Shown: piece by piece, positions 1 to 64,000 of the stretch
Layout: the number at the start of each line of letters is the position of its first letter
Position numbering within the stretch: position 1 is the stretch's first letter
NCBI GenBank assembly: GCA_047611425.1
Contig: JBLFWJ010000001.1
Coordinates: 4,038 to 68,037 of the forward strand
Source of the DNA: Bacteroidia bacterium
Lineage (GTDB): Bacteria > Bacteroidota > Bacteroidia > UBA10329
Reading direction: 5' to 3'
DNA length: 64,000 nt
Made by a program: the position numbers and the translations under genes
Notes under the pieces: generated by a model
Told to the model about the DNA's origin: nothing
The model's input: the letters and a program-made list of their open reading frames with translations, nothing else
Database searches by the model: none

Positions 1-1
1 T

Positions 2-214
2 GGCACGAAGCAATTCTTAATAGGAAAGCCAACTGTAGAGCGAGGATTGGACGAGGCAATGCAGTTGTTGAAGGTGGGGGATCGGGCCAAATTAATTTTA
101 CCTTCGCACCTCGCTTTTGGGCTGGTAGGTGATGATAATTGCGTACCCCGGAAAGCGGTCCTGATCTACGATGTTCAGGTTATTGATTTCGTTGAACCAA
201 CCAAAATAAATTAA
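2..214 (+). CDS. FKBP-type peptidyl-prolyl cis-trans isomerase, C-terminal fragment (gene starts upstream of window)
   Basis: In-frame translation from nt 2 gives ...[42 protein letters not shown], the typical FKBP C-terminal beta-strand/flap motif. Stop codon at 212-214. Confidence 0.6.
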
Positions 215-225
215 ATACTATTAGA

Positions 226-1041
226 ATGAAAAAAGCTGGATTAGCTATTGTAATGGCAGGCGTTGTACTGTCATCTTCAACATGTAACAAAGGAGGCGGA
301 GAATCTGCCAGCACAGGACCAGACACTGTTGCAACCGAATCAGGATTACAATACATCATTTGGAAAGGTGGTGAAGAGGGTGCTGCGCAAGCTGCATCTG
401 GAGACAAGGTTTCTGTGCATTATGCAGGAAGATTAAGTACCGGTGAAGCATTTGATAATTCTTACGATCGCGGTCAGCCATTCCAATTTCCATTGGGGCA
501 AGGACGCGTGATTAAAGGATGGGACGAGGGTATTGCACATCTTCATGTTGGAGATTCTGCAACCTTGATTATTCCTTCTGACCTAGGTTATGGAGCTGCT
601 GATCGACCAAATATTCCAGCCAACTCAACACTGATTTTTGATGTACAGCTAATGGATGTCACCAAAAAAGTTATGCCAAAGCGGTACGAAGTTGAAGGAA
701 AGGAAAAGCAAACAACAGATTCTGGACTTGAATACATAAAGCTGAACGAAACTGAAGGGGTTCAGGCGGAGGCTGGAAAAACTGTTTCAGTTCACTATTC
801 TGGCTATTTACTTGATGGAACTATGTTTGATTCTTCTATAGAAAGAGGTCAGCCAATCAGCTTTCCACTTGGGCAAGGACGAGTTATCGCTGGATGGGAT
901 GAAGGCATCGCTCTATTGAAAGTAGGTGAGAAGGCTCAGTTGACCATTCCAAGCAATTTGGCCTATGGTGAAAGAGCAACTGGACCGATTCCGGCCAATG
1001 CAACGTTGATCTTTGACGTTGAGTTAGTAGACGTGAAGTAA
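226..1041 (+). CDS. FKBP-type peptidyl-prolyl isomerase with two tandem FKBP domains; N-terminal lipoprotein-like signal
   Basis: Two repeated FKBP cores (VSVHYxGx[28 protein letters not shown]....L.IPS.L.YG....IPAN.TLIFDV.L.DV). N-terminus [20 protein letters not shown]. Confidence 0.8.
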
Positions 1042-1060
1042 GACTTCTGAATCATTGAAA

Positions 1061-1096
1061 AGGCCGAATCCTGATGAAGGATTCGGCCTTTTTTAT
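1061..1096. terminator. Rho-independent terminator between convergent FKBP and O-antigen-ligase-like genes, bidirectional
   Basis: aggccgaatcc-tgatgaa-ggattcggcct perfect 11-bp stem followed by TTTTTTATT; A-run on the other side. Confidence 0.55.
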
Positions 1097-1119
1097 TCAA
1101 TCAAATTTGAAAGGAAAGT

Positions 1120-2565
1120 TTAGTTTTCCTTCAGTTCTTTTTTGCTGTAGTAAATGTCCAATGCCACGATTGCGGCAGTGAATCCCCAGAAAGGTGCACT
1201 TGCTTTATCAGTATCAAGGAAGTTGTTTAACATTCCGTGAATCATGTATGTGACCAAACCGAGGAACATACAGAGCAGAATTGTTCGGTGTTCTCCAGGC
1301 GGCATTTTTCCGTAAAGAATTACAGAATAATAGCAGATACAGATTACAATAATGATGAACGAGAGCGATCCAAATATTCCCGCTTCAGCAAGTGGTCCGA
1401 TGTATTCACTATGTGCATTTCCTTTATCACCAGCATTGGTACTAATGCTGGTTTTTTCTTGAGAATGCTGAAATGGAGCATAGACAAAAGCGTACGTTCC
1501 AGGCCCCCAACCGACAAAAGGACGGGCTTCAAAAAGTCTAAATGCAGACGACCATCTATTCAATCGTTCCAGATTACTCGCATCCGTGGATATGTTCGAA
1601 ATAGACTGAACGTGCTCTCCCAACTCCGCGGAGGAGTCTTGACGGTTACTTTCTAATTTCTGAATAATCGTTTCCTGCAACGAGAAAAAGGCAATGATAA
1701 TTCCAACGCCAATCAATGCTACAGTAGAGAATTTGATTCTCATTTTGAGAATAAAGAAAAGTCCAAGGGCTGCAACTAAGCTCACCCAGGCGGCTCTTGT
1801 ATAACTCAATATCAAGGCAACGGTGAACAAAAGAATCAATGACCAGATCCCGATTTTAACCGTTCTTGAATACGATGAGGTCAATCCGAAACCAATCAAT
1901 AATGGAAAGAAGAATGCCAATGCCGCACCATAGGAAGTATGATCATTAAAAAATGGATCCATCACCCAGTGTGCGGGTTGCTCTTCAAATCCGTACATGC
2001 CATGATGAACAATCGTGTAAATAATCACACAAGTAAACCCCAGAATGTAAGCCCAGATATAGGTTTTAATCTTATCGGGGTCCTTGAATATTTGTGTTGC
2101 TACGAAATAGAAAGAGGCCAAAAACCAAAGTCTAGAAAGAACGAATTTAAAAGAAACGATGGGCAACTCACTGGTGAATGAAGTGAGGATGAGCCAAATT
2201 AGATTCATCATTATGGCCAACGTAATTGGGTGGTTCGAAACTTTGGAATCAAACTTTCTTTCCAATAGGAACTTCAAAATCAGAACCAATAAAACTCCGA
2301 ACATTAAAGGATCTGTCGGTAATGATAATCCCACGCCTTCTCCAACATCGGTAAGGTTTACCGAAAGAGGGGTGAGGAAAACGATGAGAATTACCAGTTT
2401 GTCCAAAGAGAACAAAGCCAAGAAAACGATTGCTAATGCCACCGGCAGGAGTGGTAAGTAGAAGAATTCCATGGCCACCATAAGCGCATTAAGGCCAGCG
2501 AATGCGAGCCCTGCAATGAGAATCCATTTAGAATTGAGTTTGAGTGACTTGATAGCTTCAGCCAC
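1120..2565 (-). CDS. O-antigen ligase/polymerase (Wzy_C) family polytopic membrane protein
   Basis: About 12 predicted TM helices with a large periplasmic loop containing SYTRAAWVSLV and RPFVGWGPGTY (glycine-rich Wzy_C-like motif). Confidence 0.55.
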   Translation of the reverse strand: MAEAIKSLKLNSKWILIAGLAFAGLNALMVAMEFFYLPLLPVALAIVFLALFSLDKLVILIVFLTPLSVNLTDVGEGVGLSLPTDPLMFGVLLVLILKFLLERKFDSKVSNHPITLAIMMNLIWLILTSFTSELPIVSFKFVLSRLWFLASFYFVATQIFKDPDKIKTYIWAYILGFTCVIIYTIVHHGMYGFEEQPAHWVMDPFFNDHTSYGAALAFFFPLLIGFGLTSSYSRTVKIGIWSLILLFTVALILSYTRAAWVSLVAALGLFFILKMRIKFSTVALIGVGIIIAFFSLQETIIQKLESNRQDSSAELGEHVQSISNISTDASNLERLNRWSSAFRLFEARPFVGWGPGTYAFVYAPFQHSQEKTSISTNAGDKGNAHSEYIGPLAEAGIFGSLSFIIIVICICYYSVILYGKMPPGEHRTILLCMFLGLVTYMIHGMLNNFLDTDKASAPFWGFTAAIVALDIYYSKKELKEN

Positions 2566-2571
2566 GACCTA

Positions 2572-3522
2572 CTATTTTCTTATTCCTGTATTGTTCAGGA
2601 ATGATAACACCACCAATGAAAATAGTAGACAAGATGCAACGCTAACCAAAACGATTAACCATCTTATTGGATAAGATTTCTTGTCGGAAACTACCGGTGA
2701 AGTCACCACATTACAATAAGTCAAATGCTTTTCTACATCCTTAACCGCAGCTTCCAAAGACTCCTTTAAATTATTATAGGTACCTCTAACTCTCCAAAGA
2801 TGCTCGGTAAGACTAACATATTCTCCTCCATGTTCTTTCAGAGATTCAAGAATAGGCTCAACTTCCTTTCTGTATTTATCGGACCCAGGGCCAGTGACTA
2901 CTTGTAAATATCGTTCGGTAGCATATTCTGTTTGAAGCGCGAAATCTAGGATTCCGTGTGTTACTCTCAAGTCTTTTAGCCTGGCTTCTAGGCTATCCAT
3001 CTCTTCCTTTTTGTTCTTAACCTGAACCTCAAGAATTTTAACCAGCTCGATGGATTTCTCCTTTTGCATGGACTTTTCCTTCAAGTTAAAGTGATGAATC
3101 ATTCGATCAACCATCACTTTAGCAAGCTTGGGGTCGATGTCCATGACCTCAAGAACAACTGACTCGTACTTGGTTTTTTCGAAGCTTACATTTTCCTCAA
3201 ACTCATCTCTCAACTTGGTTCGATGACCAATCTTACTTGAATCAATTCCATAATGGCCATAAAGACCGAATTCTGTAGACAGCGCTTCCATAATGGCGTC
3301 TGATTCCAAAACTTGTAGCATTTGCTCCGTTGGAGTTTCGGTGCCCATCGGAATAATGTTGGCAGGATAGAGTACGGCTGCACTCTTATACTTTGGTTCA
3401 ATAAACGTGGCAGATGAAAATACAGCCGACAATAATGCGGCTACAACTGCAACTATTGCCAATTGCTTCCACCATCGGAAGACCAAAGACAAAATCTGAT
3501 TATTATTAAAGAACTCCGACAT
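2572..3522 (-). CDS. Polysaccharide chain-length determinant (Wzz-like, N-terminal domain type, no kinase domain)
   Basis: N-terminal TM (LAIVAVVAALLSAVFSS), coiled-coil periplasmic region, C-terminal TM preceded by KKSYPIRWLIV. Paralogous to the next gene. Confidence 0.55.
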   Translation of the reverse strand: MSEFFNNNQILSLVFRWWKQLAIVAVVAALLSAVFSSATFIEPKYKSAAVLYPANIIPMGTETPTEQMLQVLESDAIMEALSTEFGLYGHYGIDSSKIGHRTKLRDEFEENVSFEKTKYESVVLEVMDIDPKLAKVMVDRMIHHFNLKEKSMQKEKSIELVKILEVQVKNKKEEMDSLEARLKDLRVTHGILDFALQTEYATERYLQVVTGPGSDKYRKEVEPILESLKEHGGEYVSLTEHLWRVRGTYNNLKESLEAAVKDVEKHLTYCNVVTSPVVSDKKSYPIRWLIVLVSVASCLLFSLVVLSFLNNTGIRK

Positions 3523-4547
3523 TAGGGTTGGGCGTTGAGGTCCTTGAAACTTTCAAATCCAATGATTAGCAACAATGTAACCAAGACAGACGATATTACG
3601 GAAATGAAAACAATGAGCCATCGAATTGGATAAGATTTTTTCTCAGCAACAAACGCGTTGTTCACAATAAACTTGTGAGGCAAAGTCTGCTCCGCATCAA
3701 CCTTTGCTTCCTGAAATTTTGCACGAATATGACTCAGCTGTTCCTTCTCGTGTTCTAACATATCTCTGATGGAAACATAAGCACCACCATACTGACTTAG
3801 CGTTTTTAAGCGTTCCTCCAGTTTTTCAGCTGCCGCAGATTTTCCCTCCAGAATAGCCTTAGCATAAGCTTCATTGAAACGTTCTGCCATCGATTCGTAA
3901 TCGTTGATACCCATTTGCCGTAATCGGTTCAATGAGTCTTCTAATTCTTTCACATAGTCTTTCATGAAGATGTATTGATCCTCAGCAATTTTCATGGCTT
4001 TAAAAGCACGTTCTTTTTGCATGCGATTTTTGGTAGTGTCCAAAAGAGCGGCTATATCATTAGCCATACCTGCAGCCAAAACTGGGTCGGTATCATAAAC
4101 ATCAATCCTTACCGATTGAAACTCCGTTCGTTTGTACGTGATATTGTCTTCATATTCCTTGAATAGCTTGGTGAATTTGTACTGGTCGGCAGTATCGATA
4201 TCATAATGCGCCATCAAATCATACTTGCTGACAATCTTGCTTCTTATTTCGTCAGAATTCAAAATCTGAAGCAATTGTTCTGCTTGTTCCTCTTCTCCAA
4301 AAGAAAGAAGATCGTCTTTGGACACGTTATTCTTAGCCATCAATGACTTCGATACTGAAGCAGTAGATGTTGGAAATAGAATCACTGTGCTCATATACTT
4401 CGGCTGTACAAAAGTTGGCCCCGAAAATATGGCAGAGCTAACTGCAGCTAACAGCCCTACAATAATCAACGGCTTTCGCCACCGATATATGTAAAGTAAG
4501 AGATTTGAAGAATCGAAGGACAAGCCTTCGTTTGACTTTTGCGACAT
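3522..4547 (-). CDS. Polysaccharide chain-length determinant (Wzz-like) paralog
   Basis: Same architecture and shared motifs as the previous gene (RWRKPLIIVGLLAAVSSAIFS..., KKSYPIRWLIVFISV). Its start codon overlaps the stop of the downstream paralog. Confidence 0.55.
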   Translation of the reverse strand: MSQKSNEGLSFDSSNLLLYIYRWRKPLIIVGLLAAVSSAIFSGPTFVQPKYMSTVILFPTSTASVSKSLMAKNNVSKDDLLSFGEEEQAEQLLQILNSDEIRSKIVSKYDLMAHYDIDTADQYKFTKLFKEYEDNITYKRTEFQSVRIDVYDTDPVLAAGMANDIAALLDTTKNRMQKERAFKAMKIAEDQYIFMKDYVKELEDSLNRLRQMGINDYESMAERFNEAYAKAILEGKSAAAEKLEERLKTLSQYGGAYVSIRDMLEHEKEQLSHIRAKFQEAKVDAEQTLPHKFIVNNAFVAEKKSYPIRWLIVFISVISSVLVTLLLIIGFESFKDLNAQP

Positions 4548-4618
4548 ATTCAGCGCGTGTGTGCGGTAAAAAAACGGTGGTCAAAAGTAGGAAAATTCAA
4601 TTGCCAATTTCTCTTGAT

Positions 4619-6064
4619 TCAATCCTCCTTGGATCTAATAATTTGGAGCATTTCCATTGGTTTGATCAACTTTAAAATCAATGATATAAATAGGGCAGAA
4701 GTAATTAGAATAGTAGATCCAATTAGCCAGTTGTCTATGTTGCTTGCCACGCCCCAGCCAATCAAAACTGAGGTAATTACGAAAATTGAGTAAAGTCCAA
4801 TTTGGCGAATACTGGGCGCTGCTTTAAACAATCGATGAGCGAAGAAACATTGGATTACGAAAACCATGCTTTGCACAAATGCTGCAATCCAAGCGGAGCC
4901 TACTGCACCATATTGTGGAATTAAAAGGACATTCATAAGGATTGAGATTACAACCGCAATCACCGCGATGGTGTTTAAGATTTTCAAGCTGCCGTTGGCG
5001 GTAAGTAAGGTGCCAACTACGTAGGATCCGGCCATGCTCACAAATGCCAACATCAACCAGGGGAATACGGCCTGAGATTCAGAAACCATATCGGTGTACA
5101 ATAAGCCCATAATTTGATTAGAATAGAACCACGCAACTAGCGCAACTATTGTAGCTGGAGCCACCAAAAGTCCTAGCGACATTCTACTTAACTCAGAAAC
5201 CGGTTGTTTCAGTTTGAGCATTCTGGCAAATATGGGAAGAAGTAGAACTGCAAACAGGTATGCAAACATGTTACCTGCATCTAAAAGCCTAAAAGCCTGA
5301 GCGTAGATGCCCGCTTGAGTTGCTCCGTTTGGATGAAGTAAATCGAGAAGTACTGCATCCTGCCGGTTATAAATGCTCATTAGGAGGACAAGCAGAGCAA
5401 AGGGTAGGCTCTGCTTTAAGATTACTCTAAACAGTTTTAAATCTATGCCAAATTTGACATTTCCGGCTTTTATCCATACCAATATCAAAGCAACAATTGC
5501 GGTTATCAAATAGGCTACCGTCTGCAAAATCACAAACATATTTATGGTGAACGGCTGATTAAAAACGGTGGTCCATAAACCGAGACCACATAATACAATC
5601 ATAAGAAAACGATCCGCAACCGAGATAAGGCTATCCGTTTTGAAAAGGTGTAAACCAGCAAGATTCGATCGCAAGAAGAGTATCCCTGCTAATAGAAACT
5701 GGTTGAAGCACAGCAGACCCAGCATGAACTTTGCCTCATCGTTATATCCAGAAAGAATTGCAACCAGCAAACAGACAAGCATGTATCCGATTGCAAGCAA
5801 CAATCTTAGGCTGATCAGACTTCCGAAGTACTTCCCAAGTAAATGGTTGTGTTGGGAAATGTTACGGTTGTTATAGTTCGTGATTCCAGCATCCAATACA
5901 ATATTGAGAATGATGGATAAGTTAAGGAGTGCGAAATATGAACCGTAGCCTTCAACTCCAATCACATTCTGGACTTCACGGTCAATTCCGAAAATCCAAA
6001 AGGGTTTGATCAGAAGATTGATCAGAACTAGAAAAAGAAGATTAGTGATGAATTTCCGCTGCAT
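4619..6064 (-). CDS. Oligosaccharide/polysaccharide flippase (Wzx, MOP superfamily)
   Basis: 481 aa with about 12-14 TM helices, typical size and hydropathy of Wzx/polysaccharide biosynthesis proteins, in a polysaccharide gene context. Confidence 0.6.
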   Translation of the reverse strand: MQRKFITNLLFLVLINLLIKPFWIFGIDREVQNVIGVEGYGSYFALLNLSIILNIVLDAGITNYNNRNISQHNHLLGKYFGSLISLRLLLAIGYMLVCLLVAILSGYNDEAKFMLGLLCFNQFLLAGILFLRSNLAGLHLFKTDSLISVADRFLMIVLCGLGLWTTVFNQPFTINMFVILQTVAYLITAIVALILVWIKAGNVKFGIDLKLFRVILKQSLPFALLVLLMSIYNRQDAVLLDLLHPNGATQAGIYAQAFRLLDAGNMFAYLFAVLLLPIFARMLKLKQPVSELSRMSLGLLVAPATIVALVAWFYSNQIMGLLYTDMVSESQAVFPWLMLAFVSMAGSYVVGTLLTANGSLKILNTIAVIAVVISILMNVLLIPQYGAVGSAWIAAFVQSMVFVIQCFFAHRLFKAAPSIRQIGLYSIFVITSVLIGWGVASNIDNWLIGSTILITSALFISLILKLIKPMEMLQIIRSKED

Positions 6065-6137
6065 TTCGGGCTGCTAAGGTAGTTGATCAGCTTGGCTTGC
6101 TGTTCGGGAAATACGTTTCATTACTTTCGGCCATTCC

Positions 6138-7262
6138 ATGCGCATAGCGGTAAACACAAGGCTTTTATTGCCCGGAAGATTAGAAGGGATTGGGCGTTTC
6201 ACAAATGAGACGCTTAAGATTCTAGTCGCTGATCATCCTGAAGTGGAATGGATTTTCCTTTTTGATCGCCCTTTTGACCAGCAGTTTATTTTTGGACCGA
6301 ACGTAACGCCCGTTGTGGTTTGGCCGCAAGCTCGACATCCTTTGCTTTGGACACTTTGGTTTGGGTATATGGTCCCACGTGTATTGAAAAAGCATAACGT
6401 TGACCTATTCTTATCACCAGATGGATACAATTCTTTGAATGCAGAAATGCCCACTGTTGATGTGATCCATGATTTAAATTTCGAGCACAATCCAGACGAT
6501 GTGCCGGGATGGGCAGGTAGATATTTGCGGAGCCATTTTCCGAAATTTGCCAAGGCATCCAAGCGTGTTGCCACGGTTTCTGAATACTCTAAAAGAGATA
6601 TTGAAAAAACCTATGGCATTGATTCCAGTAAGATAGATGTCGTCTATAATGGAGTGGATGCTCGATTCGCTCCAAGCTCAATCGACCAGAGGGTAAACAT
6701 TAGAAACCGAGAAGCCGGAGATAAACCATTCTTTCTTTACGTAGGTTCAATCAATCCTCGAAAGAATATTGAGCGGATGCTTCAAGCTTTTGATCAGTTC
6801 AAATCTGAAAATACGTCAAGAGAACACAAGCTCATTGTGGCAGGTGCAAAAATGGTTTGGACGGATAAAATGGAATCGACTTTTGATTCGATGCGTTTCA
6901 AGTCGGATGTGCTATTCAAGGGAAAAGTATCTGATACAACTCTTGGGGAATTGCTTGGTGCGGCAGAAGCCCTGGTCTACGTTTCTTATTTCGAGGGATT
7001 TGGTATTCCGGTGATTGAAGCCTTTCAAGCTGAACTTCCTGTAATCTGCTCTAGTGTTACAAGCCTACCCGAAGTTGCTGGTGATGCTGCTTTGCTCATT
7101 GACCCTTACGATGTGAATAGCATTACAAATGCCATGGCATCAATTGCGAATAATCCTAAATTGAGATTAGACCTTATTCAAAAAGGCAATGCTCGAAATG
7201 GCGTTTTTACTTGGCAGCGCACGGCTGACCTACTTTGGCAATCTATCCAGAAAGCGCTGTAA
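6138..7262 (+). CDS. Glycosyltransferase family 4 (GT-B fold)
   Basis: C-terminal EGFGIPVIEAFQAELPVICSSVTSLPEVAGDAALLIDP is the classic GT4 E-x7-E nucleotide-sugar-binding motif. Confidence 0.75.
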   Translation: MRIAVNTRLLLPGRLEGIGRFTNETLKILVADHPEVEWIFLFDRPFDQQFIFGPNVTPVVVWPQARHPLLWTLWFGYMVPRVLKKHNVDLFLSPDGYNSLNAEMPTVDVIHDLNFEHNPDDVPGWAGRYLRSHFPKFAKASKRVATVSEYSKRDIEKTYGIDSSKIDVVYNGVDARFAPSSIDQRVNIRNREAGDKPFFLYVGSINPRKNIERMLQAFDQFKSENTSREHKLIVAGAKMVWTDKMESTFDSMRFKSDVLFKGKVSDTTLGELLGAAEALVYVSYFEGFGIPVIEAFQAELPVICSSVTSLPEVAGDAALLIDPYDVNSITNAMASIANNPKLRLDLIQKGNARNGVFTWQRTADLLWQSIQKAL

Positions 7263-7485
7263 GCGTTATCCCAGCTAAAATGTGAGTTAGCCTATTCCTG
7301 TCAATCAACTTTTGGTACGGTCTTAGTCTTAGGAACGGTGTAACCAAAACTCAAAGACATGAAAACGATAGCCGCAAGACAACTCAACATGATTGGCCTG
7401 ATAGCAATAATCTCATTGACCATTTTGGCCATCATCGTATCCTGAAATAATTGAGGGTAGGTGGTTACCTGATGGGCGGCTGAGG

Positions 7486-7773
7486 TTAGAAAAGGCCGAG
7501 ACCGCCCATCATTCCTCCAGCTACTGACTTCATCTCTGATTCAAATACATTCTCGGCTTGCTCAAGCGCACGATTAGTGGCCAGTAAGATTAAATCTTCA
7601 AGATCTTCCTTTGCAAGTAATTCTGGAACAACGACATCAACAATCTTTCGATTTCCATTGCTAATAACCACAACTCCTTCAGCTTCGCCACGAACTTGAA
7701 TATTATCTAAGCGTGACTTCACGTCATCCATATGCCCCTTCATTTGCTGAAGTTGCTTCAATTTATCCAACAT
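7486..7773 (-). CDS. ybaB: YbaB/EbfC family nucleoid-associated DNA-binding protein
   Basis: 95 aa, MLDKLKQLQQMKGHMDDVKSRLDN...GVVVISNGNRKIVDVVVPELLAKEDLEDLILLATNRALEQAE...MMGGLGLF is the canonical YbaB pattern. Confidence 0.8.
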   Translation of the reverse strand: MLDKLKQLQQMKGHMDDVKSRLDNIQVRGEAEGVVVISNGNRKIVDVVVPELLAKEDLEDLILLATNRALEQAENVFESEMKSVAGGMMGGLGLF

Positions 7774-7780
7774 GCTTTTC

Positions 7781-7966
7781 TTATTTAATGGAGATTCTGT
7801 GATCCTCTAAAACGCTATTACGTTTTGTGGACAGTTCATCCATTCGGTCCTGAGGGATATCAATTGAATCTCGATCAAATTCTATTTCGGGACATTGATC
7901 CTGAAGGCAAGATCTCAACTGATCTACTTCGAACAAGACTTTCTCTGAAACGGTAAAAATATACAC
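7781..7966 (-). CDS. Hypothetical small protein (61 aa) immediately upstream of ybaB
   Basis: ORF only. Acidic, no recognisable domain. Confidence 0.2.
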   Translation of the reverse strand: MYIFTVSEKVLFEVDQLRSCLQDQCPEIEFDRDSIDIPQDRMDELSTKRNSVLEDHRISIK

Positions 7967-8246
7967 GGCTTATTTACAGAATTCGATGACGAAAGTAACT
8001 TGAGAGTTGAGCGAAGTGGAAATTGGGTTTGCTAAGTTTCGAACATTTAATCCACAGTTTGGTTCCTTTGAATTTCAGTTTCAAATTGCACCAATCACAA
8101 AATGCTCATTTCTTATACCTTATATATCGTCTAATTTTTAAGGCCCTAAAGTCAGGGTCAATTTCAGATTATGGAAAATCTTACACCCTTGAATTGGAAT
8201 AGGATTGAAAGAAGTTTAATTCTTTCGTCTAACTTCTTCAACTTCG

Positions 8247-8277
8247 TTTGTTTTGTGTGACTAAGTTCTTACCTTTG
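8247..8277 (+). promoter_or_regulatory. Candidate Bacteroidota sigma-A promoter for the rpsL operon (-33 TTTG / -7 TACCTTTG)
   Basis: TTTG at 8247-8250 and TAnnTTTG-type box TACCTTTG at 8270-8277 (19-bp spacer), about 50 nt upstream of the rpsL ATG. Confidence 0.3.
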
Positions 8278-8328
8278 CGCTCCCTTAAATAAAAGGGTAT
8301 AGTAAAGACGAAAATTTAGCGGACGCAA

Positions 8329-8700
8329 ATGCCTACAATTCAGCAACTTGTAAGAAAAGGTAGAGTGAAACTTGTCGATAAGAGCAAGTCACCAGCACTC
8401 GATTCTTGCCCTCAAAGACGGGGGGTTTGTGTAAGGGTTTATACCACTACACCAAAAAAACCTAATTCAGCCATGAGAAAAGTGGCCAGAGTCAGGTTAA
8501 CCAACGGTAAGGAGGTTAACGCTTACATCGGTGGAGAAGGACATAATCTTCAGGAACACTCGATCGTTTTGGTTCGAGGTGGAAGAGTAAAAGATCTTCC
8601 TGGTGTGAGATACCACATCGTTCGTGGTGCTTTGGATACTGCAGGTGTTGCAGATCGTAAGCAAGGTCGATCTAAATATGGTGCTAAGCGAGGTAAGTAA
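8329..8700 (+). CDS. rpsL: 30S ribosomal protein S12
   Basis: [12 protein letters not shown]...PKKPNSA(M)[46 protein letters not shown] are universal S12 motifs. Confidence 0.95.
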
Positions 8701-8720
8701 TACCTCAGAATTATTAGAAA

Positions 8721-9188
8721 ATGAGAAAAAACGTAGCCAAAAAGAGAATACTTCTTCCTGACCCAAAGTTCAGCGATCAGTTGGTAACTCGATTTGTAAA
8801 CAGCCTAATGGTTAGCGGTAAGAAAAGTACTGCGTTCAAAATATTCTACGATGCAATTGCAATTGTAGATGAGAAGACTGAGGGCGAAGGTTTGAATACT
8901 TGGAAGAAAGCCCTTACCAATGTTTCTCCATCTGTAGAGGTGAAGAGTAGAAGAGTAGGTGGTGCAACATTCCAGATTCCACGTGAAGTTCGTTCTAACC
9001 GTAAGGTTGCTTTGGGTATTAAGTGGTTGATCGATTTTTCTGCAAAGAGAAACGAGAAGTCAATGGCTCAGAAATTGGCCAATGAGGTGCTTGCTGCTTC
9101 TAAAGAAGAAGGTGCTGCGTACAAGAAGAAAGAAGATACACATAGAATGGCTGAGGCGAACAAGGCGTTCTCTCACTTCCGTTTCTAA
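8721..9188 (+). CDS. rpsG: 30S ribosomal protein S7
   Basis: S7 sequence pattern, position after rpsL. Confidence 0.93.
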
Positions 9189-9212
9189 TCGATTTTAGGA
9201 GAGAAAGATATT

Positions 9213-11345
9213 ATGGCTCTAGATCTTAAATACACGCGAAACATTGGTATTTCAGCACACATTGATGCTGGAAAAACCACTACTACTGAGCGTATCCTTT
9301 ATTATACTGGTATCAATCACAAGATTGGTGAAGTGCATGATGGCGCTGCTACCATGGACTGGATGGAGCAAGAGCAAGAAAGAGGTATAACAATTACTTC
9401 TGCTGCAACAACTACGTTTTGGAATTACAAGGACAAGGAGTATAAGATGAATATCATCGATACTCCGGGACACGTTGACTTTACGGTTGAGGTTGAGCGT
9501 TCATTAAGAGTATTGGATGGCGCAGTTGCACTTTTCTGTGCGGTCGGTGGCGTTGAGCCTCAATCTGAAACCGTTTGGAGACAAATGGACAAGTACGCTG
9601 TTCCGCGTATCGGATTTGTAAACAAGATGGACCGCTCTGGTGCTGACTTCTTAAGTGTTATAGGTCAGGTTAAGGAGCGTTTGGGTGGGAATCCAGTTCC
9701 TCTTCAAATTCCGATTGGAGCTGAAGAGACTTTTACTGGTGTTGTTGATCTTATCTCATTTACAGGATTGGAGTGGGATGATTCGACTCAAGGAATGACC
9801 TTTACCGAGGTGCCAATTCCAGAGGATATCCTTCCCATCGCTAAAGAGTGGAGAGAGAAATTATTGGAGTCTATCGCTGAATACGATGACTCATTGATGG
9901 AGAAGTATTTTGACAATCCTGATTCCATCACTGTTGAGGAAATCAACAATGGTATCAGAAATGCAACTTGTGCTTTGGCGATTATTCCAATGTATTGTGG
10001 TTCTGCATTCAAGAACAAGGGTGTACAGACTATGCTTGATGGTGTGATGGAATACCTTCCAAGTCCAATGGATGTTCCTTCAGTTTTTGGGATAAACCCT
10101 AAGACTGATGAGCAGGTAGAAAGAAAAGCGGATGCAGCTGAGCCTTTTGCTGCTTTAGCATTCAAAATTGCTACAGACCCATTTGTCGGTCGTCTGTGTT
10201 TCTTTAGGGTTTATTCTGGCGCACTTGATGCTGGTTCTTATGTAAGGAACACAAGATCTGATAAGAAGGAGCGTATTTCACGAATCTTTCAGATGCATTC
10301 TAATAAGCAGAATGCAATTCCAAGGATTGAAGCTGGAGATATTGGTGCAGGAGTGGGATTTAAGGATATCCGAACAGGAGATACGTTGTGTGACGAAAAG
10401 AATCAAATAATTCTTGAGTCAATCACTTTCCCGGAGCCAGTAATTGGTGTTGCAATTGAGCCTAAAACTCAGGCTGACGTTGATAAGTTGGGCGTTGCCT
10501 TAGGGAAACTTTCTGAGGAGGATCCAACATTTAGAGTGAAGACTGACGATGATTCTGGTCAAACTGTAATTTCAGGAATGGGTGAGCTTCACCTTGAAAT
10601 TATTGTGGACAGATTGAGACGTGAGTTTGGAGTAGAGGCAAATCAAGGAGCGCCACAAGTTGCCTATAAAGAGGCAATCAAAGGAACAGTCAGTCACAGA
10701 GAGACTTATAAGAAGCAGTCTGGTGGTCGTGGTAAGTTTGCTGATATTCAGTTTGAGATGGGGCCTGCGATTCCTGAAGAAAAAGAAGAAGAGCAAGAGC
10801 AAGAGATACCTACTGGGCTACAGTTCGTTAATAAAATTTCTGGAGGTAACATTCCTCGTGAATTTATCCCCGCAGTGGAGAAAGGATTCAAAGCTGCCTT
10901 GAGCAACGGTGTATTGGCCGGATTTCCAGTTGAAAGCCTTCGCGTTACACTTAATGATGGTTCTTTCCACGCGGTTGACTCCGATTCTCTTTCTTTTGAG
11001 ATTTGTGCTCAACTTGGATACAAGGCCGCAGCCAAAATGGCTAGCCCAGTAATAATGGAGCCTATCATGAAAGTTGAGGTGGTAACGCCTGAAGAAAATA
11101 TGGGTGATGTTGTTGGTGACCTTAATAGAAGAAGAGGTCAAATGCAAGGAATGGATAGCCGTGCTGGTGCACAGGTGGTAAGATGTAATGTTCCTCTTTC
11201 AGAAATGTTTGGATACGTTACTGTTCTTAGAACTATTACTTCTGGTAGAGCAACTTCCACAATGGAATTCTCTCACTATGATGAAGTTCCACGCAACTTG
11301 GCTGACGAAGTAATTAAAGCAACAATAGGTGCTAAGGCAAACTGA
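9213..11345 (+). CDS. fusA: Elongation factor G
   Basis: GTPase G1-G4 motifs ([21 protein letters not shown]) and full-length EF-G domains. Confidence 0.96.
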
Positions 11346-11364
11346 TATTTAGAATACTAAGGTT

Positions 11365-11670
11365 ATGACCCAAAGAATCAGAATAAAGCTTAAGTCTTAC
11401 GACTACAATTTGGTTGACAAATCAGCCGATAAGATTATTAAGACAGTTAAGTCTACAGGTGCTATTGTTAGTGGTCCAATTCCACTTCCAACTCACAAGA
11501 AGATTTACACTGTTCTTCGTTCAACACACGTGAATAAGAAGTCTCGTGAGCAGTTCGAATTCAGTTCATACAAGCGTTTGCTTGACATCTATAGCAGTAC
11601 TTCAAATACTGTTGACGCTTTGATGAAGCTAGAGCTTCCAAGTGGTGTTGAGGTAGAGATTAAGGTATAA
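11365..11670 (+). CDS. rpsJ: 30S ribosomal protein S10
   Basis: IRIKLKSYD...LD.S...I conserved S10 sequence. Follows fusA directly with no intervening tuf. Confidence 0.93.
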
Positions 11671-11702
11671 CGTTGTTTCGATAACTAGAAAAATTTAAAG
11701 TC

Positions 11703-12338
11703 ATGTCAGGACTTATAGGTAAAAAAGTAGGGATGACCAGCATCTTCAATGAAGCTGGAAAAAACATTCCATGTACAGTTCTTGAAATGGGACCATGTGT
11801 GGTTACTCAAATCAAGGATCGTGAAACCGATGGATACAAAGCTGTTCAGTTGGGTTACGGAGAGAAGAGCGAGAAGCGATCTACCAAAGCAATGGTTGGT
11901 CATGCTAAGAAAGCGAATGCCTCTGTTCCACAGAAAACTATGGAGTTTAGAAAATTCCGTAATGAGTTTGAAGGTGGAGAATTGACATTAGGAAGAGAGA
12001 TCGCTGTAGGCGAAGTTTTCAGCGAAGGCGAATGGGTTGACGTTATCGGAACATCAAAAGGAAAAGGTTTCCAAGGTGTTGTTAAGCGTCATCACTTCCG
12101 TGGTGTTGGAGATGCAACGCACGGTCAGCACAATCGTCAACGTCATCCAGGTGCCATTGGTGCATGTTCTACTCCATCCCGGGTTTTTAAGGGATTGAGA
12201 ATGGCCGGTCAAATGGGAAATGAAAGAGTAAAGGTGACCAACCTTAAGGTTGTGAAAATTATTGCTGAGCAGAATCTGCTGGTAGTTAGTGGTGCGGTCC
12301 CTGGAGCAAAGGGGTCTTACATTAAAGTAGAGAAGTAA
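11703..12338 (+). CDS. rplC: 50S ribosomal protein L3
   Basis: [11 protein letters not shown] and the [11 protein letters not shown] motif. Confidence 0.93.
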
Positions 12339-12340
12339 TT

Positions 12341-12967
12341 ATGGATTTGAAAGTTGTAAATACCAAAGGCAAGGAAACTGCCAAGAAGGTTACACTGAAC
12401 AAGGAAGTGTTCGGTATTGAGCCAAACGACCATGCGATCTATTTGGATGTGAAGCAGCATTTGGCCAACAAGCGTCAAGGAACGCATCAGGCGAAGGAAC
12501 GAGGCGAGATTGTAGGTAGTACTCGAAAGTTGAGAAAGCAGAAGGGTAGTGGTGCCGCTCGTGTTGGTTCTATCAAGAATCCATTGTTCAGAGGTGGTGG
12601 TCGTGTATTCGGTCCAAGACCAAGAAACTATGGTTTCAAATTGAACAAGAAACTAAAAGCTTTGGCTCGTAAGAGTGCACTTTCTTACAAGGTTCAGGAA
12701 GAATCTTTGATGGTGCTGGAAGACTTTTCTTTTGACGCTCCAAGAACCAAGGATTTCGCTGCTTTGATGACCGCATTGAAGATGACAGGAAAAAAATCTT
12801 TAATGGTGCTGAATCAGGAGGATAAAAACATATATTTGTCCTCCCGAAATTTGGAAGGAACAGAAGTAGTAACTGTCTCAGAATTAAACACTTACAAGAT
12901 TCTGAACGCTAATAAGCTCATCGTTTGTGAGGGCGCTGTGAAGGAATTGGAAAACGTACTTAGCTAA
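12341..12967 (+). CDS. rplD: 50S ribosomal protein L4
   Basis: L4 pattern ([11 protein letters not shown]...GGG..FGP.PR.Y). Confidence 0.92.
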
Positions 12968-12977
12968 GAATAGAATT

Positions 12978-13268
12978 ATGGAGGTACTTGTGAAGCCAGT
13001 TATTACTGAAAAAATGACATCTATAACGGAGAAGTTAAACCGTTATGGATTTGTAGTTGATCGCAGAGCGAATAAGCTTCAGATTAAAGAAGCTGTTCAA
13101 ACTATGTACGGAGTACAGGTTACTGGTGTGAATACCATGATTATGCCCGGTCAAAAGAAAACAAGAAATACGAAAACGAAATTCATCGTAGGTAGAAAAT
13201 CAGCTTATAAAAAAGCAGTTGTCACAGTGGCCGATGGTCAGACAATCGATTTCTATAGCAATATCTGA
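12978..13268 (+). CDS. rplW: 50S ribosomal protein L23
   Basis: Size, sequence and position. Confidence 0.9.
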
Positions 13269-13273
13269 TAATT

Positions 13274-14098
13274 ATGGCAGTCAGGAAAATAAAGCCAAAT
13301 ACTCCGGGACAACGGAACAAGATCGCTGGTTCATTCGAGGCGATTACAACCGATAAGCCGGAAAGAAGTCTTCTTGCAGTTAAGAAGCGATCAGGAGGTA
13401 GAAATAGCTCTGGTAAGATGACCATGCGCTACTTGGGTGGTGGTCACAAAAAGAAGTATCGTATAGTCGACTTCAAGAGAAATAAGGATGGCATTCCAGC
13501 TACCGTAAAATCTGTTGAGTATGACCCGAATAGAACTTCATTTATCGCTTTGTTGGTGTATGCTGACGGTGAGAAGAGATACATCGTTGCTCCAAAAGGA
13601 ATCGAAGTAGGACAGACCGTTGAGTCTGGAGAGAAAGCAGCACCAAATGTTGGTAACGCACTTTTCCTCAGCGACATTCCATTAGGTACTGTAATTCACA
13701 ACGTTGAATTACGTCCTGGGCAAGGAGGAAAGATGAGTCGTGGTGCTGGTGCTTACGCACAGTTGATGGCACGTGAAGGAAAGTTTGCAACAGTTAAGTT
13801 GCCTTCTGGTGAAGTGAGAATGATACATGTTACTTGTAAAGCATCAATCGGTGTGGTTTCGAATAGCGACCATATGCTTGAGCGATCAGGTAAGGCTGGT
13901 AGATCTCGATGGTTAGGAAGACGACCAAGAGTAAGAGGTGTTGTAATGAATCCTGTTGATCACCCAATGGGTGGTGGTGAAGGAAAATCTTCTGGAGGTC
14001 ACCCAAGATCTCGGAACGGTATTCCAGCTAAAGGATTCAAGACCCGTTACAAGAAGAAGGCTTCAAATCGTTACATCGTAGAAAAGAGAAAGAAATAA
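13274..14098 (+). CDS. rplB: 50S ribosomal protein L2
   Basis: L2 motifs ([22 protein letters not shown]). Confidence 0.95.
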
Positions 14099-14104
14099 TC
14101 TAAT

Positions 14105-14371
14105 ATGGCTCGTTCACTCAAAAAAGGACCGTTCATAGATTACAAGCTTGAGAAGCGTGTACTCGAAACTCAGGATTCTGGTAAGAAAACAGTTATTAAA
14201 ACTTGGTCACGTAGAAGTGTGATCTCTCCAGATTTTGTAGGAATGACAATCGCAGTACACAACGGAAACAAGTTTATCCCTGTGTATGTAACTGAAAACA
14301 TGGTAGGACACAAGTTGGGAGAGTTTTCTCCAACGAGAACCTTCCGTGGTCATCAGAAAGGAAAGAAGTAA
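14105..14371 (+). CDS. rpsS: 30S ribosomal protein S19
   Basis: [10 protein letters not shown]...AVHNG..F.PV...[13 protein letters not shown]. Confidence 0.94.
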
Positions 14372-14392
14372 GCCAGTTTATAAGACTTAGTC

Positions 14393-14797
14393 ATGGCCAA
14401 TAGAAAGAAAGAAAGAGCAGATAGGCTGAAGGAAGAGAGAAAGACTCAATTCTTCGCAAAGTTGAACAACTGTCCTACCGCACCAAGAAAGATGCGATTG
14501 GTAGCAGACCTTATAAGAGGTATGCAGGTTGACAAGGCGCTATATACATTGAAACTGAATCCGAAAGAGGCTTCAGGTAGAATGGAGAAGTTGCTTTTGT
14601 CAGCAGTATCAAACTGGGAGCAGAAGAACGAAGGGAAGACTGCTGATGGTGGCGCACTTTTCGTAAAAGCAGTGATGGTTGATTCTGGTAGAATGCTGAA
14701 AAGGGTTCAACCAGCTCCACAAGGAAGAGCACACAGAGTAAGAAAACGATCAAACCACGTAACGATGGTAATTGACAGCCTGAGCCAAGAAGCATAA
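14393..14797 (+). CDS. rplV: 50S ribosomal protein L22
   Basis: L22 pattern, position between rpsS and rpsC. Confidence 0.9.
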
Positions 14798-15522
14798 TGG
14801 GACAGAAAACTAACCCGATAGGTAATAGACTTGGAATCATCAACGGATGGGATTCCAACTGGTATGGCGGAAAAGATACGCCAGCGAAGATTGAAGAGGA
14901 TCACAAAGTCCGAACCTATCTACGTGCACGTTTGGCAAAGGCAAGCCTTTCCAAAATCATAATTGAGCGTACGCTTAAATTGGTTACGGTTACCGTAAAC
15001 ACAGCTCGTCCAGGAATCATTATCGGTAAAGGAGGAAGTGAAGTTGATAAGCTTAAGCAAGAGTTGAAGAAGATTACTGGCAAAGAAGTCCAGATTAATA
15101 TCTTCGAGATTAAGCGACCAGAATTGGATGCTCGATTGGTAGCAGAAAGCGTTGCCCGTCAGTTGGAAGGAAGAGTTTCTTTTAGAAGAGCGGTTAAGAT
15201 GTCAGTTGCATCTACCATGAGAATGGGCGCTGAAGGAATTAAGATTCAGGTGAGCGGAAGATTGGGTGGAGCAGATATGGCTCGTACAGAAATGTATAAG
15301 GATGGAAGAATTCCATTGCACACTTTCAGAGCTAATATTGACTATGCATTAGTTGAGGCACACACTACATACGGAAGAATCGGTGTTAAGGTGTGGATTT
15401 GTAAAGGACTTGTTTATGGTAAGAGAGATCTTTCTCCAAACATAGGACAGGATAAGAAAGGCGGACCAAATAAGAAAGGCGGTCCAAGAGGTGGAGGTCA
15501 AAGACGTCCAGAGAGGAAATAA
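14797..15522 (+). CDS. rpsC: 30S ribosomal protein S3 (with basic G/K/P-rich C-terminal tail)
   Basis: [14 protein letters not shown]...KH-domain S3 sequence. Confidence 0.94.
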
Positions 15523-15554
15523 TATTAGCGTTTAATACAATAGACCAGTAAGTT

Positions 15555-15974
15555 ATGCTACAGCCAAAAAGGACGAAGTTCCGGAAGATGCAAAAGATGA
15601 AGATGAAGGGGATGGCCCAGAGGGGCAATCAACTCAGCTTCGGAACATTTGGCATCAAAGCTTTAGAAGGTGCTTGGATTACAAGTCGCCAGATAGAAGC
15701 TGCCCGTATCGCTGTTACCAGGTACATGAAACGTGAAGGCCAAGTGTGGATCAACATTTTTCCAGATAAGCCTGTAACGAAGAAACCTGCTGAAGTAAGA
15801 ATGGGTAAAGGAAAAGGTTCACCTGAATACTGGGTGGCAGTTGTAAAGCCAGGTCGAATCATGTTCGAACTAGAAGGCGTTGATACGGAAACAGCAAAAG
15901 AGGCTTGTCGATTGGCATCTCAGAAACTGCCTATCACAACTCGATTTGTAACTAGAAAGGACTACGCAGCCTGA
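15555..15974 (+). CDS. rplP: 50S ribosomal protein L16
   Basis: [11 protein letters not shown]...R.G. Confidence 0.94.
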
Positions 15975-15988
15975 TAATCTAAGGAATT

Positions 15989-16180
15989 ATGGAGAATTCA
16001 GTAATAAGAGAACTTTCAAGCGAGGAGCTTAACTCAAGAATAATTGAGGAGAAGCACAACATGACCAAAATGAAAATGGCTCATGCAGTGTCTCCAGTTG
16101 AGAACCCACAGACGCTTAAGACAACAAGAAAATTGATCGCTAAGCTGCTTACTGAGCAGACAAAACGTTCAAACAATTAA
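15989..16180 (+). CDS. rpmC: 50S ribosomal protein L29
   Basis: 63 aa, helical L29 pattern, position. Confidence 0.85.
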   Translation: MENSVIRELSSEELNSRIIEEKHNMTKMKMAHAVSPVENPQTLKTTRKLIAKLLTEQTKRSNN

Positions 16181-16205
16181 ACCAATCAGGTAGGAAAGCA
16201 AAACA

Positions 16206-16478
16206 ATGGAAGCTACCCAAACAGCAGAAAGAAACCTACGCAAGGAGATCCTTGGTCTGGTTACCAGTAACAGCATGGACAAGTCCATCACTGTTATTGT
16301 TGAACGCAAGGAGAAGCACCCGATGTACGGAAAGTACGTGAAGAAGAGTAAGAAATTCCACGCTCATGATGAGAAGAATGAGTGCAACGTGGGAGATACT
16401 GTTCGAATCATGGAAACACGTCCATTGAGTAAGACAAAGTGCTGGAGAATGGTTGAAATCATAGAAAGAGCTAAGTAA
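16206..16478 (+). CDS. rpsQ: 30S ribosomal protein S17
   Basis: GxVxS.KM.KT..V.VER...HP.Y.K pattern. Confidence 0.92.
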
Positions 16479-16479
16479 G

Positions 16480-16848
16480 ATGATTCAGCAAGAGAGTAGG
16501 CTAAAATGCGCTGATAACAGCGGAGCCAAAGAAGTATTGTGCATTAGGGTTCTTGGAGGAACGAAGAGAAGATATGCCTCAGTTGGCGATCAGATTGTAG
16601 TTACTGTTAAGCACAGCATGCCAAATAGCAACGCGAAAAAAGGTACAGTAACACGTGCAGTTATCGTTAGAACTAAGAAGGAAGTAAGAAGACAAGATGG
16701 TTCTTACATTCGATTTGACGACAACGCAGTTGTATTGCTAAATGCCACTGGAGAAATGAGAGGAACCCGAATATTCGGACCTGTTGCCAGAGAGTTGCGC
16801 GAAAAGTCATTTATGAAGATCGTATCACTTGCCCCTGAGGTACTTTGA
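16480..16848 (+). CDS. rplN: 50S ribosomal protein L14
   Basis: [17 protein letters not shown]...IRV.GG canonical L14. Confidence 0.95.
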
Positions 16849-16867
16849 TACAAATCGACAGAACGAG

Positions 16868-17128
16868 ATGAAAAAGTTTCATATAAAGAAGAACGACCAG
16901 GTTGTGGTTATTACCGGTGAGAACAAAGGTTCAGAAGGTAAGGTGCTTGAAATGCACACAAAGACATCAAGAGCATTGGTGGAAGGTGTGAACATGATTA
17001 AGCGTCACACCAAACCAAATACTCAGTTTCCTGACGGAGGAATCATCGAAAAGGAGGCACCGATACATGTGTCTAACTTGAAGTTGGTTGAGGCGAAGGC
17101 AGGAACAGCTAAGAATAGTTCTAAGTAA
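16868..17128 (+). CDS. rplX: 50S ribosomal protein L24 (start moved to the internal ATG giving MKKFHIKKND)
   Basis: KOW-domain L24. The track ORF begins 13 codons upstream and overlaps rplN, so the MKKFHIKK start at 16868 is preferred. Confidence 0.9.
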   Translation: MKKFHIKKNDQVVVITGENKGSEGKVLEMHTKTSRALVEGVNMIKRHTKPNTQFPDGGIIEKEAPIHVSNLKLVEAKAGTAKNSSK

Positions 17129-17162
17129 TCATTACCGAAGGGTTAATAGAAGAATTAAATAA

Positions 17163-17717
17163 GTGATGAGTCAAAAAGCTACACTTAAGGGAAAGTACAA
17201 CGAGGAGATTGTTCCGGCATTAACGGAGCAGTTCAAGTACTCTTCAAGAATGCAGGTACCTGTGTTGGAGAAGATCTGCCTGAATCAAGGTCTTGGAATC
17301 GCTGTTGCTGACAAGAAGATTATTGATGCCGCCATTATTGATATGGGGTTGATCACTGGTCAAAAAGCAGTTGCTGCATATTCTAAGAAGGACGTTTCGA
17401 ACTTCAAATTGAGAAAAGGAATGCCGATTGGTGTACGTGTTACATTGAGAGGCGACAAGATGTACGAATTCCTAGAGAGATTGATTCGAGTAGCACTGCC
17501 ACGTGTACGTGACTTCAGAGGAATCAGCCCAAAAGGAATGGACGGAGGAGGTAACTACTCAATGGGTGTTACTGAGCACATCATCTTCCCAGAGATTGAT
17601 ATTGACAAAGTGAACAGAATCCTAGGTATGGATATCACCTTTGTAACCTCTGCAAAAAGCAACGAGGAAGGAATAGCATTATTAAAAGAATTTGGACTTC
17701 CGTTCAAAAAGAACTAA
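17163..17717 (+). CDS. rplE: 50S ribosomal protein L5
   Basis: L5 pattern (...NYSMG..E...FPEI). Confidence 0.94.
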
Positions 17718-17736
17718 TAAAAAGGTAAGCTGAGTC

Positions 17737-18006
17737 ATGGCTAAAGAATCAATGAAAGCAAGAGAGCGCAAGCGCGCTAAGATGGTTGCAAAGTTTGCTG
17801 AAAAGCGAGCTGCGCTTAAAGCTGAAGGCGACTATCAAGGACTTGCACGACTTCCTAAGAATGGGTCTGCAGTAAGAATGCACAATCGTTGCAGTATTAC
17901 TGGTCGTCCTAAAGGATATATGCGCGACTTCGGTATTTCAAGGATTCAGTTCCGCGAGATGGCCAACAACGGATTGATTCCGGGCGTAAGAAAGACTAGC
18001 TGGTAA
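17737..18006 (+). CDS. rpsN: 30S ribosomal protein S14 (89-aa long form)
   Basis: S14 sequence with C-terminal ...R...G.IPGV.K.SW. Confidence 0.92.
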
Positions 18007-18030
18007 TTTATTGATAGTAGAGAAAGAGTT

Positions 18031-18426
18031 ATGACAGATCCAATTGCAGATTATCTGACACGCATCCGAAACGGGATTCAAGCAAACCACAGAGTGGTTG
18101 AGATTCCTGCTTCAAACATGAAGAAGAGAATCACTGAGGTGCTTTTCAACAAAGGGTATATCCTTAACTATAAGTTTGAGGAAGAAGGGCCACAGGGTAC
18201 TATCAAAGTTGCTTTGAAGTATCACCCTAAGACAAAGGTTAACGCGATTAAGAGTATTCAACGTGTTAGTCGTCCAGGTTTGAGAACATATAAAGGGACA
18301 AGTGAAGTTCCACGTGTTCTAAACGGACTTGGAATTGCCATCGTTTCAACTTCTCAAGGTTTGATGAGTGATAAGGAGGCAAGAGAAAAAGGAATTGGCG
18401 GAGAGGTTATTTGCTCTGTTTATTAA
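18031..18426 (+). CDS. rpsH: 30S ribosomal protein S8
   Basis: MTDPIADYLTRIRNG canonical S8 N-terminus. Confidence 0.95.
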   Translation: MTDPIADYLTRIRNGIQANHRVVEIPASNMKKRITEVLFNKGYILNYKFEEEGPQGTIKVALKYHPKTKVNAIKSIQRVSRPGLRTYKGTSEVPRVLNGLGIAIVSTSQGLMSDKEAREKGIGGEVICSVY

Positions 18427-18445
18427 TAGATAAAGAAGACAGGTT

Positions 18446-19000
18446 ATGTCAAGAATAGGAAAAGCAATTATCAACTTACCTGCAGGGGTAGACATCAAGG
18501 TTGATGGCACAACTGTTACTGTAAAGGGTGCGTTGGGTGAATTGTACCAGGAACTAGATCCAGCTATAACAGTTGAGATTGAGGATGGCGTGCTGACGTG
18601 CGTACGTTCAAATGAAGATAAGCAGACGAAGGCTAATCACGGTCTTTATCGTTCATTGATCAACAATATGATCATTGGTGTAACTGCTGGATACGAGAAG
18701 AAGTTGGAGTTGGTTGGTGTTGGATACCGTGCGACAATGAAAGGTCAGCAATTGGATTTAACACTTGGATTCTCACACAATATTTCATTCATGTTACCAG
18801 CAGAGGTTAAGGCCGAAGCAGTAGCTGAAAGAGGTAAAAATCCAATCATCATCCTTAAGTCTTTTGATAAGCAATTGATCGGTCAGGTTTGCGCCAAGAT
18901 TAGATCACTTAGAAAGCCAGAGCCATACAAGGGCAAAGGAGTTCGATTCGTAGGAGAACAAATTAGAAGAAAGGCAGGTAAATCAGCCGCATCAGCATAA
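18446..19000 (+). CDS. rplF: 50S ribosomal protein L6
   Basis: MSRIGK.I..P.GV two-domain L6. Confidence 0.94.
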   Translation: MSRIGKAIINLPAGVDIKVDGTTVTVKGALGELYQELDPAITVEIEDGVLTCVRSNEDKQTKANHGLYRSLINNMIIGVTAGYEKKLELVGVGYRATMKGQQLDLTLGFSHNISFMLPAEVKAEAVAERGKNPIIILKSFDKQLIGQVCAKIRSLRKPEPYKGKGVRFVGEQIRRKAGKSAASA

Positions 19001-19007
19001 TTGAGTC

Positions 19008-19364
19008 ATGGCAGTTAAGAAGTCAGATAGAAGAGACAAGATCCGTAGAAAGATCAGAGCGAGCATCATTGGAACCGCAGAGCGCCCAAGAATGTCGATT
19101 TTCAGAAGTAACAAGGGCATTTATGTTCAGCTTATTGACGATGCAAACGGAACCACTTTGGTTGCAGCATCTACTGGAGACAAAGGCATCGAAGGGTCAA
19201 AGGGTTCTAAGATCGAAGTATCTAAAATGGTAGGTACTGCAATCGCGGAGAAAGCTAAAGAAGCTGGAATTGACAAAGTGGTATTTGACCGAGGCGGTTA
19301 CTTGTATCACGGTAGAGTAAAGTCATTGGCAGATGGTGCCAGAGAAGGTGGATTACAGTTTTAA
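19008..19364 (+). CDS. rplR: 50S ribosomal protein L18
   Basis: L18 pattern (...DRGGY.YHGRV.A.A.GAREGGL.F). Confidence 0.93.
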
Positions 19365-19382
19365 TACCGATCTGAAGAAAAA

Positions 19383-19886
19383 ATGAAAAAGGTACAAGCA
19401 AAAGATACAGAGCTTAAAGACCGAGTGGTCGGTATTCAGCGTGTTGTAAAGGTGACCAAAGGTGGTCGTACTTTCAGTTTCTCTGCCATTGTCGTGGTTG
19501 GAGATGAGAAAGGAACTGTAGGACACGGATTTGGAAAAGCGAAAGAAGTTGTTGAGGCAATTTCAAAAGGAATTGAGGATGCTAAGAAGAACTTGATTAA
19601 GGTTCCTGTTATCAACGATACAATTCCACATCAACAAGAATTGAAGTACAGTGGTGCTCATGTTTTCATGAAGCCTGCAAGTCGTGGTACCGGTGTTATT
19701 GCTGGTGGTGCAATGAGAGCTGTATTGGAGAGTGCTGGAGTTAAAAATGTTTTGGCTAAGTCCAAGGGTTCTTCAAATCCACACAACGTAGTTAAAGCAA
19801 CTTACAATGCACTAGCAGAAATGCGTGATGCATACCAAGTAGCTGACTCAAGAGGCGTGAGCGTTAATAAAGTATTCAACGGTTAA
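19383..19886 (+). CDS. rpsE: 30S ribosomal protein S5
   Basis: VV.I.RV.KV.KGGR.F.F.A..VVGD..G.VG.G.GKA.EV S5 motifs. Confidence 0.95.
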
Positions 19887-19897
19887 GAAAAGCTATT

Positions 19898-20074
19898 ATG
19901 GCTAAGATCAAAGTAAAGCAGGTACGAAGTGCCATCAACCGTCCTCAACGACAGAAGAGAACGATTCAAGCGCTTGGTTTGAAGAAATTGAACCAAGTAG
20001 TTGAACATGATGATACACCAGCGATCAAAGGAATGATCGCCAAGGTGGCTCATATGGTTGAAGTAGTAGATTAA
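19898..20074 (+). CDS. rpmD: 50S ribosomal protein L30 (58 aa, below the ORF-track cutoff)
   Basis: Manual translation: MAKIKVKQVRSAINRPQRQKRTIQALGLKKLNQVVEHDDTPAIKGMIAKVAHMVEVVD*, a typical L30 between rpsE and rplO. Confidence 0.85.
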   Translation: MAKIKVKQVRSAINRPQRQKRTIQALGLKKLNQVVEHDDTPAIKGMIAKVAHMVEVVD

Positions 20075-20096
20075 TTTACGGGACAAGAAGCAAGAG

Positions 20097-20552
20097 ATGA
20101 ATCTCAGCAATCTGAAGCCGGCCGCTGGCTCTAACAAAAGCGGTAAAGTGAGAATTGGACGTGGTGAAGGAACCGGTAAAGGCGGAACTTCTACTCGTGG
20201 TCACAAAGGTGCCAAGTCTAGATCTGGATATAGTAAGAAGATTGGTTTTGAAGGTGGGCAGATGCCACTTCAAAGACGTGTTCCTAAGTTCGGTTTCAAG
20301 AACCCATTCAGAGTAGAGTATCGAGGTATCAATTTGGATACTCTTCAAGAATTAGCAGATGCTAAGAAATTGGAGAAAATCGATATCGCAACTCTAATTG
20401 ATAATGGATTGGCGGATAAGAAGGATCTAGTTAAGATTCTTGGTAGAGGAGAACTAAGTGCGAAGGTTGAAGTGAATGTTCACGCATTTTCTGCATCTGC
20501 AAAAGCAGCAATCGAGGCAAAAGGAGGACAGGCTGTAACTATTGAGAAGTAA
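20097..20552 (+). CDS. rplO: 50S ribosomal protein L15
   Basis: MNLSNLKPA.GS...KRIGRG.G.G.GGT..RGHKG L15 N-terminus. Confidence 0.94.
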   Translation: MNLSNLKPAAGSNKSGKVRIGRGEGTGKGGTSTRGHKGAKSRSGYSKKIGFEGGQMPLQRRVPKFGFKNPFRVEYRGINLDTLQELADAKKLEKIDIATLIDNGLADKKDLVKILGRGELSAKVEVNVHAFSASAKAAIEAKGGQAVTIEK

Positions 20553-21898
20553 TGAAGAAGTTCATCAGTACACTTAAGAACATTTATAGTATTCCGGACC
20601 TACGAACTAGGATCGGAAATACGCTGTTGTTCATTTTGATCTACAGAATTGGTTCTTACGTGGTACTTCCAGGAATCGATCCTGGTAAGTTGGACGCACT
20701 TCAAGCTCAATCTGCTGACGGTATTCTAGGTCTTATCTCAATGTTTACTGGTGGTGCATTCTCAAATGCTTCCATCTTCGCATTAGGTATTATGCCTTAT
20801 ATCTCTGCATCCATTGTATTGCAGTTAGCCGGATTGGCTGTTCCTGCATTACAGAAAATGCAGCGTGAGGGTGAAAGTGGACGAAAGAAGATTACTCAAT
20901 ACACTAGATATCTGACAATCATTATCTGTGGATTCCAAGGCCCAGGTTACATCGCTAACCTAATGTCTACGCTTCCAGCAGATGCATTTTTAATTGATCC
21001 ATCATTCTTCTGGTTCTCATCTTGGTTGATTCTGATCACAGGTACCGTATTCGTTATGTGGTTGGGTGAGAAGATTACAGACAAGGGTATCGGTAACGGT
21101 ATTTCACTATTGATTATGATTGGAATTATTGCTCAGTTGCCATTCGCAACTATGGCAGAGTTTGGTACTAGAATGACCGGTGGAAATGGAGGTCTGGTGA
21201 TATTTATACTGGAAATTGCAGCACTGATGATTGTGATTACCGCTTGTATCATGCTAGTTCAGGGTACTCGAAGAATTCCAGTTCAGGTTGCAAGAGCAGC
21301 TATTTCTGGAAGAACCGCTTTACCACAAGGTGGAGCTCGTCAGTACATTCCTTTAAAAGTGAATGCAGCGGGTGTAATGCCAATCATCTTTGCGCAGGCA
21401 ATAATGTTCGTTCCGGTAACACTTGGATCTTATGCCAGTGATGGTGCAAGTGCGTTTGTTGCGGCATTTTCAGACTTTGGTGGATTCTGGTACAACTTGG
21501 TCTTTGCCATCTTGATTATCGTTTTCACATACTTCTATACTGCTATCACCATCAATCCAAATCAAATGGCTGATGACATGAAGCGTAACGGAGGTTTCAT
21601 TCCAGGTATTAAGCCAGGAAAGAGAACAGGAGAATACCTTGACAATATCATGTCAAGAATCACTTTACCAGGATCAATGTTCCTTGCGTTTGTAGCAATT
21701 ATGCCTGCCTTCGCAATGTTGTTCGGAGTGAACATGCAGTTCTCTCAGTTCTACGGAGGAACATCACTATTGATTATGGTAGGTGTTGTATTGGATACAC
21801 TACAACAAGTGGAGAGTCACTTGTTAATGAGACATTATGATGGTCTTATGAAGACTGGAAAGATCAAAGGTCGGTCTTCCATGAGCATGGCTGGATAA
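20552..21898 (+). CDS. secY: Preprotein translocase subunit SecY
   Basis: 10-TM SecY with conserved plug and hinge motifs. Follows rplO. Confidence 0.95.
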   Translation: MKKFISTLKNIYSIPDLRTRIGNTLLFILIYRIGSYVVLPGIDPGKLDALQAQSADGILGLISMFTGGAFSNASIFALGIMPYISASIVLQLAGLAVPALQKMQREGESGRKKITQYTRYLTIIICGFQGPGYIANLMSTLPADAFLIDPSFFWFSSWLILITGTVFVMWLGEKITDKGIGNGISLLIMIGIIAQLPFATMAEFGTRMTGGNGGLVIFILEIAALMIVITACIMLVQGTRRIPVQVARAAISGRTALPQGGARQYIPLKVNAAGVMPIIFAQAIMFVPVTLGSYASDGASAFVAAFSDFGGFWYNLVFAILIIVFTYFYTAITINPNQMADDMKRNGGFIPGIKPGKRTGEYLDNIMSRITLPGSMFLAFVAIMPAFAMLFGVNMQFSQFYGGTSLLIMVGVVLDTLQQVESHLLMRHYDGLMKTGKIKGRSSMSMAG

Positions 21899-21925
21899 TT
21901 ATTAGAAAGGAAAGAGAATAGATCA

Positions 21926-22144
21926 ATGGCAAAACAAGCTTCCATAGAGCAAGACGGTACAATAATCGAAGCATTATCAAATGCTATGTTCCGTTGCGAA
22001 TTGGAAAATGGTCATGTTATCACTGCCCACATTTCAGGAAAGATGAGGATGTTCTACATCAAGATACTTCCAGGAGATAGAGTAAGAGTAGCAATGTCGC
22101 CATATGATTTAACAAAAGGACGAATTACCTACCGATACAAATAA
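21926..22144 (+). CDS. infA: Translation initiation factor IF-1
   Basis: 72 aa S1-like OB fold (...[25 protein letters not shown]...I.ILPGD.V.VE.SPYDL.KGRI.YR.K). Confidence 0.95.
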
Positions 22145-22150
22145 GACGAC

Positions 22151-22267
22151 ATGAAAGTCAGAGCATCAGTTAAAAAGCGTAGCGCAGATTGCAAGATCGT
22201 AAAGCGCAAGGGTCGCGTTTATGTGATCAACAAAAAGAATCCAAGGTTTAAGCAAAGACAAGGCTAA
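22151..22267 (+). CDS. rpmJ: 50S ribosomal protein L36 (38 aa, below the ORF-track cutoff)
   Basis: Manual translation: [38 protein letters not shown], the zinc-ribbon L36 consensus. Confidence 0.88.
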
Positions 22268-22298
22268 TCCTTGAATAACAGATAATCAATTACTGCAA

Positions 22299-22673
22299 AT
22301 GGCACGTATTTCAGGTATAGATCTACCAAAGAACAAACGAGGAGAAATTGGCCTCACTTACATTTTCGGAATCGGAAAAGTAACAGCTCAGAAAATTTTG
22401 GACGCAACAGGTATCAACCGTAGCGTCAAAGTTGAAGAGTGGGATGATGATCAATTGTCAAGAATCCGAGAGACTATTCAACAGATTAAGACGGAAGGAA
22501 CTTTAAGATCAGAGATCCAAACAAACATTAAGCGATTGATGGACATCGGTGCTTACCGAGGAATTCGTCATCGTGCTGGATTGCCACTTCGTGGTCAGCG
22601 AACCAAGAATAATTCAAGAACAAGAAAAGGAAAGAGAAAGACTGTTGCGAACAAAAAGATTGCAGCTAAATAA
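22299..22673 (+). CDS. rpsM: 30S ribosomal protein S13
   Basis: MARI.G.DLP..K...I.LTYI.GIG S13 N-terminus. Confidence 0.94.
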
Positions 22674-22705
22674 TCTCTCACTCAATAAGTAAACAATTAG
22701 GTACA

Positions 22706-23095
22706 ATGGCTAAAACGTCAAAAACCAGTAAGAAAAGAAACGTTAAGGTAGAAGCTGTAGGACAAGTCCACGTCAGCTCTTCCTTCAACAACATCATCAT
22801 CAGCATTACCAACATGGCTGGTGAAGTGATTTCTTGGTCTTCTGCAGGAAAAATGGGTTTCCGTGGATCTAAGAAGAACACTCCTTATGCTGCTCAATTA
22901 GCAGCTGAAGAGTGTACCAAGGTTGCTGTTGAACTTGGAATGAGAAAAGCCAAGTGCTACGTTAAAGGACCAGGTGGTGGTCGTGAGTCTGCTATGCGAA
23001 CTGTTCATAATTCAGGCATCGAGATCTCTGAAATCATTGACGTGACGCCACAGCCGCACAACGGATGTCGTCCTCCAAAGAGGAGAAGAGTATAA
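22706..23095 (+). CDS. rpsK: 30S ribosomal protein S11
   Basis: S11 pattern (...GSKK.TP.AAQ.AAE...VKGPG.GRE.A.R). Confidence 0.94.
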
Positions 23096-23144
23096 TTGAA
23101 GTTGACCGACAGAAGAGGTTTTAAAAAATACAATTACCAATACA

Positions 23145-23753
23145 ATGGCCAGATATACAGGACCAAAAACGAAGATTGCTAGAAAGTTCGGACAACCGAT
23201 ATTCGGACCGGACAAGGCGTTTGAAAAACGAAACTTCCCTCCAGGGCAGCACGGTAACGGACGAAGAAGAAAGAAGCAGTCTGAATACGGGCTTCAATTG
23301 ATGGAGAAGCAGAAGGCTAAGTACACTTACGGTGTTCTTGAGCGTCAGTTCCGAAATCTATTCAAAAGAGCATCTGCGAAAGAAGGTGTAACAGGTGAGA
23401 ACCTTTTGAAGTTCATCGAAGCAAGATTGGACAATGTGGTATACCGAATGGGTATCGCTCCAACACGAAGCGGTGCACGTCAGTTAGTTAGCCATAAGCA
23501 CATTACTGTAAACGGAGGCGTTGTAAACATCGCATCTTATGCAGTAAAGCCAGGTGATAAAATTGCTGTACGTGAGCGTTCAAAGTCTTTGGAGGCAATC
23601 ACAGATTCATTGGCAACAAGAAGCTCGGCTGATTTTGAGTGGATCACTTTTGATTCAACTAGCATGCAGGGTGAGTTTTTAAACTTCCCAATGAGAACGG
23701 AGATTCCTGAGAACATCAACGAGCAGTTGATTGTGGAACTATACTCCAAGTAA
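23145..23753 (+). CDS. rpsD: 30S ribosomal protein S4
   Basis: [12 protein letters not shown]4 N-terminus and S4 domain. Confidence 0.94.
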
Positions 23754-23788
23754 TAGTTAGAACATTAGAACAGTATAAAAGACCCAAA

Positions 23789-24781
23789 ATGGCAATACTA
23801 GATTTTCAGAAGCCCGATAAAGTGATCATGCTCAACTCTGATGAGCGAAACGGAGAGTTTGAATTCCGTCCTTTGGAGCCAGGTTACGGTATCACTGTAG
23901 GTAATGCCCTAAGAAGAATTCTATTGAACTCTTTGGAAGGGTTTGCAATCACTTCTCTTCGTATTGAAGGTGTTGATCATGAGTTCTCTACCATAGATGG
24001 TGTTGTTGAGGACGTTACCGAGATTGTATTGAACTTGAAGCAAGTACGTTTCAAGCGTCAGATTGATACATTGGATAACGAGCGAGCTTCTATCAACGTT
24101 GGTGGTCAGGACCAATTGACTGCTGGTGATATTGGTAAGTTCTTGTCTGGATTCCAGATCCTTAATCCGGATCTAGTTATCTGTAACATGGACAAGAAGG
24201 TGAAATTGAATTTCGAAATCACCATCGATAAGGGTAGAGGTTATGTTCCTGCTGATGACAACAAGCCAGTGAATGCTCCTATGGGAACTATCGCTACTGA
24301 TGCCATCTTCACACCTATTAAGAATGTGAGATATGCAGTAGAGAACTTCCGTGTTGAGCAGAAGACTGACTACGAAAAGTTGGTTATGCATATTGACACT
24401 GACGGATCTGTTCATCCTAAGGATGCTTTGAAAGAAGCAGCTAAGATTTTGATCCATCACTTCATGTTGTTCTCTGACGAGAAAATATCCTTGGAGACTG
24501 AATCAAAGCTACCTGAGCAGGAGTTTGACGAAAACATGTTGCACATGCGTCAATTGCTCAAGACGAAGTTGGTAGACATGGATCTTTCTGTTAGAGCGTT
24601 GAACTGTCTTAAGGCAGCAGACGTTGAAACATTGGGAGACCTAGTTTCATTCAATAAGAACGATTTATTGAAGTTTAGAAACTTCGGTAAGAAGTCTTTG
24701 ACTGAGTTGGAGGATTTGGTACATGCCAAGAACCTAACTTTTGGAATGAATTTGAGCAAGTACAGATTAGAGGAAGACTGA
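23789..24781 (+). CDS. rpoA: DNA-directed RNA polymerase subunit alpha
   Basis: 330 aa with N-terminal dimerisation domain plus C-terminal alpha-CTD (...L.LSVR..NCLK...I..VGDLV). Confidence 0.95.
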
Positions 24782-24861
24782 GATTAGTTGTGAGTTAAGA
24801 GTTACGAGTTGCTAGTGCGACTCAAGACTAGAAGCTCGAAACTAGAAACTGATTATATATT

Positions 24862-25539
24862 ATGAGACACAGAAAATCATTCAACCACTTAGGCCGTCAG
24901 GTTGGACACCGTAAGGCAATGTTGGCTAATATGGCGTCTTCGCTTATCCTACATAAGCGAATCAACACAACTGTTGCCAAGGCAAAAGCTTTGCGTCAAT
25001 TTGTTGAGCCAATCATTTCTAAAGGAAAAGTTGACAGCACACATTCGCGAAGAATGGCGTTTAGTTACCTAAGAGACAAGTATGCAGTAACCGAATTGTT
25101 CGGTGATGTAGCTTCTAAGGTAGGCGACCGTCCAGGTGGATACACTCGAATCATTAAGATGAACAACCGTTTAGGTGACAACGCTGCAATGGCGATCATC
25201 GAGTTGGTTGACTTCAACGATATGATTGTGAAGGAAGCTAAGTCTGGAACTGCTAAGAAAAAGCGAAGCCGTAGAGGTGCTGCTAAGAAAGCTGATCCTG
25301 CTGCTGCTGCTGCTCCAGCTGCTGAGGAAACTCTAGTTGAAGCTGCTCCAGAAGTAAAAGCTGAGGCACCTGCTCCAGTTGCTGAAGAGGCGAAGCCAGA
25401 AGTCAAAGCGGAAGCACCAGCTGCTGAAGCTCCAACCAAAGAAGAGAAGAAGGAAGAAGCAAAGGCTGATGAGGCTAAAGCTCCTGAGGCTAAGGCTGAA
25501 GAAAAGAAAGAAGACAATAAGGACGAGGATAAGAAGTAA
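24862..25539 (+). CDS. rplQ: 50S ribosomal protein L17 with about 100-aa A/E/K/P-rich low-complexity C-terminal extension
   Basis: N-terminal 120 aa are canonical L17 ([12 protein letters not shown]...). The remainder is [34 protein letters not shown]... low-complexity tail. Confidence 0.9.
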
Positions 25540-25564
25540 TTCTTTTTACCCTTTAAAAGAAAAA

Positions 25565-25600
25565 AGCCCCTTCCGCCTCAGGCGGAAGGGGCTTTTTGTT
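25565..25600 (+). terminator. Rho-independent terminator ending the ribosomal superoperon
   Basis: agccccttccgcc-tca-ggcggaaggggct 13-bp GC-rich stem followed by TTTTTGTTATTTG. Confidence 0.7.
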
Positions 25601-25665
25601 ATTTGTGATGTATATTCGAAATATGGTTCGAGTGATTCTATTGGGGGTGTTTTAGGTGTTTTTAA

Positions 25666-26145
25666 ATGGACACCGCATTAGTCATAGAAACCATTGTCGG
25701 CAGATACAACGCTGGAAAGAGTAAACGTACGATGACCTCAGACAATCTGAATTTAGCATTACGAGTTACATTTTTTGTCTTGTTCTCATTCATCTGCTCA
25801 GATTCCTTTGGCCAAAATTGGTTTAAAGCCTTTGAAGACCGTGACTATGTCGCCCTGCAAAGGCACATCGACAAGGGTAGAAACATTGACAGGGTTAATG
25901 ACCAAGGAGTATTTGCTCTGTGGCTTGCTACCACCAAAGCAGATACAGTAATGATGAAGTTTCTCCTAGGTAATGGCGCAAACCCTAATTTTTCGACTAA
26001 AAAGAGTTCAGCGCCATTGGTTTTTTGTGCTCAAGAGGGCAACATGACACCCGCGCGCATACTCATTGCATACAATGCGAATGTGGAATTCACTCAAAAC
26101 CTTCACAAGTTGTCCCCCATGAGGCAAGCCGTTCAAAATGGTTAA
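25666..26145 (+). CDS. Ankyrin-repeat protein, N-terminal part (secreted; the signal-peptide-like start is more likely the Met at 25732); frame breaks at 26138-26145
   Basis: Ankyrin repeats (VFALWLATTKADTVMMKFLLGNGANPN, APLVFCAQEGNMTPARILIAYNANVE...). Hydrophobic N-terminal segment LALRVTFFVLFSFICSDSFG. Confidence 0.5.
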   Translation: MDTALVIETIVGRYNAGKSKRTMTSDNLNLALRVTFFVLFSFICSDSFGQNWFKAFEDRDYVALQRHIDKGRNIDRVNDQGVFALWLATTKADTVMMKFLLGNGANPNFSTKKSSAPLVFCAQEGNMTPARILIAYNANVEFTQNLHKLSPMRQAVQNG

Positions 26146-26446
26146 ATATTTCCTCAAGAATGCGGCAGACGTGGACATTTTGGATGAAAGGAACATGTCT
26201 CCTTTGTTCCTAGCTAGTCAAAAGGGGTTTAAAGATATTGTTGAGATTCTTGTAGAGAACGGGGCTGAAGTCAATTTAAAGGACATTTATGGCGAAACAG
26301 CTCTATTCAAGGCCTGCAGACTTGGGAGAAAGGATATAATTGATTTTCTCATATCAAATGGCGCTGAGAAAAGATTGGTAAATATTAATGGTGCCAGCCT
26401 TTCCGATGTTGCTAAATTGAATGGTTATGAAATGTACGTTGACTAA
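26138..26446 (+). CDS. Ankyrin-repeat protein, C-terminal part in +1 frame (continuation of previous ORF, so either a frameshift/pseudogene or a sequencing error)
   Basis: MSPLFLASQKGFKDIVEILVENGAEVNLKDIYGETALFKACRLGRKDIIDFLISNGAE are canonical ANK repeats. An 8-nt overlap with the upstream ORF falls in the middle of a repeat. Confidence 0.5.
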   Translation: MVKYFLKNAADVDILDERNMSPLFLASQKGFKDIVEILVENGAEVNLKDIYGETALFKACRLGRKDIIDFLISNGAEKRLVNINGASLSDVAKLNGYEMYVD

Positions 26447-26547
26447 TCCAATAAAAACGCTTCCTATCAAAGCCTAATGCCAATTGAAGTACAGTTTAAA
26501 GATGGCAGTGTAGTGGTAGAGCGGTTGGTTGTGCAGCGGTGAGCTTA

Positions 26548-26653
26548 CTCCGGTCAGGTCGAGTGATTTTGCGAAGCAAAATTGTATCGAGACCCTTGGG
26601 AGGAAACGCTTCTCGAGACACCTCCGCTTCGCTGCGGCACTCGAAGTGACACC
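26548..26653 (+). repeat. Left repeat cluster: unit U1 (about 46 bp, 26548-26594) plus unit U2 (about 45 bp, 26609-26653), directly repeated on the other side of the GIY-YIG gene
   Basis: U1 ctccggtcaggtcgagtgattttgcgaagcaaaattgtatcgagacc and U2 cttctcgagacacctccgcttcgctgcggcactcgaagtgacacc recur at 27016-27061 and 26973-27017 (and a degenerate copy at 27078-27112) with about 90% identity. Confidence 0.7.
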
Positions 26654-26662
26654 TGAAGCAAG

Positions 26663-26956
26663 CTATTGATCAAAGTGTTTCTTCGATAAAAGGGGAAGTT
26701 CCTCGTAGTGACCCTTAATCAATGCCAACTTCTTTTTTCTTGACCATTTTTTCAGTTGCTTCTCAAACTGAATCGCCTTTTCTGGTGCGTTGAACATTTG
26801 CTGATAGACCAAGGTCAGGGGCCTTCTGGAAAAAGTGTAACAAGAAGGGTTTAAGCCACTTTCATGTTCTTCCAATCGTCTTTGAATATTGTTTGTGACG
26901 CCTGTGTAGAAGCTTTGGTCTTTGCATTCAAGGATGTAGACGAACATGAACTTCAT
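26663..26956 (-). CDS. GIY-YIG nuclease family protein (about 98 aa; start taken at MKFMFVYIL, since the longer track ORF reads into the repeat)
   Basis: FVYILECKDQSFYTGVTNNIQRRLEEHESG is the GIY-x10-YIG core with the conserved Arg and Glu. Size is typical of stand-alone GIY-YIG proteins. Confidence 0.7.
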   Translation of the reverse strand: MKFMFVYILECKDQSFYTGVTNNIQRRLEEHESGLNPSCYTFSRRPLTLVYQQMFNAPEKAIQFEKQLKKWSRKKKLALIKGHYEELPLLSKKHFDQ

Positions 26957-26972
26957 GAATGAAAGGTATAGA

Positions 26973-27112
26973 CTTCTCGATACACCTCCACTTCGTTCCG
27001 GCACTCGAAGTGACGCCCGGTCAGGTCGAGTGATTTTGCAGAGCAAAATTGTATCGAGACCGTTGTGTGAGGAAGGACTTCTCGATACTCGCTTCGCGAA
27101 CTCGAAGTGACG
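26973..27112 (+). repeat. Right repeat cluster: U2 (26973-27017), U1 (27016-27061), degenerate U2' (27078-27112)
   Basis: Direct copies of the units found at 26548-26653. The order differs from the left cluster (U2-U1-U2' versus U1-U2). Confidence 0.7.
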
Positions 27113-27126
27113 ATTATGAAGTCCCC

Positions 27127-29049
27127 TTACTCCGAATACTCACTTAGCTCCAACCACCTCAATTCCTTTTCCTCCAGTTTGGCAGTAACGGTTTCCAGTT
27201 CTTGGGCAAGTTCCATCAGCTTTTCATGGTCGGCTTCAACGAGTAGCTTTCCATTCAAATCAACCTTCTGGGCTTCCAGCTTGGGTATGTCTACCTCCAA
27301 TAGGCCAAACTCCCGCTTTTCATTAAAGCCCATTTTCTTTTTGTCCGCGTAACTCTCGGCAGCCTTTGGCTGTAGGGCCTTGGCCGTTGCCTCTTCCTTC
27401 TCGGTCTTATCCTGTTGCGCCTTCCAGACGGTGTACTGGCTATACGTACCTGGGAAGTCCTTTATCTTCCCATTGCCCTCAAACACAAAAAGGTGGTCGC
27501 TCAACTTATTCATGAAATGACGGTCGTGCGTCACGATAACCAAACAGCCTTCATATTCTTCCAAGAATTCCTCCAGTACATTAAGGGTAAGGAGGTCGAG
27601 GTCGTTGGTTGGCTCATCCAGAATTAGGAAATTCGGATTGGCCATTAGTACTGTAAGTAGGTAGAGTCGCTTGCGTTCTCCACCACTCAGTTTGTTTACG
27701 CGTTGAAAATGCGAACTCCTTGGAAAGAGGAACCGCTCCAACATCTGCGCAGCCGATATGGTCTTGCCTTTTTTAAGGGGGATGAACTCGGCAATGTCGG
27801 TGATGACCTCCTTCATCCGTTTGTCCTCCTTCAGCTTCATGCCTTCCTGTCCGAAGTACCCGAACTTAACCGTGTCTCCAATTACAACCTTGCCGCCATC
27901 TGGTTCTTCCTCACCAATAATCATCTTCAAAAAGGTGGACTTACCCGACCCATTGAATCCCACAATGGCCATCCGCTCCCTATGTTGGAACTTGTAGTCC
28001 AGCCCATCTAGGATTATCTTATCCCCATACTGCTTCTTTACTTTGTGCAGCTCCACGATCTTACCACCCAGTCGTTCTAGGCTGATTTCCAACTTCAACT
28101 CATCCCTTTTTAGATTGGTCTTGGCTGTTTTCTCTACATCGTAAAACGCACCTTCTCTCGACTTAGACTTGGTGGTTCGTGCCTTTGGCATCCTACGCAT
28201 CCAGTCCAGTTCCTTTCTATAAAGATTCTGTGCCTTATCAACATTGGCCTTCTGTACGTCTTCCCTGTTCGATTTATTCTCAAGGTAAAACGAGTAGTTG
28301 CCCTTGTGTCGGTAGATCTGGCTGTCCTCCAATTCTAGGATGTTGTCACACACCCGATCAAGGAAAACCCGATCGTGCGTTACCATTAGTAAGGTTCGGT
28401 CGGCCGTATTCAAGAACTTCTCCAGCCATTCGATCATTTGAAGATCCAAATGGTTGGTTGGCTCATCCAGTATGATCAAGTCGGGTTCATCAACCAGCAG
28501 CTTGGCCAAAGCGACACGCTTTCTCTGACCTCCGGATAACGTTCCGGTCGGTTGATCCAGATCGGTAATGTTTAGTTTTCCGAGTACCTCTTTAATAGTG
28601 CTTTCCAGATTCCATGCATTCAGGCTGTCCATTTTATTGAAAGCAGCCTGATAAGCTTTGTCGTCATCTGGATTAAGCAGACACTTCTCGTAATCCCGAA
28701 CTGCCTTCATGCGCTCATCCTCTGCGTTCAGAATGGCATTCATAACACTTAAGTCCTTAGGGAACTGTGGGTCCTGTTGCAGGAAACCCATTCGGAGTTC
28801 TCGCCTTTTGACTACTTCACCAGCCTCAGGCGGTTCAAGGCCTGCAATGATGTTCAGTAATGAAGTCTTTCCGGTTCCATTTCGGGCAACCAGCGCCACT
28901 TTCTGTCCTTTGGAAATTCCGAAGCACAAATCTTCAAAAAGCACGCGTTCACCATAGGATCGCTTTAGATTCTCTACTGAGAGGTAGTTCAATTGGAGGT
29001 AGGAGTATTGAGTACGGTGTACTCGGATTAAGCCGCGAAGATCGCTCAT
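27127..29049 (-). CDS. ABC-F family ATPase (Uup/YheS-like; two ABC domains plus C-terminal coiled-coil, no TM domain)
   Basis: Two Walker A (GxNGTGKTS, GFNGSGKST), two LSGG signature and two Walker B motifs. K/E-rich coiled-coil C-terminus. Confidence 0.85.
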   Translation of the reverse strand: MSDLRGLIRVHRTQYSYLQLNYLSVENLKRSYGERVLFEDLCFGISKGQKVALVARNGTGKTSLLNIIAGLEPPEAGEVVKRRELRMGFLQQDPQFPKDLSVMNAILNAEDERMKAVRDYEKCLLNPDDDKAYQAAFNKMDSLNAWNLESTIKEVLGKLNITDLDQPTGTLSGGQRKRVALAKLLVDEPDLIILDEPTNHLDLQMIEWLEKFLNTADRTLLMVTHDRVFLDRVCDNILELEDSQIYRHKGNYSFYLENKSNREDVQKANVDKAQNLYRKELDWMRRMPKARTTKSKSREGAFYDVEKTAKTNLKRDELKLEISLERLGGKIVELHKVKKQYGDKIILDGLDYKFQHRERMAIVGFNGSGKSTFLKMIIGEEEPDGGKVVIGDTVKFGYFGQEGMKLKEDKRMKEVITDIAEFIPLKKGKTISAAQMLERFLFPRSSHFQRVNKLSGGERKRLYLLTVLMANPNFLILDEPTNDLDLLTLNVLEEFLEEYEGCLVIVTHDRHFMNKLSDHLFVFEGNGKIKDFPGTYSQYTVWKAQQDKTEKEEATAKALQPKAAESYADKKKMGFNEKREFGLLEVDIPKLEAQKVDLNGKLLVEADHEKLMELAQELETVTAKLEEKELRWLELSEYSE

Positions 29050-29128
29050 TAATGCAACAATCAGGCTTGTCTATATTTGATAAATATGGACAATTCGTTA
29101 TCTTCGAGTTCTACAAATTGAACGAACC

Positions 29129-29365
29129 ATGAATATCAGCTTCACTAAAAAGCAAGAAGATTATATCGCATCACAAGTAGCAACTGGAGATTTTCAGAAT
29201 GCAAGTGAGGTAGTGAGAGACGCCATGCGGCTCCATTTGCATTACAGGCATAAGATGTTGGAAGAATTGCGAGCAGCTATTGACGAAGGATTAAATAGCC
29301 CAGTTTCTGACAAGACAATGGATGACATTCTTCAGGAACAACGGGCCAAGTATAGCAAGAAGTGA
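29129..29365 (+). CDS. parD: Type II antitoxin, ParD family (RHH fold)
   Basis: 78 aa. ...DYIASQVATGDFQNASEVVRDAMRLHLHY... matches the ParD/COG3609 consensus (G.Y.SASEVVR.ALRLL). 4-nt ATGA overlap with the downstream toxin. Confidence 0.7.
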   Translation: MNISFTKKQEDYIASQVATGDFQNASEVVRDAMRLHLHYRHKMLEELRAAIDEGLNSPVSDKTMDDILQEQRAKYSKK

Positions 29366-29664
29366 GTGGTTACCAGCTTAGCCTAAGAGCTGTAACAGAT
29401 ATTGAGGAAATATTTCAATTTTCGGTTCTCGCGTTTGGCTTATCTCAAGCTGAAAAGTACCATGCCGAACTTGAAAATGTGTTTGCCACGATTGCTTCAG
29501 ATAACAGGATTGGAAAAACGAGGAGTGAATTACGAATTGGTCTTAGAAGCTTTGCCTACAGAAACCACATAGTCTTCTATAAGATTCTAAAAGATGGGAT
29601 ATTTATATCAAGAGTGCTCCATGGAAGTAAAGATTTGCCAGAGCAATATTTTGGAGATATCTAG
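29362..29664 (+). CDS. parE: Type II toxin, ParE/RelE family
   Basis: 100 aa, translationally coupled to parD. Sequence (...RSFAYRNHIVFYKILKDGIFISRVLHGSKDL) fits the ParE fold pattern. Confidence 0.65.
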   Translation: MSGYQLSLRAVTDIEEIFQFSVLAFGLSQAEKYHAELENVFATIASDNRIGKTRSELRIGLRSFAYRNHIVFYKILKDGIFISRVLHGSKDLPEQYFGDI

Positions 29665-29675
29665 TCCCTACATAA

Positions 29676-32477
29676 CTATCTGAGTTTTCCTTTTAAAGCA
29701 GCGGCTGTATATGAGCCTTTCACTTCCATCAATTCCTCTGGTGTTCCCTGGAAGAGGACTTCCCCACCACGGTCTCCACCTTCGGGGCCAAGATCGATTA
29801 GATGATCGGCACACTTGATCACATCAGGATGATGCTCAATCAACACAATTGTGTGTCCTCGGTCGATCAATGCATAGAACGAGGCAAGCAATTTATTGAT
29901 GTCATGAAAGTGCAGGCCAGTTGTGGGTTCGTCAAAGATGAACATGGTTTTGCCTGCACTTTTTCCTTTCGCAAGGAAGTAGGCCAGTTTGATTCGCTGG
30001 GCTTCACCGCCAGAAAGCGTATTCGAAGATTGTCCCAAACTCACGTAGCCAAGGCCGACATCTTGCAACGGTTGTAGCTTCTTGGCCACTTTAGGTTCAA
30101 ACTTGCCAAAGAAGGCAATGGCATTGTCAACGGTCATGTCAAGCACATCGGCAATACTCTTACCTTGAAACTCGGCTTCGAGTACATCCGACTTAAATCG
30201 TCTTCCATTGCAGTTATCGCACTTCATTACGATGTCTGCCATAAACTGCATCTCAATCCGAACCACACCTTCTCCTTCACACACATCGCAGCGGCCACCA
30301 GCTACATTAAAAGAGAAATGCTTTGGTTTGAATCCGTGTCCTTTGGAAACGGGTAGCTCCGAATACAAAGCCCGAATCTCATCGTATGCCTTTATATAGG
30401 TAACAGGATTACTTCGAGATGATCGGCCGATCGGGTTTTGATCTACAAATTCTACATCCGAGATGCTATCCAATTGCCCATCCAATCGTTCGAATTGTCC
30501 GGTCTTTCCACCAAAACCACCCAAGTGCCGTTTCAGAGCAGGGTGGAGGATATTCCGAACAATGGTGCTCTTGCCAGAACCACTAACTCCCGTAATCACG
30601 CTCATGGCGTTCAGAGGAAAACTGACGTTCACATTTTTCAAGTTGTGCTCTCGAGCGCCTAAAACATGAATGACACCTTTGCCGGGTCTACGCTTTTCTG
30701 GAACGGGAATTTCCATTGCACCGCTCAGGTATTTAGCCGTCAGGGTTGTTCCGTCTTTGTCGATTTCCTTTCTGGTTCCAGTAAACACGACTTCGCCACC
30801 AAGCGTGCCGGCTTCAGGGCCCATATCAATGATCAGATCAGCTGCGTCCATGATGTCCTCATCATGCTCCACAACAATTACAGTATTACCAAGGTCACGA
30901 AGTCGTTCGAGGATAGAGATCAATCGCTCGGTATCTCTAGAATGAAGGCCGATACTCGGTTCATCCAATATGTACATGGATCCTACCAAGCTACTCCCGA
31001 GGGAAGAAGCAAGGTTTATCCGTTGTGATTCTCCACCGGAAAGAGAGTTGGAAAGTCTATTCAGAGTAAGGAAGCCTAATCCGACATCATCCAAATAGCC
31101 AAGTCGTGATTTGATTTCAGTCATTAACCGTTTGGCTATTTCCTTTTCCGTTTTGTCCAAATCAAGGTTATTGAAAAATGGAATGAGCCTTTCAATGGGG
31201 ATTAGGAGTAGTTCAGAAATGCTCTTGCCACCAATTTTCACGTAGTTGGCATCTTGTCTCAAGCGTGTTCCATCACATTCTGGGCAGTCCGTTCTTCCGC
31301 GGTATCGCGAAAGCATAACCCGATATTGAATCTTGTAGCTCTTTGCTTCCACCATTTTGAAGAAAGCGTTCAACCCACGGAAATGCTCGTTTCCTGTCCA
31401 AAGCAATTTGGACTCCAAGGCACTCAATTCATATATAGGACGATGTATGGGAAAGTCAAACTTGGCCGCATTCATAATCAGCTCTTCTCTCCACTTACCC
31501 ATGGATTCACCTTTCCAGCAAACAATCCCTTCCTCGTAAACACTCTTAGCTCGATCTGGAATCACTAGATCCTGATCAATACCGATTACGCTTCCGAATC
31601 CTTCGCAACGCTTACAAGCACCATAAGGATTATTGAACGAGAACAAGTCAGCGGTTGGCGGTTCGAATTCCATTCCATCCGCCTCGAAGCGGGTAGAGAA
31701 GGAGCGAGGCTCGATTCCTTTGCCTCCATCAATTAATACCAAACAATGGTCATGGCCTTCTTTGAGGCAATTGTCAACGGCATCCACAATTCGCGTTTCA
31801 AGATCCTCGTCATCCTTTCGGACAACCAATCTGTCAATCATAACGTCCAATTCTGAATCTTCAAACTTGGCTTTTGGGTCAATGTCGTCCAATCGTTGGA
31901 CTTCACCATTTAGGCGAATCCGGTCGTTTCCTTGGTTTTGAAGCGTGGAGATTCTCAATGACATCTCTTCAGCCTTAAACTTGCCTAATGGCGCAAACAG
32001 CATCATTTTCGAGCCGTCATCTACTTTCAATAACTCCTTAGTAATCGTAGAAGCCGTGTGCTTCTTCACTTGATTCCCGGAAATAGGGGAAAACGTTCGG
32101 CCAATTCGAGCATACAGCAATTTGATGTAGTCGTAAATCTCTGTACTCGTACCTACAGTACTTCTAGGATTACGCGTGTTTACTTTCTGGTCTATCGCAA
32201 TTGCAGGGGCAATTCCAGTAATTCGATCTACTTCTGGCTTGTCAATCTTGCCCATAAACTGTCGGGCATAAGAAGACAGACTCTCCACATATCGTCTTTG
32301 TCCTTCGGCATAAAGCGTATCAAATGCCAATGATGATTTACCTGATCCAGACAATCCTGTGATCACCACCAGCTGCCCATGAGGAATTTTTACGCTAATA
32401 TTTTTAAGATTATGAACCCTTGCACCAGTAATTTCAATCACATCTGGCACAGAAATGGTGGGTTGTTCATCGATCAT
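29676..32477 (-). CDS. uvrA: Excinuclease ABC subunit A
   Basis: 933 aa with two ABC ATPase modules, zinc-finger CxxC pairs and conserved UvrA signature stretches (ITGLSGSGKSSLAFDTLYAEGQRRYVESLS...). Confidence 0.96.
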   Translation of the reverse strand: MIDEQPTISVPDVIEITGARVHNLKNISVKIPHGQLVVITGLSGSGKSSLAFDTLYAEGQRRYVESLSSYARQFMGKIDKPEVDRITGIAPAIAIDQKVNTRNPRSTVGTSTEIYDYIKLLYARIGRTFSPISGNQVKKHTASTITKELLKVDDGSKMMLFAPLGKFKAEEMSLRISTLQNQGNDRIRLNGEVQRLDDIDPKAKFEDSELDVMIDRLVVRKDDEDLETRIVDAVDNCLKEGHDHCLVLIDGGKGIEPRSFSTRFEADGMEFEPPTADLFSFNNPYGACKRCEGFGSVIGIDQDLVIPDRAKSVYEEGIVCWKGESMGKWREELIMNAAKFDFPIHRPIYELSALESKLLWTGNEHFRGLNAFFKMVEAKSYKIQYRVMLSRYRGRTDCPECDGTRLRQDANYVKIGGKSISELLLIPIERLIPFFNNLDLDKTEKEIAKRLMTEIKSRLGYLDDVGLGFLTLNRLSNSLSGGESQRINLASSLGSSLVGSMYILDEPSIGLHSRDTERLISILERLRDLGNTVIVVEHDEDIMDAADLIIDMGPEAGTLGGEVVFTGTRKEIDKDGTTLTAKYLSGAMEIPVPEKRRPGKGVIHVLGAREHNLKNVNVSFPLNAMSVITGVSGSGKSTIVRNILHPALKRHLGGFGGKTGQFERLDGQLDSISDVEFVDQNPIGRSSRSNPVTYIKAYDEIRALYSELPVSKGHGFKPKHFSFNVAGGRCDVCEGEGVVRIEMQFMADIVMKCDNCNGRRFKSDVLEAEFQGKSIADVLDMTVDNAIAFFGKFEPKVAKKLQPLQDVGLGYVSLGQSSNTLSGGEAQRIKLAYFLAKGKSAGKTMFIFDEPTTGLHFHDINKLLASFYALIDRGHTIVLIEHHPDVIKCADHLIDLGPEGGDRGGEVLFQGTPEELMEVKGSYTAAALKGKLR

Positions 32478-32796
32478 TCGGTTAATATCTGTTAATTGGG
32501 TAAATCGTTAGAACTGAAACAAATCAAGCGCTAACTTGTTGACTATCAGTTTGAATAGTTGCTTTTAGTAGCTTTTGAAGAGTATAAATGTTGTTGCAAT
32601 TGCCTGCAAAAGTAGCCAAACGGGTAACCGCCAATGATAGTAATGAGTAAGTTTGTTTAAGCAACCTGAAAATAATATCGCGTTCATACAATAAGCGCAA
32701 AAAGGTCGCGTTAAATCATACATCAACCAGATAAATCAATCGCCATAAGCAAAAGTTCTACTCTAACTATTTATTCACCATCTAAAGAGGAGAACC

Positions 32797-33381
32797 ATGC
32801 GATTGTCAACGTTAAGCGATTCGGAGCTTATCCGTCTGTATACTTCTGGGAACGAAGCTTGTTTTGAAGAATTGGTAAATCGGCACAAAGACCGGATATA
32901 CACCTATCTGGTATTGTTGCTAAAGAACCGGGATCTTGCCCAGGACTTTTTTCACGATACATTAATTAAGGTTATTCAGTCCTTGAAGAAGGGTAAGTAC
33001 CTTGAAGAAGGAAAATTCAGACCATGGGCATTGCGTATTGCCCACAACTTGGTGATCGATCATTTCAGAAAGCAGCAGAAGATGCGCCTTCAGCGATCAA
33101 CCGATGAGTTCGATGTGTTTTCAACCATCAGCCATGAGGATATGAACGTGGAAGAGGAGATGATACACGACACGATCATCGCAGATATGCGAAAGCTGGT
33201 TACTTTTCTGCCATACGATCAACGGGAAGTTTTGCTGATGAGGATTCACGCCAAGATGAGTTTCAAGGAAATAGCGTGGTTATCTGGAGTGAGTATTAAT
33301 ACAGCTCTTGGGCGTATGCGTTACGCATTGATTAACCTTAGAAAGCTAATGGAAGAGCACAATATCAAGCTTGTGGCTTGA
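32797..33381 (+). CDS. RNA polymerase ECF-type sigma-70 factor
   Basis: Region 2 (..YTYLV.LL.N.DLAQDFFHDTLIKV) and region 4 HTH (FKEIAWLSGVSINTALGRMRYAL..LR). Confidence 0.8.
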   Translation: MRLSTLSDSELIRLYTSGNEACFEELVNRHKDRIYTYLVLLLKNRDLAQDFFHDTLIKVIQSLKKGKYLEEGKFRPWALRIAHNLVIDHFRKQQKMRLQRSTDEFDVFSTISHEDMNVEEEMIHDTIIADMRKLVTFLPYDQREVLLMRIHAKMSFKEIAWLSGVSINTALGRMRYALINLRKLMEEHNIKLVA

Positions 33382-33402
33382 TTAGTAACGGACTTAAATT
33401 GA

Positions 33403-33432
33403 AAGGCGATTCGAAAGAATCGCCTTTTTTTT
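33403..33432 (+). terminator. Rho-independent terminator after the ECF sigma gene
   Basis: aggcgattc-gaaa-gaatcgcct 9-bp stem followed by TTTTTTTT. Confidence 0.65.
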
Positions 33433-33497
33433 ATGCCGTTCACAATAAACCTTAAAAGAGGACGTACTGAAGATGTGACTAACCACAAAACATATAC

Positions 33498-33731
33498 ATG
33501 GATAACACCTCTACCTACCCATTTTCTGACAACAATTTTGAGCCATTGGCCACGCAAGGATTCGATTTGAACGAAGAATGCGAAACTCTTCACATGGTGG
33601 AGGACGCGCTTCGAAACTTGAAATTCACTCCAGATTCTTCTGTTGTTAATCGCGCTTTGGCTTATTCTAAGTCCTACAACCATGCGGAATCCAAGATTAT
33701 TGGAGACGGAATTGGTTTGACTTTGAATTGA
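33498..33731 (+). CDS. Hypothetical 77-aa acidic protein
   Basis: ORF only, no TM segment, no recognisable motif. Confidence 0.2.
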   Translation: MDNTSTYPFSDNNFEPLATQGFDLNEECETLHMVEDALRNLKFTPDSSVVNRALAYSKSYNHAESKIIGDGIGLTLN

Positions 33732-33753
33732 TTCACGTTCTCATCATTGCTGG

Positions 33754-34206
33754 ATGAGTACAACGAATTTCAATATCCGTGTTTACGGGATTCTTTCGGA
33801 TTCTGTAGGACGGATTCTGATTTCCCACGAACGCATTAAGAATCAGGCCTACGTCAAGTTTCCTGGCGGTGGGTTGGAATATGGCGAAGGTCCATCAGCC
33901 GGCCTCAAACGAGAATTTATTGAAGAACTTAATCTGCCAGTTTCGGTGGATGAATTACTTTACACAACTGATTTTTTCATTCAGTCAGCCTTCAAAGAAG
34001 AAGATCAAATTATTAGCATCTACTATCGGGTCTCTTCAATTGAGTTGGATACGATTTCGACAGTGGAACAATGGCCAAGTGATGAATCAGTAATTGAATT
34101 GAAGCAAATTTTTCAGTGGATTATACCTTCTGAGTTGGCAGAGGAACAACTAAATTTCCCCGGGGATCGGGCTTTACTCAAGCACCTGCTAGCAACTCGA
34201 AACTAG
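33754..34206 (+). CDS. NUDIX hydrolase
   Basis: Nudix box GGGLEYGEGPSAGLKREFIEELNL (GX5EX7REUXEEXGU). Confidence 0.7.
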   Translation: MSTTNFNIRVYGILSDSVGRILISHERIKNQAYVKFPGGGLEYGEGPSAGLKREFIEELNLPVSVDELLYTTDFFIQSAFKEEDQIISIYYRVSSIELDTISTVEQWPSDESVIELKQIFQWIIPSELAEEQLNFPGDRALLKHLLATRN

Positions 34207-34216
34207 CAACTTGCTA

Positions 34217-35476
34217 CTAATTATCCGTATAAATCCTTCCCTGACGCCAAGAGTCCACAGCCTGATACCAGCTGTTCTTATAGATTGGTGAACGATCAAG
34301 CTTGTAGTCGTTATCCGTAAACGGATTCTGCATTTTCAGGAAACTCAGATTGAGTGAAGAAACGTGTCCCTCTTCACCGTAGATCCAGATCTCGCTATGT
34401 GAGTTTTTATAGAGGGTATTGGGTGGGCCGTAAACCAAGTAGACCAAACCTCTATCCGTTTTCCAGCCATCTGCGTGAGAGGTAAAATAGGAATTTGCAT
34501 CCTGAACTCTTCCATAGAATTTGCCAATCAAATCTTTTGCTCGTCTGCGGTCGCCAGCAATTTTTAGCCAGAACCGATCGATTGCGACTTTCTTATCCTC
34601 AGCGTCTCTAATCTTCTTGAATTCGTTCTTGCTGTTCAGAATTCGAAGAGGAGCAATCATATGATCCAACTTCTTCACGAACGGAAAATCAGGACTGAAC
34701 CGGAAGAGGGTGAATCCCTGCATAACCGTATCCACCACTTGGATATGATAGAATCCTTCCGCATCGAATGAAACGGGTTGTCCCAGCTGAATTTGAAATG
34801 TGCTGTCGGCAGTAAGGTCGAAAACCTTGTCAGGCTCTACGGAAAACGGTGGTGGCGCAATTGGAAACTCTCTGTCGTAGAAATTGACTGTTGCGTTCGA
34901 ATACTTGCCAGTATTATGACTGATCAGGTATTGACCATCGCTTAGTTTGTCCCCATCCAAAGTGAAGTCCGAATCCGATTTACGAACGGTGAAGAATTGT
35001 CGACAATTGTGATTGCGTCTATCTATTTCAATAAATTTTTGAACCATCAACCCACGGTTATTGTCACGTAGATGGATTTTCAACATGCTTATTTCCCGAG
35101 AAGAAGGCTTTAAATTGATTCTGCCGGAAATGAATTTGCTTTCCTTTTGTTGAGCACTGTCCTTGTATAAAACGACAGTGCTATCCAAGATTGCTACAGA
35201 CGCTAGATCACTCAACACCTCGTATCTCAAACGGAACTCAGAACTGAAATACCCAGACTTCGGGTTTTGCAGATAAAGAAGTTCATTGGAGTTGATTCGG
35301 AAATCTATGTACGATATGGAATCATTGAGGTGCCCAACTACGAACTGCGGATCCAAGATTGGCATGTCTCCATCGTATAGGTATGCCATGTTCTGATTGC
35401 TCACTCGCTCGGTAAAGCAACCCGTGAAGGCAAATCCAAGCCCAATTAGTAGAAAACCAAAAAGCCTATTCATCAA
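34217..35476 (-). CDS. GWxTD domain-containing lipoprotein
   Basis: Lipoprotein signal (LLIGLGFAFTGC) and C-terminal ...GWKTDRGLVYLVYGPP, the defining GWxTD motif. Confidence 0.7.
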   Translation of the reverse strand: MMNRLFGFLLIGLGFAFTGCFTERVSNQNMAYLYDGDMPILDPQFVVGHLNDSISYIDFRINSNELLYLQNPKSGYFSSEFRLRYEVLSDLASVAILDSTVVLYKDSAQQKESKFISGRINLKPSSREISMLKIHLRDNNRGLMVQKFIEIDRRNHNCRQFFTVRKSDSDFTLDGDKLSDGQYLISHNTGKYSNATVNFYDREFPIAPPPFSVEPDKVFDLTADSTFQIQLGQPVSFDAEGFYHIQVVDTVMQGFTLFRFSPDFPFVKKLDHMIAPLRILNSKNEFKKIRDAEDKKVAIDRFWLKIAGDRRRAKDLIGKFYGRVQDANSYFTSHADGWKTDRGLVYLVYGPPNTLYKNSHSEIWIYGEEGHVSSLNLSFLKMQNPFTDNDYKLDRSPIYKNSWYQAVDSWRQGRIYTDN

Positions 35477-36860
35477 TATCTTGTTCTTCGGTCAGTTGTT
35501 TGGGCAATTCCTTTTTAGGCTGAATTCCCATTTTCCTCAATTCCTCTGTTCTTCTAACCAGGTTTCCAGAACCTTGGTTTAGCTTGTTCATGGCCTCGCC
35601 ATATACTTTTTTGGTGGAGTCTAGCCTATCACCAATCTTAATCATGTCTTCCGCAAACCCAACAAACTTGTCGTACAAGGCAGCACTTTTAACAGCAATG
35701 GCCTCTGCATTCTTTGATCGTCTTTCTTGCTTCCATACGGAAGAAACGGTGAATAAGGTCGCCAGTAATGTAGAAGGACTGACAATTACAATCTTCTTGC
35801 TCTGGGCATAATGGAACAACTCCGTGTCTGCCTGAATTGACAAGCTGAAACTTGATTCAATTGGCATGAACATCAGGACATAATCAGGACTATTCAAGCC
35901 AATGCCTTTTTGGTAATTCTTGTCTTGCAAACCTTTTACGTGTGCCTTTACAGAGGTGATGTGTGCCTTAAGATGATGCTCCTTGTCCTCTTCAGAATCA
36001 GAATTGGTGTAGCGTTCGTAAGCAATCATCGACACCTTACTGTCGATAATCAAGTGCTTGTCATCTGGCAAATAGATTACAACGTCAGGCTGAATTCGAT
36101 CACCCTGTTCGTTGTGCATTGAGTCCTGCGTTTTGTACTCTTCACCCTTTACCAAGCCAGAACTTTCGAGGATTCGCTCAAGGATCATCTCACCCCAGTT
36201 CCCCTGCATTTTCTGATCACCTTTCAATGCAGAAGCTAAGTTGTTGGCCTCTTGACTGATTTTTTGATTCAGCTCCATCAGCTGTTTGATCTCGCCTTTC
36301 AATTCAGCTTTCTCCTTCTTTTCCTCTCCGTAATTGCGTTCAACCTTCTCCTCAAAGTCTTTAATGCGTTCGCGTAATGGCTTTAAGATTGACTCAATAT
36401 TATCCTTGTTCTTTTCTGTGAACTTCTCCGATTTCTCTTCCAATATTTTATTGGCCAGATTCTGAAATTCAGTATTGAATCGCTTGTTCAAATCCTCGAA
36501 CTCTTTCTTCTGATCTGCCTGTCGTTCTTCCTGATCTATGAAATGCTGACGTGAAGAAGCCAGCGACTTTTCAGATTCGTTGAACTTTGACCTAACCTCT
36601 TCTAACTCGGTTTTTAATTGATTACGCTCCTTTATAAGATGAGATTCAGACTGCTCTAACTTCGCATTGATGAGCTGCTGTTCCTGAAGTTTCTCAGTAG
36701 ATTGATTGTCAATCTCTTGCCCGCCTGCCTTCGCTTTCGCAAGTAGAAAACCTACCGCGAATCCAACGCCTAATCCTATCAATAACAACACAACTTCCAT
36801 CAGGGCTTGAAGGTAATAATTAGCTTGTCCATGTTGAGGTTCATACGACCTAAAAACCAT
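35466..36860 (-). CDS. rmuC: DNA recombination protein RmuC
   Basis: N-terminal TM, long coiled coil, C-terminal RmuC domain (...VLMFMPIESSFSLSIQADTELFHYAQSKKIVIVSPSTLLATL...). Confidence 0.8.
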   Translation of the reverse strand: MVFRSYEPQHGQANYYLQALMEVVLLLIGLGVGFAVGFLLAKAKAGGQEIDNQSTEKLQEQQLINAKLEQSESHLIKERNQLKTELEEVRSKFNESEKSLASSRQHFIDQEERQADQKKEFEDLNKRFNTEFQNLANKILEEKSEKFTEKNKDNIESILKPLRERIKDFEEKVERNYGEEKKEKAELKGEIKQLMELNQKISQEANNLASALKGDQKMQGNWGEMILERILESSGLVKGEEYKTQDSMHNEQGDRIQPDVVIYLPDDKHLIIDSKVSMIAYERYTNSDSEEDKEHHLKAHITSVKAHVKGLQDKNYQKGIGLNSPDYVLMFMPIESSFSLSIQADTELFHYAQSKKIVIVSPSTLLATLFTVSSVWKQERRSKNAEAIAVKSAALYDKFVGFAEDMIKIGDRLDSTKKVYGEAMNKLNQGSGNLVRRTEELRKMGIQPKKELPKQLTEEQDIDE

Positions 36861-36913
36861 CCTAGTTGAAGAAGCTATTTGTAAATGGCTTTAATTCAGA
36901 TATTCGCGGGGAT

Positions 36914-37774
36914 ATGCCAAAGCAGATTTTAGAGGAAATGAGTCGGGTAGGGGGGGTTGTCCAACTTCCTGAAGGACGTATGCGTTACGAAGTTGAAGGG
37001 CCAGAGGATGGAGAAGTGATTGTATTGATTCATGGATTGGCCGGACACATGCATATATGGGACAAGAATTTTCACGAGTTGGCGAAAAATGGCTTCCGAG
37101 TCATTCGGTACGACATTTTCGGACGTGGATTCAGCGAGCGAATTGAGCAAGTGCACAATTCAGATTTGTTCGTTGGGCAGTTAAAAGGGCTTGCAGACCA
37201 TTTGTATCTAAAAAAGCCATTTCATCTTATGGGGCTTTCAATGGGCGGAGCCGTATCTATTCGATTTACAAGTGCTTATCCTGAATTGGTGAAGTCGCTG
37301 GTGCTGGTTGATGCATTTGGGATACCCACTCCAAATGATCCGTTATTGCTGATTACTAGGCCAAAGTATTTGGGAGAGGCTTTAATGGGTTCAGTAGGCG
37401 GCCCCTTCATAAAAGCAGCAACTGCGCGTGGTGTAAAAGAACCTAAAAAACACACTGGCTTTAGAAAGTGGTTTACCGCTCCAATGTCCAAGGTTCGATC
37501 TAAACGAGCGCTACTGAGTAGCCTTAGAAACTTTATGGTGGAAGACCATCTTCCACATATCGATAAAGTAGAAAGCCTACCTATCAAGAAATTGATCGTT
37601 TGGGGCGAGCATGATAAAGTGCTTCCGCTCAACTACGGAAAGCAATTACATTCCAAGATTCCATCCGCCAAAATGGAAGTGTTTGAGAATTCCGGACACA
37701 TTCCTCATTATGAGGAGCCAGAACGCTTTAACGAGCTTGTTTCTGGTTTTGTGAACGAACAAATGTCCACGTAA
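36914..37774 (+). CDS. Alpha/beta hydrolase fold protein (start moved to the internal ATG to avoid overlap with the divergent rmuC start)
   Basis: HG..G, nucleophile elbow GLSMGG, C-terminal His (SGHIPHYEEPE). Confidence 0.65.
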   Translation: MPKQILEEMSRVGGVVQLPEGRMRYEVEGPEDGEVIVLIHGLAGHMHIWDKNFHELAKNGFRVIRYDIFGRGFSERIEQVHNSDLFVGQLKGLADHLYLKKPFHLMGLSMGGAVSIRFTSAYPELVKSLVLVDAFGIPTPNDPLLLITRPKYLGEALMGSVGGPFIKAATARGVKEPKKHTGFRKWFTAPMSKVRSKRALLSSLRNFMVEDHLPHIDKVESLPIKKLIVWGEHDKVLPLNYGKQLHSKIPSAKMEVFENSGHIPHYEEPERFNELVSGFVNEQMST

Positions 37775-37790
37775 AAGGTTAAAACAATAG

Positions 37791-38144
37791 ATGAATTGGA
37801 TAGTTAAGATTATAGTTTCCTCGCTGGCCGTAATGTTGGTTTCCTACCTTCTTCCGGGTGTTACAGTAGAAGATTACGCTGCAGCTCTTTGGGTGGCCTT
37901 TGCGCTTTCAATCCTAAATTCGGTTCTCAAACCGATATTGATTCTTCTAACAATTCCGGCCACGATTTTATCGCTTGGCTTGTTCCTTTTCGTTATCAAT
38001 GCCGGCATTATTCTCATTGCGGATTACTTGCTTAGCGGGTTTGGCGTGGATGGATTTTGGTGGGCATTACTCTTCAGTCTGTTGCTTTCGGTGGTTACGT
38101 CTATCCTCGAATCCTCAACTAAGAAAAAGCGTAAGGAGCGTTAA
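37791..38144 (+). CDS. Phage holin family protein (4-TM, PF04020/DUF360-like small membrane protein)
   Basis: 117 aa with four hydrophobic helices and a basic KKKRKER tail. Matches the family NCBI annotates as 'phage holin family protein'. No phage context here. Confidence 0.45.
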   Translation: MNWIVKIIVSSLAVMLVSYLLPGVTVEDYAAALWVAFALSILNSVLKPILILLTIPATILSLGLFLFVINAGIILIADYLLSGFGVDGFWWALLFSLLLSVVTSILESSTKKKRKER

Positions 38145-38246
38145 TCTGCAATTTATTGGGTAGGGAAACGTTCTAGATTTGTCGGGGATGCAACTCGGCA
38201 GACCCGCTCCTCACCATATCAAGGCAGATACAGAGGGGTGGGTTTC

Positions 38247-38771
38247 TTATTTTAGATCTTTTAAATAGATCTCCAAATCGCAGGCCATTTTCAAGTCATT
38301 CTTTGCGTGAGGATATAAATCGGTCATTGTGCAACTAGAATCCAATTTGTACTCTAATCTGGCGTACCAGTTCTGTAAAGCCTGCTTCATTGGAATGACT
38401 GATTCTTCTGGAATCAAAACTTCGCATTGCATTTTGACGCACCCAAGTTCCAACATCAGTTTCTCGCTTGCCTTGTACAAAGACGAGGCGATGCCTTTGC
38501 CTCTTAAATTAGCCGGAACTACCAACATACCGAACCAACCTAAGGATGGGTCAAGTTGTTTTGTGTGCACTACCCCAACGAGATATCCGTCCAAATAAGC
38601 TGAGATGATCTCGCCCTTTTCAATTGATCGGATAATGAAGGCTTCGGAGGTTCTTAAATGGCCATCCTTCCAAACTGGGGCTTCTTCTACCGCATAAACG
38701 TCATTAATCAAATCCGCAATCGCTTTCGAGTCCGAGTTGTTTAATGTGGCTTGATCAATTTTAAGATCCAT
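38247..38771 (-). CDS. GNAT family N-acetyltransferase
   Basis: Acetyl-CoA binding motif ...VVPANLRGKGIASSLYKASE.... Confidence 0.65.
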   Translation of the reverse strand: MDLKIDQATLNNSDSKAIADLINDVYAVEEAPVWKDGHLRTSEAFIIRSIEKGEIISAYLDGYLVGVVHTKQLDPSLGWFGMLVVPANLRGKGIASSLYKASEKLMLELGCVKMQCEVLIPEESVIPMKQALQNWYARLEYKLDSSCTMTDLYPHAKNDLKMACDLEIYLKDLK

Positions 38772-38779
38772 CTTGGATT

Positions 38780-41700
38780 TTACAATGCAATAATCTTCTC
38801 TAATTCTTTGGTAGGAGTGATTTGATCTCTGTTTAGAGAATACTCCTGCTTTAGCCCCTTTACGAAATACATATCGATTAACCCTTTGCCTTTCGCATCA
38901 ATCTTACCTCGGTATTCGCATTCAAAATACTCTTTCACAAGATCGTAAGTTGTTCCGGAAATATTCACTTTTCCAGCCTCAGAGGTTGATTCCATTCGAC
39001 TGGCTGTGTTTACCGTATCGCCCCAAACATCGTAAGCAAACTTCTTTTTACCTACAACTCCAGCTGTCAATGGACCGGTGTGTACGCCAATTCTAACTTC
39101 CCAGAATTTCTCGCCTTTCTCTTTTTTCTCCTCCGCAATTTCACGCATTACATTTCGAAGCCTCAATGCGCAGAGAGTAGTGGCAATTGGGTTGCTTTTA
39201 TTCTTAATGGGAACACCGCCAGCACACATGTATGCGTCACCGATAGTCTTGATCTTCTCTAGGCTGAGTTCCGTAACAATATCATCAAATTGGATGAAGC
39301 ACTTGTCAAGTTCCGCAACCAAATCTTCTGGTTTCGTCTGCTCTGCAAACTTGGTAAAGCCTTTGAAATCAGTGAAAAGGACTGATGCCATATTATAATG
39401 TTTGGCGGTTGCTTTACCGTTGGCTTGTAGCTCTTCGGCCGTCTCTTTTGGAAGAATATTAAGTAGTAAATCTTCCACTTTGCCTTTCTGTTCTTCCAAT
39501 TCCACCGTACGCTTTTTCACCATCGTTTCCAAGGCGCGTTGCTGATCACGAAGACTTCGTTCTCGCATTTTGATCACAAGGAAAACGAGAAGAATCAGAA
39601 CCAACCCGTATATCAAGACCATGTACCATCGCTTCCAAATCATTTCTTCAATCTGAAATGAGACAGAATTGACGGCAGTAACCTGACCGAGAATATTTCT
39701 TGCACGTATCTCAAGAGTGTAAACCCCAGCAGGAATAAATGGGATCTCGATACTCGCGCTTGGGCTCCAACGGCTCCAGGTATCCTTCAAGCCAACAAGT
39801 CGATATTGATAGTCGGTGCCATCACTCTTTAAGTAGAAAGGAGCTGAGATTAGAAATTCCAGCGAGTTCTTTTTATGAACTGTCAACGCTTCTGATAGCG
39901 AGAATCGAGTTCCCGATCCGTCCATCATCTGACGGATATATACATTGAAAATCTCGCCAACAGAGGAGTCTGCTTTCGCGTCAATCCTGATTAGGTTTTG
40001 ACTTCCATCCACAACCCACAAATGGCCCTTACTGTCACGATGAATGTCACGTGGGTCATCAAAAAGCTCTAAAAACCGTGCGTTTCCATCATCAGATCCA
40101 TCAAGTGGTAACCAATTTTGACCATTGTAAAACCAATTGTTTCCAGGACCATTCAATCTGTATTCCCCATTCCCAGAAAGGAATAGATGGCTGTTTGCGG
40201 TAGGCAACATCCGATCGACATCAGAGCTGTAAGTGAATATTCCGGATGGGAGTAGGAAGTGAAGCTTATCATCAATGCTGGCAATCTGAACTGACTCAGA
40301 AAAGTCAGGCCCAAACAGGTATTCCTTTTTACCAATGGCTCGGCCGGATTCGTCAAGATCGATATGCCATGCCGTGTTGTCGGAACTTATCCAAAGATCT
40401 ATTGCTCCGTCTTCGGCAACGCTGTAAATATTGGCATCAATGCTATCGGTGGTTGTTCGAATAATCCAAGAATCACCAACATGTTCCAGCGTTTGGTATC
40501 CGGTAGAGGTACAAACGTAGAAGCGGTTTTTCTTAGATGAAGTAGAAATGTGGTTTACATAGATGTTCTCAATAACAGGTTCGGCACGACTTCCGAAAAC
40601 TTCAAAAACGCCAGTGTTGGTTGCCACGAGGAGTTTTCCCTGATATTGTACAAACTGCTTAGATTTTACATCAAGACCTTCTACCCGTTTGAATAGATAA
40701 CTTGAGGCCTGTTCCATACGAGTTTGCTTTGCACTTACCGTGGGAATTGACACGTTATCTGGAACCAGCTGTTCTTTGGTCGTTTCTTTAGTAAGTTCTG
40801 GTTCTGTCCCAGCTGATTTTTCCGCTTGAATGACCTCAACAGGTGCCTCTTTCTGTTCTTTTTCCTGTTGTCTGCGTTCCTTTTTCAGTTTGCGCCTCAG
40901 CTGACGTTTCTCTTTTAGAGATAAGTCATCTGGAATCAAATCTTCAATGTCAACATCCTTTTCAGGTTGGTTGGTGCTTTTTATAGCTGACTGAACACTC
41001 GGTTTCTTCGCTAAAGGTTTTGAAACTTTGGGTTTGACCTCTTGTGCTTTTTGTTCTTCTTGCTCTTGAAGAACTTTCAAAAACTCAGCTTTATTGGCTG
41101 ATTTTGTCAAGTAAAACACACCATTGTTGGTTCCAACATAAAGTCTGCTTCCATGCTTGATGCTCGTCAGAAGGTTTCCTTCAATTCCTGGGTATGCAGA
41201 GAAATCATTAATTGGAACTTCCAGATCTACTCTTGTAATTCCCAACTCGTGTGCAATCCAAAGGCCACCATTTCGATCTCGACACATGGCCATAACTTCA
41301 TTGTCCGGTAAGCCTGTTCGATAATTCAGAGTGAATAAAGTTTCACCATTTTTTCCGTCAACAACGATACATCCACCCGAAATGGTTCCGACTACATATC
41401 GGTTTCGATCCAGGGCAAGTCCGGAGGTCATCATGTGTTCGTCTAGATAAGCGTGATCATCAGGATTGATTTCCATAAAACGCTTACCGTTAAATTCAAT
41501 CAATCGTTCGTTGGCTGTTCCAATCAGCGTTTTTCCTTTTTCGGGTTCAATGCTGAAAAGGATTTGCTCGTCCGCTTCAAAAGGGCGAGTAGGAAGGGAG
41601 ATGATGGAATCTTCATATAGAATATCCAACGTACCAGCGGTTTTCTTTATAAAGAACCTTGCACCTGAAACAAATGCTCCATCATAAATGGCATCACCTA

Positions 41701-42265
41701 CATCTTTCAATTTTGTTGGAACCGATTCCAGTTGAAGATCGGTGATGAATACGGCAGTTGGGGAATAGAAAAAAACATGCTCTCTATTCACCAATATGTC
41801 GGTAAAATTGTGTCCAATATCAACGCTATCCAACAAACGGGAATAACTGTATTTCCCAGTAGGATCTTGTTCCAATTTCCCAAACTCTCCGCTCAATGCT
41901 ACTAGCACCTGATCGGTACCTTCAAGCAAAACCAATTTATGAGGTATTCCAGGTATCTCGATGTTTCCCCAATTGGCCCCGTCATAAGTGAAAATTCCTT
42001 GCCTCTTGGCAATGAGAATCACCTCGTTATTATCTTGAACCATGTCGTATGTCCGTGAGTCTAGCGGAATACCCTGTGCATCAATATTGGTAAGAAATGG
42101 CTGACCGTTTTGTGCCAAAATAAGTTGGCCACATAACAGAAATAAGAGGAGGAATAAATGCTTCAATACACTGGTTTGGAATGGCTGGCTAATATAGCTG
42201 ATCGATAGTGTAGTACTGTCTGTTGAGGCGCATTTTATAAATGAAAAATGCCGCAAAAGCGGCAT
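38780..42265 (-). CDS. Sensor class III adenylate/guanylate cyclase: signal peptide, periplasmic two-component-regulator beta-propeller with K/E-rich insert, Y_Y_Y domain, TM helix, cytoplasmic cyclase homology domain
   Basis: C-terminus has class III cyclase motifs (ASVLFTDFKGFT, KTIGDAYMCAGG, RIGVHTGPLTAGVVG, VWGDTVNTASRMES). Single TM MVLIYGLVLILLVFLVIKM. N-terminal WD-like propeller repeats (GLWIAHELGITRVD etc.). Start codon uncertain: an alternative TTG at 42166 gives MKHLFLLLFLLCGQLILAQ. Confidence 0.8.
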   Translation of the reverse strand: MPLLRHFSFIKCASTDSTTLSISYISQPFQTSVLKHLFLLLFLLCGQLILAQNGQPFLTNIDAQGIPLDSRTYDMVQDNNEVILIAKRQGIFTYDGANWGNIEIPGIPHKLVLLEGTDQVLVALSGEFGKLEQDPTGKYSYSRLLDSVDIGHNFTDILVNREHVFFYSPTAVFITDLQLESVPTKLKDVGDAIYDGAFVSGARFFIKKTAGTLDILYEDSIISLPTRPFEADEQILFSIEPEKGKTLIGTANERLIEFNGKRFMEINPDDHAYLDEHMMTSGLALDRNRYVVGTISGGCIVVDGKNGETLFTLNYRTGLPDNEVMAMCRDRNGGLWIAHELGITRVDLEVPINDFSAYPGIEGNLLTSIKHGSRLYVGTNNGVFYLTKSANKAEFLKVLQEQEEQKAQEVKPKVSKPLAKKPSVQSAIKSTNQPEKDVDIEDLIPDDLSLKEKRQLRRKLKKERRQQEKEQKEAPVEVIQAEKSAGTEPELTKETTKEQLVPDNVSIPTVSAKQTRMEQASSYLFKRVEGLDVKSKQFVQYQGKLLVATNTGVFEVFGSRAEPVIENIYVNHISTSSKKNRFYVCTSTGYQTLEHVGDSWIIRTTTDSIDANIYSVAEDGAIDLWISSDNTAWHIDLDESGRAIGKKEYLFGPDFSESVQIASIDDKLHFLLPSGIFTYSSDVDRMLPTANSHLFLSGNGEYRLNGPGNNWFYNGQNWLPLDGSDDGNARFLELFDDPRDIHRDSKGHLWVVDGSQNLIRIDAKADSSVGEIFNVYIRQMMDGSGTRFSLSEALTVHKKNSLEFLISAPFYLKSDGTDYQYRLVGLKDTWSRWSPSASIEIPFIPAGVYTLEIRARNILGQVTAVNSVSFQIEEMIWKRWYMVLIYGLVLILLVFLVIKMRERSLRDQQRALETMVKKRTVELEEQKGKVEDLLLNILPKETAEELQANGKATAKHYNMASVLFTDFKGFTKFAEQTKPEDLVAELDKCFIQFDDIVTELSLEKIKTIGDAYMCAGGVPIKNKSNPIATTLCALRLRNVMREIAEEKKEKGEKFWEVRIGVHTGPLTAGVVGKKKFAYDVWGDTVNTASRMESTSEAGKVNISGTTYDLVKEYFECEYRGKIDAKGKGLIDMYFVKGLKQEYSLNRDQITPTKELEKIIAL

Positions 42266-42266
42266 T
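42247..42266 (-). promoter_or_regulatory. Hairpin plus T-run between siaC-like gene and cyclase gene (candidate intra-operon attenuator or partial terminator)
   Basis: On the minus strand AATGCCGC-tttt-GCGGCATT perfect 8-bp stem immediately followed by TTTTCATTT. Overlaps the first annotated ATG of the cyclase ORF. Confidence 0.4.
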
Positions 42267-42294
42267 CAAAGTAATTTCTTCACAACGTAGTTGG

Positions 42295-42672
42295 TTAGTC
42301 CACTTCAATCATCTTAAAGGGAACGTCAATTATGCTTTGGTAGTCTTCACCAGCCTCTAGCATGTCCTCATCATCCTCCTCGTAATACCAATTGATGACA
42401 ATTTCGTTGCCGTTTTGCCACAGACCTTCTGCCTTTTTCAAAAGGTCAAGTAAGCACTTGCTAGAACTCGTATTGAAGTATTCCAACTGTATCTCAATAG
42501 TAGTCTTGGCTCTAGGGCTAGCGCTATACGTCTCTAGCCAATCCACAAGTGGTTTGTAAAATTCAATGCTGTTTTCCGGGATCGATCTTCCCTTCAACAA
42601 AAGACTGCCCTGTTCTGGGTCGAAATTGATAATCGGTGTCTTTGGTGTTCCGTCAAGTAATATTGGATCCAT
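42295..42672 (-). CDS. siaC: SiaC family (DUF1987) regulatory phosphoprotein
   Basis: 125 aa. PILLDGTPKTPIINFDPEQGSLLLKGRSIPENSIEFYKPLVDWLETY... matches the DUF1987/SiaC pattern (TP.V.FD...G.L.I.G.S.PEN...FY.P...W...Y), acidic C-terminus. Confidence 0.7.
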   Translation of the reverse strand: MDPILLDGTPKTPIINFDPEQGSLLLKGRSIPENSIEFYKPLVDWLETYSASPRAKTTIEIQLEYFNTSSSKCLLDLLKKAEGLWQNGNEIVINWYYEEDDEDMLEAGEDYQSIIDVPFKMIEVD

Positions 42673-42683
42673 GGTGCAATTAT

Positions 42684-43289
42684 TTATTGTTCTACGTTAA
42701 TGTTTAATGTGAAGAAAGTGTGTTCGTTATTTATTGGAGTGAAATCATAGGCTAGTTTTTGTCCTGTTTTTCGAGCAATGTCAACCATACCAAGGCCACT
42801 TCCACCTTTGCCACTACGTTGGTCATTGTTCAATATTTCTTTATACAGTTCTCGAAGACCTTCTGGTTCTCGAGAATTGATGTCTTCAAGATTTGTCTTT
42901 AAATCGTCAGCTCTATCGGTTTGAACATAATTGCCCGTAATAATTCGGTAACCCTTGTCGTCCAACCCAATCATAAAAATGGCAGATCTATCACTATCTT
43001 CTTTCTCGCCTAAATTTATTGGCACCGCATCTACATGATGATAGAGGTTCTGTAAACACTCTACCATTACGTTATATACTTTCTTACGAGTTCTCGGAGC
43101 TTCCTGAAACGTATCCAATCGCTGCTCCATTATCTGGAGAATGGACGACATCAGTTCAGCTGTAATATCTCCTTTAAAAGAGAGTAGGATGTTGTTCATA
43201 TTCATCCTATCATACAACTCGTATATGTCTATTCCGCTTACAGGTTTTCTAGTTGACACGTCAGTGGTAGGTTTATTCTCGTCTATCAT
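42684..43289 (-). CDS. siaB: SiaB family protein kinase (GHKL-like; start taken at MIDENKP)
   Basis: ...ILLSFKGDITAELMSSILQIMEQRL...KKVYNVMVECLQNLYHH... with C-terminal G-box GKGGSGLGMVDIARKT. Matches SiaB/DUF-type partner-switch kinases adjacent to DUF1987. Confidence 0.65.
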   Translation of the reverse strand: MIDENKPTTDVSTRKPVSGIDIYELYDRMNMNNILLSFKGDITAELMSSILQIMEQRLDTFQEAPRTRKKVYNVMVECLQNLYHHVDAVPINLGEKEDSDRSAIFMIGLDDKGYRIITGNYVQTDRADDLKTNLEDINSREPEGLRELYKEILNNDQRSGKGGSGLGMVDIARKTGQKLAYDFTPINNEHTFFTLNINVEQ

Positions 43290-43497
43290 TAATGAAATTA
43301 CCGCTTGGATTAATGGTCTTAAAACCAAGTAGAATTGGCTCTTTTACCTCAAATTTCACGTAGGGTTACATCTGCTATGTTTTTTTGTCCAAAGCGCGAC
43401 TGCACGATACATGTAGCGACTTTCTAATTTCCGGCTAATCCTGATATGGAGTGTCAATTCATAGACAAACTAGATTTGAAGGTCTATTTTTGTCGCT

Positions 43498-44247
43498 ATG
43501 TCCAAAACACAAGAGATAGAGTGGTTTGAGAGATGGTTCAACTCGCCCTATTATCATATGCTTTACGGTAACCGAGATCATAAGGAAGCGGCAGACTTTA
43601 TCAATCGTCTAATTGACTTCCTTCAGGTTGAGAAAGGGGCTAACGTACTTGATCTTGCTTGTGGTAAAGGGCGACATTCGCTTCAACTCAATTCAAAGGG
43701 TTTTGATGTAATCGGAATCGATTTAAGTGAGAAGAGCATTGAAAGTGCACTAGAGCATTCAAATGAATCGTTGAATTTCTTTGTGCATGACATGCGACAA
43801 CTATTCTGGCTGGAGCATTTCGATTTGGTAGCGAACCTTTTTACGAGTTTTGGTTATTTCCATAATAAGGAAGATGATCAACAGATGATGAATGGTGTGT
43901 TTGAATCATTGAAACCGGGAGGCCGATTTGTGATTGATTTTATGAATGCCAAAAAAGTGGTGGCCAATCTTGTTAATCATGAAGAAAAGCAGGTTGATGA
44001 TGTCAAGTTTGTAATCAATCGAAAGGTTGAAGATGCTGTAATTGTCAAGTCGATTGATGTGATTGATGGCTTGGACAAGACAAGCTTTGTAGAGGAGGTT
44101 GATGAATTGTATCTGGCAGACTTTATCGCGTACCTAAATAATGCCGGTTTCTCAATCAAGTCAACCTATGGTAATTATCAACTGGAACAATTTGATGAGG
44201 TCAATTCTGACCGATTAATAATTGTGGCCGAAAAACCAGCCGGATGA
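43498..44247 (+). CDS. Class I SAM-dependent methyltransferase
   Basis: Motif I VLDLACGKGRHSLQL, post-I acidic DLSE, motif II/III. Confidence 0.65.
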   Translation: MSKTQEIEWFERWFNSPYYHMLYGNRDHKEAADFINRLIDFLQVEKGANVLDLACGKGRHSLQLNSKGFDVIGIDLSEKSIESALEHSNESLNFFVHDMRQLFWLEHFDLVANLFTSFGYFHNKEDDQQMMNGVFESLKPGGRFVIDFMNAKKVVANLVNHEEKQVDDVKFVINRKVEDAVIVKSIDVIDGLDKTSFVEEVDELYLADFIAYLNNAGFSIKSTYGNYQLEQFDEVNSDRLIIVAEKPAG

Positions 44248-44939
44248 TTGAGTCGACTGTATTATTTATAGGTAGTCTCTTGGCAGGGTTGTCTGCTCTG
44301 GCATTCAAACCGTCCGAACGACTCTTTAAGGTTTTACTGGCCTTTGGTGGAGCCTTCCTTTTAGGTCTTTCGTTTTTTCATCTTTTACCAGAAGCCTACG
44401 AGGCAATCGGAATGCAGGCAGGTATAGCTGTTATTGCAGGATTCCTTTTGCAAGTTGTACTCGAGTCATTCTCTGGCGGAATAGAACACGGTCACCATCA
44501 TCATAAAGAGGGAAACAACTTCCCCTGGATGGTATTTGTAGGCCTTTCATTGCACGCCTATCTAGAAGGCCTTCCATTTGGTCAGCATGATCATGGGCAC
44601 GGATTATGGCCTTTCCTCATCGGTGTAATGATGCACAAAATGCCAGTCGCATTTGTCCTGGGTTCTATGTTAGTCGGTGCAGGGTCGGATAAGATGAAGG
44701 TTATTCTATTTATTGTCATATTCAGCTGCATGGCACCGATGGGTTCTCTGACCACAAGCATGATCCCAACCATTGATGAATCTATCTTTTACATGATTAT
44801 TGGTTTGGTTGTGGGAATGCTTCTACACATTAGTACAACCATTCTATATGAGGCCGATAAGGGACACAGATTTAACTTCTTAAAGATGTTGGTAATCATC
44901 ATTGCCCTGGCTGTCGCCTACTTCGTTTCAATTATTTAA
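44244..44939 (+). CDS. ZIP family metal (Zn/Fe) transporter
   Basis: 8 TM helices, His-rich loop GHHHHKEGN, ZIP signature HxxxEGxxxG (LHAYLEGLPFG). Start overlaps the methyltransferase stop (ATGA). Confidence 0.7.
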   Translation: MIESTVLFIGSLLAGLSALAFKPSERLFKVLLAFGGAFLLGLSFFHLLPEAYEAIGMQAGIAVIAGFLLQVVLESFSGGIEHGHHHHKEGNNFPWMVFVGLSLHAYLEGLPFGQHDHGHGLWPFLIGVMMHKMPVAFVLGSMLVGAGSDKMKVILFIVIFSCMAPMGSLTTSMIPTIDESIFYMIIGLVVGMLLHISTTILYEADKGHRFNFLKMLVIIIALAVAYFVSII

Positions 44940-45041
44940 GTCGAGCTGAACATCCCGCAAGTTCAAGTGTTAAATTCGCAGGCCCTAAGGGAAACCCTTG
45001 GTTTAAATCAGAAATAAATAATCACTTTTATATAGAATAAT

Positions 45042-45671
45042 ATGACATTAGTAGGACAAAAAGCACCACTTTTTAAGGCACCAGCAGTTATAAACGGAGG
45101 AACAGTTGAGGACGATTTTAGTCTTGAGCAATACATTGGAAATAAGGAGGTAATCTTCTTTTTCTACCCAAAAGATTTCACATTCGTATGTCCATCTGAG
45201 CTACACGCATTTCAGGCAAAACTTGCTGAGTTTGAATCAAGAGGCGTTGCCGTAGTTGGTTGTAGTACAGATACGCAGGAATCTCACTGGGGATGGTTGC
45301 AAATGGATAAGAATGCTGGCGGTATTAAAGGCATCACGTACCCAATTGTTGCTGATCTTACCAAAACTATCTCAATGAACTTCGGTGTTCTTTTCGGAGA
45401 ATACGATATGAACGAAGAAGGCGAGATGACGGCTACAGGCCCAATGATCGCTTACAGAGGTTTGTTTCTGATTGACAAGAAAGGTGTTGTAAGACATTCT
45501 TTGGTTAACGATCTTCCATTAGGAAGAAACGTTGATGAAGCGTTGAGAATGGTTGACGCTCTTCAGTTCTTCGAAGAGAACGGAGAAGTTTGTCCAGCAA
45601 ACTGGAGCAAAGGTTCAGAAGGTATGACAGCAACACATGAAGGTGTTGCTGATTACTTAGCTGCAAACTAA
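45042..45671 (+). CDS. Peroxiredoxin (typical 2-Cys Prx/AhpC family)
   Basis: Peroxidatic Cys motif FTFVCPSEL and resolving Cys near the C-terminus (...VCPANW). Confidence 0.88.
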   Translation: MTLVGQKAPLFKAPAVINGGTVEDDFSLEQYIGNKEVIFFFYPKDFTFVCPSELHAFQAKLAEFESRGVAVVGCSTDTQESHWGWLQMDKNAGGIKGITYPIVADLTKTISMNFGVLFGEYDMNEEGEMTATGPMIAYRGLFLIDKKGVVRHSLVNDLPLGRNVDEALRMVDALQFFEENGEVCPANWSKGSEGMTATHEGVADYLAAN

Positions 45672-45693
45672 GTTTAGATTTTGAATAATAAAA

Positions 45694-45730
45694 GGCCCGC
45701 TTTCCGAAATGAGAGCGGGCCCTTTTTGTT
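45694..45730. terminator. Bidirectional rho-independent terminator between convergent peroxiredoxin and mazG genes
   Basis: ggcccgctttc...gagagcgggcc stem flanked by A-run upstream and TTTTTGTTTT downstream. Confidence 0.55.
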
Positions 45731-45743
45731 TTAATGAAAGGGG

Positions 45744-46538
45744 TTATTTAGGATCCAGCGATTTGGCCGCGTTCCAGTATTCATCCATTTCTTCCAAAGT
45801 CATGTCAACCAAAGACCGACCATCCTTTTGTGCACCTTTCTCCAAGTATTGAAACCGGGATATGAATTTCTTATTGGTTTTTTCTAGTGCTGATTCTGGA
45901 TCAACCCCAATAAAGCGGGCGTAGTTAATCATAGAGAAAATCACATCTCCAAACTCTTGTTCAATTTTTTCTTGAGAAGTGTTTTGCTCAATTTCATGTT
46001 GAAGCTCACCTAGTTCTTCATTCACCTTTTCCCACACTTGAGATTGATCATCCCAATCAAATCCAACGCCACGTGCTTTTTCTTGAATACGATTGGCCTT
46101 TACCATTGCCGGTAGTGACTTTGGTACACCTTCGAGTACGCTTGTCTTTCCTTCCTTTAGTTTGAGTTTTTCCCAATTCTGTTTTACCTCTTCCTCATCA
46201 GCAACCTCAACATCTCCATAAATATGCGGGTGGCGATGGATCAGTTTCTCGCACACTGAGTCGATCACATCGGCAATGTCAAAGGACTTCTTCTCTGATC
46301 CTATTTTAGCATAGAACACAATATGAAGAAGGATGTCGCCAAGTTCTTTCTTGATCTCTGGTAGATCATCATCCAAAATCGCATCTGCCAGTTCGTAGGT
46401 TTCCTCTATTGTAAGTTGACGTAAGCTTTGGAGCGTTTGCTTCTTGTCCCAAGGACATTTTTCTCGAAGCTCATCCATAATGATTAGCAATCGTTCAAAT
46501 TGCTTGAGCTTTTCTTCCATACTGTTCATCGCCTCCAA
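45744..46538 (-). CDS. mazG: Nucleoside triphosphate pyrophosphohydrolase MazG
   Basis: Tandem MazG domains with ...EETYELADAI.....E.GD.L....F....G and second EExGE motif (ELGELQHEIE). Confidence 0.8.
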   Translation of the reverse strand: MEAMNSMEEKLKQFERLLIIMDELREKCPWDKKQTLQSLRQLTIEETYELADAILDDDLPEIKKELGDILLHIVFYAKIGSEKKSFDIADVIDSVCEKLIHRHPHIYGDVEVADEEEVKQNWEKLKLKEGKTSVLEGVPKSLPAMVKANRIQEKARGVGFDWDDQSQVWEKVNEELGELQHEIEQNTSQEKIEQEFGDVIFSMINYARFIGVDPESALEKTNKKFISRFQYLEKGAQKDGRSLVDMTLEEMDEYWNAAKSLDPK

Positions 46539-46615
46539 ATTTTTGGTTGCGACAAATCTGCCAATAATTATGGCTGTTGAAGTAGAAAAATAAGAAAGGT
46601 TAAGAGGATTCTGTC

Positions 46616-47236
46616 TTACTGACAGATGTCTTGGAAATCGGTCTTGGCTCGGATATTTCCAAGGTCCTTGGCAATTTTGATGTCTTCACATCCACCGCCT
46701 AAGTCGTCCATGAAACGTTTAAGGTGACCACGTCTGAAGTAAGCTTCGGCAAGTTGAGCGTTCAATCCAAGAACTTTTGATTTCTCAACTTTCGCACCTT
46801 CAAAATCTCCAAGAACGGTTTTAATGTTGGATTTGTAATCGTGCATTTCAACCATCTTTTCAGAGATCTCAATCGCAAGATTATAGTCTTCCATAGCACT
46901 TGGGAATTCAATTTTTTGAAATTTAATGCCACCACGGCCAATGTAGGCTTCTATCAGATTCGGATCAGTTATGATGGCGGTATCGTAATATGCTAGAGCT
47001 CCATTATAGTCTCGTGCGTCTTCTAGGTTAAAGCCCTTTTGGAAATTATAAAGCGCGATTTCATAGTTTGTTTTTGCTGGAGCTGAAACTGTACTGGAAT
47101 CTCCGCTCTGAGCTTTTAGAGCTGCAATTTTTTCTTCTTTGGTCATATCAGCTTGACCGTCCTTTGCATCCTGAGCAAATAGCCCATTCATCAAGAAGAA
47201 TGTGAGTAGAGTGAAGAGTACGGGTAGAATGCGCAT
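46616..47236 (-). CDS. Tetratricopeptide-repeat protein with signal peptide
   Basis: Signal peptide MRILPVLFTLLTFFLMNGLFA. TPR-like A/Y/G-periodic repeats. Confidence 0.5.
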   Translation of the reverse strand: MRILPVLFTLLTFFLMNGLFAQDAKDGQADMTKEEKIAALKAQSGDSSTVSAPAKTNYEIALYNFQKGFNLEDARDYNGALAYYDTAIITDPNLIEAYIGRGGIKFQKIEFPSAMEDYNLAIEISEKMVEMHDYKSNIKTVLGDFEGAKVEKSKVLGLNAQLAEAYFRRGHLKRFMDDLGGGCEDIKIAKDLGNIRAKTDFQDICQ

Positions 47237-47373
47237 TTAGGCTAATGTTCCGCTGTGCAATATAGTACTTCGTGGTAATTTGGCTATACGCTGCTTACAC
47301 TATTATTTGTAATAAGCATCTTCGAGTTTGTGGATTCGCTCTCAAAAGCCCGTGGTTGCTGATTGTTCATTAT

Positions 47374-48858
47374 TTACTTCGTTACAAAATATTGGAATCG
47401 ATTGTTTTGAAATTTGAGTTCCAACTCGTTTTGATTATTTCGAATATAGGATTCTAAAGATGCGTGAGGAAGATCCTTGCAAAGCACTAATCCTTTCACC
47501 TCATGCTGAAGTATGAGGTCGGTTATTTCCGAGGGGTTTCCCATTGGCTCATTACTAACGCTAGACCGGTTGGTGTAAAGATTAATTACTCTTGGTTTAA
47601 TGAAAATTATAGGCTGAATTTCACCCGGTTCGTTTTTGATGAATTGAATAAATTCCTCCGATTCAAGTTGTTGCGGGCCAATTTGAATGATGGCCTGGTT
47701 TTCCGCAATGCTCTGCCACCATTCTACATTATTTCTCATGTACCATATTACCGCCAACAAGAGAATCCAATATTTGGCAATTCGTTTTGGGATGATTTTA
47801 AGAAATCCGATCCCTGCAAGAAGCATCATTATGCCATGAATCGGAAGAATGAACCGGAATCCTGAAAACCGATATGGATAAATGAGGATGATGGCTAGGT
47901 AAACAACCAATGCCCAAGTGTAGATTGAATTCTGGCGGAAGGAGATGATCGATCCAACCAATATTAATGCGATATAGATCAATACTATCGTGGAATTGAA
48001 GGTTTCGGACTTGGTCAATCCTAGACTTAAATGATCTGTAAGCACATCCTTGAAATAGACGAAGTTTCCGACAATGTTCTCCAGAATATCAGCAGGAAGC
48101 AATTGATCAGCGTAGCTCTGTGTTGTCAATGGAATGTCGAATACCAACCTATTCAGAATGATTACCGAAATGGCAGTTGCACCGCATATTTTAAGTGCAT
48201 TCCAGAGTGGACCCTTTTTAGTCCAATTGTAAACGAACTGGGTTCCTTCAGCCAGCAATAGTGCAGGAATGGAGAACCAACCGATTCCTCGCATTAGAAT
48301 CATTGATATCATAATGAGGGCTACAATCCAAGGCGGTTGTTTTGATCTTACGGCCATAAGAAGCCAAAGTACCAGCATGGCAAAAGGAATGTCGGACATT
48401 AGCTCCCGCTTGAAATAAAGGAACCAAGGATGGTACGCGACTACAAAAACAAGCACTAATGACCCAATCCAAGAAAAATGTCGTTTGAGAAAATAGAAAA
48501 ATGTAAAGCCGAAAAGGATGGCTAAAATTGACTGGAATGTACTGAACGCCTCCATGTTGTTTCCCCATAATGCATAGATGGGGCTTAGGAGTATGGGATA
48601 CCCGACAGGATAAACAGCGGGACCGTTCCTAGCAAAATCGGGGTTGTAGATATATCCATGTTGGGTTTGAGGGAGGCCTTCCACCAGATTCCTTGCCTGC
48701 ATCAAGTACATTGCAAAGTCTCCACCCCAATCGTGCGAAGTGCTATGATTTAACCATAGCAATGGCAGCAAAAGGGCAGCCATTAGAATATTAGGCCAAC
48801 TGGTATGCTTGATATTAATTGACAACACGGTTTTCGAAAGAACGGAAATCCCGTTCAA
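47374..48858 (-). CDS. Polytopic membrane protein, putative glycosyltransferase family 39/ArnT-like
   Basis: 494 aa with about 11 TM helices, N-terminal loop with D-rich motif (HDWGGDFAMY), size and topology resembling ArnT/PMT-type transferases. Family assignment is tentative. Confidence 0.4.
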   Translation of the reverse strand: MNGISVLSKTVLSINIKHTSWPNILMAALLLPLLWLNHSTSHDWGGDFAMYLMQARNLVEGLPQTQHGYIYNPDFARNGPAVYPVGYPILLSPIYALWGNNMEAFSTFQSILAILFGFTFFYFLKRHFSWIGSLVLVFVVAYHPWFLYFKRELMSDIPFAMLVLWLLMAVRSKQPPWIVALIMISMILMRGIGWFSIPALLLAEGTQFVYNWTKKGPLWNALKICGATAISVIILNRLVFDIPLTTQSYADQLLPADILENIVGNFVYFKDVLTDHLSLGLTKSETFNSTIVLIYIALILVGSIISFRQNSIYTWALVVYLAIILIYPYRFSGFRFILPIHGIMMLLAGIGFLKIIPKRIAKYWILLLAVIWYMRNNVEWWQSIAENQAIIQIGPQQLESEEFIQFIKNEPGEIQPIIFIKPRVINLYTNRSSVSNEPMGNPSEITDLILQHEVKGLVLCKDLPHASLESYIRNNQNELELKFQNNRFQYFVTK

Positions 48859-49673
48859 TCCTCATCCTTTCTTTCGGCAACGGCCGTGAATTGTGCAAAC
48901 TTCTTTTGCACAACAAGCATTATGTCATAAGACGATGCTCTGTAGAGAAAGGTCTCTGAAAGGGCGCAAAAGTTCATGAATAAGAAAAGGCTATCGCCCT
49001 TTAATCCTGTGTATTTCGATACTGCAAGGGTGTCAAACTTTGCTCGAGCCTCGTCCCGTTTGTGATCTGTGGAAACGAGCCTTCTGTATTCCTGACGAGA
49101 TTTTGCGCGTTTATTGAAATTGTAATACAAATATGAGATAGGGTTGAGGGCGTATTTGAGTTTTTTGATTTCCTCGGCATCTTCCCAAACCGGAAAGTCC
49201 CTTTCAACATTATTTATTAAACCGTCAATTTCCAATTTGTCATCGGCCAAGTTTAAATCCATAAACTCTTTTCGAAACTGGGCTTTGCTACCCAAAGGAT
49301 TAACAGTGACCTCTCCTAACTGATACACTTGGGGTGCCATTCCAACGTAAAAAGGATTAACGCCCAAAAGTGAGTCAGTAATAAGATAAACCCTTTCAGT
49401 AAACCCAATACTTGAATATGCAATTGAATCTCCAATCTGTACTGGTATTCTGAATATTCCTTGAAGGTCTGAAATGGTGGCTGCGGAATCACCTAAATTA
49501 ATCACATGCACACCAGGTAAGGCATGACCAGTGGTCATATCACGAACTTGCCCGGTAAGCAAAACGTTTTCTTGAGCAGAACTACAAATGCTCAGAAAGA
49601 GAAAAATGATCAATAAATGGAAGCGCATGGTTGGATTCGCGAAGCTATTGCTTGTTCGGCTGCCAATACTCAT
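48855..49673 (-). CDS. Carboxypeptidase-regulatory-like domain protein (secreted)
   Basis: Signal peptide followed by LTGQVRDMTTGHALPGVHVINLGDSAATISDLQGIFRIPVQIGDSI (CarbopepD_reg_2-like beta-sandwich). Confidence 0.45.
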   Translation of the reverse strand: MSIGSRTSNSFANPTMRFHLLIIFLFLSICSSAQENVLLTGQVRDMTTGHALPGVHVINLGDSAATISDLQGIFRIPVQIGDSIAYSSIGFTERVYLITDSLLGVNPFYVGMAPQVYQLGEVTVNPLGSKAQFRKEFMDLNLADDKLEIDGLINNVERDFPVWEDAEEIKKLKYALNPISYLYYNFNKRAKSRQEYRRLVSTDHKRDEARAKFDTLAVSKYTGLKGDSLFLFMNFCALSETFLYRASSYDIMLVVQKKFAQFTAVAERKDED

Positions 49674-49702
49674 GCCAATTGAAATTTATGTTAACGCAAA
49701 AT

Positions 49703-51781
49703 CTAATTGCGATTAACCATAAAGAGTCGACTTTGAATTCCAGATTCTAAAGAAACGCTTAGGAGATACACGCCATTACTTAAGCTTGAAAGATCTACAG
49801 AGAATCCATTGTGAGAATTAGAAACATCAACTTCTATATTCCGACCTGTGCCATCAACAATTTTAATGTTGTTTTTATTGACATTACCGTTTGAATTCAT
49901 TTCAATTCTAAGGAAATCTACAGCAGGGTTTGGATAAAGTTTGAATTCATTATTCACTTCATCAACGCTGATATAGACATGATCGATTTCGATGGAAAAA
50001 TGAGAACATCCAAAGGCATCTATATAATATAGGGTGTAGACACCGCTCATCTCAGCGATGAAATGGCTGTTTGTACCGCCAGGAATTGGATAGCCATCCA
50101 AATGCCATTGAAACCCCGTTCCAGCAGTTGGATCCACAAAAATTGAATCGCCAATAGCCTGTATGTCAACCTCAGTAAATTGAAGTTCGTTTACGGCTAT
50201 AAGATCGGAGACTCCAGAACACCCGAAAAAGTCTACTACAGCTACGGAGTAACTACCCGCTTCGACATCAACTACCTGAGTTGTCTCCCCGTTTGGAGAC
50301 CATTCATAGCTTACAAAGCCTGAACCGGCATTGAGCATGGATTCTTCGCTTTCGCAAATGATAGTATCTCCGATAATTACCGGCATTGGGGTTGGATGTT
50401 CGATAACCGTAACCGGATTTGATTCTGATTCACAACCAGCGGTATCTGCAGCAACAACGATGGTTGAACCACCAACCGATGCTACATACGCCTGACCAAT
50501 TGACCCACTTGGAATCCATATATAACTTGCAAATCCACCACTCGCAATTAGCGTAACAGAATCGCCTTCACACATTTCAAAATCACCTGTTATTGAAGGC
50601 GTGACTAGAGCTGCTACACCAAGATTTAAACTGTCTCCAACGTAAATACAACCGTTTGCATCTTGCAATCCTAAGGCATATGTACCGACCGAAAGACCAC
50701 TAAAAACGCCAGTTGTATTAGTGAAAGTAGCTCCTCCGTCAATAGAAAAACTGTACGGTGAATGTCCCCCACCCCCGGTGATCTCAATGATTCCATTGGA
50801 CACGCTTGCACACGAAGTTGGTGTCGCTTGTTGGGTTAACATGAACAGCGGGTTGGGTTGTCCGATTGTAATCGTTTGACTAGAGATTGTACAAGGCTCT
50901 GTAGCACCTATAGCCGACACCATTAAATCATTAATCGCGACAGAAGGATCCGATCCAATACTATCTTCATTATTCGTCCAGTTTATTCCAATTTGAAGGT
51001 TTGTAATATTCTCGCAAGAAGCAGGTAATGGTTCACTATAGGTCGTCCATTCACCCTGACCCGTTCCTGGGCAGACTAGCGATTTAATAGTAGCAGTGAG
51101 TTGACTCCAACCCGATCCATCATTGTACCAAACGGACGCATTATCGTTCATTAAATCACCAACGGAAATGAAATCAAATTCTAACGTAAGATTGGAATTT
51201 CCAACTGTGTTGATCATGGGAGAATCCGCGCGTATGTTCGCTTCTGGGCAAGAAATGTCAGGGCAAGAACCTGGGCCTCCGGTATTATAAAGTGCGCCTA
51301 AACCAGGAAGTATTGCAGCCGTGATATGCATTGTCGCATTGCCATTATTGGCAATTCCACATCCGGGAGGGGTGACTCCGCCCTCTGCATCACTAATTAC
51401 CCAATAATTGGCATCGGCCCCGTTGTTACCTGTTGGGTTAGTAAGTGTCCAGTTCGGATTGAGGTCAAACGTTTCCTCAAACAAAACAACGGTTCCACCT
51501 CCTCCTTCATTCGTGGTGATATCTACCGTATAGTCACCGGTACATACTCCCGAAAGCGTTGAGCCAGTTGCCCCAAGAATTGGATTTAAGGCTACGTCAT
51601 ACCACTGGTATGTCAAGTTTCCTGGGCCAGAAACAGAGACTGTTGCTGCTCCATCACAACTGCCAACACACAAAGTTGAAGTGGGTATAATAGAGTCAAT
51701 TGTCAACGGACATTGTGCTTGGACACTCAGCGTAAATACGGCTAATGCTGCAGTAATTAATCGTGGTAAAAGTCTGGTCAT
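49703..51781 (-). CDS. T9SS C-terminal-target-domain secreted protein with repeated Ig-like (SprB-like) domains
   Basis: Signal peptide. Repeated Cys-containing beta-domains. C-terminal type-A sorting domain (...LYPNPAVDFLRIEMNS...GVYLLSVSLESGIQSRLFMVNRN). Confidence 0.65.
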   Translation of the reverse strand: MTRLLPRLITAALAVFTLSVQAQCPLTIDSIIPTSTLCVGSCDGAATVSVSGPGNLTYQWYDVALNPILGATGSTLSGVCTGDYTVDITTNEGGGGTVVLFEETFDLNPNWTLTNPTGNNGADANYWVISDAEGGVTPPGCGIANNGNATMHITAAILPGLGALYNTGGPGSCPDISCPEANIRADSPMINTVGNSNLTLEFDFISVGDLMNDNASVWYNDGSGWSQLTATIKSLVCPGTGQGEWTTYSEPLPASCENITNLQIGINWTNNEDSIGSDPSVAINDLMVSAIGATEPCTISSQTITIGQPNPLFMLTQQATPTSCASVSNGIIEITGGGGHSPYSFSIDGGATFTNTTGVFSGLSVGTYALGLQDANGCIYVGDSLNLGVAALVTPSITGDFEMCEGDSVTLIASGGFASYIWIPSGSIGQAYVASVGGSTIVVAADTAGCESESNPVTVIEHPTPMPVIIGDTIICESEESMLNAGSGFVSYEWSPNGETTQVVDVEAGSYSVAVVDFFGCSGVSDLIAVNELQFTEVDIQAIGDSIFVDPTAGTGFQWHLDGYPIPGGTNSHFIAEMSGVYTLYYIDAFGCSHFSIEIDHVYISVDEVNNEFKLYPNPAVDFLRIEMNSNGNVNKNNIKIVDGTGRNIEVDVSNSHNGFSVDLSSLSNGVYLLSVSLESGIQSRLFMVNRN

Positions 51782-51954
51782 TTCTTTGCGCTTTGAAGTG
51801 ATGAAAAACGGGATTTTTTTTGGATTCTGTCTGCCTAAGATCAGTGATAGAACGGAGATTTTACCGACAGGCAGCTATCAGATGATAAATCGGTCGCTCA
51901 ATTCGCCCGTGGATCAGAGCTATCCTTTTCTTTGCGGGGTAATCTATTATCAAT

Positions 51955-52671
51955 ATGCAATACTTAATTCTTGGTGCCACCTCGGATGTAGCCATCTCTT
52001 TTGCAGAACAGTGCCCAACTGGATCCAAGGTAATTCTCTGTGCAAGAAATAGTTCAAGGTTAGACTCGGTCGCCAAGCATTTGAAAATTACAAAAGAGAT
52101 TACGGCAGAAATAATTGAGTTTGATCTTTTAGATAATTCCGGACCTGGCGATATGCTCGAAGCAGCTAAAGAATCTGATGTGGTGTTGGTGGCCTGGGGT
52201 ATTCTTGAAAGTTCTAATACCGAGAAAGGAAAGGCTAGGTTGGAAATAATAGATGCCAACTTCAGGAACCAGATTCCAATTATCGAGGAGATTGCAGATC
52301 AGTTTGAGAAAAGAGGTTCCGGTGTAATAGCTGGAATGTCTAGTGTGGCTGGGTTAAGGGGAAGAGCTAGTAACTACTTGTACGGCAGTGCCAAAGCTGG
52401 AATGATTGCTTATTTGAGCGGATTAAGGAATCGATTAACTCCGAGTGGAGTTCACGTGGTGACCATAATTCCGGGTTTTATGCGAACCAAAATGACCGCT
52501 GAGCTGAATTTACCTGGACCACTAACCGCAGAACCAAAAGTTGCAGCCCGAATCATTCATAAGGCAATTCAAAAGAAAAAGAACGTGGCCTACGTAACAC
52601 CGATATGGTGGTTGATAATGTTGATTATTAGAAATATTCCAGAATTCATTTTCAAAAAACTGAAGCTCTGA
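51955..52671 (+). CDS. SDR family oxidoreductase
   Basis: N-terminal dinucleotide-binding LILGATSDVAISFA and catalytic YGSAKAG (YxxxK). Confidence 0.65.
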   Translation: MQYLILGATSDVAISFAEQCPTGSKVILCARNSSRLDSVAKHLKITKEITAEIIEFDLLDNSGPGDMLEAAKESDVVLVAWGILESSNTEKGKARLEIIDANFRNQIPIIEEIADQFEKRGSGVIAGMSSVAGLRGRASNYLYGSAKAGMIAYLSGLRNRLTPSGVHVVTIIPGFMRTKMTAELNLPGPLTAEPKVAARIIHKAIQKKKNVAYVTPIWWLIMLIIRNIPEFIFKKLKL

Positions 52672-53267
52672 TGAAACCGGAGTTGCACCTTTTCGATTTT
52701 GACGGAACGATTACTTCGAGGGATTCGCTTCTAGATTTCGCTTCGTTTGTAGTAGGGCCAAAGCTGTCAAAAGTCTACTTGGCAATAGTATCTCCGGTAA
52801 TTAGCTTAATGAAACTGGGAGTTCTGAAGCGGGCAAATGCAAAGACAATGTTCTTGAAGTTGCACTTCCTTGGTATGTCAAAAACCGAACTTTCTAAGCT
52901 GGCTGACGAGTATCTTGAACAATCGAAAAGGAACGATCTATTCAGACCAAAAGCGTTACTGGCAATTAAATCTGCTCAAAATTCAGGACACACAATTTGC
53001 ATTGTATCGGCATCACTAGATATTTGGTTGGAGCCTTTTGCAAAGCATTTTGATTCAGGCCTTCTTTGCACCAAGGCGCTTTTTGAGGATGAAAAGTTCA
53101 CAGGTAATTTGGATGGCAAGAATTGCAATTTCAATGAAAAGCCAAGACGGGTTCAATCGAAATACGATCTATCAGGATTTAGTAGGGTGGTGGCTTATGG
53201 TGATTCTAAAGGAGATGAAGCGATGTTCGATCTAGCCGATGAGCATCACATGAAACCGTTTGAGTAA
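52671..53267 (+). CDS. HAD-IB family hydrolase
   Basis: Motif I LHLFDFDGTIT, motif III/IV (...YGDSKGD). Confidence 0.6.
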   Translation: MKPELHLFDFDGTITSRDSLLDFASFVVGPKLSKVYLAIVSPVISLMKLGVLKRANAKTMFLKLHFLGMSKTELSKLADEYLEQSKRNDLFRPKALLAIKSAQNSGHTICIVSASLDIWLEPFAKHFDSGLLCTKALFEDEKFTGNLDGKNCNFNEKPRRVQSKYDLSGFSRVVAYGDSKGDEAMFDLADEHHMKPFE

Positions 53268-53269
53268 TC

Positions 53270-55765
53270 TCAATTCTGAATAATCAGAACTTTCACTGAG
53301 GACTCGAAATTCTCTCCCTTTGCCCGAACGAGATACGTTCCTTGTTCCATTCTAGGTAAACTGAATCTCTGAACCAGCTTGCCCGATAGAACAGTTCGAT
53401 CCAATAATCGAGTAACTTCTTTTCCCATCATATTGATGATGGAAACCGTTAATGGCCCAGCACTCGGTACTTCTAGGCTAACGGTTAGGTCTGTATTGGC
53501 AGGGTCAGGGTAAACTTCTAAATCAACACCTAAGAATGTTGCATCAAAAACAGCCACGATTTCTGCGTTACTTTCTGGATTGAATCGAAGAGCGCTGATT
53601 TTTTCATCGGCCACTTCAATTCCGTTCAATTCCCAATGAGAAAAGGTGCTACCTGTAGTTGGCTCTGCTTGAACGTCAACTTCGTTTCCATCATGATAGA
53701 CACCATTCCATGGAAACGAATTAAGATTTAATGTGTTTAATTGAATAGTGCCAGACCCTGCCGGAAATACATTGAAAGAGAGCACATGTTCTTCACCTAA
53801 ATCAAACACTTTCTGAAGGTCGTTTCTCGCATGTTGAGGCCTTCCATTAATGTGCGCAACGGTAGTATCATAAGCGGCATTGAAGTTGACTTCATGGCCG
53901 TTCCAGCGTTCCCAATGTTTCGGTAATTCGTTAGCCACCTTATCATGCGCAGTTTCGAGAGATGCTGTTAACGCATCAGGCAAGAATGCTGAATTAAGCA
54001 AATCATTATATCGATTGATAAACTGGCGTTTGAATTCTTCATTACTGAGGAATTTTCTGAAAATCTCTACATGTCGATTCCCATCTCCGTATTCGCCCAT
54101 AACCCGCCCAAGGTTTTCAAATTCAACGGGTATGAATGGAACACCTCCGAGAACCACATCCAAATCAAAAATGATGTACCGCCATTTGGCTCCCTCAATT
54201 CGCTCTCTCCAGAATTTGAGGTTGTTGTAAGGCCAGTCAGCATTATTCAAAATAGTCTGACAAGCATAATAATCCATCAAGCTTTCGATATCGAAATAGC
54301 CTGAAGCGATAGAATAACTCGACTCTTCTGTAAGGTCGTGGCTAAGGATGTACTGCTCCATTGAATCGAACGCAATAAAATCACCTTCAACAACTTCATC
54401 CTCTTCTTCTAAAAGGTCTAAATTTTTGTCATCAACGTCATGGTTATCCTCAACGTAGTATCGGTCATGCTTCTCCCTCAAATTGTGCATTCCCCAGTAT
54501 TCTCCATTAATGTAGACTCGGCTTGGACGATATGCGCCAACATCAACATTCACTTTTTGGTTTATCATATGCTCGTGAATAAAGCCATCTCTAAAACCCA
54601 ATTGTAGATAATCGGAACCTGAGTTTCTTAGTAACACACGCTTATAATCATTGATGCCTTTTGAAGGGAACAATTCATGCCGAATGCGATTTTTTCCGTA
54701 AGACGATTTAGCCAAAAGTCGAAGTGATCGCATCGGTCTGGTTCTGGAAATACTACCTCCATGAATCTCGAGACCGATTTCTTGTTCAAATGCCAAACTC
54801 CCATCTTCTTCGAAAAAGTGAACGTGGGCAGGTACTTCGGTGTCGTTCCAAAAGTTGGCCCCCGTGTACGGGAATTCAGGATTTGCATTCGGACCTAACA
54901 TGTAGATTCCGGTGTCTTTATCAAAAAGGTAACCAGGGTCTGTAGTAATACTGACAACAGGAATGTCTGCTTCATCATCAAGTAAAAAGGTTCCACTTCC
55001 ATAATCTGATGGGAAGAATTCAAAAGAATAAGCAATCGCTCGTATTACTGAGGAGGAGTTGATGTTTATTGGTTCGCTGTATAAATCAGAAGTCAAATCA
55101 GGAGTAGATCCATCGGTTGTAAAGTGAATCCAAGAGTTTGGAGTTTCACTTGAAATGGCCACTGCGATGTCCTCGTTATAAAAACCGCTGTTTTCGCTGA
55201 GTACAGGAATTGCAGTTTTATACGATTCCGTTCCAGAAACAAGACTATTGGTCGTTCTTGGTGTTGGAGATTGGTAATAGACAAACGGTGCCAGGCCATC
55301 ATTTTGTTGCCCGTAAGATTGGTTGGAAGGAATGAATCCAAACGAAACCGAGTCCTCAACAGTGCCATCTGGCCTGCTCAAAATCAAATCTTCGCCATTC
55401 TTTGACAGCTTGAAATTTGAATGAGGTTCGGTTAGATTTTGCGCGGTTCCCGAACAGAAAACAATTCGGTATCCATTTGCCGGAACAGTGGTTCCGACAA
55501 AGCTCCAAATGTTGGGTTGATCGAAATCATCGCTTAAAAACCATCCATCTAGGTTGACTTCTGAATTAGATGAATTATGAAGTTCAATCCAGTCTGGAGT
55601 AGAGCCACTTTGATCTTCCAAAACATTCCCGTTACTACTGCCTGCTTCATTAATCGTGATTTGACCAATGGAAGTGAAACTGAGAATGGAAAACAATATC
55701 GTGGTCAACAATCGGTTAATGAGATTGAGTGACAACTGGTGGGAACGTGATTTTACAGCTTTCAA
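53270..55765 (-). CDS. CotH kinase-family protein with lamin-tail domain (LTD) and T9SS C-terminal sorting domain
   Basis: LTD (ITINEAGSSNG...DWIELHN...NLDGWFLSDD), chitobiase-C-like domain, CotH core (...VYINGEYWGMHNLREK...), C-terminal T9SS domain (...GTYLVRAKGENFESSVKVLIIQN). Confidence 0.65.
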   Translation of the reverse strand: MKAVKSRSHQLSLNLINRLLTTILFSILSFTSIGQITINEAGSSNGNVLEDQSGSTPDWIELHNSSNSEVNLDGWFLSDDFDQPNIWSFVGTTVPANGYRIVFCSGTAQNLTEPHSNFKLSKNGEDLILSRPDGTVEDSVSFGFIPSNQSYGQQNDGLAPFVYYQSPTPRTTNSLVSGTESYKTAIPVLSENSGFYNEDIAVAISSETPNSWIHFTTDGSTPDLTSDLYSEPININSSSVIRAIAYSFEFFPSDYGSGTFLLDDEADIPVVSITTDPGYLFDKDTGIYMLGPNANPEFPYTGANFWNDTEVPAHVHFFEEDGSLAFEQEIGLEIHGGSISRTRPMRSLRLLAKSSYGKNRIRHELFPSKGINDYKRVLLRNSGSDYLQLGFRDGFIHEHMINQKVNVDVGAYRPSRVYINGEYWGMHNLREKHDRYYVEDNHDVDDKNLDLLEEEDEVVEGDFIAFDSMEQYILSHDLTEESSYSIASGYFDIESLMDYYACQTILNNADWPYNNLKFWRERIEGAKWRYIIFDLDVVLGGVPFIPVEFENLGRVMGEYGDGNRHVEIFRKFLSNEEFKRQFINRYNDLLNSAFLPDALTASLETAHDKVANELPKHWERWNGHEVNFNAAYDTTVAHINGRPQHARNDLQKVFDLGEEHVLSFNVFPAGSGTIQLNTLNLNSFPWNGVYHDGNEVDVQAEPTTGSTFSHWELNGIEVADEKISALRFNPESNAEIVAVFDATFLGVDLEVYPDPANTDLTVSLEVPSAGPLTVSIINMMGKEVTRLLDRTVLSGKLVQRFSLPRMEQGTYLVRAKGENFESSVKVLIIQN

Positions 55766-55811
55766 ATCCTAATTTTACAGTCCTGCAAGTTAATGATACA
55801 AGGACGCTGAA

Positions 55812-56018
55812 ATGAAAATCTTAAGACTGATGTTATCCACTGCCTTATTGATAGGTTCCTGCTGTTGGCTGAATTCCTGTACTTCCGGATGTGTCGTTTG
55901 CACTGGCGTTACAGCCGATCAAGACATATGTAAATCAGATTTTCAAGAGACCTCGGATTACAACCAATACATTGAACAATATGAGATGCAAGGAGGTGTT
56001 TGTGAGGAACCTTTATAA
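55812..56018 (+). CDS. Small Cys-rich secreted/lipo-peptide (68-aa precursor), paralog 1
   Basis: Signal/lipobox MKILRLMLSTALLIGSC. Mature roughly 48 aa with 4-5 Cys and conserved DQDIC.SDF...YN..I.QYE..GG.C shared with the next ORF. Confidence 0.5.
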   Translation: MKILRLMLSTALLIGSCCWLNSCTSGCVVCTGVTADQDICKSDFQETSDYNQYIEQYEMQGGVCEEPL

Positions 56019-56019
56019 A

Positions 56020-56211
56020 ATGAATAGAATAAAATTGATATTCGTTTTTATTGGTCTTCTGGCTTTTGCCAGTTGTACCCGTTGTTCCGATTGCGAAAAC
56101 AACGGTTTAACTGATCAAATCTGCGAGCAAGATTTCGATGATCCGAATGCCTACAATGCCGCTATTGCCAATCAGGAGGCAGATGGTGCCGAGTGCGTAG
56201 CCGTCATCTAA
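56020..56211 (+). CDS. Small Cys-rich secreted/lipo-peptide (63-aa precursor), paralog 2
   Basis: Start at MNRIKLIFVFIGLLAFASC, 1 nt after the paralog-1 stop. The longer 106-aa track ORF overlaps paralog 1 and is not preferred. TDQ-ICEQDFDDPNAYNAAIANQEADGAEC aligns with paralog 1. Confidence 0.5.
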   Translation: MNRIKLIFVFIGLLAFASCTRCSDCENNGLTDQICEQDFDDPNAYNAAIANQEADGAECVAVI

Positions 56212-56253
56212 TTATACCTTTCAAAGTGTATTTTTGGCTATCAATTTTCAAAC

Positions 56254-56814
56254 ATGGCCAATACATCTGATATACGAGTTGGATCAATTATTCGATTCAA
56301 CGGAGAACTTTGCTCAGTAACTGATAAACAGCATACGATGCCTGGAAAAGGTGGTGCGTTTTATCAGGTAAAAATGAAGTCAGTAAAGAGCGGGCGTTCT
56401 TACGAGAATCGCTTTCGATCTGGAGAGACCGTAGATATTGCTAGAATTGAGTATCGTGAGTTGTCCTATATATATGAGGAGGGCGACCACTTTGTATGTA
56501 TGAATAACGAAACGTACGAGCAGCTTTATATTCCTAAGACGCTTTTCGGAACGAATATGAAATTCTTGAAAGAGGGAATGATTGTTAAGATTGGCTTTGA
56601 AAGTGATGAGCCGATTTCTGCTGAATCTCCAACTTTTGTTGAATTGTTAATTACGCATTCAGAGCCTGGTATTAAAGGTGATACTGCAACCAACACGCTT
56701 AAACCAGCAACGCTGGAAACTGGAGCTGAGATTCGGGTTCCGCTGTTTGTTGGAGAAGGGGAGATGGTGAAGATTGATACGCGTACAGGTGAGTACGTAG
56801 AGCGCGTGAAGTAA
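56254..56814 (+). CDS. efp: Elongation factor P
   Basis: 186 aa. ...IRVGSII...G.......H.MPGKGGAF...K.K conserved KOW/OB pattern with the modified Lys-loop region (PGKGGA). Confidence 0.92.
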   Translation: MANTSDIRVGSIIRFNGELCSVTDKQHTMPGKGGAFYQVKMKSVKSGRSYENRFRSGETVDIARIEYRELSYIYEEGDHFVCMNNETYEQLYIPKTLFGTNMKFLKEGMIVKIGFESDEPISAESPTFVELLITHSEPGIKGDTATNTLKPATLETGAEIRVPLFVGEGEMVKIDTRTGEYVERVK

Positions 56815-56831
56815 CCAGTATCTAGTTTCAC

Positions 56832-57764
56832 GTGAGACTTGACCAACCTATATCAGTAGAAGTTATTGCGAACCAATTGGGACGCGAATATCGTGGTGAC
56901 GGTTTTGTTAAAGGTATCAGTGAAATCCATTGCATTTCTGAAGGAGATCTTTCATTCGCAGATCATCCCAAGTACATCAAAATGGCATTGGCATCGGAGG
57001 CTAGTGTTCTGATTCTTAACGAATGGCCGAATGATCAAAATGGAAAGTCGGTTATTCTAAGCGATGATCCATTTGCGGATTTCGTAAAACTGATTCGACA
57101 TTTCCGACCGTTTGAAGCAAGTCTCGAATCGGTATCTCAGTCTTCAATTGTCGGCAAAAACACGGTAATTTCAAATGGAGTTACGGTTGGGAATAATGTG
57201 GTGATTGGCGATAGCTGTACTATTCATCCCTGTGTGACTATTTATGATCATTCAATAATTGGAGATAATGTGATTATCCATGCTGGTAGTGTGATTGGTT
57301 CGGATGCATTCTACTTTAATCGAAAGCTGGAAGGATACCGAAAATTGTATTCCTGTGGTCGAGTGATTATTGGAAATAACGTAGAAATTGGTGCCGGTTG
57401 TACAATTGACCGCGGTTCAACGGACGACACGGTTATTGGCTCGGGAACCAAAATGGACAATCAAGTTCATGTTGGGCACGACACCGTTATTGGTCAAAAT
57501 TGCCTGTTTGCCGCACAAGTTGGAATTGCTGGGGTCGTAACAATAGAAGATGATGTGATTCTCTGGGGTCAGGTTGGTGTTCAGAAAGACTTAACTATTG
57601 GAAAAGGGGCTGTCGTTCTTGGTCAATCTGGCATTGGGAAAGATCTACTTCCAAACACGACCTATTTCGGTTCTCCGGTACGGGAAGCGCGTACGAAAAT
57701 GAAGGAGCTCGCTCAGATCAAACGCTTACCCGAAATGATCCAGTATCTCAACAATGCGGGGTAG
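56832..57764 (+). CDS. lpxD: UDP-3-O-acylglucosamine N-acyltransferase LpxD
   Basis: LpxD N-terminal domain followed by left-handed beta-helix hexapeptide repeats (..IGDNVIIHAGSVIGSDAF.., ..IGNNVEIGAGCTIDRG..). Confidence 0.8.
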   Translation: MRLDQPISVEVIANQLGREYRGDGFVKGISEIHCISEGDLSFADHPKYIKMALASEASVLILNEWPNDQNGKSVILSDDPFADFVKLIRHFRPFEASLESVSQSSIVGKNTVISNGVTVGNNVVIGDSCTIHPCVTIYDHSIIGDNVIIHAGSVIGSDAFYFNRKLEGYRKLYSCGRVIIGNNVEIGAGCTIDRGSTDDTVIGSGTKMDNQVHVGHDTVIGQNCLFAAQVGIAGVVTIEDDVILWGQVGVQKDLTIGKGAVVLGQSGIGKDLLPNTTYFGSPVREARTKMKELAQIKRLPEMIQYLNNAG

Positions 57765-57901
57765 TCACTCGTAGATTCAGCTACATAACACCCAGTTTGT
57801 CTTCTGTATGGTCGATTTGGTCTAATTCCTGAGAATACATTGAGGTCTGCTAATATCTTTAGTGCCCTATTAACAATAAGTCACAATCGCATCCCCAACA
57901 A

Positions 57902-59158
57902 GTGGCCAGTATAAGCAAAGATAAAAACGAGAAAATCATTCTTGAGACGCTACGGATAGCCAACTCGGCTCTGAAGCTCAAGAATTTAAAGCTCAATTCG
58001 TTGTTGGAAATTACCAATGCGATTAACAACAACTTCTCACGAGAGCAGTTACTGAAGATCTTTGAGTTTGTACTGCGCAGTCAGCTGAATATAGGCAGGC
58101 TGCTTTTTTATATCAAAGATGACGGTTGGAACAGGTCCATGGCGTACGGGTTAGATCCGATGTGCAAGGATCCTGAGTTGGATGATTTATTGAAGATTAA
58201 TCAGCTTACTGAAGTTCGGAACAAACGTGACAAGTTATTTGGGCAGTTTGAAGTTGTTATTCCGGTCACTCATAAGAATGATCCAATCGCATACCTTTTA
58301 GTCGGAGATATAAAGGAGGATTTGATTGAAAATGCAAAGACTCGACATATCCCGTTTATTCAGACACTGTCGAATATTATTACCGTTTCAATTGAGAACA
58401 AGAGATTGGCAAGAGAAAATCTTGTTCAGGCTGCTACAACTCGTGAAATGGAACTTGCTTCAGAAATGCAGAATATGCTTTTCCCTAGCAAATTACCGAA
58501 GAACGATCGAATTGAAATTGATGCTTATTATCAACCGCATCAACAAATTGGAGGAGATTACTACGACTTTATTAGGCTGAGCGATAATGAGATTGCCTTC
58601 TGTATGGCAGATGTCTCAGGGAAAGGAGTTTCAGCTGCGCTGCTGATGTCGAATTTTCAAGCAAACTTGAGAGCGTTGTTCAACCATGAAGTAACGCTGA
58701 CTGACCTAGTTCAAGAGCTTAATAGAAAAGTGATTAGCAATGCGATGGGTGAGAAATTCATCACCGTTTTCATTGCGAAATACAACATGGTTACTCGAGT
58801 GTTGCAGTACATAAACGCTGGTCAGAATCCACCAATACTATTAAGTGGAGATACTACAAGTCGTCTTTCTGTAGGCTGCCCTGGATTGGGAATGTTAGAT
58901 GAACTGCCTACTATCCGTGAGGGGATCATCAATATAGAGAAGGATGCGGTTATCCATTGCTATACCGATGGTGTAACCGAATTGGAAAATAGTCGTGAGC
59001 GTGAGTTTGGCATGAGTCGATTGGAGTTGCTGCTGCTTCAGAATCAAAATGCAGGAGCTGAGGAAATTAACGAAACGATTATGCATCAACTTCGACAGCA
59101 TAAAGGAAGTATGCCTTATGTAGATGATATCGCACTTTTCACAGTGCGTGTATTCTGA
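57902..59158 (+). CDS. PP2C/SpoIIE-family Ser/Thr phosphatase with N-terminal GAF-like sensor domain (RsbU-type partner-switch phosphatase)
   Basis: C-terminal PP2C motifs (GGDYYDF, DVSGKGVSAALLMS, CYTDGVTE). N-terminal roughly 190 aa GAF-like. GTG start. Confidence 0.7.
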   Translation: MASISKDKNEKIILETLRIANSALKLKNLKLNSLLEITNAINNNFSREQLLKIFEFVLRSQLNIGRLLFYIKDDGWNRSMAYGLDPMCKDPELDDLLKINQLTEVRNKRDKLFGQFEVVIPVTHKNDPIAYLLVGDIKEDLIENAKTRHIPFIQTLSNIITVSIENKRLARENLVQAATTREMELASEMQNMLFPSKLPKNDRIEIDAYYQPHQQIGGDYYDFIRLSDNEIAFCMADVSGKGVSAALLMSNFQANLRALFNHEVTLTDLVQELNRKVISNAMGEKFITVFIAKYNMVTRVLQYINAGQNPPILLSGDTTSRLSVGCPGLGMLDELPTIREGIINIEKDAVIHCYTDGVTELENSREREFGMSRLELLLLQNQNAGAEEINETIMHQLRQHKGSMPYVDDIALFTVRVF

Positions 59159-59177
59159 TCTCGATTTAGCCTCTTAG

Positions 59178-60587
59178 TCATTTCTTCAACTTCAGAAGTA
59201 CCACATTTTCCACGTGGTGTGTATGTGGAAACATGTCAACGGGTCTGATTCTGGCTACATCGTAATTTTCTGAAAGCAAGTTCAAATCTCTGGCCTGTGT
59301 AGCTGGATTACAGCTTACGTAGACAATTTTTTCAGGCTTCAATTCGTTCAGTCGGTCAATTACATTCTGGTGCATTCCCGCTCGCGGAGGATCGGTAATT
59401 ACCACATCTGGGTGCCCTTCCTTTGCAATCAATTCAGGACTGAAAACATCTTTCATGTCTCCAGCATAGAAGTGAGCGTGTCCGACTCCGTTGAATTCTG
59501 CATTGATCTTCGCATCTTCAATAGCTGCTTCAACGTATTCTATACCAACAACCTTTGCGGCCTGTTTGGCAACGAAAAGTGCAATTGTACCAGTTCCGGT
59601 GTAGAGGTCGTAGACAGTTTCGGTTCCTTGTAAGTCGGCAAACTCCCGAGTTACCTTGTACAGTTCGTAAGCTTGAAGTCCGTTGGTTTGGAAAAACGAC
59701 TTGGGCCCAATTCTGAACTTCAAATCTTCCATTGATTCCAAGATGTGATTGGAACCATGATACAAGTCCATTTCCTGATCATGCAACGAATCGTTTTGCT
59801 TGGTGTTTATCACCAAAAACACAGATTTCAATTCAGGAAATTCTGAGATTAGACTGTCCAAAATAACTGTGCCTGCTTTATAATTATCCTCACCAAGAAC
59901 TAGAATGAGCATCCAATCACCTTGGGTCGTATTTCTCAATACAAGCCCACGTAGGAGGCCTTTTTGAGCGTACAGATCGTAATAAGAAAAGTCGTGCTCC
60001 TTGGCTAGGTCACGAACTCGATTTCTAATTGCATTGCTAGGATCTGGTTGCAAATGACATTCGTGTACATCCAAGACCTTGTCCCATCTACCCGGAACAT
60101 GAAAACCAAGAGCCGGTTCATTCACGATTTCAACCTCGGAATCAACTTCTTCTTTTGTCATCCAACGTTTATGCGAAAAACTGAAATCAAGTTTGTTCCG
60201 ATAGTTATAGATTGGGTCTGAACCCATAATTGGCTCCATCGTTCCTAGCTCAACTTTACCAATTCGTTGCATGGCATCGGTAACCTGTTGCTGCTTGAAT
60301 TCAAGCTGCTTTTCGTAATCCAAGTGTTGCCATTTGCACCCGCCACAAACTCCGAAATAGCTGCACTTGGCGTTTTTTCTGAGTTCCGATGGTTCATGCA
60401 AATGATAGAGTTTAGCTTGCCAATAACTCTTTCGTTTTCTGGTTACCAGAATGTCGCAAACATCTCCCGGTACCGCACCCTCAACAAAAACAACCATTTC
60501 GTTGATGTATGCAATCGACTTGCCTTCTGCGGCATACTTCTCAATTCGAACGTCCCTCTGAAGCTTATCTCTTTTCCTTTTTCCCAC
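59178..60587 (-). CDS. rlmD: 23S rRNA (uracil-C5)-methyltransferase RlmD/RumA family
   Basis: TRAM domain, 4Fe-4S Cys cluster (CSYFGVCGGCKWQH), SAM-MTase motifs (DLYTGTGTIALFVA, nucleophile Cys in SCNP). Confidence 0.78.
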   Translation of the reverse strand: MGKRKRDKLQRDVRIEKYAAEGKSIAYINEMVVFVEGAVPGDVCDILVTRKRKSYWQAKLYHLHEPSELRKNAKCSYFGVCGGCKWQHLDYEKQLEFKQQQVTDAMQRIGKVELGTMEPIMGSDPIYNYRNKLDFSFSHKRWMTKEEVDSEVEIVNEPALGFHVPGRWDKVLDVHECHLQPDPSNAIRNRVRDLAKEHDFSYYDLYAQKGLLRGLVLRNTTQGDWMLILVLGEDNYKAGTVILDSLISEFPELKSVFLVINTKQNDSLHDQEMDLYHGSNHILESMEDLKFRIGPKSFFQTNGLQAYELYKVTREFADLQGTETVYDLYTGTGTIALFVAKQAAKVVGIEYVEAAIEDAKINAEFNGVGHAHFYAGDMKDVFSPELIAKEGHPDVVITDPPRAGMHQNVIDRLNELKPEKIVYVSCNPATQARDLNLLSENYDVARIRPVDMFPHTHHVENVVLLKLKK

Positions 60588-60600
60588 GTTTCTCTGTTCT

Positions 60601-60945
60601 TTAAAGCATGTTCAAATTGCAATATGTGGATTTCTCAAACTCCTGCACATTGACAGAAATTACAGCGATCCACGGATAATCTTCATTAAGTCTGCTTACA
60701 AGTGCGTTGGATAAAGAAGCCCTCTGTTCATTCGTTCGGCCACCCATAATATTCGAGAATACATGAATGAAGTGACCCGATTTTCCAGCAACCAATGAAT
60801 CTTGATAAGGTTTAATGCGCACTTTGATGTTGGCTGTATCGAACAGTTTGCTTTCCACGGCAACTTCATGAACCGAATTCATGAGTTCGCTTGAATCTAC
60901 TTTGGAATAAGCAGCTTGGTCAATATCTATGATAAAATGAGGCAT
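60601..60945 (-). CDS. 5-carboxymethyl-2-hydroxymuconate isomerase (CHMI)-family tautomerase
   Basis: Starts MPHFIIDI... (catalytic Pro1 after Met). Length and pattern match CHMI/HpaF-like tautomerases. Confidence 0.55.
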   Translation of the reverse strand: MPHFIIDIDQAAYSKVDSSELMNSVHEVAVESKLFDTANIKVRIKPYQDSLVAGKSGHFIHVFSNIMGGRTNEQRASLSNALVSRLNEDYPWIAVISVNVQEFEKSTYCNLNML

Positions 60946-60989
60946 TCTAAATGCTGATTTCTTGAGTGACAAAAGTGATCAAATCCTAA

Positions 60990-62093
60990 TCAATCAGCCT
61001 TGGTCAGCATTGCACTTATAGCATAATGATCACTTAGGTCGTGATGATGCACGGTGTGATTGGTTGCCGTGTATTCATCCGAATAGAAAATGTTGTCTAT
61101 ACGAAGGAATGGAACCATTCCAGCATATGTGTTGCCAATGCCAGTACCGGATTCCACAAAGCTGTTTTTCAAACCTTTAGATACTGTCTCGTATGCAAAC
61201 GATATTGGCCCGTCATTAAGGTCGGTACACATGATTACGGGGTAGGGGCTTAAAGAAATATGCTCCGCCATTAACTCAGATTGCTCAGCTCGTTTGACCC
61301 ACGCATCATGCATTCGCTCTAAAAGCATTCTGCTTTTCTTCAAGTCTTCCAATTCTGATTTCTCCAGAATATCCTCCATCAATTTGTAGTCGTCATGTCC
61401 AAACCGAACGGACTGAAGATGAAGATTGTAGATTCTAGTTGTGTCTTGATTAATAATCACATCCGTGTAAATTCCGAGGTTTCCATACGTCCCCTTAAAA
61501 TTGATTCGGCCCTTGCCAACAATTGGGTATTTGGTGAGTGTAGCCATTCCCCATTGCCTTTCATCAGAAATGCTGAAGTAATTCTCTAGATGCATGTGCT
61601 TGATCTTATTCAATTCTGAAAGCGTATCAAGCGTAGGGAAGTAACCCGTGTTGTCGTGGTAGAACTCTTGGATACAGAGTATATCTGGCTCTTGTGCTTT
61701 CAAAAACTCGTAGATCCAATCTCGGGTTTGACCAACTCTCGACCAGTTGTAGTAGTCGAAGAGACGCACATTGTAGCTCATTACTGAGATAGAGTTTTCG
61801 GACTTCTCTCCTTTAATATTGATCTGGAATGTTCTGGATAAACTTGTCCAAACAATTAATAGCGTGAGTATTCCCAAGATGGAGAATTTAGATTTGCTGA
61901 TGATCCAATAGACGAGGATAATCAACGCTAGAATAACGAGAACCGGAAATACAATTCCGAAAAATGGAAGGATTCCAAATTGATCTGGATGGAAGTATCT
62001 TGAGAAATGACTGGCTAATGTGGCTAGAAGAATGAGTCCGCCAATAGGGTAGGAGAGCTTCAACAGCCATGGGCGTATTCTCGGTTCGCTCAT
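60990..62093 (-). CDS. Endonuclease/exonuclease/phosphatase (EEP) family protein with N-terminal TM helices
   Basis: Three N-terminal TM segments followed by EEP fold motifs (...ILCIQEF..., ...DLNDGP..., C-terminal ...SDHYAISA). Confidence 0.55.
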   Translation of the reverse strand: MSEPRIRPWLLKLSYPIGGLILLATLASHFSRYFHPDQFGILPFFGIVFPVLVILALIILVYWIISKSKFSILGILTLLIVWTSLSRTFQINIKGEKSENSISVMSYNVRLFDYYNWSRVGQTRDWIYEFLKAQEPDILCIQEFYHDNTGYFPTLDTLSELNKIKHMHLENYFSISDERQWGMATLTKYPIVGKGRINFKGTYGNLGIYTDVIINQDTTRIYNLHLQSVRFGHDDYKLMEDILEKSELEDLKKSRMLLERMHDAWVKRAEQSELMAEHISLSPYPVIMCTDLNDGPISFAYETVSKGLKNSFVESGTGIGNTYAGMVPFLRIDNIFYSDEYTATNHTVHHHDLSDHYAISAMLTKAD

Positions 62094-62097
62094 GAAA

Positions 62098-62973
62098 TCA
62101 GATGTCCTTGCTTGCCTTGAACAAAAGCTCTTTTTCGCTTGCAGTCAAGCTTTCATATCCAGACTTCGAAATCTTATCAAGGATGGCATCAACCTCTTTC
62201 TGTTTGCTCACTTTACGCTCATTGAAATTGTCATCGGAACGAGTATCGCGATGAACCACCTTTATCTTACTCTTCGATTTGAATGCCTTTTTCAAATTGT
62301 CAACCCAGGAAAGAAAGTTGATTGAAGTATCCACTCCTCCTTTGATTTTGAATCCGTAAAACAGCCCGTATAATGCTCCGCCAAGATGGCCAATGTGACC
62401 ACCAGCATTCCCGCCTGGCAGAAAAACAAGGTCGATGGCTACAAAGAAACCCGCGATGTATTTCAACTTTATTGGGCCAATCAAAGCAAGCCGAACAACC
62501 TGATTTGGGACAAGAGCAGCGGCAGCCACAAGTATGGCCAAAATGCCAGCTGAAGCACCCAAGGCAATTCCGTTTATTCCATCAAATGCTGGAAAAATAT
62601 TCAACGCAAGTATGAACAGAACAGCCCCGCTTAGTCCTCCAAGAATGTACGTACTGAGCAATTGTTTGCTATTCAAATATCCAAGGAAAATCTGCCCTGA
62701 AAAGAATAGGGTTATCATGTTAAATAACAGATGAAGTGGGTCTGTGTGGGTGAAGATGTGGGTAATCAACGTCCAAGGTTTGAATACCAACGAACCCAGA
62801 TTTGATGGCAACTTGAGCCAAGAAAAAACGGTTTCGGCCAACTCGAATTGAAAAAGAAACCCGAGTAATTTCAGGACTACGAAAACCAGAAAGACGCCCC
62901 CATTCACATAGATGAGTTGCATCAACAGGTTCCCAGTTCGGAACTGATGCTTTATGTCATCAACAATGGACAT
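62098..62973 (-). CDS. Rhomboid family intramembrane serine protease (with C-terminal soluble extension)
   Basis: Catalytic GASAGILAIL (GxSG) and downstream His (IGHLGGALYG). 6-7 TM. Confidence 0.7.
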   Translation of the reverse strand: MSIVDDIKHQFRTGNLLMQLIYVNGGVFLVFVVLKLLGFLFQFELAETVFSWLKLPSNLGSLVFKPWTLITHIFTHTDPLHLLFNMITLFFSGQIFLGYLNSKQLLSTYILGGLSGAVLFILALNIFPAFDGINGIALGASAGILAILVAAAALVPNQVVRLALIGPIKLKYIAGFFVAIDLVFLPGGNAGGHIGHLGGALYGLFYGFKIKGGVDTSINFLSWVDNLKKAFKSKSKIKVVHRDTRSDDNFNERKVSKQKEVDAILDKISKSGYESLTASEKELLFKASKDI

Positions 62974-63714
62974 TTAGAATTGAGTTGGGCGCTTTTCCCA
63001 ATACTTAATCAGGATAAATCCGAATAGCATTCCACCCAGATGTGCGAAGTGGGCTACGTTATCACCAGGGTTGTTTTGAATTCCGGAATACAATTCAAAT
63101 GCCCCGTACAGGATAACGAAATACTTGGCTTTAATTGGGAATAAAAAGTACAAGAGAATCTCCGCATTTGGGAACATCATTCCAAAGGCAAGCAGAAGTC
63201 CAAATACAGCTCCAGACGCACCAACGGTTGGTGTGTTGAGAAGTACATTATACTTACCAAGACTCGCTTCAGAATAGTTTCTTCCTGATTCTAAAATCGC
63301 AAGACCTTCATCTTTGACCATTGCAAGATCTTCCATACTCATGTTCTGAGCAAGGTTGATGAGCTGAGCCTCGACAATTCCTAAGTGAATAAAGCCAGCA
63401 CCAAGTCCGGTAATCAAGTAATAGATTAAGAACCGCTTGCCGCCCCAAATATTTTCGATGTTGCTGCCAAACATCCAAAGGGCGAACATGTTGAACAGAA
63501 TGTGTGACATTCCGCCATGCATAAAGATGTATGAAACAAGTTGATGTGGCTTGAAATATTCCGATTGGAATACATGCAAGCCTAAGTACTTGACCAAGTC
63601 TATCCCAAATGAAGACTCCAAGGCTATCATGGCCAAAAAGAATAGGCCGTTGATGATAAGTAAGTTCTTCACCACCGGAGGAATCAATCCACCGGGTCTA
63701 ATCTGTTGACTCAT
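62974..63714 (-). CDS. Rhomboid family intramembrane serine protease (paralog)
   Basis: GASGAVFGLL (GxSG) and His (FAHLGGMLFG). Confidence 0.7.
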   Translation of the reverse strand: MSQQIRPGGLIPPVVKNLLIINGLFFLAMIALESSFGIDLVKYLGLHVFQSEYFKPHQLVSYIFMHGGMSHILFNMFALWMFGSNIENIWGGKRFLIYYLITGLGAGFIHLGIVEAQLINLAQNMSMEDLAMVKDEGLAILESGRNYSEASLGKYNVLLNTPTVGASGAVFGLLLAFGMMFPNAEILLYFLFPIKAKYFVILYGAFELYSGIQNNPGDNVAHFAHLGGMLFGFILIKYWEKRPTQF

Positions 63715-63720
63715 CTATTA

Positions 63721-64000
63721 TCAGCTTTTCTGTGACATTGCAGCCATAACCAGCCCAATATCTCTGAATGGTAACTTGTAAGTTTTGGCGAGATATTCGT
63801 TGGTCACATGACCATTGTAAACGTAAACCCCATTTCGGAATCCATCATTCCACTTGATCATATTTTCAATTCCACCAATTTCAGACATACTTAACAAGAG
63901 GGGGGAAAAAATGTTGCTCAACGCAATAGATGCAGTCTGAGCTACCCGTGAAGCAATGTTTGGCACACAGTAATGAACAACTCCGTATTCAACGAAAGTT
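63721..64000 (-). CDS. Alanine dehydrogenase/PNT-family NAD(P)-dependent dehydrogenase, C-terminal fragment (gene continues beyond window end)
   Basis: ...VHYCVPNIASRVAQTASIALSNIFSPLLL...GVYVYNGHVTNEYLAKTYKLPF aligns with the C-terminus of alanine dehydrogenase (YCVANMPGAVPRTST.ALTNAT.PY....GLSTHEGAL....A..LG.PF). The open frame continues to nt 64000. Confidence 0.55.
   Translation of the reverse strand, partial: TFVEYGVVHYCVPNIASRVAQTASIALSNIFSPLLLSMSEIGGIENMIKWNDGFRNGVYVYNGHVTNEYLAKTYKLPFRDIGLVMAAMSQKS

Follow-up and report, generated by a model that had tools for sequence, protein, structure and literature searches.

Here, we show that hairpin repeats surround a small GIY-YIG nuclease gene in a 64-kb stretch of Bacteroidota DNA (the window, meaning the whole stretch that was analysed), and that this hairpin family is concentrated immediately around genes of the window protein's nuclease clade. 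By analogy with SsnA of Neisseria, to which the window protein is 40% identical, the locus looks like a divergent Bacteroidota version of the pairing between Ssn nucleases and hairpin repeats. We consider it probable that it constitutes an Ssn-like module, in which the product of a single-domain GIY-YIG gene, embedded in an array of presumed cognate hairpins, would act by a fold-read-nick mechanism. As part of this best explanation, the hairpins, spread across Bacteroidota, would be related to both the CGTC/TGTC-tagged REPs and the Ssn-related motifs.

A Pfam profile search of the gene between the repeats returned PF01541 (E 1.9e-19), in agreement with a previous sequence-only reading of this DNA, which had recognized a stand-alone GIY-YIG gene on the minus strand. 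The gene occupies positions 26663 to 26947 and encodes 94 amino acids followed by a stop codon. Its product is identical to the public protein P0001, for which the gene call places the ATG at 26947 and the stop at 26663; an alternative ATG at 26956 would yield 97 amino acids. The repeats are non-coding, as previously assumed, and a 127-aa open reading frame that starts with TTG and reads into them was rejected as the nuclease gene. Ankyrin, L17, and ABC-F genes neighbor the nuclease gene, a chromosomal context. The cassette does lie between the rplQ terminator (25561-25597) and the ABC-F gene, but it does not directly follow the terminator, because two ankyrin-repeat ORFs (25666-26446) are situated in between.

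Repeat searches of the window recovered U1 (direct repeat D1) at 26550-26598 and 27017-27065, with 94% identity between the copies, and U2 at 26609-26653 and 26973-27017, with 89% identity, as well as a third, shorter U2 copy at about 27078-27112. A 23-nt U1 core had two matches in the window and none in 100 shuffles. Hence, the repeats are where the sequence-only reading had placed them. It had described them as two alternating direct-repeat units in the same orientation, and this part did not stand: U1 is in plan the reverse complement of U2, each being the same hairpin of approximately 45 to 50 nt in opposite orientation. Since the two have a common plan once they are written in the same direction, the array represents one unit in alternating orientation, with the plus-strand order U1(+) U2(-) [gene, -] U2(-) U1(+) U2'(-).

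R1, a covariance model built on this hairpin unit, finds exactly five units in the 64 kb, with E values from 1e-11 to 2e-5, and the next best match has an E value of 0.38. All five copies are located within 570 bp (26549-27115) around the window's sole GIY-YIG gene, two on its low-coordinate side and three on its high-coordinate side in plus-strand coordinates. U1a (26549-26598, plus strand; 55.5 bits, E 1.3e-11), which is also supported by repeat D1 and by folding, reads cGGTCA-GG-TCGAGTG-(ATTTTGC GAA GCAAAAT)-TGTATCGAGA-CC. Together with U2a (26605-26654, minus strand; 49.1 bits, E 5.3e-10), the U1a unit in opposite orientation, it forms a tail-to-tail doublet (26549-26654) for which folding of the minus strand gives a single long hairpin (z = -3.26). 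An extra unit just upstream of the gene, U2b (26969-27018, minus strand; 46.2 bits, E 2.8e-9), has the same orientation as the gene and ends 12 to 21 nt upstream of its two candidate start codons. U1b (27016-27065, plus strand; 52.8 bits, E 6.4e-11) is arranged head-to-head with U2b, their R1 matches overlapping by 3 nt, and forms the second tail-to-tail doublet (27016-27115) with U2c (27074-27115, minus strand; 30.6 bits, E 2.3e-5). Sequence reading revealed a shortened apical stem, TCGCGAAGCGA, in U2c, which starts 11 nt past the ABC-F stop codon.

The unit follows the plan YGTCA-NN-TCGAGTG-(variable stem-loop)-TGTATCGAGA-N'N', with a closing side that reads TGT(A)TCGAGA, followed by the bases that complement the free NN. 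The 5' tag, YGTCA, is unpaired. The outer stem of 2 bp covaries, and the apical stem does so freely; the TCGA/TCGA box and the GTG/TGTA internal loop are fixed, and a GA is bulged. The stem of 2 + 4 + about 6 bp is thus interrupted by the GA bulge and the internal loop. Two flavors are present, with free bases GG/CC in U1 and CT/AG in U2, and their apical stems, ATTTTGC/GCAAAAT and CCGCAGC/GCGGAGG, respectively, differ by paired changes. GTCA is found in all five window copies, preceded by T or C in the U2 copies and by G in U1a and U1b.

In an alignment of 98 instances (A1), 95.3% of the cells at the proposed pairs hold standard base pairs, compared with 68.6% after shuffling and at most 53% in slid-partner controls, and all eight pairs that are free to vary show double changes affecting both sides. 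This covariation, along with the fold of the left doublet, supports the formation of hairpins by the repeats, which the sequence-only reading had seen in U1. The instances used to build R1 had been selected by pattern, which in itself accounts for part of the conservation of the fixed boxes. The base preceding GTCA (position -1) lies outside the search pattern and is C or T in 96% of 152 instances, and no other conserved flanking position was detected in this set. Wobble pairs were asymmetric (18 G-T versus 6 A-C among 1173 cells), an effect too weak to decide between the two strands, or between DNA and RNA, as the target of selection. The Rfam scan proposed earlier identified no family at gathering thresholds across the 64-kb window and, at E values up to 10, a single chance-level match in 26400-27250; a scan for tRNA and tmRNA was likewise negative. 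T-tracts are missing from all five hairpins, and terminator scoring picks only the rplQ terminator, which speaks against the termination role that had been considered for the repeats.

The hairpin is widespread. The pattern GTCANNTCGAGTGN{13,21}TGTNTCGAGA matched at least 120 genome loci, with one genome per species, against a chance expectation that we estimate at about 10 (20 fixed bases, 9 gap lengths, 596 Gb). Among the matches listed, almost all were from Bacteroidota, including Flavobacteriaceae, Weeksellaceae, and others, and those from elsewhere included two Dojkabacteria-binned contigs and one contig of Chlorobiota. The sequence-only reading had named repeats that occur nowhere else in the genome, in an arrangement conserved across distant relatives, as a sign of a structured regulatory RNA and as a refutation of its view; this refutation fails, the unit being present in many other genomes. 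In 60 of the genome loci R1 detected 147 units, 63% of which are within 40 nt of another unit. Forty-eight of the 51 adjacent pairs are inverted (32 tail-to-tail and 16 head-to-head), and three have the same direction. Long open stretches cover 82% of the DNA and contain 7% of the hairpin midpoints. Dispersed, extragenic, and mostly arranged in inverted doublets, the hairpin family therefore behaves like REP/BIME elements, consistent with the REP-like multi-copy family previously envisaged. A literature search by repeat sequence returned unrelated primer matches only.

The association with the nuclease gene was approached from both partners. On the hairpin side, 4 of the 120 loci listed hold a GIY-YIG homologue, and in three of these four the gene is within about 100 nt of a hairpin. 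On the protein side, 80 metagenome loci were chosen by protein similarity alone, and R1 gave 134 matches in 19 of them, mostly abutting the gene on both sides. Hairpin density in the 80 loci was 1.87/kb within 250 nt of the gene and approximately 0 to 0.1/kb in most bins beyond 1 kb; the exception was bins at 2 to 3.5 kb, which reached up to 0.35/kb, mainly due to one gene-free array in locus L197. In most of the remaining protein-selected loci, a related but shorter hairpin is present, such as GTCACCCTGAGCGGAGTCGAAGGGT. A generic detector of GTCA-tagged hairpins found them at most 300 nt from the gene in 56 of the 80 loci, with a density of 4.35/kb near the gene versus about 0.1/kb far away. 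Protein similarity groups the loci that carry the long hairpin (14 of 16 nearest neighbors versus 3.1 expected). This correlation between clade and hairpin type is confounded by taxonomy, which could explain it, and the main protein cluster carrying the long type does not include the window protein. The enrichment near the gene supports the previous suggestion that the repeats are specifically linked to small GIY-YIG genes, as their likely cognate recognition sequences.

PF01541 spans residues 4 to 76 of 97, and the protein has neither a second domain nor a DNA-binding extension. Residues Y4, Y14, R24, H28, and E62 are invariant in an alignment with 49 relatives (A2). The closest public relative is only 64% identical, no second copy of the nuclease gene was found within the 64-kb window, and NCBIfam gave no match for the protein. 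A search of plasmid proteins yielded only partial matches with 38-49% identity; a homologue on a Sphingomonas plasmid, with 44% identity, has the short form of the hairpin at its flanks.

The comparison with Ssn nucleases is based on a published description of Neisseria SsnA. This GIY-YIG protein, which has 94 aa and a single domain, binds single-stranded DNA and cuts it beside the NTS hairpin CGTCATTCCCGCG...GCGGGAATC, is inactive on duplex DNA, RNA, and the opposite strand, and does not bind RNA (Chenal et al., Nat Commun 2025, PMC11893778). SRM motifs, with the consensus HGTCWYN(0-2)YYVSBRHN(0-5)WNVSBRGN(0-2)RNCYNB, were reported near 71% of ssnA homologues, and 81% of the genomes rich in SRMs were found to carry the gene (PMC11893778). 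Apart from this study, we found no literature linking GIY-YIG with REP, RAYT, Bacteroidetes, COG2827, or YhbQ. As controls we used a real Neisseria gonorrhoeae ssnA ortholog (L209), from one of two PLSDB chromosomes filed as plasmids, and a homologue locus of Azospirillum (L210); a consensus sequence served only as a probe to fetch the Neisseria and Azospirillum loci and not as evidence. The L209 protein has 94 amino acids with Y6 and Y17 as published, and its gene lies among nine NTS units of alternating orientation, like the layout in the window. Our script for the SRM pattern was validated on these controls, recovering nine NTS in L209 and four SRM units in L210. The same pattern gave no match in the window, none in the 98 family instances, and, at the 80 loci, none up to 500 nt from the gene. 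The window protein shares 40% identity over 78 aa with N. gonorrhoeae SsnA (pairwise E 2e-12), profile comparison by hhalign gave a probability of 98.5%, and Y4, Y14, and E62 align with Y6, Y17, and E64 of SsnA. The published criteria for the SsnA clade are CDD cd10448 and, for a homologue, tblastn E < 1e-10 (PMC11893778); by our estimate, which was not computed, the SsnA match would miss this E value in a genome-sized search.

Concerning family placement, the best PDB matches of the window protein are the UPF0213 (YhbQ/YazA) structures 1zg2 (E 1.3e-15) and 1ywl (E 2.8e-11). The window clade on average scores 52-62 bits against UPF0213 (1zg2, 1ywl, and a Cupriavidus gene) and 43-48 bits against three canonical Ssn proteins, and neighbor-joining places it between the UPF0213 and Ssn groups in what are simple distance trees of 90-residue proteins. 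The window protein shares with UPF0213 the same minimal GIY-YIG fold, the size, and the 10-residue spacing between the two tyrosines. However, where UPF0213 has G-x-G-A-K-Y-T (GKG-AKYT in 1zg2, GTGAKYT in 1ywl), the window protein reads GLNPSCYTF, and no flanking hairpin repeats were found at the one Cupriavidus UPF0213 locus inspected (L207). These data leave some room for a separate sister family of Ssn with its own hairpin superfamily and a new recognition mode, which we regard as a tentative option. The clade is common in Bacteroidota and is represented on the Sphingomonas plasmid as well, and its hairpin superfamily would be GTCA-tagged with a GAG...TCGA core in a short form or in the long form of the window. 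In the long form, the enzyme would read the fixed internal TCGAGTG / TGTATCGAGA box and the bulged GA and ignore the free apical stem, a way of recognition that would be new among site-specific single-strand nucleases. It is tempting to speculate that this clade might be the missing partner that spreads CGTC/TGTC-tagged REPs.

For the Ssn-like module that we favor, SsnA suggests the following course of events. When DNA becomes single-stranded, during replication or repair or as incoming DNA, the tagged strand would fold. The nuclease would then bind the tag and the stem of the folded strand and nick this strand on the 5' side of the tag, at a distance of a few nucleotides, and it would be inactive on duplex DNA or RNA. 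More speculatively, the role of the module might be the control of recombination or exchange of flanked DNA.

A further explanation is a REPIN/RAYT analogue, in which the nuclease copies or moves hairpin doublets and the gene is kept for maintaining the repeats. The dispersal of the family, in extragenic and mostly inverted doublets as in REPINs and BIMEs, is in line with this, as is a gene flanked by its own repeats, as in RAYTs. CGTC-tagged REPs were stressed to have no dedicated transposase flanking them (Di Nocera et al. 2013, PMC3733652), and the authors of the Ssn study themselves likened the NTS-ssnA-NTS layout to RAYT/REP (PMC11893778). Furthermore, large hairpin arrays adjoin the gene in loci L144, L145, and L197. 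On the other side, GIY-YIG enzymes hydrolyze DNA, and no covalent strand-transfer intermediate is known for them. No excision or insertion event was seen at the locus, and the window copies, being only 89-94% alike, are not recent. We judge an active copying or moving of doublets rather unlikely; the analogy is compatible with the Ssn-like reading, with which it overlaps rather than excluding it.

Comparison of strains revealed variation at the locus. Five contigs (L001-L005) encode an ABC-F protein identical to that of the window, and their flanks are 99.5-99.9% identical. According to blastn, their homology to the window ends at 25569 and 27126, and the intervening 1556 bp of the window (25570-27125), in which the ankyrin ORFs lie together with all five hairpins and the nuclease gene, are replaced by an unrelated 789-bp ParD-like cassette. 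The latter is bounded by a second, 78%-identical copy of the ABC-F 3' end, and each ABC-F 3'-end copy in this version is followed by GTCA-tagged sequence. In both versions a tagged hairpin begins 11-20 nt past the ABC-F stop codon. A second sample (L212) contains the window's version at 99.9% identity. The comparison of the rplQ-to-ABC-F region in relatives, as recommended by the sequence-only reading, thus revealed presence and absence of the segment, but a ParD-like replacement instead of a clean empty site. Since the polymorphism covers the whole segment, it is no evidence for an independent movement of the nuclease cassette. The window hairpins are found at the edge of this segment that differs between near-identical strains.

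A miniature mobile cassette had been proposed for this locus, and it could take the form of a selfish homing-type element, in which a mobile GIY-YIG gene targets the hairpin and inserts into existing arrays. The gene is located between two U2 copies of the same orientation, which can be read as a duplicated target, a comparable plus-gene-plus layout occurs in L144, L145, and L154, and the segment is present or absent among near-identical strains. However, the nearest homologue is just 64% identical, and the window holds no second copy; the immediate flanks are inverted in seven mapped loci, their orientation not being constant; and the polymorphic segment, which includes the ankyrin genes, extends beyond the cassette and is exchanged for other sequence, not just missing. 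Lacking close copies, a constant flank orientation, and a DNA-binding domain, a homing-type gene is improbable, and the mobile cassette finds no support. RNA-level elements (3'-UTR stabilizers, terminators, or structured regulatory RNA) that lie near the nuclease gene by chance are slightly more improbable still: the hairpins are extragenic, one of them starts shortly after the ABC-F stop codon, and E. coli REPs are described as acting in 3' UTRs (10.64898/2026.03.23.713779), but the side-by-side orientations let at most half of them be read on one transcript, T-tracts, terminator calls, and Rfam families are missing at the hairpins, the approximately 20-40-fold enrichment at GIY-YIG genes would be left unexplained, and SsnA does not bind RNA (PMC11893778).

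The first description of site-specific nucleases for single-stranded DNA dates from 2025, and just four enzymes have been tested, three from Neisseria and one from Wolbachia. This kind of system is already published, the Bacteroidota locus is a divergent form of it, and the basic picture stays unchanged. If the clade works like Ssn, the known pairs of enzyme and hairpin would be joined by a large number from another phylum, with a different and more elaborate recognition element that could be useful for single-stranded DNA tools. The clade would also provide a candidate protein partner for the CGTC/TGTC-tagged repeats, which were reported without one, and locally the system would mark the edge of a gene segment swapped between near-identical strains.

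Among known systems, integron attC sites were rejected on inspection, as GTTRRRY cores are missing and the units alternate instead of all pointing one way. GIY-YIG homing endonucleases are found in introns or inteins or free-standing in phage, in near-identical copies, whereas the window protein has no joined DNA-binding domain, a closest relative at 64% identity, and a chromosomal context. With REP/BIME elements the window repeats share extragenic hairpins of alternating orientation in two flavors paired in doublets, and with RAYT (TnpA-REP) the partner gene flanked by its own repeats; in contrast to REP/RAYT, the tag is YGTCA and not GTAG, and the partner is a hydrolytic GIY-YIG enzyme and not an HUH/Y1 transposase. 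CGTC/TGTC-tagged REPs have been defined in phyla including Bacteroidetes and Chlorobi; their stem is plain, 8-9 bp long, and begins with A-T pairs, the loop has 4-5 nt, the tail reads CCA, and most dimers are head-to-head (PMC3733652). The window family resembles them in the unpaired terminal CGTC/TGTC tag, the extragenic palindromic units, and the dimers of opposite orientation. It differs in its interrupted stem and in tail-to-tail dimers being twice as common (32 versus 16), and CGTC-tagged REPs were not linked to GIY-YIG genes in PMC3733652.

The closest correspondence in architecture is with Ssn/SRM. Unlike the SRM, the window hairpin is longer and composite, with an outer stem, a GA bulge, a TCGA box, a GTG/TGTA loop, and a variable apical stem, and its host phylum, Bacteroidota, is absent from the main text of PMC11893778. 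Shared with Ssn are the single-domain GIY-YIG protein of about 94 aa, within the range of about 94-110 aa for Ssn nucleases, and the same catalytic Tyr/Tyr/Glu, the embedding of the gene in hairpin repeats of alternating orientation, the unpaired YGTC(A) 5' tag that gives the hairpins a direction, and the extragenic, clustered occurrence of the repeats. Because the window displays this Ssn/SRM architecture, we treat the locus, clade placement aside, as one that probably works like Ssn/SRM.

Among near-identical strains, the interval between rplQ and the ABC-F gene has two alternative contents (window 25570-27125 versus 6250-7038 in L001, a related contig). The version in the window, also present in a second sample (L212), carries the ankyrin-repeat ORFs, the hairpins, and the GIY-YIG gene, whereas that of the five related contigs L001 to L005 has a ParD-like gene of 85 aa, after which comes a decayed ParE-like region. 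In these five contigs, the last 50 nt of ABC-F are duplicated, and the 78%-identical copy bounds the ParD-like version. This bounding duplicate suggests a replacement event, through recombination with diverged DNA.

Both copies of the ABC-F 3' end in the ParD-like version have a GTCA-tagged sequence after them (L001 6266-6300 and 6976-6993), and thus the junction has tagged hairpins in both versions. The first, TGTCATGCCGTGCGAAGACACGGCATC, is a plain hairpin resembling in its layout NTS, the hairpin repeat of Neisseria SsnA, and the second, GTCACGCTGAGCGGAG, looks like a truncated short-form unit.

Presence variation of a ParD/ParE-type toxin-antitoxin pair is a second small polymorphism beside the same ABC-F gene. 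In the window, the pair lies directly upstream of ABC-F (29129-29664). Near ABC-F in the relatives, both genes were found in L003 and L005, and the ParD gene alone was called at this upstream site in L001, L002, and L004 (region approximately 3630-4250 in L001 and L003).

The two ankyrin-repeat ORFs of the window version, of 159 aa (25666-26145) and 102 aa (26138-26446), lie on the same strand with an 8-nt overlap and may represent a single gene split by a frameshift. The N-terminal hydrophobic stretch of the first ORF could be a signal peptide. Ribosomal protein L17 (24862-25539) comprises 225 aa, with the Pfam L17 domain at residues 20-116, and its C-terminal tail past this domain is a low-complexity sequence of about 100 residues rich in Ala, Glu, Lys, and Pro.

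Three of the five window hairpins carry GCGAAGC at the apex (26570-26577, 26628-26634, and 27094-27100), a heptamer that, as DNA, reportedly gives an unusually stable mini-hairpin (Hirao and colleagues, 1990s). Since the loops of other family members are unrelated to this heptamer, the GCGAAGC apex is a local feature. Elsewhere, the hairpins can form very large arrays. At least 25 alternating hairpins surround one GIY-YIG gene in each of the metagenome loci L144 (298-2589) and L145 (217-1871), and a 12-unit array without the gene occurs in L197 (7514-8303). Among further retrieved loci, nine hairpins run in the same direction at a spacing of 97-152 bp in L040 (7059-7851), and L125 (3884-5213) has tandem repeat units of about 217 bp, all in the same direction and each with one hairpin. 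Contigs assigned by binning to Candidatus Dojkabacteria (CPR) carry perfect copies of the Bacteroidota hairpin (L065 216-322 and 4423-4544; L072 3373-3415), which could reflect mis-binning or transfer.

The Neisseria gonorrhoeae ssnA control locus came from one of two 2.17-Mb chromosomes that the plasmid collection PLSDB lists among its plasmids (NZ_CP119140.1 and NZ_CP119142.1). On the Sphingomonas plasmid NZ_CP155752.1 (L206 1492-2540), a homolog of the window nuclease is flanked by short-form hairpins (GTTCAGGCTGAGCGAAGTCGAAGCC) and shares 4 nt with the beginning of a gene for an RNA methyltransferase, an arrangement that recalls the fusion of GIY-YIG and a TrmH-type methyltransferase described in Erythrobacter (Dunin-Horkawicz et al. 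2006, PMC1564403).

Follow-up and report, generated by a model that had tools for sequence, protein, structure and literature searches.

A SiaB-SiaC partner-switch pair and an adjacent sensor adenylate cyclase probably form two separate units in a Bacteroidia bacterium

A siaB-siaC pair and a periplasmic-sensor cyclase gene followed by a GNAT acetyltransferase gene lie side by side on the minus strand of the window, the 64-kb stretch of DNA analyzed here (Table 1). We consider, with a probability of roughly 0.55, that they are two neighboring signaling units that are separately transcribed. The first would be a bicistronic siaB-siaC operon running from 43289 to 42295 and ending at its own intrinsic terminator, and the second a cyclase-GNAT operon from 42166 to 38247. 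An earlier note on this DNA had described three genes on one strand with gaps of 9-30 bp, and had proposed that the partner switch governs the cyclase. The common strand, the family assignments and the intact catalytic residues were all recovered, but the short siaC-cyclase gap was replaced by a 128-bp spacer containing a terminator, and the wiring deduced from the operon structure lost its basis.

Table 1. Positions of the genes, DNA elements and protein domains
Feature	Position	Strand	Description
siaB-like gene	42684..43289	(-)	SiaB-family (RsbW-like) protein kinase, 201 aa from ATG 43289
siaC-like gene	42295..42672	(-)	DUF1987/SiaC-family phosphoprotein, 125 aa, carries N67-T68-S69
Intrinsic-terminator-like hairpin	42236..42267	(-)	GAAUGCCGC-UUUU-GCGGCAUUU, then U-rich tail
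TATATTAG block	42189..42196	(-)	conserved; ~25 nt upstream of the cyclase TTG; putative promoter element
Sensor adenylate cyclase (predicted)	38780..42166	(-)	1128 aa from TTG 42166
Cyclase signal peptide	residues 1-19
Cyclase degenerate propeller			K/E-rich insert at residues 355-486
Cyclase Y_Y_Y domain	residues ~740-841
Cyclase TM	residues 847-865
Cyclase stalk/S-helix	residues 866-913
Cyclase class III catalytic domain	residues 924-1105
GNAT acetyltransferase	38247..38771	(-)	174 aa, Pfam Acetyltransf_1, 8 bp past the cyclase stop

The hairpin begins 27 nt past the siaC stop, with its stem at 42267-42246 of the minus strand and a T tract after it. Its nine pairs make the longest stem among the five terminator-like sites found in 38000-43600, its fold z-score is -3.3, and it is kept in two close relatives (L011 and L176) through two compensatory pair changes. 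The 1161-aa cyclase reading frame of the earlier note has to be abandoned: its ATG at 42265 sits inside this hairpin, the codon is AGG in both relatives, and both carry frame-breaking indels between this position and the next start. The conserved start is TTG 42166, and the resulting N-terminus, (M)KHLFLLLFLLCGQLILAQ, is a signal peptide found also in the orthologues P0123 and P0127. The cyclase gene therefore spans 38780-42166. In a three-way alignment the TATATTAG block of the spacer is kept (it reads TATATTTG in L176), while the rest of the spacer has diverged around it. The block resembles TAnnTTTG, which we take to be the consensus of the -7 element of Bacteroidota as known from Bacteroides and Flavobacterium, and may thus be a promoter element.

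The two upstream genes are what they had been thought to be. The longest reading frame of the siaB-like gene starts at TTG 43328 and gives 214 aa; the length called in relatives is 198-201 aa. Its product scored 162.9 bits against the NCBIfam model SiaB_fam_kinase (NF038262, cutoff 85) and 133.7 bits against Pfam DUF6272. It aligned with Pseudomonas aeruginosa SiaB (6kko_A, E 1e-15) across the G-box, and in this alignment GSGLGMVDIARK pairs with GAGLGLLDIARK of the Pseudomonas protein. Separated from it by 11 bp, the siaC-like gene encodes a protein that matched Pfam SiaC/PF09345 with 146.4 bits (cutoff 24.5) and aligned without gaps to P. aeruginosa SiaC (6kko_C/7e6g, E 5e-20). The Ser/Thr cluster noticed earlier does fall at the place of the SiaC phospho-threonine: N67-T68-S69 is conserved between the two proteins, and N67, T68, S69, S70, S71 and K72 are unchanged across 30 SiaC family members. 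By homology, the SiaB-like kinase would phosphorylate the SiaC-like protein at T68.

SiaABCD of P. aeruginosa consists of the PP2C phosphatase SiaA, the kinase SiaB, the phosphoprotein SiaC and the diguanylate cyclase SiaD. The pair in the window resembles this system in sequence (SiaB ~28% and SiaC ~33% identical to Pseudomonas by tblastn), in the N67-T68-S69 phospho/contact site and in the tight siaB-siaC spacing, and other Bacteroidota have a SiaA-like PP2C domain ahead of the SiaB-SiaC pair. Unlike SiaABCD, it missed the equivalog models (SiaB 88 vs 225 bits, SiaC 96 vs 150) and has a terminator after siaC. The window holds no SiaA, SiaD or GGDEF gene, tblastn having found neither PP2C nor GGDEF in the 64 kb, in agreement with what the earlier note said of the adjacent genes. 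When a phosphatase is present in Bacteroidota, it differs from SiaA in bearing a propeller/Y_Y_Y periplasmic sensor; such a SiaA-like PP2C, encoded outside the window, would dephosphorylate SiaC. The SiaB-SiaC core, with the same PGAP names, is common to the window and to a proteobacterial plasmid operon (SpoIIE, SiaB, DUF1987, GGDEF; Caballeronia zhejiangensis p2). There, the GGDEF gene begins 2 nt past siaC, whereas in the window siaC is followed by the spacer, the terminator and a class III cyclase gene. A small phosphoprotein whose phosphorylation state sets its partner is also used by RsbV/RsbW, SpoIIAA/SpoIIAB, HsbA-HsbD and BgrV-BgrR. These systems employ STAS proteins rather than DUF1987, although SiaC has been described as a structural relative of STAS domains (PMC8457831). 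They act on sigma factors or, in HsbA-HsbD and BgrV-BgrR, on diguanylate cyclases, and no example of a partner switch with a class III cyclase output was found in the searchable literature.

The siaB-siaC pair is a member of a highly conserved module found throughout Bacteroidota. SiaC of this type occurs in at least 460 GTDB species, and SiaB is present at 78 of 80 species-level SiaC loci. The neighborhood survey proposed by the earlier note went against its wiring: neither a CHD cyclase nor a GGDEF gene was found at any of the 80 species loci (0/80 each), while the positive control worked. At 66 of the 83 siaBC loci surveyed in Bacteroidota a terminator-like hairpin comes after siaC, against 5/83 in coding controls and 2/83 in shuffles; in 61 of the 66 its stem has at least 9 pairs. 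This indicates that siaC closes its operon phylum-wide. Where same-strand genes do follow, they have no tie to signaling. Where SiaC shows 79-80% identity, the genomes retain a methyltransferase, ZIP and AhpC block beside siaBC and have no cyclase there. More broadly, SiaC proteins 70-83% identical occur in hundreds of species at siaBC loci lacking a nearby cyclase; the cyclase is therefore not the general target of the SiaC family.

The cyclase belongs to a different conserved block. Its match to Pfam Guanylate_cyc (178.9 bits) and all six catalytic residues uphold the class III assignment: D933, D977, K973, D1046, N1053 and R1057, which include every metal-binding, substrate and transition-state residue, are unchanged in 11 orthologues. 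Together with the alignments to AC9 C1 and C2, this supports an active adenylate cyclase. The Lys/Asp pair predicts cAMP, which narrows the earlier choice between cAMP and cGMP. Among PDB entries the protein matched AC9, AC8, AC5 and mycobacterial Cya (4p2f, 7yz9), its coiled coil, LLxxILP transducer segment and catalytic domain aligning with membrane cyclases at E 1e-45 to 1e-59. Unlike these, it is of the homodimer type, with a single TM helix and a large sensor in the periplasm, and its gene shares a conserved operon with a GNAT gene. The sensor is of the kind found in Bacteroides hybrid two-component-system sensors (3v9f, 4a2l), with their double propeller, Y_Y_Y domain and one TM helix. 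Its Y_Y_Y region aligned with 3v9f at E 4e-12 and scored 25.9 bits in Pfam, slightly under the cutoff of 26.6. In contrast to those sensors, its propeller is degenerate, with one Reg_prop repeat detected (33.8 bits, cutoff 20.4) and a ~130-aa K/E-rich insert, and its output is a cyclase catalytic domain in place of the kinase/receiver/AraC chain. The secreted or anchored propeller and Y_Y_Y domain would sense a periplasmic cue, and the TM helix and conserved coiled-coil stalk would relay it to the homodimeric class III domain, yielding cAMP.

The GNAT gene abuts or overlaps the cyclase gene in 8 of 8 orthologue contexts (the window, L007, L009, L011, L012, L014, L176 and L177) and is its conserved, translationally coupled operon partner. 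Orthologues at 72%, 72% and 56% identity retain the pair, and in both 72% clades the holin and hydrolase genes that follow downstream are retained as well; siaBC accompanies the cyclase in none of the three. A same-strand siaBC upstream of the cyclase is restricted to the closest relatives (at least 83% identity), being kept in at least three related genomes (the window, L011 and L176), and is missing in four other cyclase-orthologue lineages. We infer that the adjacency of siaBC and the cyclase arose within this narrow clade alone, through the joining of two blocks that are each conserved on their own, and that the two are not coupled.

Some of the evidence pulls the other way. The same-strand adjacency has persisted in at least three genomes, a terminator may let some transcription through, and separate transcription would be compatible with contact between the proteins. 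Furthermore, a SiaA-like PP2C phosphatase is encoded two genes ahead of an orthologue of the cyclase with 72% identity (L007, L177), and an orphan SiaC gene is found at a distance of 1.9 kb from a homologue with 37% identity that also has two Crp-type regulators nearby (L175). Two such lineages are more than expected by chance, roughly estimated at ~0.02 to 0.1 according to which copy numbers are assumed; this support is statistically weak and suggestive.

By analogy with the effect of SiaC on the SiaD dimer, the unphosphorylated SiaC-like protein might bind the juxtamembrane coiled-coil stalk of the cyclase and stabilize the active dimer, gating cAMP synthesis either in parallel to the periplasmic signal or jointly with it, and phosphorylation of T68 by SiaB would free it. 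We consider this less likely than two separate units. Dimerization through a stalk is a requirement of GGDEF domains as well as of class III cyclase domains, and in this cyclase a conserved basic stalk links the TM helix to the catalytic domain. The invariant N67/T68/S69 patch is the one that contacts the SiaD stalk in Pseudomonas (PMC8457831). The same-strand adjacency in three genomes and the Sia genes near the 72% orthologue and the 37% homologue count in its favor, and since no diguanylate cyclase lies near any examined Bacteroidota siaBC locus, another output must exist. Against it stand the conserved terminator and spacer, the lack of the adjacency at 80/80 species loci and in the four other cyclase lineages, and the hundreds of species with a closely similar SiaC and no cyclase by siaBC. 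In addition, 11 more distant propeller/Y_Y_Y cyclase loci had no Sia part within flanks of at least 3 kb on each side, and the stalk is short (~48 residues) and begins at the membrane. A SiaD-like S-x3-Q contact pattern, of low information, occurs in the window clade and P0123 only. Given the conserved terminator and a pairing limited to close relatives, a link from the switch to cAMP is possible but unproven.

It is unlikely, in our judgment, that the cyclase is a modular relative of the SiaA-like phosphatases (propeller/Y_Y_Y sensor, TM helix, S-helix, variable output), both responding to related envelope cues, their occasional proximity to Sia parts reflecting clustering of signaling genes, domain shuffling or a common regulon with no SiaC-cyclase contact, and SiaBC acting classically, the RsbW-like kinase or SiaC holding or releasing some other conserved target. 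The same sensor architecture is indeed fused to PP2C, histidine kinase, GGDEF, LytS-type kinase, GerE and cyclase outputs, and operons of a SiaA-like propeller/Y_Y_Y PP2C, a 272-aa lipoprotein, SiaB and SiaC, present in at least 10 of 80 species, hold no output gene; nor do SpoIIE-SiaB-SiaC of Persicobacter and SiaB-SiaC of Bernardetia. This explanation leaves the orphan SiaC beside the L175 homologue unaccounted for, and no candidate for an alternative target emerged: the commonest siaBC neighbor, a convergent ABCG-like transporter (52/80 loci), shows no phospho-binding domain.

On the two-unit reading, the output protein of the switch would be encoded elsewhere than next door and would not be a diguanylate cyclase. 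The SiaA-like PP2C adjoins siaBC in about one species in eight. Cross-talk between the two units is possible, but the gene order does not point to it. Bacteroidota carry a conserved Sia switch that, at the loci examined, comes without a diguanylate cyclase.

Four consecutive ORFs on the minus strand encode a SiaB-like protein, a SiaC-like protein, the cyclase and a GNAT acetyltransferase. Profile searches agreed with the earlier note in assigning the first, of 201 aa, to the SiaB-family kinases (162.9 bits for a cutoff of 85 with the NCBIfam subfamily model SiaB_fam_kinase, 133.7 bits for 26.6 with the Pfam profile) and the second, of 125 aa, to DUF1987/SiaC (146.4 bits for 24.5 over profile positions 2-119 of 120). 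The equivalog models for the P. aeruginosa SiaB (NF038264, 88.2 bits for a cutoff of 225) and SiaC (NF038265, 96.2 bits for a cutoff of 150) were not reached, which indicates that the window proteins are family members and not of orthologue grade. Both are members of known, already auto-annotated families, and on annotated plasmids PGAP names such proteins SiaB family protein kinase and DUF1987. Comparison with solved structures aligned PaSiaB, the P. aeruginosa protein, to the SiaB-like protein with an E value of 1e-15, the glycine-rich ATP-lid motif included. Furthermore, PaSiaC (6kko_C/7e6g) aligned without gaps to the SiaC-like protein (E 5e-20). The Ser/Thr cluster that had been placed at the position of the SiaC phospho-threonine was found there: N67-T68-S69 falls on N67-T68-S69 of PaSiaC and is invariant in 30 relatives. 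In PaSiaC these residues contact the SiaD stalk, and T68, which belongs to the N-T-S motif where helix alpha-2 begins, is the phosphorylatable Thr (PMC8457831). From its homology to PaSiaB, the SiaB-like protein is predicted to be a kinase acting on Thr68 of SiaC.

Features and coordinates in the window and in loci of relatives
Feature	Locus	Coordinates	Strand	Remarks
siaB-like, 201/214 aa	window	42684-43289/43328	minus	NF038262, DUF6272
siaC-like, 125 aa	window	42295-42672	minus	PF09345/DUF1987
cyclase, 1128 aa	window	38780-42166	minus	conserved TTG start, signal peptide
K/E-rich insert of the cyclase	window	40709-41104		residues 355-486
GNAT acetyltransferase, 174 aa	window	38247-38771	minus	profile search
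run of small and medium ORFs	window	~8000-26000	plus	GC skew 0.11 to 0.23
SiaABC-like locus	L037	3054-7278		also L028, L053, L056, L057, L075, L088, L093, L094
ABCG-like transporter convergent to siaC	L005	5793-10281		example
second SiaC paralogue	L033	2679-3164		also L042, L046, L047, L065
MBL-fold hydrolase	L009	4985-5878		Lactamase_B_2, 131 bits
MBL-fold hydrolase	L014	1898-2548		
trio with SiaA-like PP2C	L007	521-5783		also L177
cyclase homologue region with orphan SiaC	L175	1912-8770		

The C-terminal class III cyclase domain of the third protein was recognized by Pfam PF00211 (Guanylate_cyc; 178.9 bits for a cutoff of 21.9), and the transducer segment together with the catalytic domain aligned with AC9, AC8, AC5 and mycobacterial Cya with E values of 1e-45 to 1e-59. 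Neither the Asp pair nor the substrate residues, on whose presence the earlier note had made its proposal depend, are lacking. The metal-binding D933 (FTD) and D977 (IGD) and the transition-state residues N1053 and R1057 (TVNTASR) aligned to the C1/C2 residues of AC9, while K973 (EKIKTIGD) and D1046 (YDVWG) matched the substrate-binding Lys/Asp of AC C2. All six residues are invariant in 11 orthologues, and the single chain bears every residue required for an active homodimer. The window cyclase is predicted to be an active adenylate cyclase. Among class III enzymes a Lys/Asp pair specifies ATP and Glu/Cys-like residues specify GTP. The pair found here therefore predicts ATP as the substrate, so that of the two products previously proposed, cAMP and cGMP, only cAMP is retained as the predicted one.

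The proposed propeller/Y_Y_Y sensor was recovered in part by the profiles: Reg_prop exceeded its cutoff with a single repeat (33.8 bits vs 20.4) and Y_Y_Y stayed just under it (25.9 bits vs 26.6), although the latter region matches 3v9f with an E value of 4e-12. The N-terminal 840 residues probably form a degenerate propeller and Y_Y_Y sensor akin to those of the Bacteroides hybrid two-component systems (3v9f). The predicted periplasmic propeller is interrupted by a K/E-rich low-complexity insert of about 130 aa (e.g. KEKRQLRRKLKKERRQQEKEQKE), which is kept in close orthologues and is odd for a periplasmic sensor domain. The cyclase also has a conserved basic stalk. An S/T-x3-Q pattern in this stalk, comparable to the SiaD stalk residues S82/Q86 taken as the pattern for SiaC binding (PMC8457831), occurs in the window clade and in the 72% identical orthologue P0123 and is absent from the other orthologues. 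It was dropped as a SiaD-like SiaC-binding motif, being not conserved across orthologues and carrying too little information.

The cyclase gene had been read from an ATG at 42265, 29 bp past siaC. This codon belongs to a hairpin stem (GAAUGCCGC-UUUU-GCGGCAUUU, with a U-rich tail behind it). The 9-pair stem is the longest of five terminator-like sites in 38000-43600, and the fold z-score is -3.3. L011 and L176, the loci with the most similar cyclases (83% and 89% identity), retain the hairpin through two compensatory pair changes (U-A to G-C and C-G to U-A), while the ATG reads AGG in both and frame-breaking indels lie between the hairpin and the next start. Coding conservation among the three loci begins at an invariant TTG at 42166, which yields (M)KHLFLLLFLLCGQLILAQ-NGQPF, a signal peptide present too in P0123 and in the more distant orthologue P0127. 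The absence of the ATG in the relatives, together with the conserved TTG and signal peptide, fixes the start of the 1128-aa cyclase at the TTG, and the hairpin, the AGG, the indels and the TTG rule out the longest ORF from ATG 42265 as the cyclase gene. The public starts of five orthologues (MVQD..., MIQD... or MVQG... in P0121, P0122, P0124, P0125 and P0128) lie 41 codons past TTG 42166 and 75 codons into the longest ORF, and would remove the signal peptide; TTG 42166 was preferred. The source annotations systematically misplace the start of this family.

With this start, the gaps of 9-30 bp first described hold for siaB-siaC (11 bp) and fail for siaC and the cyclase, which are separated by 128 bp with the terminator-like hairpin within; the cyclase and the GNAT gene are 8 bp apart. 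The spacer also contains a conserved TATATT(A/T)G block, presumably resembling the Bacteroidota -7 promoter box (a putative assignment). On a Caballeronia plasmid, which carries the canonical order SpoIIE-SiaB-SiaC-GGDEF, the GGDEF gene begins 2 nt after siaC. The conserved hairpin and the 128-bp spacer of the window contrast with this 2-nt gap and argue against the cyclase occupying the SiaD position of one operon. Operons without an output gene are found on a Persicobacter plasmid (SpoIIE-SiaB-SiaC) and on a Bernardetia plasmid (SiaB-SiaC). Elsewhere in the window, small and medium ORFs of one strand follow closely on each other over a long stretch of strongly positive GC skew; this looks like a housekeeping operon block, possibly of ribosomal proteins.

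Very highly conserved, with identities of 70-83% in Flavobacteriales, Bacteroidales, Marinilabiliales and Salinivirgaceae, the window type of SiaC is carried by at least 460 GTDB species. For the best 80 species loci, 16 kb each, ORFs were called and searched with the window proteins. A SiaB-family gene lies directly upstream of siaC, at gaps of about 10-40 bp, in 78/80 loci, the simple ORF calling registering each of the two families in only 78. No CHD cyclase, that is, no class III cyclase homology domain, was detected in any of the 80 loci, and no GGDEF domain either (0/80, with a positive control that worked). The cyclase is not a conserved partner of siaC; only the window, L011 and L176 have the pairing. 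Genes downstream of siaC on the same strand are rare, at least 66 bp away and unrelated to signalling. Behind siaC, 66 of 83 loci have a terminator-like hairpin and a T run (stem of at least 9 pairs in 61), as against 5/83 in siaB coding sequence and 2/83 in shuffles. These data indicate that siaC closes its operon throughout the phylum, a feature that the window keeps. Relatives with SiaC 79-80% identical keep an AhpC, ZIP and methyltransferase block beside siaBC, followed by unrelated genes.

The absence of an adjacent GGDEF or SiaA gene was confirmed for both: tblastn found neither a GGDEF nor a PP2C (SiaA) in the 64-kb window. At least 10 of the 80 species have two further genes ahead of siaB-siaC. 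One encodes a protein of ~1100 aa with propeller, Y_Y_Y, TM helix and PP2C, the PP2C half matching the NCBIfam SiaA model (E 4e-64), and the other a conserved lipoprotein of ~272 aa without a Pfam or NCBIfam match. These are SiaABC-like operons with a periplasmic sensor and without SiaD or an output gene. Convergent to siaC in 52/80 species loci is an ABCG-like ABC transporter of ~1023 aa with an N-terminal extension of ~240 aa, followed in 18 of those 52 by two conserved proteins of ~140 and ~300 aa; neither an FHA nor another phospho-binding domain was detected in the transporter. In some Bacteroidales a second SiaC paralogue, divergent and kinase-less (motif YxNS[AGS][ST]), is located ~5 kb upstream of the main siaBC and is flanked by guaA and an S41 peptidase gene.

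Gene contexts of the window cyclase, its orthologues and two distant homologues
Loci (proteins)	Cyclase identity	Sia parts	GNAT directly after
Window, L176, L011	100%, 89%, 83%	SiaB-SiaC upstream	yes
L012/L013 (P0123)	72%	none	yes
L007/L008, L177 (P0125, P0124)	72-73%	SiaA-like PP2C two genes upstream	yes
L009, L014 (P0128, P0127)	56%	none	yes
L175 (P0129)	37%	orphan SiaC 1.9 kb downstream	no
L010 (P0131)	29%	none	no

Full-length cyclase orthologues are few. In 8/8 orthologue contexts (window, L007, L009, L011, L012, L014, L176, L177), with cyclase identities down to 56%, the GNAT gene directly adjoins or overlaps the end of the cyclase gene, the junction ranging from a 4-bp overlap to an 8-bp gap. 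As a sign of an operon, this is far stronger than the arrangement of siaC and the cyclase. Moreover, the three clades at 72% identity or more share a block made up of the cyclase, GNAT, holin-like and hydrolase genes. Because the cyclase and siaBC blocks are each conserved separately, the window arrangement represents the junction of two independent blocks. The pairing of cyclase and GNAT hints at a link between cAMP and acetylation; no cNMP-binding domain was found in the GNAT protein. Divergent to the 56% identical orthologues is an MBL-fold hydrolase that could be a candidate cyclic-nucleotide phosphodiesterase; the label anti-Pycsar Apyc1 was rejected for it as too weak (14.8 bits for a cutoff of 50).

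Sia parts (SiaA-like, SiaB or SiaC genes) are found near other cyclases in two lineages. The PP2C of L007 and L177 combines a propeller/Y_Y_Y region with a SiaA-like catalytic half (E 1e-54); this 1068-aa protein belongs to an overlapping trio with a 356-aa protein and a 330-aa TPR protein. In L175, one convergent flippase gene separates the orphan SiaC-family gene (121 aa, Pfam 89 bits, LNSVSYK, with Ser at the T68 position) from the propeller/Y_Y_Y cyclase homologue, which has two divergent Crp-family cNMP-binding regulators upstream. The subfamily of this orphan comprises 8 clusters, all on short contigs, L178 being too short to reveal cyclase proximity. HMM searches of 91 cyclase-side loci, including 21 more distant propeller/Y_Y_Y cyclases (11 with good flanks), detected Sia parts only in the L007/L177 and L175 lineages and the window clade; as a negative control, 80 loci of more distant CHD proteins (32-59% identity) among the metagenome matches listed contained none. 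The window excluded, this amounts to 2 of ~16 independent cyclase contexts, with a rough Poisson p of ~0.02 to 0.1 that depends on the values assumed for Sia copy numbers per Bacteroidota genome. The excess beyond chance is suggestive, not decisive.

The best-supported reading is that siaBC and cyclase-GNAT are two separate units, to which we give a probability of about 0.55. The siaBC unit would be a partner switch that stands alone; a SiaA-like sensor PP2C encoded elsewhere would serve as its phosphatase, and its output would be something other than a diguanylate cyclase. The second unit would consist of a periplasm-sensing adenylate cyclase and a co-translated acetyltransferase. The earlier proposal that the SiaC switch controls the cyclase is plausible but tentative: SiaC has an invariant SiaD-contacting patch, the cyclase stalk is basic and conserved, diguanylate and class III cyclases are both activated through stalk-mediated dimerisation, and the SiaA-like PP2C and orphan SiaC near other cyclases are suggestive, whereas this SiaC family cannot have the window cyclase as its general target. 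Possibly, and with similar reserve, a Flavobacteriales-like clade recruited the SiaC switch to gate a periplasm-sensing adenylate cyclase, unphosphorylated SiaC clamping the juxtamembrane stalk; the module would then broadly target the stalks of propeller/Y_Y_Y sensor-enzymes and not diguanylate cyclases. A shared sensor or a classical switch would explain the PP2C association but leaves the orphan SiaC of L175 unexplained, and appears improbable.

To our knowledge, Pseudomonas is the only genus in which the Sia switch has been characterised, and its target there is a diguanylate cyclase. The literature search returned no description of Sia proteins with adenylate cyclases or in Bacteroidota, and no mention of DUF6272; for a Sia switch with a CHD cyclase, this agrees with the "not characterised" of the earlier note. 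The Bacteroidota-wide siaBC variant, which is terminator-ended, sometimes has a sensor-fused SiaA-like phosphatase upstream and never a diguanylate cyclase, is likewise without description in the literature searched, where DUF1987 is named in a single paper. Since siaBC occurs in at least 460 Bacteroidota species and was never found beside a diguanylate cyclase, its output there becomes a testable question. The neighbouring adenylate cyclase is one concrete candidate for this output, and the wiring of SiaBC to cAMP is a candidate drawn from sequence. If true, this wiring would connect cAMP signalling with a Ser/Thr partner switch and give the first example of a Sia-type switch whose output is cAMP.

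Follow-up and report, generated by a model that had tools for sequence, protein, structure and literature searches.

In Escherichia coli K-12, two very small lipoprotein genes, ecnA and ecnB, are located directly after efp (L048, NC_000913.3 4376317-4376699). They are annotated as encoding a bacteriolytic lipoprotein and its antidote. The mature entericidins comprise approximately 20-27 aa, contain no Cys but that of the lipobox, and are thought to be amphipathic helices. In Enterobacteria, RcsF and NlpE are outer-membrane lipoproteins whose small folded domains are disulfide-dependent, and NlpE carries a CxxC motif. Proteins of the HMA/CopZ type have a CxxC in a loop before a helix. LptM (YifL) is described in a preprint as a small accessory outer-membrane lipoprotein of the LptDE translocon, and as such a minor subunit of an envelope machine (bioRxiv 10.1101/2023.01.02.522452).

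The locus analyzed here is a tandem pair of small ORFs, ORF1 and ORF2, in a window of 64,000 nt (the whole stretch of DNA under analysis) from a Bacteroidia bacterium. Its nearest parallel in gene organization is ecnA-ecnB (PF08085), which likewise consists of tandem paralogous genes for very small lipoproteins directly adjoining efp. However, EcnA and EcnB scored -1.4 and -1.6 bits against the HMM of the family described below, and the ORF1 and ORF2 products have no Pfam match at E<=10. The mature products of the window are also longer (45-46 aa), acidic, and equipped with four structural Cys, and the pair lies upstream of efp, whereas ecnA-ecnB lies downstream. The shared adjacency to efp is probably coincidental because it is lost in several related loci. 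The likeness to LptM consists of precursors of approximately 60-70 aa, a short mature lipoprotein, and, as far as the preprint outlines it, a proposed role as a minor subunit. It is a functional analogy only, and no homology was detected (Pfam and NCBIfam were empty for the window pair). To our knowledge, LptM is neither Cys-stapled nor encoded as a paralog pair. RcsF and NlpE are also functional analogies only; they exceed 100 aa, have a linker to the lipid, and do not occur as a paralog pair, and the window pair has no Pfam match. Distinct from HMA/CopZ-type proteins, the window proteins have a single CxxC, which is predicted to lie in a strand, and a different order of secondary structure elements.

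Two paralogous lipoprotein genes

An earlier note on this DNA had described a tandem pair of paralogous small Cys-rich lipoproteins, with ORFs 1 nt apart and mature regions of about 45 aa, situated between a T9SS CotH-family cargo gene and efp. All of these points were confirmed. The ORF1 product is MKILRLMLSTALLIGSCCWLNSCTSGCVVCTGVTADQDICKSDFQETSDYNQYIEQYEMQGGVCEEPL (68 aa) and the ORF2 product is MNRIKLIFVFIGLLAFASCTRCSDCENNGLTDQICEQDFDDPNAYNAAIANQEADGAECVAVI (63 aa); the coordinates are listed in Table 1. The two products share 35% identity over 43 aa (pairwise BLASTP, E=7e-6), and the columns common to both are C, C, C, I-C, D-F, N, G, and C. ORF1 and ORF2 are paralogs. A protein identical to the ORF1 product is on record as P0007, 'hypothetical protein [Bacteroidia bacterium]', and homologs of ORF2 are recorded as P0001-P0006. 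The search for further paralogs that the note had called for was run on the 64-kb window as a six-frame scan with a family HMM, built partly from ORF1 and ORF2 themselves. It matched ORF1 and ORF2 only, and a third paralog was absent from the window.

Table 1. Positions of the features of the ORF1-ORF2 locus in the window
Feature	Position	Strand	Remarks
Candidate promoter of the two-gene unit, TAATTTTA	55770-55777	+	near match to the Bacteroidota -7 box TAnnTTTG, consensus only
ORF1, type-1 mini-lipoprotein precursor	55812-56018	+	68 aa plus stop
ORF1 signal peptide, aa 1-22	55812-55877	+	lipobox L20-N21-S22 before Cys23
ORF1 mature part, 46 aa, net charge about -8	55878-56015	+	Cys23, predicted lipidation site; Cys27, Cys30, Cys40, and Cys64, structural
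Junction TAA-A-ATG	56016-56022	+	ORF1 stop to ORF2 start, 1-nt spacer
ORF2, type-2 mini-lipoprotein precursor	56020-56211	+	63 aa plus stop
ORF2 signal peptide, aa 1-18	56020-56073	+	lipobox F16-A17-S18 before Cys19
ORF2 mature part, 45 aa, net charge about -9	56074-56208	+	Cys19, predicted lipidation site; Cys22, Cys25, Cys35, and Cys59, structural; hydrophobic C-terminal residue

The coding status of both ORFs was assessed by DNA alignment of 6-7 diverged lineages. In both ORFs, substitutions were concentrated at the third codon positions (e.g., 9/9/33 and 6/4/32 over the three positions). The dN/dS ratios (Nei-Gojobori, 6-7 lineages) were 0.04-0.19 for ORF1 and 0.03-0.06 for ORF2, with dS saturated in both cases. 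Given the third-position bias and the low dN/dS, both ORFs are therefore protein-coding and strongly constrained. ORF1 and ORF2 are real genes under strong purifying selection, and this selection is very strong, especially on ORF2, the type-2 gene. Exact or close homologs were present on metagenome and MAG contigs with the same synteny as in the window.

The opposite reading, namely that the small ORFs are spurious or that the region holds one longer gene in another frame (a 106-aa ORF, 55891-56211, as some gene callers annotate the homologs), is virtually excluded. The longer gene draws on the fact that the frame of ORF2 is open upstream across ORF1 and on the 69-106-aa versions (P0001-P0006) that gene callers output. 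However, the substitutions in the ORF1 region fall at third positions of ORF1, which are the second positions of the alternative frame, and ORF1 has its own conserved signal peptide, lipobox, Cys pattern, paralogs, and orthologs. The codon-position pattern and the existence of loci with separate type-1 and type-2 genes refuted both versions of this reading. As grounds for regarding the ORFs as spurious, the earlier note had named a lack of homologs and of Cys-pattern conservation; clearly to the contrary, approximately 170 relatives and invariant Cys were found. The 101-106-aa versions of the ORF2 homologs are artefacts because the variable sites in their extra part are ORF1 third positions. 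P0001-P0006 have wrong N-termini (69-106 aa in total length), extended upstream in frame so that they overlap ORF1 (window 55891-56211). On some contigs, ORF1 was left uncalled, a typical annotation error for small genes. A frameshift fusion of ORF1 and ORF2 was also considered and rejected, as it would bury a signal peptide inside the protein. Rfam searches of the locus and of the whole window and a tRNA scan were all empty; therefore, the region is not an RNA element. Over the window (1-64000), there were zero tRNA genes and zero Rfam families at the gathering threshold.

Both leaders (ORF1, MKILR...; ORF2, MNRIK...) have the make-up of lipoprotein signal peptides, i.e., a basic n-region, a hydrophobic h-region, and a lipobox of the form [LVI][ASTVI][GAS]-C. 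For ORF1, the note had read the lipobox as LLIGSC, ending at Cys17. This assignment did not hold. Neither Cys17 nor Cys18 is conserved; Cys17 is replaced by Ser in L001 (...ITGSSLWLSSC), and the residue preceding it is not lipobox-compatible at -1 in L004 (...LNIC) and L014 (...MSLC). The conserved ORF1 lipobox is L-[NSTI]-S-C23, which is kept in all orthologs, and Cys23 occupies the same alignment column as Cys19 of ORF2 and the family's invariant first Cys. Since Cys23 is conserved and aligned across the family, the mature parts comprise 46 aa (ORF1) and 45 aa (ORF2). Among 168 distinct family sequences, L/F/V accounts for 88% at position -3 and S/G/A for 99% at position -1, fitting [LVI][ASTVI][GAS]C, and the signal peptides are mostly 13-22 aa long. 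From these sequence patterns, lipidation and cleavage are predicted at Cys23 of ORF1 and Cys19 of ORF2. In surface-exposed lipoproteins of Bacteroidota, the export signal is an acidic motif, such as K-(D/E)2, directly after the lipidated Cys. The mature parts in the window start with C-T-S-G and C-T-R-C, without a K-(D/E)2-like motif; several type-1 orthologs start with C-K-D-D or C-D-D-G.

A family with an invariant Cys signature

Approximately 170 distinct relatives, typically 55-90 aa long, were found by an exhaustive profile search and an indexed search. In the exhaustive search, a profile of the mature regions was compared with 1.84 billion representative proteins, which yielded 46 cluster representatives at E<=1e-3. 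About 42 of the 46 were 59-104 aa long and had a common layout; two large repeat proteins (spurious matches) and two fragments were set aside. A further 91 members were retrieved by the indexed search, for which a 38-sequence alignment was the query. Every relative is annotated as 'hypothetical', and none carries a Pfam domain. All sources are metagenomes or MAGs, and the cluster look-ups returned metagenome sources only. The named sources are Flavobacteriales, Bacteroidia, or Bacteroidota MAGs, except for P0005. The NCBI copy of this protein (P0005 / L004-L008) is labeled Granulosicoccus sp., a gammaproteobacterium. Its contig has window-like synteny, down to a CotH gene whose product ends in a T9SS sorting domain, and is probably mis-binned.

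The common layout comprises a signal peptide and the lipobox Cys, followed by x2-3-C-x2-C, x8-14-[ILV]-C-[EK]-x-[DE]-[FY], and x3-5-[YF]-x3-[IV]-x3-E-x2-G-x2-C. Five Cys (the lipobox Cys and four others) are invariant in both paralogs and throughout the family, in agreement with the conserved Cys pattern reported in the earlier note, and one Gly is nearly invariant. In the 168 distinct sequences, the first and second Cys are separated by 2 residues in 133 cases and by 3 in 35, and the mature parts carry a mean net charge of -7.4. One metagenomic relative, P0038 (181 aa), is a lipoprotein whose single chain carries the mini-domain twice. Both repeats include an additional E-[ED]-D-G-Y-x-C segment and thus contain six Cys each. 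The single-sequence AlphaFold2 model of P0038 (pLDDT 51.8) is too poor to show how the two domains pack.

The claim that the proteins have no known domain was upheld, as zero Pfam and NCBIfam matches were obtained for the ORF1 and ORF2 products at E<=10. A Pfam scan of 38 family members gave noise only, PADLOC and PHROGs scans of both proteins gave nothing significant, and no PDB sequence matched the family. A full-text literature search retrieved no account of proteins of this type. The family is absent from all libraries searched and is a new family of a familiar kind, the small bacterial lipoproteins. More distant, single-copy relatives (L031, L033, L034, and L035) are found in other lineages and in unrelated contexts, and no recurrent neighbor of these four was found. 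The existence of single-copy relatives means that the domain can work without a paralogous partner.

The mature part of ORF1 was modeled by AlphaFold2 as a beta-beta-alpha-beta mini-domain (pLDDT 83.5, pTM 0.62), with the CxxC inside a strand. No meaningful structural neighbor of the predicted fold was found. Extra Cys occur in three independent subgroups (P0037/P0143, the P0051 group, and P0131), always as a pair at equivalent positions, one just after the CxxC and one two residues before the last Cys. Such paired gain makes two disulfides more likely than a Cys4 metal site, and it sets the CxxC strand beside the C-terminal strand, in agreement with the model. Two disulfides formed by the four structural Cys are thus the favored assignment from the sequences. 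The suggestion in the note of two disulfides per protein is supported as probable, the structural Cys being four, even in number, and invariant, with extras only in pairs. Its description of the peptides as Cys-knot-like was not borne out by the predicted beta-beta-alpha-beta order. A cystine-knot peptide requires six Cys and three disulfides, and this candidate failed since only four structural Cys follow the lipidated Cys.

The metal-binding alternative, in which Zn, Fe, or Cu(I) is bound at a Cys4 site made up of the CxxC and the two distant Cys, and the pair acts as a periplasmic metal buffer or chaperone, is judged improbable. The four invariant Cys do include a CxxC, the domain is very acidic, and the gene for P0131, a distant single-copy relative (L033), lies 22 nt downstream of a cupredoxin gene (PF00127). 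Against this, extra Cys appear only in pairs, as expected of added disulfides, Pfam contained no HMA or zinc-ribbon match at E<=10, and the predicted order is beta-beta-alpha-beta with the CxxC in a strand, as opposed to the beta-alpha-beta-beta-alpha-beta of HMA domains. A metal site is also disfavored by the fact that Cys-rich mini-domains, once exported, are usually in the oxidised state. The cupredoxin neighbor is a single case, whereas the other single-copy relatives have unrelated neighbors. The metal-binding suggestion of the note is accordingly not supported, with the paired gain of Cys arguing against it. Assignment to HMA or zinc-ribbon proteins was rejected because of the lack of a Pfam match (window proteins and 38 members), the single CxxC, the different element order, and the paired extra Cys. 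In L033 (4625-5222), P0131, which has the extra Cys pair, is also located near DoxX, YceI, and fasciclin genes; this locus provides the only hint of a metal or redox link.

Pairing, coupling, and genomic setting

The pairing of the two types was surveyed from both sides. A scan of 185,579 species-representative genomes with the ORF2-type profile yielded 16 loci (40-53% identity), all in MAGs and none in isolates, and an ORF1-type gene lay immediately upstream in 16/16. A metagenome scan with the ORF1-type profile yielded 12 loci (45-59% identity), with an ORF2-type gene immediately downstream in 12/12. Both types are thus retained, in constant order, in 28/28 seeded loci and in the window clade. 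Each type also has a signature of its own. That of type 1 is C-x3-C-x2-C-[TS]-G...GG-x-C-E with an acidic C-terminus; that of type 2 is C-x2-C-x-[ED]-C...ETICETEFD...C-T-x-x-G-G-F with a hydrophobic last residue. The type-1 and type-2 genes are an obligate unit. EF-P is approximately 80% identical in most loci; a fairly narrow lineage, as opposed to selection over long times, could therefore account for part of the conserved pairing. In one Flavobacteriales MAG (L029, 5001-5222), the type-2 gene leaves the family frame after ...QDAIADLEA and runs into unrelated sequence; it is either an assembly-error frameshift or a pseudogene.

The 1-nt gap of the window is also found in L001, L004, L009, L011, and L014 of the window clade. 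In most of the 16 genome loci, the likeliest start of the ORF2-type gene, taken as the one leaving a signal peptide of 17-21 aa, falls within the 3' end of the ORF1-type gene and gives an overlap of approximately 8-20 nt. In L016, the overlapping start agrees with the independent NCBI annotation P0073. Judging from the 1-nt gap or overlap, the type-1 and type-2 genes are taken to be translationally coupled.

Upstream of the pair, on the minus strand, is a gene encoding LTD, CHB_HEX_C, CotH, and Por_Secre_tail domains, i.e., a T9SS cargo protein. Downstream are efp, lpxD, and a gene for a SpoIIE-type phosphatase, with the pair two genes away from lpxD; in all, the neighbors in the window are CotH, efp, lpxD, SpoIIE, SDR, and HAD genes. 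Among related loci, the upstream neighbor varies (CotH, M48 peptidase, or TPR protein), as does the downstream one (efp-lpxD-SpoIIE, a convergent pair of AlgX-like and MBOAT genes, or a phosphodiesterase-family gene). The conserved neighborhood with the CotH gene, for which the earlier note had proposed a check, was not found; in many loci that retain the pair, the flanking sequence available contains no CotH gene. Because this neighbor is not conserved, a functional association with the CotH/T9SS cargo gene was rejected, and a link to efp was rejected as well, as efp has a promoter-like box of its own and the adjacency is lost in several loci. The convergent AlgX-like (SGNH) and MBOAT/AlgI-like O-acyltransferase genes occur in L019 (2803-5363), L024 (1438-4011), and L029 (5138-7707), and also in L028 and L030. 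These envelope-modifying genes lie between the lipoprotein pair and efp or directly downstream, and are absent from the window.

The candidate promoter box TAATTTTA lies 42 nt upstream of the ORF1 ATG and is conserved in the window clade. In most related loci, an exact TAnnTTTG or TAAATTTA is found 12-42 nt upstream of the ORF1-type ATG, by consensus match only. The occurrence of -7-like boxes before the type-1 gene and again before efp suggests that the pair is its own two-gene unit and that efp is separately promoted; the pair would then have its own promoter, and efp its own. A scan for generic sigma-70 promoters and terminators gave nothing above shuffled controls, and no terminator was detected after ORF2. 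The 42 nt from the ORF2 stop to the efp ATG (56212-56253) are 100% identical in three lineages (the window, L001-L003, and L004-L008) in which synonymous sites are saturated. This stretch contains TATTTTTG (56229-56236), an exact match to TAnnTTTG, and the same motif is located between the type-2 gene and efp in 12 loci. It probably represents the promoter and 5' leader of efp, kept under unusually tight constraint. Upstream of ORF1, the 9-nt sequence ATTTTACAG is present as two direct copies (55750-55758 and 55772-55780). The second overlaps the promoter-like TAATTTTA; the first is situated at the 5' end annotated for the CotH gene and lacks conservation in the L004 group.

Proposed role in the envelope

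The reading that we favor, with some reserve, is that ORF1 and ORF2 encode a co-translated, probably heteromeric pair of envelope mini-lipoproteins in a two-gene unit with a probable promoter of its own. Each precursor would be exported by the Sec system; lipidation and cleavage would follow at the invariant Cys of the lipobox, which is Cys23 in ORF1 and Cys19 in ORF2. The acidic 45-46 residues would fold as a mini-domain consisting of a beta-hairpin, an alpha-helix, and a beta-strand, which the four other invariant Cys would staple by two disulfides. With no more than 2-3 residues between the lipid anchor and the first structural Cys, the domain would sit directly on the membrane surface. The constant co-occurrence, order, and coupling suggest equimolar synthesis and joint action of the two products, most likely in the form of a 1:1 heterodimer. 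Their role would be a housekeeping one in the envelope, where they would belong to the outer membrane as accessory or structural components and would serve neither as a weapon nor as a signal. The very strong selection, the distinct subtype signatures, and the stable housekeeping setting favor such a role over warfare or signaling. Both mature proteins are strongly acidic (approximately -8 and -9), which disfavors a simple heterodimer in which neither cations nor a third partner take part.

The strongest competing account, though still an unlikely one, is that the two proteins are independent, partly redundant lipoproteins that are merely co-expressed after tandem duplication and form no physical complex. 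In its favor, single-copy relatives exist and both proteins are acidic. However, redundancy normally leads to the loss or free divergence of a copy. Here the two types have remained distinct, each with its own conserved signature, both are kept in order in 28/28 seeded loci and the window clade, and the dN/dS is 0.03-0.19 for both. Much less probable is the view that the pair encodes a bacteriocin-like toxin, an entericidin-like toxin and antidote, or signaling peptides, for which the gene organization recalling E. coli ecnA-ecnB beside efp could be cited. The products have no entericidin homology (negative bit scores and no PF08085 match), and they are predicted to be folded acidic disulfide-stapled domains and not amphipathic helices. 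For a bacteriocin, the double-glycine leader is absent, and no recurrent transporter, protease or processing gene, or immunity gene is present nearby. The strongly purifying selection and the stable housekeeping-type synteny also speak against a toxin or signal, and PADLOC and PHROGs detected nothing significant. A ribosomal bacteriocin of the Bacteroidota or class II type was likewise rejected since the leaders are lipoprotein signal peptides, there is no C39-peptidase ABC transporter or immunity gene, and the neighbors vary among loci. Of the functions that the earlier note had floated, the bacteriocin or toxin thus appears unlikely on the grounds of purifying selection, housekeeping synteny, and the lack of recurrent transporter, processing, or immunity genes, and the signaling peptide finds no support in view of the very strong selection and the stable housekeeping-type setting.

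A bolder form of the favored heteromeric pair would be an obligate heterodimeric, disulfide-stapled module acting, in uncultured aquatic Flavobacteriales, as a core subunit that is specific to the lineage and belongs to an outer-membrane machine. This form is doubtful. Candidates for its place would be lipopolysaccharide assembly, outer-membrane-protein assembly, or cation-dependent stabilization of the outer membrane.

In this study, a family of small lipoproteins is defined by a clear Cys signature, a confident fold prediction, and two subtypes that occur as an obligate coupled pair. The obligate pairing of type 1 and type 2 is new and can be tested. Gene annotation routinely misses small proteins or gets them wrong, and the homologs of ORF1 and ORF2 are an instance. 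Should the pair turn out to be neither a heteromeric envelope component nor a core subunit, the family would still be a well-defined domain of unknown function that is worth curating. If the pair is a heteromeric envelope component, it would be a lineage-specific outer-membrane part of abundant uncultured aquatic Bacteroidota, in the form of a compact, disulfide-stapled, lipid-anchored scaffold. If it is indeed a core subunit of an outer-membrane machine, it would establish a new fold family among envelope proteins and be the functional counterpart to small accessory lipoproteins like LptM.
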